DNA of 20,000 nucleotides from IMG/VR virus record IMGVR_UViG_3300032268_001179; one strand, written 5' to 3'. Source of the stretch: an uncultured virus (IMG/VR IMGVR_UViG_3300032268_001179) (taxonomy: Duplodnaviria > Heunggongvirae > Uroviricota > Caudoviricetes). Shown in pieces: positions 1 to 20,000 of this stretch. The translations under genes and the position numbers were made by a program. The notes beneath the pieces were generated by a model, which searched no databases, was not told the DNA's origin, and saw only the letters and a program-made list of their open reading frames with translations. Position 1 is the stretch's first letter. Each line of letters starts with the position of its first letter.

Positions 1-417
1 AATGTGAATTGATAATGTATTTTCTTGGTTTAGTTCGGGATGTTTTTCAAACATTTCATTCACAAATTCTTCTGTTGGTGAAAAAATTTGTCGGATACGA
101 TCAAAGTGTGGACCAAAGTTTTTTGAACTTTGGAAATATCCATCGAATACAGTATCGTGATCTTTTACGAAAACTTCACTGAATTCCCAAGGACCCTCAC
201 TTACTTTTTCAAATCCATCAATATTATCGATAAATTTAAGGTTACGGAAAATATTGTTTAGGTAGTTTTCGGTTTGTCTTCCTTGCATTGGAGTCCAAGA
301 TTTGGGGACAAACACTACTTCTCGGTTGTGTGTAATTCCTTGTGCCACAGCGTGAGCGGCTTGAAACAACTGATTTCCTAGCCCTCCCATTAAGTTACAA
401 GATATAAAATTGCTCAT
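1..417 (-). CDS. Glycosyltransferase family 11 (alpha-1,2-fucosyltransferase-like), 3' end runs off the window
   Basis: Manual translation from ATG at 417, which overlaps the TGA of the upstream GT2 as ATGA: MSNFISCNLMGGLGNQLFQAAHAVAQG...DGYFQSSKNF...TLSIHI. It contains the GT11 motifs GGLGNQ(L)F and GYFQS and what appears to be the start of H(I/V)RRGDY at the window edge. Not in the ORF track because no stop lies inside the window. Confidence 0.88.
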   Translation of the reverse strand, partial: MSNFISCNLMGGLGNQLFQAAHAVAQGITHNREVVFVPKSWTPMQGRQTENYLNNIFRNLKFIDNIDGFEKVSEGPWEFSEVFVKDHDTVFDGYFQSSKNFGPHFDRIRQIFSPTEEFVNEMFEKHPELNQENTLSIHI

Positions 418-1142
418 CTAATCAATTTTTTTAATTTTGGTTTATTTCTTATTATATTAGAACATCTTTCTTGTTCTGTAAACCCACCACCTGTTGCACT
501 ACCTGGTTTATGGTCATTGTAAGGGGATTGGGCATTATAAACGTAATATATCTTAGGTAAAAATCTATAATTTTCTTCACCTGCAAGTTCCAATAAAGAG
601 AATGTATATGCAACATCAGCTGCGGACTTGAAGTATTTTCCATTGGAGTCTTTTAAATAATTTTGTGGTATCGATTTCCATAAGAAAGATTTCCATGTTC
701 TCAAATGAGAAAACCTGAAAACATCTTGGCGAACAGTTTGTGGATTACATTTTTGAGAGAATCCCATTTCTCCAGTTGAATACATAAATGATCCGTTTGT
801 TAACCAAACTTTTCCGTCAGAATATATTTGTCTTATATCACCAACTACATCTGTATTCAATAAAAAATCATCTCCATCCAATTCAATGACGATATCTTCA
901 TCCTCAAATGTATGGATTAGTTCATCCAAATTTTTCAATTTGAATTTTTTTTCACTATTAACTATTAAATTAAACCTGTCATCGTCTGAGATACTTTCTT
1001 TGATGATTTGAACTGTATTGTCTGTTGACATGTCATCAATTATAAAAACTTGAAAATCTTTATCTTTTTGATTTTTCAAAGTTTTTATACAATTTTTTAT
1101 ATAATTTTCTGCGTTCCAAACACAGACAACAAACTTTATCAT
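414..1142 (-). CDS. Glycosyltransferase family 2 (GT-A fold)
   Basis: N-terminal 'VVCVWNAENYIKNCIKTLKNQ...IIDDMSTDNT' GT2 signature, DxD-type motif 'ELDGDD', and 'SHLRTWK...D' C-terminal segment. Confidence 0.88.
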   Translation of the reverse strand: MIKFVVCVWNAENYIKNCIKTLKNQKDKDFQVFIIDDMSTDNTVQIIKESISDDDRFNLIVNSEKKFKLKNLDELIHTFEDEDIVIELDGDDFLLNTDVVGDIRQIYSDGKVWLTNGSFMYSTGEMGFSQKCNPQTVRQDVFRFSHLRTWKSFLWKSIPQNYLKDSNGKYFKSAADVAYTFSLLELAGEENYRFLPKIYYVYNAQSPYNDHKPGSATGGGFTEQERCSNIIRNKPKLKKLIR

Positions 1143-2299
1143 TGTAAATTTATTACGTATCCTTCAGCGACAGTGCCAGGTTTATAGAATTTTAGTCTAC
1201 CATCGAACTCTTGGCTCAAATCAAAAAGTTGTTTACTGATAGCGTCTATTTCAAAAACATTTAAGTAATATCCCTCATTGAGTAAATCTAAACACAATTT
1301 GAACTGTTGAGATTCTTCTAAAATATCAGTTCCTCTTTTGTAAGTGATGTAATTCATTACAAATGGAACAGTTTTATCGGGATTTTGTTTCATAAAGAAC
1401 TCTTTCAAAAATTTTGCATGTTCTTCATTAAATTTATCAACTGTAAGAGGTAAGTTTAACTCCATTCCTAACTCTTTAGCATAGTGACCTAACGCCCTAT
1501 TATCTCTTGGTAAACAAGGACCTCCGAAGCCGAAACCATATTTTAAATATTTTTTTCCAACTCGGCTATCACCCCCAACGGCATTCAAGACCGAATCAAT
1601 TTCATTACTGAGTTCTGATTTAATCAAAATCTCACCCATCATATTTGCGTAACTGATTTTGGTAGTTAGATAACAGTTTATACCTATTTTTGTTACTTCA
1701 GCCGCTTTACATGACATTACATGGGCGTTCACTGGCGTTGTTTGTATTTTGTTATAAATTTGAATTAGATCATTTGCTAACTCATTATATTCGGTTCCAA
1801 TCAACACGATGTCAGATTCTTCAAGCCCTTTAACAATTTCACCTTGAGCAATAAACTCAGGGTTATATGCAACTTGAATACTGAACATTGAAAGTCTTTG
1901 TTGAACTTGGTCAACATCACCAGGGTTTGTCGTGCATCCTACTATGAATTTCTTATTGAAAATTGAAACTTCTAATTTTGAAGCTTCGATGAAATCATTA
2001 ACAACTTGAAACACGGCACTCGTATCATAATTTCCGTCAGTTGTTGAAGGAGTTGCAACAAATGTGAAAATAATATCGGAGTTTTTTATTATTTCGATGT
2101 TATCGGTTGTTGCAGAAAATCTCTGAACCCCAAATAACATTTGTTGTATAAATGGCTCGTTTGTATTACAAACGTTATGATTTAAATTATATACATAATC
2201 TTCTCTTTTATCTGATACAATAACATCGTATCCTGCTTTTTCACAAAGTAGAGCGAAAGTCAAACCTAAACGACCTGCACCAATAACTCCGATTTTCAT
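1139..2299 (-). CDS. ugd: UDP-glucose/GDP-mannose dehydrogenase family (nucleotide-sugar 6-dehydrogenase)
   Basis: Rossmann motif GAGRLG, 'VATPS', 'YNPEFIAQG', catalytic Lys in 'AEVTKIGIN', catalytic Cys in 'GFGGPCLPRD'. The exact sugar substrate cannot be read from sequence. Confidence 0.9.
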   Translation of the reverse strand: MKIGVIGAGRLGLTFALLCEKAGYDVIVSDKREDYVYNLNHNVCNTNEPFIQQMLFGVQRFSATTDNIEIIKNSDIIFTFVATPSTTDGNYDTSAVFQVVNDFIEASKLEVSIFNKKFIVGCTTNPGDVDQVQQRLSMFSIQVAYNPEFIAQGEIVKGLEESDIVLIGTEYNELANDLIQIYNKIQTTPVNAHVMSCKAAEVTKIGINCYLTTKISYANMMGEILIKSELSNEIDSVLNAVGGDSRVGKKYLKYGFGFGGPCLPRDNRALGHYAKELGMELNLPLTVDKFNEEHAKFLKEFFMKQNPDKTVPFVMNYITYKRGTDILEESQQFKLCLDLLNEGYYLNVFEIDAISKQLFDLSQEFDGRLKFYKPGTVAEGYVINLQ

Positions 2300-3084
2300 A
2301 TTATTTCGTGATATTTCAAATCAAAAATGGGTATTGAAACCATTTTATGTTTATTTTTATTATGAAACTTGTTGTAGGTTTCAATTGCTTTATATTCTTT
2401 TTCGGTGAAGTTTTGTTTTTTTGTTCCGAACTCCATAACCCACTCCATTTCCTCATAGCTTGCCCCAATTTGGGTTTCATCATTCCTATCATCATCCCAT
2501 AAACCATCAGTTGGCTCGGCGTTTACTATATCTTCGTCAACACCTAAGAATTTACCCAAACTTCTTACTTCACTTTTATATAGGTCTGCAATTGGAGAAA
2601 TATCAACACCCCCGTCACCATACTTAGTGTAAAAACCGACTCCAAAATCCTCAACTTTATTACCAGTCCCAACAACAATTCCTCCTTTAGATGTTGCAAT
2701 TTGATATAAAGTTATCATCCGTAACCTTGATTTTGTATTTGCAAAGGCAAGTTCCGAGTCTGCTATTTTATCTATCGTAGATTTAAATTTGTCAAAGGTC
2801 GATGTCAAATCAACGTTCAAACCAGCAACATTATGAGGGTAATCGAAACATAATTGTGATATGTGTTTCTCAGATAATTTTGTATTTTTTGATGAAGAAT
2901 GGATCGGCATTCCAACAACAATAGTAGGGATACCTGTCTCAGCACAAAGAGTTGAGACAACCGCGGAGTCAATTCCTCCCGATACTCCAACTACTAAGCA
3001 TTTAATACCATTATTATTTACGTATGAAGTAATCCAATTTTGAATTTGTTCAGAAAGATTGGAGTAATCTAAAATTCTATTCAT
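2296..3084 (-). CDS. nadE: NH3-dependent NAD+ synthetase
   Basis: PP-loop 'GVSGGIDSAV', 'ANTKSRLRM', 'GTGNKVE', 'GFYTKYGDGGVDISPIADLYKSEV', 'PTDGLW', 'DETQIGASY', 'NKHK'. 262 aa with no glutaminase domain. Confidence 0.95.
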   Translation of the reverse strand: MNRILDYSNLSEQIQNWITSYVNNNGIKCLVVGVSGGIDSAVVSTLCAETGIPTIVVGMPIHSSSKNTKLSEKHISQLCFDYPHNVAGLNVDLTSTFDKFKSTIDKIADSELAFANTKSRLRMITLYQIATSKGGIVVGTGNKVEDFGVGFYTKYGDGGVDISPIADLYKSEVRSLGKFLGVDEDIVNAEPTDGLWDDDRNDETQIGASYEEMEWVMEFGTKKQNFTEKEYKAIETYNKFHNKNKHKMVSIPIFDLKYHEII

Positions 3085-4708
3085 CTAATATTTTTTCGTA
3101 TTGGTTTTTAATTTGTTGAGCCACGTTATGAGAAAAATACTTTTCGATATCTGTTGGCGGATCAAACCTTTCTTTGGATAAAATAAACCCACCTGAGTCA
3201 ACTTTATATATCCAACTTGGTTTTCCACACATCCATCCTTCTATGGTTGTTCTTCCAAGTTGAATTCCTGCGGTTTCTTTACATTTTTGAACGAATGGTT
3301 CAACATTCCAAGTTGGTGGATAATGTTTTACGTGTTCATTCATCAAAATGGTCGGTAGATAATTTGACTTATCTTCTCCTACAATCCAAAGTTCGAGTTT
3401 ATTTTCTCTTGTATACTCTATAAGATCCATTATAGTTTCTCTCCTTAGATAATCAATTGTACCAACAAACAAAATAAAATTTTCTTCTTTAGTGTTTTTT
3501 GGTTTGAATTTCTCAGAATCAATTGGATTGTAAATTACCTCAATCATATCTTCAGGAATTTCAAATTTATCGATAATATGATCTTTTATTTCGGGTCTTA
3601 TTGCGATATATTTTTTGATTGATTCGTGTTTAATTGGATCTTCAAGTTCAATAACTTCAGAGTGAATTGAATATATCTTATCTATCTCAGGATAAAATTG
3701 AATCATTCTTTCGGCGACTGGTTTATGTTGCATGTGAATAATATCATATTTTACCTCCGAAACACGATACATCACGTTGGGTTGAGAAGGTTGAAATCCT
3801 TTATCTGTATTTAATCCCCACTTACCATCTCCCAATTTGAAACCTGGTGACTCTTCAAATGACAAACATTTGATACCTTGTTTCTTTGCCATATCCGTGA
3901 GAGGTCCTCCGATTTGCGATAAAACAGTAACTTCACAATTTTGTTTCAATAAACTTTTCGCTAATTCATATACATAAAGTTCTGAACCTGTGAAAGTTTT
4001 AAAAAATAAACAACTGATTAAAACTTTAATTTTTTGATCTTTATTAAAAGGGAGTTTTATCGGAAGATGATCCTTATATTTTTCTTCGAAAATTTTTCGA
4101 TTGTCTTCCCATTGTTGATTAGTTTGACCGATTGATTTATGAGTCAAACGAATATTTGTGATAACACCAACTTTTACTTTTTCTAAATGATTTTCGAAAC
4201 AAAAAGGAATGTCATAAAAGTGAAACCCTTTGAATTCTTCATTAAAAAATTTCTTAATTCTTTTTTTATGTAGAGCGATAAAAAGCCCGTCAACAATAAT
4301 TGTTTGAATAATACCGTTACCCACAGAATCAGAATATTTTGATTCCCATTTTTTACCCTCACTTTCGTGGTTTACAATACCAACCATTTTTTTTCGGTCT
4401 TCCCACCACATACCACTTGAAGGCATATTTGTGGTACCAGCAAGTCCCAAGATTCCAAAGTCAGTTTTTTCGAAATGCTTGATTATTTTACTATACCAAG
4501 ATGTGGTATCAAAGTAGATATCGTCGTGACATAGGATGACAATGTCTGTAGTCGACTCAGAAATAATTTCATTGTATACCTGAGTCAATGATTTCTGTCC
4601 GTTATTAACTTTTTCAATAACGTTAATTTTTTTGAAACCTGAACTTTTTTTAAGATACTCTATAAACTCAGGATTGGATTCTCTTGTTGAATAACCTATT
4701 GTAACCAT
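3077..4708 (-). CDS. Two-domain glycosyltransferase: N-terminal GT-A-like domain fused to C-terminal GT-B (GT4-like) domain
   Basis: N-half: 'SLTQVYNEII...VILCHDDIYF...GILGLAG...VDGLFIA...GFHFYDIPFC'. C-half (from about aa 226): 'KVLISCLFFKTFTGSELYVYELAKSL', 'VIYNPID...F', 'ILFVG', 'LGRTTIEGWMCGKP'. Confidence 0.8.
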   Translation of the reverse strand: MVTIGYSTRESNPEFIEYLKKSSGFKKINVIEKVNNGQKSLTQVYNEIISESTTDIVILCHDDIYFDTTSWYSKIIKHFEKTDFGILGLAGTTNMPSSGMWWEDRKKMVGIVNHESEGKKWESKYSDSVGNGIIQTIIVDGLFIALHKKRIKKFFNEEFKGFHFYDIPFCFENHLEKVKVGVITNIRLTHKSIGQTNQQWEDNRKIFEEKYKDHLPIKLPFNKDQKIKVLISCLFFKTFTGSELYVYELAKSLLKQNCEVTVLSQIGGPLTDMAKKQGIKCLSFEESPGFKLGDGKWGLNTDKGFQPSQPNVMYRVSEVKYDIIHMQHKPVAERMIQFYPEIDKIYSIHSEVIELEDPIKHESIKKYIAIRPEIKDHIIDKFEIPEDMIEVIYNPIDSEKFKPKNTKEENFILFVGTIDYLRRETIMDLIEYTRENKLELWIVGEDKSNYLPTILMNEHVKHYPPTWNVEPFVQKCKETAGIQLGRTTIEGWMCGKPSWIYKVDSGGFILSKERFDPPTDIEKYFSHNVAQQIKNQYEKILDE

Positions 4709-5325
4709 TATATACCAGTACTACCAAATCCTTTATCTCCACGATCTTTATCACCAACTTTATCAACAACGTCGAAATCAACATATTTTCCGTTGACTAC
4801 GGGGCATAATACTGCTTGAGCAACTTTCATTCCTTTTGAAATAGTCACCGAATAATTGTTAGTATTGAAAACAATAACTTGAATTTCACCTACGTAACCT
4901 GAATCAACTGTTCCAGGTGTGTTCAATACAGTAAGACCCATATTGATAGCCAAACCACTTTTAGGTCTCACTTGGATTTCATATTCCTCGGGGATAGATA
5001 GTTTCAACCCTGTAGGGATAAGAGCTCGTCCAAATGCTGGTAACGTATAATCTATTCTTGAATAGAGGTCGAATCCTGAATCACTCGGATATGCGTAAGT
5101 TGGAACTTTTGTATCTTCGTAAAGTAGTTCAACTCCAACTTTTTTGGTTTTGAGGAATGACATATTTGCCTCAGTTATTTCATCCATAGAAAACCCGAAC
5201 ATTTGTTCGAGTTCAGACATATAATCTTCCTCAGGTTCAACTCCCGACTCTTTCTTTATTTGATTAAATGTATCTTGAATTTGTTTCCAAATATCTTGAT
5301 CAATATTTCCGTTTGTATTTTCCAT
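4708..5325 (-). CDS. dut: Trimeric dUTP diphosphatase with about 60-aa acidic N-terminal extension
   Basis: All five motifs present: SGFDL, RPKSGL, GTVDSGYVGEI, KVAQAV, RGDKGFGSTG. Confidence 0.95.
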   Translation of the reverse strand: MENTNGNIDQDIWKQIQDTFNQIKKESGVEPEEDYMSELEQMFGFSMDEITEANMSFLKTKKVGVELLYEDTKVPTYAYPSDSGFDLYSRIDYTLPAFGRALIPTGLKLSIPEEYEIQVRPKSGLAINMGLTVLNTPGTVDSGYVGEIQVIVFNTNNYSVTISKGMKVAQAVLCPVVNGKYVDFDVVDKVGDKDRGDKGFGSTGI

Positions 5326-6026
5326 TATTTTAAACTTGTCAATTTTTTTATTACTTCTATCAATACCAAAACATCTTTTTCACAATATTCAACTATACCT
5401 TTGATGTCTTTATTTATCCAATAAGCCTCATGAACTTTGTTTCCAGTAACTTCCATATTTTTAGAAGATTCTACACCCATAGAAACACACATCAATTCTA
5501 ATGACGCAATTGTTCCATAACCACCATATTGCCAAAGTTCTTTTGTATCTAACGCTTTGATCTCCCATGGCTTTGTATCATGGCCAGGTAATATTTTTGG
5601 AGGTAACAGACCGTTGACAATCATTCGTTTTGCCAACATTGGAATATCAAATCCTTTGACGTTATGCCCACACAAGAAAAATCCTAATTCACCAACTCTA
5701 CGTAATAGTTTTTGAACATCTTGTAACAAATCTTTTTCATTTTCGTTACTAAATGATTGAATCTTTGTTTCACCTTTTTCTGTAACAAAGGCAACACTCA
5801 CACAAGCAATTCTTGCAAACTCAGGAACTAATGCGGATCTATTAACAAACATTTGCCCAACTGGTTTATCGGCGTCCTCAGGAAATCTTTTTTGAAACCA
5901 ATCAACATAATTTTCAAATACGAAAGAAAGTTCAAGATTGGATTTTTTCAAAGACTCCCAATCAGATTGTGCTCCTACGGTTTCAATATCAATAAAAAGT
6001 AGTTTTTCTAATGGTATGTTTATCAT
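5325..6026 (-). CDS. DEDDy 3'-5' exonuclease (PolB-exonuclease-like stand-alone family)
   Basis: ExoI 'FIDIET', ExoII 'GHNVKGFDIP', ExoIII 'YCEKDV'. Confidence 0.88.
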   Translation of the reverse strand: MINIPLEKLLFIDIETVGAQSDWESLKKSNLELSFVFENYVDWFQKRFPEDADKPVGQMFVNRSALVPEFARIACVSVAFVTEKGETKIQSFSNENEKDLLQDVQKLLRRVGELGFFLCGHNVKGFDIPMLAKRMIVNGLLPPKILPGHDTKPWEIKALDTKELWQYGGYGTIASLELMCVSMGVESSKNMEVTGNKVHEAYWINKDIKGIVEYCEKDVLVLIEVIKKLTSLK

Positions 6027-7243
6027 GATTTATTTGCAATGTCTTTATAAAATTGTTTTCTATCACTAGTTACATTATTTAAGTCATACTTGTCTTTAAC
6101 TGTTTCATATAATCTCTCACCCATATCTTTTACAAGATTTGGATTCTTAACAAGTTTTTCAATGAACTTTGCCCAATCAGCGTGATTTCTAGCTTCGTTG
6201 ATTAAGATAGCATTTCCATCTACAAAATTACCATTTTCCATACAATGTTTTAGGTCGATGGTATAAGGACCTATGTTGGATGCAATTATTGCCTTTTTGT
6301 AGAATCCAGCTTCAATCACTTTCAGTTGAGATTTCATTCTGTTGAACATTGTGTTTTTGATTGGAGCTAATGAAACATCAAATTTCGAATAATTTTTAGC
6401 ATAACCTGTTACAGGTTTAGTCCACACTCTCAAATAAGATTCATCCATTTCATTTGGAAAATTTTCTTGAGTGTATTTCAAAAGATGATTTTTATAATTC
6501 TCGGAAATAATTTTGAAATTTTGAGTAAATATTTTTTCGTATTCAGCCCAAACAGTTTCTGATGGTAAAATATTTCTTTTAGTTTGCTCTTTAGTTTGAG
6601 CATTGATTTCTGTTACAGTCCCTCTTGTATCAAAACCGCATAGGACATACTGAACTTTATCTTTCAATCCTGTAATTTTGGAAAATCCTGAATCTAATAA
6701 TTGGATGTCATGTAAGTGAGATGAACCTCCTAGCCACCCAACTCTAACTCTGTCCGACTCTTCAGTTTTTTCTTTGAATTGAGCCTCGTTTGGATTTATT
6801 GCATTTGGAAATACAAAAACATTTTTGTTGTATTTTTTGATTTCATCTGCAAAGATAGTTGTGGTTGTTGTTACGTATTTTGCGACTTTGAGATTTGCAA
6901 CAATTTTTTCATTGATTTTGTTAACACGAATGATATCGTGAATTGGGTGCTCTTTACCTGGCATCCAATAGTCATCAATATCACAAACTGTGACAACTCC
7001 TAATGAATTCAACATTTGAATCAATCTGTTTGCCTTATCAAAATCTTGACCGATACTTCTGTGAAAGGCAACAATCTGATATTGAGTCCAAAAGTTAATG
7101 TCCTCATAAGGTGGTTCATAAACAATATCCACATGAAATTCTTCAGGGTATTGATTTTGTAAAAAAATGTGAGGATCTACGGAACGAAATTTCCCAACGC
7201 CACTACGATCTGAGGGCACGACTAAAACTTTAACTTTTGACAT
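6023..7243 (-). CDS. GT-B fold glycosyltransferase (GT4-like, phage type)
   Basis: 'SGVGKFRSVDPH', 'DIDDYW', 'VFPNAI', 'VGWLGGSSHLHD', 'DVSLAPI..TMFNRMKSQLKVIEAG..KKAIIASNIGPY' donor-binding region. Confidence 0.85.
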   Translation of the reverse strand: MSKVKVLVVPSDRSGVGKFRSVDPHIFLQNQYPEEFHVDIVYEPPYEDINFWTQYQIVAFHRSIGQDFDKANRLIQMLNSLGVVTVCDIDDYWMPGKEHPIHDIIRVNKINEKIVANLKVAKYVTTTTTIFADEIKKYNKNVFVFPNAINPNEAQFKEKTEESDRVRVGWLGGSSHLHDIQLLDSGFSKITGLKDKVQYVLCGFDTRGTVTEINAQTKEQTKRNILPSETVWAEYEKIFTQNFKIISENYKNHLLKYTQENFPNEMDESYLRVWTKPVTGYAKNYSKFDVSLAPIKNTMFNRMKSQLKVIEAGFYKKAIIASNIGPYTIDLKHCMENGNFVDGNAILINEARNHADWAKFIEKLVKNPNLVKDMGERLYETVKDKYDLNNVTSDRKQFYKDIANKS

Positions 7244-7251
7244 AAATTTAG

Positions 7252-7283
7252 ATTATACCTGAAAGTATAACCTTTTGTGTCAA
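7252..7283 (-). promoter_or_regulatory. Putative promoter for the glycosylation/nucleotide-metabolism operon
   Basis: The minus strand reads TTGACA (7283-7278), a 20-nt spacer, then TATAAT (7257-7252), 8 nt before the ATG at 7243. Both hexamers are perfect but the spacing is longer than the sigma70 optimum. A 6-bp inverted repeat TTATAC/GTATAA (7253-7258, 7265-7270) overlaps it. Confidence 0.45.
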
Positions 7284-7296
7284 ATAAGAAAAGTAG

Positions 7297-7905
7297 TTAG
7301 GATAATTTTTTGATTTTAGTAACCTTACCTTCGAATATATGCTTACCAACTTTGAAACTGAAAGTTTCATTTGCTTTTTCAGTTGACTCGACCAAAAGAC
7401 CATTCTCACTCAAAGCTTGATTAACGGCTTCCTTAATCATTTTTTGAATTACGTTGTAATCTAACGAAGAAGAAGATGCTTGTGGTTTGGGAGTCGCGGA
7501 CTCAGGTTTATAATTTTGTGGACTTTCTTTCATCAACCTCGAAGCTCTTTCAATCAAATCGTTGGAAAGAGTTGCACTTTGTTGCTGTTGTGGTTGTGAA
7601 ATAGGGTGTTCCATCATTAACCTTTTTATCTCATCAGGTAACTTTGAATTTTTAATTGCATCAACTGTAGGAACTCCAACTGGTTTTGTATTTTCAATTG
7701 GCATATAGTTGGGTTGTTGATTCATTCTCGGACTTGGTTGTTCTTGAAGGAACTCTTGAGGTATATTGTATTTGGCTTGTGGAATATCGAAACTTTCAAC
7801 CATATTATTAGGTGAATTGATGTTTCTAACATCCCCTCTGTTTATTCCGTTTGTCTTATCCATGATAGCTTTAGATATCATGAGTTTTTGCATTAATTGA
7901 TCCAT
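7297..7905 (-). CDS. Hypothetical protein (Gln/Pro/Asn-rich centre, small C-terminal beta element 'FSFKVGKHIFEGKVTKIKK')
   Basis: 202-aa ORF tightly packed with its neighbours. No family recognised. Confidence 0.75.
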   Translation of the reverse strand: MDQLMQKLMISKAIMDKTNGINRGDVRNINSPNNMVESFDIPQAKYNIPQEFLQEQPSPRMNQQPNYMPIENTKPVGVPTVDAIKNSKLPDEIKRLMMEHPISQPQQQQSATLSNDLIERASRLMKESPQNYKPESATPKPQASSSSLDYNVIQKMIKEAVNQALSENGLLVESTEKANETFSFKVGKHIFEGKVTKIKKLS

Positions 7906-7907
7906 AA

Positions 7908-8291
7908 TTAGAATTTTGCTATAATAATAATCGAACTCATACTTTTGTCACCATTTGGATTGAAATTTGGCCTCATTTGTGTAAAATTTTCCCCAGTGGG
8001 TTTCAGTGACAATATTTTAGGTAGTAAAAAAATTCTCCATCCAGGTAGTGGTTGTTCTCCTTTATAGGCCGTGTGGGATGCTCCATCTTCGTCCCAAGCT
8101 CTAACCGCCAAGGAATTTGTACCTCTCATTCTCCCTAAACAAACGGGTTCGATTTCACGCAAACCTCTACCACCTGGTTCATCACCGTCATAATAGATTA
8201 CCACCTTCTGTTTTTTTTTGATAGCGTCTATGACACTTTCCTGAGAAGCGATTTCACAAATTAAACCTTTGAGAGATTCTTGTAATTTCAT
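7908..8291 (-). CDS. Stand-alone WYL-like domain protein
   Basis: 'AIKKKQKVVIYY...GLREIEPVCLG...AVRAWD...GWRIFLLPKILSL' matches the WYL pattern (R.v.P..l ... l.a.d ... R.Fr.drI). No HTH domain. Confidence 0.72.
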   Translation of the reverse strand: MKLQESLKGLICEIASQESVIDAIKKKQKVVIYYDGDEPGGRGLREIEPVCLGRMRGTNSLAVRAWDEDGASHTAYKGEQPLPGWRIFLLPKILSLKPTGENFTQMRPNFNPNGDKSMSSIIIIAKF

Positions 8292-8584
8292 TAAAAGTTA
8301 GGGTAAGGTTTTGATGAGTTAAATTTGTTAATTTTTATTTCGTTTTTTCTTTCAGTAACATCTGTAATAGTTCCCGCGTTTACATTATAAACGTCAAGGA
8401 AAGTTCCAGTCCCTCTTCCCATAGAATCTCCATCAGCAACAGCATCTCTGTTTACTGAAGAATATTCATTACCAACTGCGTTGTAATCGTTTTTAGGGAT
8501 TAACTTTGCCCGTTCCATTTCAGCTATTGCAGTTAAAGCATTAGGGACATCTTGAGATAAGTCGATTGTTAATTCGTTCGCCAT
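8291..8584 (-). CDS. Hypothetical protein
   Basis: 97-aa ORF whose stop overlaps the WYL start (TAATG). No family recognised. Confidence 0.7.
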   Translation of the reverse strand: MANELTIDLSQDVPNALTAIAEMERAKLIPKNDYNAVGNEYSSVNRDAVADGDSMGRGTGTFLDVYNVNAGTITDVTERKNEIKINKFNSSKPYPNF

Positions 8585-8587
8585 ATT

Positions 8588-9064
8588 TTATAGTTGTTTC
8601 ATTAGTTCATTTATTCTCCTGAGACTCTCTGTAACAGCCGCATTATATTGATCTACGGTTCTACTGTGCACTTGAGATGGTCTCACATTATTGAAATCTT
8701 CTTTCCCATGAGGTTTAATAAATTGATTCGTCATACCAGCATCCATTTTATTTCTTTTGGTCAGTTTGGTATAATCTCTCATTTTTCTCAATTCATTGTT
8801 AACCCAATTTTTCATTTCAAATCCACCATTTAAAATAAATGACGGTTCTTTTTGATTTCCTTTGAAATTATCAAAGAAGTTTTTGATTCTTTTTAATTGT
8901 TTGTACTCAATAAAGTTTTTATCTTGAAGTTCTTTATTTCTATTGAATCCTTCAGTATTTTCATCAGCGTTCTTTACCATTTGAAAACTTTTCTTCAAAT
9001 GATCTCTCAAAGTTGTTGGTAATTCAACTTCTCCTTTTGCCGAGTTATATAAATCTTTATTCAC
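8588..9064 (-). CDS. Hypothetical protein
   Basis: 158-aa ORF overlapping its upstream gene by 8 nt. Basic, with C-terminal helix 'AVTESLRRINELMKQL'. Confidence 0.72.
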   Translation of the reverse strand: MNKDLYNSAKGEVELPTTLRDHLKKSFQMVKNADENTEGFNRNKELQDKNFIEYKQLKRIKNFFDNFKGNQKEPSFILNGGFEMKNWVNNELRKMRDYTKLTKRNKMDAGMTNQFIKPHGKEDFNNVRPSQVHSRTVDQYNAAVTESLRRINELMKQL

Positions 9065-9878
9065 CTTGAATTAGTTTTATCAATTCTTTTTTAGAGATTC
9101 CATGTTTTTCTGCCTGCTTTACTAAAGAATTAAGATTTTTCTTTAACACAGGAGATAGTTGTCCTATTTCTTTACTTGTGGACTTCTTTGTTAAATCAGA
9201 AGAACTTGAATCCTTTTTCTTTGCCAACATATCTTCCACAACTTTAATTGCTTTTTGTTTTTGAATTTCAGATAAAGTTGCTCTTGTTATAAAGTTTGGA
9301 TCGTCATAATATTCTGATTTTTCATCTTTTTTTCCCGACGGGTCTTTTCCCTGTTGTTTTGTTCTTTCTTTTGCATCATCAGGTTCCATTCCCATATCTT
9401 TAACCAAAAACTCATAAGTTTCTTTTCCATCCATGTCTTCGGTTTCCTCATAACCAAACGCACCTGACATATCAATTTCTTTAACTTCACTTTCACCGTA
9501 GTATGTTCTATAACCTCGTGATATTGGATCGTTTGTTATACGAGCAGCAGATACCGTTTGGTCCATAGTTTTTCTTGGATGCAATCTTGGGTCCAAAATT
9601 GGAATTTTGGAATTAGACATACTCCCATCAGAATTTACCAACTCTTCGAGATCGGTTTTTAAAGTTTTTGTATCTTTGATTTTTTTCTCCTTAGCAATTT
9701 TTTTCAGGTGTTTTTTTACCTTTTCACCCTTCTCTTTTTCAAAGTGTATAACCTCATCTTTTTTTCGAGCTTCACTCAAAGTGTTTTCTACTGAGAAGTA
9801 TAATGAATATTTATTGCCCTTATCTCTCATTAAGAAATAATATGGTGATGAAAAAAATTCAGTGTCTATCGGAATCAT
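9057..9878 (-). CDS. Hypothetical protein, Lys/Glu/Asp-rich
   Basis: 273-aa ORF, first gene of the leftward unit. No family recognised. Confidence 0.75.
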   Translation of the reverse strand: MIPIDTEFFSSPYYFLMRDKGNKYSLYFSVENTLSEARKKDEVIHFEKEKGEKVKKHLKKIAKEKKIKDTKTLKTDLEELVNSDGSMSNSKIPILDPRLHPRKTMDQTVSAARITNDPISRGYRTYYGESEVKEIDMSGAFGYEETEDMDGKETYEFLVKDMGMEPDDAKERTKQQGKDPSGKKDEKSEYYDDPNFITRATLSEIQKQKAIKVVEDMLAKKKDSSSSDLTKKSTSKEIGQLSPVLKKNLNSLVKQAEKHGISKKELIKLIQGE

Positions 9879-9893
9879 AGTCTCTTTTTAATC

Positions 9894-9921
9894 TATAAAT
9901 ACTATGACACAAGGTATTTAT
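9894..9921. promoter_or_regulatory. Divergent promoter region with 8-bp inverted repeat ATAAATAC-N11-GTATTTAT
   Basis: Lies in the 52-nt gap between divergent starts 9878(-) and 9931(+). Arms at 9895-9902 and 9914-9921. The left arm is part of TATAAATA (9894-9901), identical to the T4 late-promoter consensus. Confidence 0.55.
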
Positions 9922-9930
9922 CATTAGTTT

Positions 9931-12900
9931 ATGGCATATCAAAATATAAATCAGTATAATTTTAGGCGTTGGGGTATTAAACCCGTAAACGAAATCACAG
10001 ACATCTGTTTGGCTTCTGATGAAAAAGATTATAATCAGGAGGTTATTTTTTCCCCATTATTGATTGGAGAAAATGATGGTAATAGAATGCCATTCAAATT
10101 TGATTTAAAAAATTCGGCAACCACTTTATGCCAATCAGGGACTTGTTCTTTTGATAATGATGTAATTGTTTCTGAAAACTATTGGAATCCTGATGAAATA
10201 GATCCAAATTTTTGCCCTAAAGTTACAGACCTTTGCGATGTTGGTTTGACAGGAATTGACAATGGACTTGTAAAACGCATGTCAGGGGAAACTATTCAAA
10301 TTACAACTGGTTTATATACTTCGAATACCGACAAATACAGTAGATACAAATATGATAGGAGAATGAAAATGCACCCTATCACAGGATTTACTACCACACA
10401 AAATAGATTATGGAATGATGACTCATATGATTATAATCTGAGTTATACAACTGATGGTGGTTCAGTTGGTAATTTTGCCAGATTGAATGGAGGATTTTTT
10501 CAAGGGTTTTATAAAATACCTGGATATGATTATCAAATTTTCCCACAACGAGTATCACTTGGATGGACATCTGAGTTTATGCTCAGATATAGATGGACTG
10601 GTGATACAAACGTTGGATTGAACAATCGATACCCAAATAATAAAGGAACATTCTTTTATATGGGGGCCCGTGCTGAGAATAAGTTTTACCATTATGCTGA
10701 TGGGGAACCAAAACAAGACACAGGATACACACGAGTAACTTCAGGTTTAACTTGTATGCACACTTGTGGGTGCGCTAGTTCAGCAAACACGGCTTCGACT
10801 TGTTTACAAGTATATCAAATTTCAGGAGGGACATCGAAAAATTGTTCTTGCGGATGTAGTTGTGAATGTCAAGTGAGTGCACAATACCCTGAAAAAGATC
10901 CGCTTTATGATGGAGTCTCGAATGGACTTTCTTTACGGTTAAGTGGTGACACAGGTAATCCGAGGCTTTGTATTAAAACATATAGGATTACTGGAGGATG
11001 TGAGACAACAGGAACTTGTCAAACGGGATTAACTTATCACACGGGAACATCGGTAACGGAATGGTGTTCTACACGAGGTATATTTGATGAGTGTAAAAAT
11101 ACACCATATATAAATTTAGAACATTGGGTTCAAATTGATGCCGTATTCCAAAGAAAAGAATGGTTAGACACTTGTGATCTGTATGAAAAAGGTGGATTAG
11201 GTTTACTTGTGGACACAATTTTTACCGCAACTCCAGCTAATAATAGTGTGAGTTTGATTGAACCTCCATTGACTCACGAACAACCTTATGATCCAGCAAC
11301 CACTGAAATTGTCACATTCAATGACAATTGGACTGAAGAACAAATATATCGACTTGGGACTTTAAAACTATTCGTCAACGGAAAGTTGTTTATGGTTGTA
11401 AACAATTTCGAAGAAATAATACCAAGATTACTTAATGTTGAACGAGAAAAACAAATTGGTGTTGGATACAACATATCGTTAGGGGGAGGAACCCAAGGAC
11501 TTAAGGATAACTTGACATTCTCGGGTGGATGTCCTGAGTCGGTGAGTGGAATTACATACCAACAAGATCCTGAGTGTTTAACTACTCACGATTTGGATAA
11601 CACCATTTATTCTGGATTGACTACACACATCAAATTAGAAGAATATTTTGGTGGAAGTATGATTGGTGACGTGAGTGCGTTTAGAATGTATACTGAGCCG
11701 TTAGATGCTTCTCAGATTTGGCACAATTTTAATTTGTTGAAAACAAGATACAATTTACTTGATCCAAAATGTCCAAATTGTGCTATTATCGTTCCTGCAA
11801 ACGATTTAACTTATGAGTTGATTGAAGCGACTCCAACTCCGACTCCAACACCTACTAATACTCCAACTCAGACTTTAACACCTACTAACACCGTAACTCC
11901 AACTAACACAGGAACACCAACTCCAACTAACACTCCTTCTGTAACCCCAACTAACACCCAAACTCCAACTAATACTCAAACTGTAACCAAAACTCCAACT
12001 AATACTGCGACACCAACTAGCACTCCTTCTGTAACCCCAACTAATACTCAAACCGCAACCAAAACTCCTACACCAACTCAGACTCCGACTAATACAGAAA
12101 CTCCGACTCAAACAGTAACACCAACAAATACTGAAACTCCAACACAGACACCAACTAATACGCCAACTAATACTGAAACACCTACTCAGACTCCGACTGA
12201 GACAGAGACTCCTACACCAACTCAGACTCCGACTAATACAGAAACTCCGACTCAAACAGTAACACCAACAAATACTGAAACTCCAACACAGACTAATACT
12301 GAAACACCAACCAACACGCCAACTCCAACTCCAGCAACATTACCAACAGTTACTACTGATGGATATGCAAATTTAAGTAATGGTAGTGCTCAAATAACAG
12401 GAACAATAGTGAGTAATGGAGGTTCAACAATAACACAAAGAGGTATTGTTTGGAGTACTTCTCCAAATCCTACTATATCTAATAATGTAGTGTCTGATGG
12501 TTCAGGTAACCCTGACGCATTAGGACAATTCATACACACCTATGTCATACCGAACCCATTTATTGTCGTATATGTAAGAATATACGCGACTAATGCAGTT
12601 GGTACATCGTATGGTGATCAAGTTAGTTTTACTATGCCTTGTTTCATTAAAGGAACTAAAATAACCTTAGCAAGCGGACTTAGAAAGAACATAGAAGATA
12701 TATCTTATGAAGATTCTCTTTTAGTTTGGAACTTTGATGAAGGAAGATTTGATTCTGCAAACCCTATTTGGATAATGACTCCAGTACTTACTCAATATGT
12801 AAATATTCTCTTTAGTGATGGTTCGAAGCTTGGAATATCTGGACACTTAAATCATGACGGAGGTCACCGTATCTTTAATTTAGATAAGGGAGAATTTACT

Positions 12901-13314
12901 TACGCCATACCTAATGAACATAGCCCTATAGGAACTCGTACATTTAATGATAAAGGGGACATAGTAACAATAGTAGGTAAAGAAGAATCTACCGAGGTTG
13001 AAGAAATTTATAACGTAGTAACAAACCGTCATCTCAACATATTTGCAGAAGGTATTCTTACTTCACGAAGATTAAACAATCTTTATCCTATCGTGGATAT
13101 GAAGTTTATTAAAGACGAAAGGTCTATCACTTTAATAGAAGAATTCAAAGAAGTTCCGATTGAATATTATGAAGGTTTAAGATTAGGGGAACAACCACTA
13201 GCGACTAACTCAGAAGGATTCTTAGTGAAAACACCAGGAGAATTGGCTTATACACTTCCTACTGTAAGTGAATTATCACAATGGACAGTAGAATTTATAA
13301 AGAAAAAGTTGTAG
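9931..13314 (+). CDS. Large putative virion structural protein: Cys-rich / LamG(ConA)-like region, Pro-Thr linker, FN3-like domain, C-terminal Hint domain plus tail
   Basis: LamG-like elements 'HWVQIDAVF', 'LKLFVNGKL', '[24 protein letters not shown]'. PT repeats at aa ~634-801. FN3-like 'LPTVTT...[25 protein letters not shown]...[15 protein letters not shown]'. Hint begins '[13 protein letters not shown]' at aa 904. Confidence 0.8.
11830..12333 (+). repeat. Pro-Thr (TPTNT[Q/E]TP) low-complexity coding repeat including an exact 86-bp duplication
   Basis: Encodes [13 protein letters not shown]... The segment 12064-12149 is repeated exactly at 12208-12293 (offset 144). Confidence 0.92.
12640..13065 (+). 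other. Hint (Hedgehog/intein-like) autoprocessing domain inside the 1127-aa protein
   Basis: Block A '[20 protein letters not shown]...D.LLVWNF', block B His in 'GGHRIF' (12865), block F/G '[20 protein letters not shown]'. No terminal His-Asn and no endonuclease domain. Confidence 0.85.
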
Positions 13315-13321
13315 CCTACTT

Positions 13322-13780
13322 ATGAAGATTCTCTTTCTTGACCATCAAGGAGTAATATACTTAGGGAACGCGATTTGGCCAGATGGTAAACCAATACTCT
13401 TAGATTTTGACCAAGGGGCTGTTAATATTCTTAATGAAATAATAAGAGAGGTAGATTGTGAAATAGTTGTTTCTTCTGACTGGAAAACGTGGGTAGATTT
13501 ACCTAAAATGAAATCCTTTTATATTAAACAGGGAATAATAAAACCTCCAATTGGATATACACCAATAACTAATATTAAGCATTTAGATGATATTGCTTAC
13601 TTAAGATCTAAAGAGATAAGAAAGTGGTTAGATTTTACGGAGAATATTACATCTTGGACTGCAATAGACGACCTTGATATGAGAAAACACCTATCAAACT
13701 TTGTTTGGATTAAGGACTCAGAAAAGGGTATTAAGGAAGAAGGAATAAAGAAAAGGATAATAGAATATTTATTAGAATAA
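13322..13780 (+). CDS. HAD-superfamily protein (Swiss-army-knife RNA-repair-associated HAD type)
   Basis: Motif I 'ILFLDHQGVI', motif II 'IVVSSDWK', 'IGYTP', 'RSKEIRKWL', motif IV 'WTAIDDLDM'. Confidence 0.82.
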   Translation: MKILFLDHQGVIYLGNAIWPDGKPILLDFDQGAVNILNEIIREVDCEIVVSSDWKTWVDLPKMKSFYIKQGIIKPPIGYTPITNIKHLDDIAYLRSKEIRKWLDFTENITSWTAIDDLDMRKHLSNFVWIKDSEKGIKEEGIKKRIIEYLLE

Positions 13781-13807
13781 ATCTCTATCAAGACCTGCAA
13801 GTATAAT

Positions 13808-14371
13808 ATGCCCTGTAACTATTATCAAATAATAAACTACAATAGTGTTGAAAATGGATATTATCGATATACAGGTTGTACTAGTATTGTAAGTGTCGGA
13901 ACCATAACACCATTAAACACGGAGTATGTTTGTGCTGAAGATTTGGTAAAAGAAAGTTATAGTGGGCCGTTGGACATTACAAACATAGGACTATGTCCAA
14001 CGGCTACACCAACTCCGTCTATCACTCCATCAGTAACTCCAACCGTAAGTATAACTCCTACATCAATCACACAAACTCCAACACCGACTTATTCTCCAAC
14101 ACCATCAGTTACTCCATCGGCAGTTTATAAAAGAAATTTACGTGCTGGTGGATGGTATCAAAATGTTTGTCAATCGGTAAATCAAATCGCAAATCCTGCA
14201 AACGCTACGGTATTCACAACGATACCGTTTCACGAACTTGAGATCGGTGACAGAGTTTATGGAAACAGAGAGTTGACAATTCCACCAGTCGGTAACTTCT
14301 TTACATTCTCTGATGGTGCAATTTTCATTCAATTAAGTGGAACTTTGATAATAAACAAAGGCATCTGTTAA
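13808..14371 (+). CDS. Pro/Thr-linker protein with two small Cys-containing domains, putative virion decoration protein
   Basis: N-domain with four Cys (MPCNYY...YTGC...YVCA...GLC), a [12 protein letters not shown] linker, and C-domain 'QNVC...LEIGDRVY...[10 protein letters not shown]'. Confidence 0.7.
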
Positions 14372-14384
14372 AATATATATAGGT

Positions 14385-15548
14385 ATGGCAATTGGAGTAA
14401 GAATATTAAGTAATAATTTGAGTGGTCTAACAACCAACGTAACCTATTTACCAGAATCTGGAGGAACGATTGATTTAGGAACTCAAGTATTTCCATTCGA
14501 ATATTTGTCAGATTATTATTGGGGAACTTACAATTGCTATGTTCCAACATATGCAACAATGTATCCTTTAGTAATCTCGGGACCACCAGCAACTCCAACT
14601 AACACTCCAACAAATACTGCAACTCCGACAAACACTCCAAGTGTAACTCCAACTAATACTCAAACTCCGAGTGTTACTCCTACAAATACGCAAACTCCAA
14701 GTGTAACACCAACTAATACTCAAACTCCAAGTATTACTCCTACAAACACGCAAACACCAAGTACCACTCCTACAAATACACCGACAACAAGTATTACCGC
14801 ATCGGAAACTCCTACGCCAACTGTAACTCCAACAACTACCCAAACACCGAGTGTAACACCGAGTCAAACTCCAACTATAAGTCTTACTCCGACAAATACT
14901 ATAACTCCGACAAATACACCGACTGTCACACCGTCTACTACTCCTCCAAATCCTACTCCAACACCTACACCTACTCAGACACAATTACCATTGGGAGCAT
15001 ATTTGTTTATCGAACCAACATCGGGAGCGACAGCAATAGGTCAATGGCAAACAAGTCAAGGTGTATATTTCTATGGGTTTACGAACATGAGTCAGCCAAG
15101 CTCAGCATTCCAATATTTCCAAGATGATATTGAAGCATATGTTTCATTTAGCGGATGGTCATCAGGTACATTCCCAACCATAATCCGAGCAACAGTCCCT
15201 CAAACTAGTGGTGGAGATGACAGTTTTGGACAGCCAATATATGCTTACAATTTTGTAACAACACAAGTGAATTCATCCGTGTGTTCGGGTGAGGCTTGGT
15301 ATACATGGTTTATACCAACATCATTAACAAATAATGGTGTTCAGAATCAGATTGGATTATCGTTGGCAGGACCTGGAGATACGGTTGCAATCACAATGAA
15401 TAGCACCATTTACGCAAACACATATACTTCAACAGGAGGAACATTACCTCCTGCGACATATCGAGTCTACACAACTTTCCCTGACCCTGAGTTCCAAATC
15501 ACAAACATTGGTAATATTTATTTCAGAGGTAACACAGTAGTACCGTAA
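14385..15548 (+). CDS. Pro/Thr-rich putative virion structural protein
   Basis: 387 aa: about 65-aa N-domain, about 130-aa PT repeat, aromatic/Thr-rich beta-type C-domain. Its stop is 3 nt before the next ATG. Confidence 0.75.
14592..14985 (+). repeat. 30-bp-period coding repeat ([10 protein letters not shown])n within a PT linker
   Basis: Units such as ccaagtgtaactccaactaatactcaaact recur from about 14637 to 14780. Alternate units are more alike (60-bp super-period). Confidence 0.9.
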
Positions 15549-15551
15549 CAT

Positions 15552-18500
15552 ATGTCGAATTTACCGTATAAAAATCCAATATCCCCCGTACAAGTTAGTG
15601 GTTCTCAAACCGTTCCGAGAAGAAAAAATTTCGGTGTAACTTATAGTGTTTCCAACACGGGTGGTTATATGGAGGTGTATAATTTGACAGACTTGATCTA
15701 TCAAATTCCAAATTTCGGACAAATACAATTCACGGGAAATACAATTCCAATCAATTTTTTTAAGGGTAGTGGCACAACGTTTTCACAAAATGTATTGACG
15801 CTAAATTCCGATAACATTTCTTCAGGTAGAAGAAGGTTGGGAATGTTGGTATATGTTTATGAAACTGACGAAGTATACCAATATTATATTCCAAACTACA
15901 ATAGTTTGTGGAACGCAGCAACTGGGTCCACAGGAATTGGAGGACCAACTGTAGTTCAATCAGATTTTGGTACTACTGTTAGGGGTAATTCACCCGCAGG
16001 TAATTTATTTATAAGTGCATGGACTGGTTCTACAATCGAAGGTGTAAGTGGTGTTACAAAAGAAAATGCTCGTTGGAGGGTGTTCACTGTATCAGGATCA
16101 TCTCAAGGGAGTTCGGGATCTAGTGGTACTTCAGGTACAAGCGGTAGTTCAGGAATTAATGGAACATCGGGAACTTCTGGTGTAAATGGTTCAAGCGGAA
16201 CATCTGGTCTTAACGGAACAAATGGTTCATCTGGAACTAGTGGAGTATCAGGAACAGGAGGAACCTCAGGAACTAGCGGAACTTCGGGTACTAGCGGTAG
16301 TTCAGGAATAAACGGAACATCTGGAACTTCAGGTGTTAATGGTACTAGCGGTACATCAGGTATCAATGGAACATCAGGAACTAGCGGTATATCTGGTACG
16401 GGAGGAACGAGTGGAACTTCAGGAACATCTGGTACTAGCGGTAGTTCGGGTACTAATGGCACTTCAGGTGTTAATGGAACAAGCGGAACATCTGGATTAA
16501 ATGGAACAAATGGTACTTCAGGGACAAGTGGAATATCAGGCACAGGTGGAACAAGTGGAACTTCAGGAATAAGTGGTAGTAGTGGTAGTTCGGGAACTAA
16601 TGGTACTTCAGGTGTTAACGGAACAAGTGGCACTTCAGGTGTCAATGGAACAAGTGGCACCTCTGGATTAAATGGAACGAATGGTACTTCAGGTACTAGC
16701 GGTAGTTCGGGAACCTCAGGTGTTAGTGGTAGTTCGGGGACAAGTGGTACTTCAGGTGTTAATGGAACAAGTGGTACTTCAGGTGTTAACGGAACAAGTG
16801 GTACTTCAGGCGTTAATGGAACAAGTGGCACATCTGGAGTAAATGGAACTTCAGGTTCAAGCGGTAGTTCGGGAACAAGTGGTACATCTGGAATAAATGG
16901 AACAAGTGGGACTAACGGTACATCAGGGACATCTGGTACTTCGGGTGTCAACGGAACAAGTGGAACATCTGGAATAAACGGTACATCAGGAACAAGTGGA
17001 GTTTCGGGATCGGGAGGGACATCAGGAACCTCAGGAAGTAGTGGGACATCAGGAACAAGTGGAGTGTCAGGAACTTCTGGTACTAACGGTACCTCAGGTA
17101 CAAGTGGAATATCAGGAAGTAATGGTACATCAGGAACAAGTGGACTGTCAGGAACTAGCGGAACATCAGGAACAAGTGGACTGTCAGGAACTAGTGGGAC
17201 TTCGGGAATCAACGGGACCTCAGGGACAAGTGGAATAAATGGCACGAGTGGAACTTCAGGTTTATCTGGAACTAGTGGTACTTCAGGAAGTAGCGGAACA
17301 TCAGGAACGTCTGGAATAGATGGAGTAATAGGTAGTAGTGGTTCATCAGGTACGAGTGGGACTTCAGGTTTATCTGGAACTAATGGTACATCGGGGACTA
17401 GCGGCACTTCAGGAATAAGTGGAACTAACGGCACATCAGGGACAAGCGGAACTTCTGGTGTAGATGGAGTAATAGGTAGTAGTGGTTCATCAGGTACGAG
17501 TGGAACATCAGGGACATCTGGTATTTCAGGAACAAGCGGGACTTCGGGAACAAGCGGAACTTCTGGTTTGGATGGAGTAATAGGTAGTAGTGGTTCATCT
17601 GGCACATCAGGTATATCAGGAACATCTGGTACTTCAGGGACTAGTGGAACATCTGGTACTTCAGGAATAAGTGGGACTAATGGAACATCAGGTACATCTG
17701 GTACTTCAGGGACTAGTGCAACATCAGGGACAAGTGGTAGTTCGGGAACAAGCGGAACTTCTGGCACAGGTGGATCTTCAGGAACTAGTGGCACATCAGG
17801 GATAAGTGGAACTTCAGGGACTAGCGGAAGTTCTGGTACAGGCGGATCTTCAGGAACTAGTGGAACTTCAGGGACTAGCGGTACTTCAGGTACTGGTGGT
17901 TCTTCTGGCACATCAGGTATATCAGGAACTAATGGAACATCTGGTACTTCAGGAACAAGTGGAACGTCTGGAACTAGTGGTTCTTCAGGAACAAGTGGGA
18001 CTAATGGAACATCTGGTACGTCAGGTATATCAGGAACTAATGGAACTTCTGGTACTTCAGGAACAAGTGGGACTAATGGAACATCTGGTACGTCAGGAAC
18101 AAGCGGAACTTCTGGCACAAGTGGAACATCTGGTATATCAGGGACTAATGGAACATCTGGCACTTCAGGAACAAGTGGGACATCAGGAACAAATGGGACA
18201 TCGGGTATAAGTGGAACTTCAGGTACAAGTGGGACTTCAGGGACTAATGGTACATCAGGAACATCTGGCACTTCAGGTACAAGTGGAACAAATGGGTCTT
18301 CAGGAACTAGTGGAACATCAGGAAGTAGTGGAATTTCACCTACAGGTTTGGTTGCATCAAATTACGTCGCTAAAGGTTATAAAGGAGGTAGTTCTCAAAC
18401 TGTAACAAACGGGGTAGATGCTGTGGTTACGTTTGTTGATGACTTTGATCCTCAAGGTTGGATTACCTCGAATAGGTTCCAACCAACGATTGCGGGGTAT

Positions 18501-20000
18501 TACCATATTCAAGTTGCGGTATGGTGGGATGCAGGTTCGGTTACAACGAATCAAACTAATATTCAACTTAGAAAAAATGGAACCACTCAAATTGCAATCC
18601 AACAAACTCAAATTTTAACAGGTGCTGGATACGGTCAAGAAATTGATATTATAGTATATTTTAACGGTTCAACAGATTATGTTGAAGTTACTGCATTTAC
18701 TGGTAATCCAACCTCTCAAAATATAAATGGTGCTAATTCAGGTACTTGGATTACAGGGTCTTTGATCGTTGGTGGTGGAACATCAGGAACTAACGGTTCT
18801 TCGGGAACTAGCGGTGTATCAGGAACAAGTGGCACTTCAGGAACTAGCGGTTCATCAGGAACAAGCGGAACTAACGGTACATCAGGAACTAATGGTACAT
18901 CAGGAACTAGCGGAACTTCAGGAACTAGTGGGACTAATGGTACATCAGGAACAAGTGGTTCTTCAGGTACAAATGGGACCTCAGGAACAAGTGGAACTTC
19001 TGGTACAAATGGGACCTCAGGAACAAGTGGAACTTCTGGTACAGGTGGTTCTTCAGGAACTTCTGGTACTTCAGGAACAAGCGGAACTTCAGGTACAAAT
19101 GGGACCTCAGGAACAAGTGGTTCTTCAGGAACTAGTGGCACATCAGGAACAAGCGGAACTTCTGGAACTAACGGCACATCAGGAACAAGTGGCACTTCAG
19201 GAACTTCAGGTACAGATGGTTCTTCAGGAACTAGCGGAACATCAGGAACTAACGGTACATCAGGAACAAGTGGAACTTCTGGTACAGGTGGTTCTTCAGG
19301 AATTAGTGGCACTTCAGGAACAAGTGGAACTTCTGGTACAGATGGTTCTTCAGGAACTAGTGGAACGTCAGGTACAAGTGGGACTTCTGGTACAGGTGGT
19401 TCTTCAGGAACTAGCGGAACATCAGGAACTAGTGGCACATCAGGGACTAGTGGGACTAACGGTACATCAGGAACAAGTGGAACGTCAGGAACTAGCGGGA
19501 CTTCAGGAACTAGCGGAACGTCAGGTACTAGTGGTACGTCAGGTACTAACGGAACTTCAGGCACATCGGGAACAAGTGGAACATCAGGTGTTTCTCCTTC
19601 AGGTGACCCATTAGTTGAAATTGCCGTTAGCGGTACTCAGAATAATGTTAATAAAACATTTACATTAGCCAATGAACCAACAGGAATAACACAACAGTTT
19701 TTCTTGAATGGACAATTATTAGTTGAAGGCGATGATTATACTATAACAGGTACGACAATACAATTTGTACCTGCTCGACCCGCGCCAAGCCCAACAGATA
19801 AACTTATTTTTTATGGTAGTATAGGATTAACTGTAAGTAGTTCAGGTACATCGGGTACTAGCGGAATTTCAGGTACGTCAGGTTCAAGTGGTAGTAGTGG
19901 AACCTCAGGTACATCAGGTAGTTCGGGAACAAATGGCTCATCAGGAACTAGTGGTTCGTCAGGGACATCTGGAAGTTCGGGAACTAGTGGATCTTCAGGA
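15552..20000 (+). CDS. Giant Gly-X-Y (Gly-Thr-Ser) repeat protein, putative fibre, with C1q-like and small beta domains (3' partial, >1483 aa)
   Basis: ATG at 15552 (MSNLPYKNPISPVQVSGSQTV...ISSGRRRLGMLVYVYETDEVYQY...ARWRVF). I checked the frame at 16071, 17700, 18300, 18720, 19560, 19800 and 19998 and it is open to the window end. Missing from the ORF track because it has no stop in the window. Confidence 0.92.
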   Translation, partial: MSNLPYKNPISPVQVSGSQTVPRRKNFGVTYSVSNTGGYMEVYNLTDLIYQIPNFGQIQFTGNTIPINFFKGSGTTFSQNVLTLNSDNISSGRRRLGMLVYVYETDEVYQYYIPNYNSLWNAATGSTGIGGPTVVQSDFGTTVRGNSPAGNLFISAWTGSTIEGVSGVTKENARWRVFTVSGSSQGSSGSSGTSGTSGSSGINGTSGTSGVNGSSGTSGLNGTNGSSGTSGVSGTGGTSGTSGTSGTSGSSGINGTSGTSGVNGTSGTSGINGTSGTSGISGTGGTSGTSGTSGTSGSSGTNGTSGVNGTSGTSGLNGTNGTSGTSGISGTGGTSGTSGISGSSGSSGTNGTSGVNGTSGTSGVNGTSGTSGLNGTNGTSGTSGSSGTSGVSGSSGTSGTSGVNGTSGTSGVNGTSGTSGVNGTSGTSGVNGTSGSSGSSGTSGTSGINGTSGTNGTSGTSGTSGVNGTSGTSGINGTSGTSGVSGSGGTSGTSGSSGTSGTSGVSGTSGTNGTSGTSGISGSNGTSGTSGLSGTSGTSGTSGLSGTSGTSGINGTSGTSGINGTSGTSGLSGTSGTSGSSGTSGTSGIDGVIGSSGSSGTSGTSGLSGTNGTSGTSGTSGISGTNGTSGTSGTSGVDGVIGSSGSSGTSGTSGTSGISGTSGTSGTSGTSGLDGVIGSSGSSGTSGISGTSGTSGTSGTSGTSGISGTNGTSGTSGTSGTSATSGTSGSSGTSGTSGTGGSSGTSGTSGISGTSGTSGSSGTGGSSGTSGTSGTSGTSGTGGSSGTSGISGTNGTSGTSGTSGTSGTSGSSGTSGTNGTSGTSGISGTNGTSGTSGTSGTNGTSGTSGTSGTSGTSGTSGISGTNGTSGTSGTSGTSGTNGTSGISGTSGTSGTSGTNGTSGTSGTSGTSGTNGSSGTSGTSGSSGISPTGLVASNYVAKGYKGGSSQTVTNGVDAVVTFVDDFDPQGWITSNRFQPTIAGYYHIQVAVWWDAGSVTTNQTNIQLRKNGTTQIAIQQTQILTGAGYGQEIDIIVYFNGSTDYVEVTAFTGNPTSQNINGANSGTWITGSLIVGGGTSGTNGSSGTSGVSGTSGTSGTSGSSGTSGTNGTSGTNGTSGTSGTSGTSGTNGTSGTSGSSGTNGTSGTSGTSGTNGTSGTSGTSGTGGSSGTSGTSGTSGTSGTNGTSGTSGSSGTSGTSGTSGTSGTNGTSGTSGTSGTSGTDGSSGTSGTSGTNGTSGTSGTSGTGGSSGISGTSGTSGTSGTDGSSGTSGTSGTSGTSGTGGSSGTSGTSGTSGTSGTSGTNGTSGTSGTSGTSGTSGTSGTSGTSGTSGTNGTSGTSGTSGTSGVSPSGDPLVEIAVSGTQNNVNKTFTLANEPTGITQQFFLNGQLLVEGDDYTITGTTIQFVPARPAPSPTDKLIFYGSIGLTVSSSGTSGTSGISGTSGSSGSSGTSGTSGSSGTNGSSGTSGSSGTSGSSGTSGSSG
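16107..18332 (+). repeat. Gly-X-Y block 1: about 247 in-register triplets (GTS, GSS, GTN, GVN, GIS...)
   Basis: 9-bp period. Gly codons at 16107 and 18330 are 247x9 nt apart. The only break I found is Gly->Ala (GCA) at 17718. Confidence 0.95.
18333..18770 (+). other. C1q/TNF-like (trimeric jelly-roll) domain within the Gly-X-Y protein
   Basis: Translation includes 'SQTVTNGVDAVVTFVDDFDPQGWITSNRFQPTIAGYYHIQVAVWW...QLRKNG...IVYFNGSTDYVEVTAF...TWITGSLI', matching the C1q pattern F..p..G.Y.f ... l.kNg ... l..gD.v.v ... f.G.li. Confidence 0.75.
18777..19589 (+). repeat. Gly-X-Y block 2: about 90 uninterrupted triplets
   Basis: Gly codons at 18777 and 19587 are 90x9 nt apart. The antisense ORF shows Pro at every third residue throughout. 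Confidence 0.95.
19590..19844 (+). other. Small (~80 aa) beta-rich module of the type repeated in phage tail/baseplate proteins
   Basis: 'SGTQNNVNKTFTLANEP...QFFLNGQLLVEGDDYTITGTTIQF..APSPTDKLIFY' fits the recurrent pattern FTL..P...v.lNG..l..g.DYt.sg.ti.F..aP...D.i. Confidence 0.6.
19845..20000 (+). repeat. Gly-X-Y block 3 (continues beyond the window)
   Basis: GTSGTSGISGTSGSSGSSG... in the same frame up to position 20000. Confidence 0.9.

Follow-up and report, generated by a model that had tools for sequence, protein, structure and literature searches.

The open reading frame at the 3′ end of the analysed window, a 20,000-nt stretch of uncultured virus DNA, probably encodes a homotrimeric, segmented collagen-like protein of the tail-fibre class from an uncultured freshwater jumbo myophage, a reading to which we assign a probability of roughly 65%. 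Globular domains alternate along the predicted chain with three blocks of Gly-X-Y triplets, and the relevant features of the window are the following:

15552..20000, plus strand: fibre gene, open at its 3′ end, with 1483 stop-free codons
15552..16106, plus strand: N-terminal domain of 185 aa, a putative virion-attachment module on the basis of homologue searches
16107..18338, plus strand: collagen-like block 1 of 248 Gly-X-Y triplets, with one Gly to Ala replacement at 17718-17720
18339..18776, plus strand: internal C1q/TNF-like jelly-roll domain of 146 aa, predicted with AF2 and Foldseek
18777..19595, plus strand: collagen-like block 2 of 91 triplets (aa 1076-1348), by repeat count and composition
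19596..19844, plus strand: domain C, a non-collagen domain of 83 aa, with an 84% identical copy within the orthologous L108/L109 fibre
19845..20000, plus strand: collagen-like block 3 of at least 18 triplets (aa 1432-1483), running into the window end
14385..15548, plus strand: upstream partner gene of 387 aa, with a Thr-Pro-rich linker and a conserved C-terminal domain, directly preceding the fibre gene
6023..7243, minus strand: glycosyltransferase (phrog_7162), not TibC-like, syntenic with the fibre locus in the clade of the window

The ATG of the fibre gene is located 4 nt past the stop codon of the upstream partner gene, and the C-terminal ~185 amino acids of this partner are encoded directly 5′ of the N-domain gene in 38/101 loci, representing 20/40 distinct N-domain loci. 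A preliminary description of this DNA had presented the repeat protein as hidden from the open reading frame track; the frame does lie on the plus strand and is open at the window end, and the term means nothing beyond that. An ESM Atlas entry comprises exactly the same 1483 amino acids, suggesting that its source contig probably also ends there, and a search of viral and metagenome contigs for exact sequence patterns gave no extension of the cut gene, whereas relatives of domain C led to the L108/L109 orthologue.

The collagen-like character of the blocks is evident from both register and composition. Block 1 comprises an uninterrupted run of 179 triplets (aa 186-722) and, after a single 'ATS' triplet (GCA, nt 17718-17720), a further 68 triplets (aa 726-929) in unchanged register. 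The translation thus contains 247 Gly in 248 triplets and bears out the earlier count of about 247 in-register triplets with one Gly to Ala change. The Pfam Collagen family (PF01391) matches the ORF far above its gathering threshold (437.3 bits against 27.2 bits; e-value: 3e-134) and is the only Pfam family matched at E ≤ 0.01, with no match to C1q or BclA_C. Block 1 (744 aa) consists of 254 Gly, 227 Ser, 169 Thr, 39 Asn, 25 Ile, 18 Val, 8 Leu, 3 Asp and 1 Ala, and block 2 of 94 Gly, 84 Ser, 79 Thr, 11 Asn, 2 Val, 2 Asp and 1 Ile, while block 3 is made up of Ser, Gly, Thr, Ile and Asn only. The 1069 collagen residues of the three blocks include five Asp but lack Pro, Lys, Arg, Glu, Gln, His and aromatic residues altogether, in agreement with the composition first described. 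The usual stabilisers of bacterial and phage collagens, namely Pro in the X position and/or charge pairs, which are typical without being strictly defining, are as such absent from the blocks.

The two variable positions are strictly differentiated. Among the triplet types of block 1, GTS predominates (144 copies), followed by GSS (29), GTN (18), GIS (14), GVN (10) and others, with X occupied by 169 Thr, 31 Ser, 22 Ile, 18 Val and 8 Leu, and Y by 196 Ser, 39 Asn, 7 Gly, 3 Asp and 3 Ile. All 42 Asn and Asp residues are found in Y, while 48/51 Ile, Val and Leu residues are found in X. The register is also maintained in the family, where 73 distinct ORFs show only 62 short interruptions in 20,046 triplets; 27 of these interruptions consist of one triplet with its Gly replaced, the recurrent 'ATS' being an example. 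This register and the X/Y differentiation uphold the earlier argument that the repeat is not a mere linker. Among relatives, the longest unbroken array counts 644 triplets and single chains exceed 800, which is longer than fibrillar animal collagen with its approximately 338 triplets.

The preliminary description had labelled the 146-aa domain as C1q, which is correct at the fold level. On the AF2 model (pLDDT 93) it folds as a C1q/TNF jelly roll of ten strands, as do the heads of C1QL1-3, the TNF ligands, the central spike knob of phage phi812 (9eul) and the tail of cyanophage A4 (9k09). Foldseek matches the domain to the phi812, A4 and C1QL1-3 structures with a probability of 1.0 (TM: 0.68-0.76), C1QL1 and the phi812 knob giving TM scores of 0.72-0.76 and e-values of 4e-8 to 9e-9. 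Sequence identity to the C1q/TNF heads is, however, only 14-20%, and a sequence search of the PDB returned only a spurious match to a designed protein. The domain was identified in 34 IMG/VR loci and in 7742 representatives at E ≤ 1e-3. Here it does not form a C-terminal head, although C-terminal copies are found in remoter relatives; it is internal, and in relatives it is chained up to eight times. Collagen is present on both sides in 34/34 family ORFs in which both sides are in view, and approaches the domain to within 1-4 residues in 32 of these. This close flanking of a C1q/TNF jelly roll by collagen supports a trimeric fibre. Relatives with this domain carry ordinary GPQ, GPT or GAT collagen, with 25% Pro in X and 37% Thr and 23% Gln in Y among the best 150 representatives, and 31% Pro in the L083 locus. 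Such swapping of ordinary collagen into a similar architecture speaks for a collagen-type structure.

For domain C, no match to Pfam, PHROG or PDB sequences was found, and DUF4183 was rejected as its identity, the Atlas score of only 0.84 being below the useful range. None of the three non-collagen domains matches a PHROG at E ≤ 1e-3, and the 'tail fiber' PHROG matches of the protein rest solely on its collagen part. Homologues of the N-terminal domain are present in 67 IMG/VR loci (45-63% amino acid identity) and in 782 longer proteins with varied distal parts (E ≤ 1e-3), including forms with DUF285 and with Peptidase_S74. Four of the five relatives encode a single copy per genome, with distal parts of 504-2730 aa. 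A conserved N-terminal anchor that occurs once per genome and is joined to variable distal modules is the arrangement of tail fibres and receptor-binding proteins. The fold of this domain (AF2 pLDDT 74) has no match in the PDB by Foldseek at E ≤ 1e-3, while the sole return from BFVD is an uncharacterised phage protein. The collagen XV trimerisation domain was considered as its fold and set aside as too weak a match (VIA wide best Z: 3.9 over 48 residues). Neither the N-terminal domain, the C1q-like domain nor the flanking DNA has a match in 50,697 GenBank phage records, and no cultured relative was found among these.

The stalk of BclA is O-glycosylated. BclA, F-BclA and L-BclA, of the Bacillus exosporium and endospore appendages, resemble the fibre in combining a collagen-like stalk with a trimeric domain of the C1q/TNF fold and, in the published account available to us, in being rich in Thr and polymorphic in length by triplets (PMC12357932). 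The 91 triplets of F-BclA measured 78 nm, against a predicted 77 nm (PMC12357932). In BclA, however, Pro occupies X and Thr occupies Y of a GPT repeat and the C1q domain is C-terminal, whereas the fibre is Pro-free, with Thr in X, Ser in Y and an internal C1q-like domain. The EPclA and EPclB proteins of E. coli O157:H7 prophages likewise possess a Gly-X-Y stalk of variable length between non-collagen phage-fibre domains, and their role as trimeric fibres has similarly been deduced from the phage context (PMC3368898). As far as that account describes it, EPclA is short and Pro-rich in X, while the fibre has at least 357 Pro-free, near-uncharged triplets along with C1q-like nodes inside the chain, and no Pfam or PHROG family is common to its non-collagen domains and the EPcl proteins.

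The repeat composition had initially been regarded as unprecedented, which was an overstatement. The Burkholderia collagen-like protein Bucl3 is a published example of GTS/GSS triplets, 38-63 in number, and for the Pro-free, neutral (GAS)19 of Bucl8 the CD spectrum shows a triple-helix signal at 25 °C, which is no longer present at 50 °C (PMC4565658, PMC7682875). Both share with the fibre uncharged, Pro-free triplets of Gly, a small residue and Ser, with Bucl3 having the very GTS/GSS triplets of the fibre. They differ, on the published descriptions available, in being proteins of the bacterial membrane or surface whose non-collagen domains are unrelated and whose arrays are 4-6 times shorter, and the triple-helix data concern (GAS)19 rather than GTS itself (PMC4565658, PMC7682875). 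In the openly accessible literature, no description of Pro-free GTS collagens in phages was found.

The absence of Pro and charge pairs from the blocks weighs against a triple helix, and GTS has a low triple-helix propensity. The collagen regions of the Bucl proteins are mostly placed at 20-35 °C by the Persikov algorithm (PMC4565658). An alternative, which we consider unlikely, is that the Gly-Thr-Ser tracts constitute a flexible, probably O-glycosylated, mucin-like tether, an extended PPII-rich coil between trimeric nodes in which three chains lie side by side without forming a helix. Apart from the missing Pro and charge pairs and the low stability predicted for such sequences (PMC4565658), this would suit tracts rich in Thr and Ser hydroxyls, with glycosyltransferase genes nearby and adjacent genes encoding Thr-Pro linkers of the kind common in glycosylated spacers. 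Gly at every third residue is, however, no requirement of a disordered linker, while the family register is broken only 62 times in 20,046 triplets, with Ala as the tolerated replacement, X and Y are strictly different, and ordinary Pro-containing collagen is found in the equivalent architecture of relatives. Furthermore, the Pro-rich linkers elsewhere in the locus indicate that the absence of Pro is specific to the fibre protein.

A triple helix dependent on glycosylation, as put forward in the preliminary description, is at most a possibility. Four glycosyltransferase genes are encoded in the window, none of which is of the TibC/BAHT type. TIGR04414 (TibC/Aah-type, BAHT heptosyltransferase) was found neither among the eight window proteins nor by tblastn, the region 3′ of the fibre gene lying outside the window. 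The syntenic glycosyltransferase at 6023..7243 accompanies only 5/22 distinct collagen-bearing relatives, and might possibly be linked to the fibre. In the relative G001, a TIGR04414-family gene (290 bits) is located directly beside the collagen gene, an arrangement that would also accord with a glycosylated tether, and homologues of this gene occur in three other lineages, including those of L068-70 and L079-84.

Relatives are found on records of 297-430 kb that bear direct terminal repeats. All four complete records (4/4) encode TerL, and the sheath family is matched in 4/5 relatives, above the cut-off in two; these matches settle the tailed-phage origin. The NCLDV capsid family was found in 0/5 relatives, but the search was also blank in control genomes and as such excludes nothing. 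SprB and DUF285 modules together with a GC content of 33% point weakly to a host among the Bacteroidota. In L108, the syntenic orthologue nearest to the window, the flanking genes are 75-90% identical to those of the window and the fibre is complete, a protein of 1782 aa that ends in a Peptidase_S74 domain (33.4 bits; cut-off: 22), followed by two further genes with collagen and S74 and by a third collagen gene, which is cut off. Peptidase_S74 is a hallmark of tail fibres and spikes. It is also found in P0056, and among the 120 proteins most similar to block 2, 41 carry the endosialidase-type family (PF13884). L108 ends as fibres and spikes of this type do; in the window the gene is truncated, and no S74 is seen there for that reason. 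The S74 chaperone is a known route to C-terminal trimer nucleation, although the substrates known to us are triple β-helices and fibres rather than 200-nm collagen rods. The TerL and sheath genes of the relatives and the S74 end of L108 support the reading as a predicted virion protein of the tail-fibre class in a large phage.

A collagen-like trimeric fibre could also be attached to the capsid or neck, as a head fibre or 'hair', rather than to the baseplate or tail. No baseplate or sheath gene is found within the window, and in relatives the sheath gene is located ~35 kb from the fibre locus; one neighbour gene in L058 matches the Hoc-like Ig family, and gp12 of SPP1 is described as a collagen-like capsid binder (PMC7602432). 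With the orthologue ending in Peptidase_S74 within a run of collagen and S74 genes, and with the best fold matches of the C1q-like domain being phage tail or spike parts, we regard a position on the head as quite improbable.

Bundles of the snow-flea antifreeze type are built from short Gly-rich PPII segments joined by regular turns. The preliminary description had offered a PPII bundle as an alternative. An antiparallel polyglycine-II/PPII bundle, or another new fold, possibly ice-binding, is in formal terms compatible with a Gly in every third position and small residues around it, and the habitat is cold fresh water. We nevertheless abandon it as very unlikely, since 179 and 91 triplets run unbroken without a periodic turn motif, Gly makes up 34% of block 1 and occupies just 7/248 Y positions, the repeats lie 1-4 residues from parallel trimer domains, and homologues carry GPT and GPQ collagen.

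The fibre ORF is, judging from its coding pattern, a real gene rather than a product of slippage or assembly. Block 1 spells its 248 triplets in 103 different 9-nt sequences, Ser in the repeats is encoded by TCN as well as AGY codons, and the longest exact DNA repeat in the whole ORF is 43 nt, which together with the X/Y differentiation argues for selection at the protein level. Contigs of four freshwater studies reproduce every junction between domains and collagen, in pieces with 0-9 differences, and one independent freshwater contig contains a 9-nt in-frame length variant. No public contig spanning the whole array was found, and parts for which no piece is listed are no evidence of absence. 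Contigs often end within such arrays, and 18/22 distinct collagen-bearing N-domain ORFs end at contig ends, but an assembly artefact or non-coding simple repeat is scarcely credible where the N-terminal domain, the C1q-like domain and domain C share one frame with the repeats, synonymous diversity is high and near-identical pieces come from four independent studies.

For the collagen-like tail-fibre protein, we infer the following arrangement. The conserved N-terminal domain would anchor the fibre to the virion, and the Gly-Thr-Ser rods would form collagen-type triple helices and so provide a spacer that is long, thin, neutral and rich in hydroxyl groups. With a rise of 0.286 nm per residue, the length of block 1 would come to ~213 nm and that of block 2 to ~78 nm, giving at least 0.3 µm in the part seen, if triple-helical. 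The internal nodes, namely the C1q/TNF-like jelly roll and the 83-aa domain, would keep the three chains in register, and the globular nodes may bind ligands as well. By orthology, the missing distal end would comprise a region for receptor binding as well as an intramolecular chaperone of the self-cleaving Peptidase_S74 type, which would nucleate trimer folding from the C-terminus. The rods may in addition be glycosylated.

The stability of collagen is usually attributed to imino acids, to charge pairs or to Thr that is glycosylated in the Y position. The arrays considered here are natural sequences of 248-644 triplets with none of these three, having Thr in X and Ser in Y, and selection has maintained the Pro-free repeat across hundreds of phage genes. 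Should it fold, it would probe the minimal requirements of a triple helix. We tentatively suggest, as a proposal that may well prove incorrect, that freshwater jumbo phages possess a widespread class of collagens forming stable helices hundreds of nm long without Pro, hydroxyproline or charge pairs, held by Thr/Ser hydroxyl-water networks, low ambient temperature, registration nodes (C1q-like domains and the S74 chaperone) and, in some lineages, TibC-type phage-encoded O-glycosylation. If true, the collagen fold would have a new regime of stabilisation, and the fibres would be a long, neutral biomaterial of a new kind. Practical value will stay limited as long as no member has been expressed and no host brought into culture. 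The fibre belongs to a widespread and experimentally unstudied class of phage fibres, which recurs across metagenomes, and sits in a fast-shuffling receptor-binding locus. Fibres of at least 0.3 µm would greatly widen the capture radius of lake phages.

The fibre gene opens with an ATG at 15552 (+ strand), continues for 1,483 codons without a stop up to the end of the window and matches Pfam Collagen (437 bits).

Layout of the fibre ORF (15552-20000, + strand)
First 185 aa, + strand: N-terminal domain (N-domain)
aa 186-929: block 1, 248 Gly-X-Y triplets in a single register (179, one 'ATS', then 68)
aa 930-1075: globular C1q-like domain, 146 aa
aa 1076-1348: block 2, 91 triplets
aa 1349-1431: domain C, 83 aa
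After domain C to the window end: block 3, at least 18 triplets

The 'ATS' triplet of block 1 begins with a GCA codon at 17718-17720. Pro, Lys, Arg, Glu, Gln, His and aromatic residues are absent from the collagen blocks, which contain five Asp in all. The X position is occupied in the order T>S>I,V,L and the Y position in the order S>N>G,D, with 42/42 of the Asn/Asp residues of block 1 at Y and 48/51 of its Ile/Val/Leu residues at X. The numerical statements of the preliminary description on this repeat proved correct throughout.

Block 1 is encoded by 103 distinct 9-nt versions for its 248 triplets, Ser codons at Y are of the TCN as well as the AGY type, exact DNA repeats within the ORF reach 43 nt at most, and TRF detects diverged periodicities only (56-90% matches). 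Furthermore, the N-domain, C1q-like domain and domain C share the frame of the repeats, and all three are conserved elsewhere. The fibre ORF is a real gene under protein-level selection rather than an artefact. Four independent studies of fresh water yielded Logan contigs that match pieces of the locus with 0-9 differences; together they cover the three kinds of domain/collagen junction, a single contig has a 9-nt in-frame deletion at 19560, and none crosses the whole array. An Atlas entry represents the exact 1,483-aa sequence and is equally truncated, suggesting that the source contig probably breaks at the window end.

Upstream of the fibre gene, three genes encode Thr-Pro-rich linkers ([13 protein letters not shown]; about 170 aa at the longest), and each matches phrog_15511 (unknown function) via the linker.

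Thr-Pro-linker genes
9931-13314, + strand
13808-14371, + strand
14385-15548, + strand

These linkers look like O-glycosylation-type spacers and, as Pro is freely used just upstream in the same locus, its lack in the Gly-X-Y blocks is block-specific. In the 1,127-aa product of the first gene, the C-terminal 327 aa (12331-13314, +) form a Cys-initiated segment that lies beyond the linker and a further small domain. It matches Hint weakly, below the cut-off (PF05203; 17 bits; E 0.0056), and may give this structural protein a self-processing, Hint-like terminus. A HAD_SAK_2 gene (RNA-repair 'Swiss army knife' HAD; 13322-13780, +) is located between the structural genes; its position in the relative L108 is occupied by a 432-aa collagen-like gene.

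That the repeat is a mere disordered linker is poorly compatible with its register, as the preliminary description had argued. Across 73 distinct ORFs of the family, 20,046 triplets contain 62 short interruptions. The register is kept in 28 of these, 27 of them consisting of one triplet in which Gly is replaced (usually 'ATS', the form found in the window), and shifted in 34, of which 23 are one-residue-short 'G-X-G' steps (L054 provides three examples). Non-triplet indels in homologues, which if frequent were named beforehand as counting against a structured repeat, are thus rare (34 shifts per 20,046 triplets), and the register is far stricter than a disordered linker would require.

The N-domain was found on 782 longer proteins (E<=1e-3) and is single-copy in 4/5 genomes, in ORFs of 504 to 2,730 aa. 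It is followed by Gly-Thr-Ser (GTS) collagen in 22/40 distinct loci and by no collagen in 15/40, the other three being too short to tell; further distal parts include DUF285, a beta-helix-like region and Peptidase_S74, a tail-fibre chaperone domain (S74; PF13884). In 20/40 distinct loci, the gene immediately preceding the N-domain gene encodes the C-terminal domain of the 14385-15548 product. In the closest syntenic relative (L108/L109; flanking genes 75-90% identical), the orthologue is complete at 1,782 aa: the N-domain precedes collagen runs of 34, 14 and 60 triplets, domain C (84% identical) separates these from runs of 53 and 26, and a stretch of about 650 aa, with S74 (33.4 bits) at its end, closes the protein. 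Its gene is followed by two collagen+S74 genes and one collagen gene running off the locus end, and the locus has the appearance of a tail-fibre gene cluster. Among the best 120 block-2-like proteins, 112 contain at least 50 triplets, 90 of these with <1% Pro, and 41/120 carry PF13884; Pro-free GTS composition is, on these counts, common in uncultured phages.

The C1q-like domain is predicted to fold into ten strands (pLDDT 93), and Foldseek matches it to the phi812 central spike knob, a cyanophage A4 tail protein, C1QL1-3, TNF ligands and BxpB/ExsFA (probability 1.0; TM 0.6-0.76), while no family fitted in a Pfam search. Within the window's family every copy is internal and flanked by collagen on either side, at a distance of 1-4 residues in nearly all cases. 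In the wider family (7,742 representatives; E<=1e-3) it may also end the protein or form chains of up to eight copies, and the collagen joined to it is ordinary GPT, GPQ or GAT, suggesting that the GTS tracts take the structural position of genuine collagen. Three metagenomic proteins (P0123, P0126 and P0182) contain 5-8 tandem copies with no collagen between them; the jelly roll can evidently stack head to tail along a fibre. Further relatives show GTQ/GIQ and even GYS/GFS/GWS flavours, and aromatic collagens of up to 164 unbroken triplets occur in relatives sharing the C1q-like node.

Aromatic collagen in relatives (Gly-Tyr-Ser, Gly-Phe-Ser, Gly-Trp-Ser or Gly-Ile-Ser)
L090, 7268-13015
L092, 5489-12796
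L100, 333-2852

Tyr occupies X in 204/385 triplets of L090, and L093 and L099 combine Tyr or Phe at X with Thr or Val at Y.

The window genes are tightly packed and overlapping, and sugar-nucleotide and NAD metabolism genes adjoin the fibre locus.

Operon-like run
1-7243, - strand: genes with 4-nt start/stop overlaps, encoding dUTPase, PolB-type 3'-5' exonuclease, NAD synthase, nucleotide-sugar (UDP-glucose type) dehydrogenase and four glycosyltransferases (two GT2-type, one two-domain GT2_5 + GT4, one phrog_7162)

No window protein matches the TibC-type heptosyltransferase profile (TIGR04414) or, by sequence, solved TibC, and the syntenic glycosyltransferase is present at only 5/22 collagen loci. 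A TIGR04414 match (290 bits) is encoded in the relative genome G001, convergent to and just downstream of a 2,730-aa, 644-triplet GTS collagen gene; this 979-aa ORF (locus L106, G001:31017-35018; also L005 18214-20508, -) combines a TibC/Aah-family heptosyltransferase region with a C-terminal part matching the phage methyltransferase family phrog_8156 (7.5e-7). L068-70 and L079-84 have homologues in the vicinity of their GTS collagen genes, and TIGR04414 has no match in four relatives whose N-domain protein lacks collagen. As such, glycosylation is plausible for the class and possible for this gene.

IMG/VR relatives comprise 67 loci for the N-domain and 34 for the C1q-like domain, on contigs of up to 430 kb. 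In five records examined, TerL is present in 4/4 complete ones and a sheath family in 4/5 (above cut-off in two); the NCLDV capsid family is found in 0/5, but control genomes are equally silent. The relatives are tailed jumbo phages of freshwater origin, and no GenBank phage matches the flanking DNA, N-domain or C1q-like domain. SprB repeats and DUF285 modules are present in relatives, on neighbouring proteins or on those that bear the N-domain (L044 6481-8613, +; P0097), and, together with 33% GC, weakly hint at a Bacteroidota host.

We suggest, with a probability of about two in three, that the product is a collagen-like tail fibre, homotrimeric and built in segments. Its trimers would be nucleated by the C-terminal S74 chaperone (known from the orthologue only) and also by internal C1q-like nodes, and the neutral, hydroxyl-rich rods would provide reach; a triple helix would give block 1 a length of about 213 nm and block 2 one of about 78 nm. 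A measured length of 78 nm is given in PMC12357932 for the F-BclA stalk, whose 91 triplets equal those of block 2. Pro-free neutral triplets have precedent in the 38-63 GTS/GSS triplets of Burkholderia Bucl3 and in (GAS)19, for which CD at 25 °C indicates a triple helix (PMC4565658 and PMC7682875). Lake water would be compatible with the melting points of 20-35 °C predicted for sequences of this kind. The preliminary observation is confirmed and its interpretation, a glycosylation-dependent helix or a polyproline-II-type bundle, is supported in part, with the collagen-like fibre as the best reading, given the register, C1q-like node and phage relatives. Phage collagen-like tail fibres are known, and no experimental characterisation of Pro-free GTS collagen fibres was found in the literature on phages; new here are the extreme Pro-free Thr/Ser composition and the internal C1q-like nodes, in a class of phage collagen fibre that is widespread.
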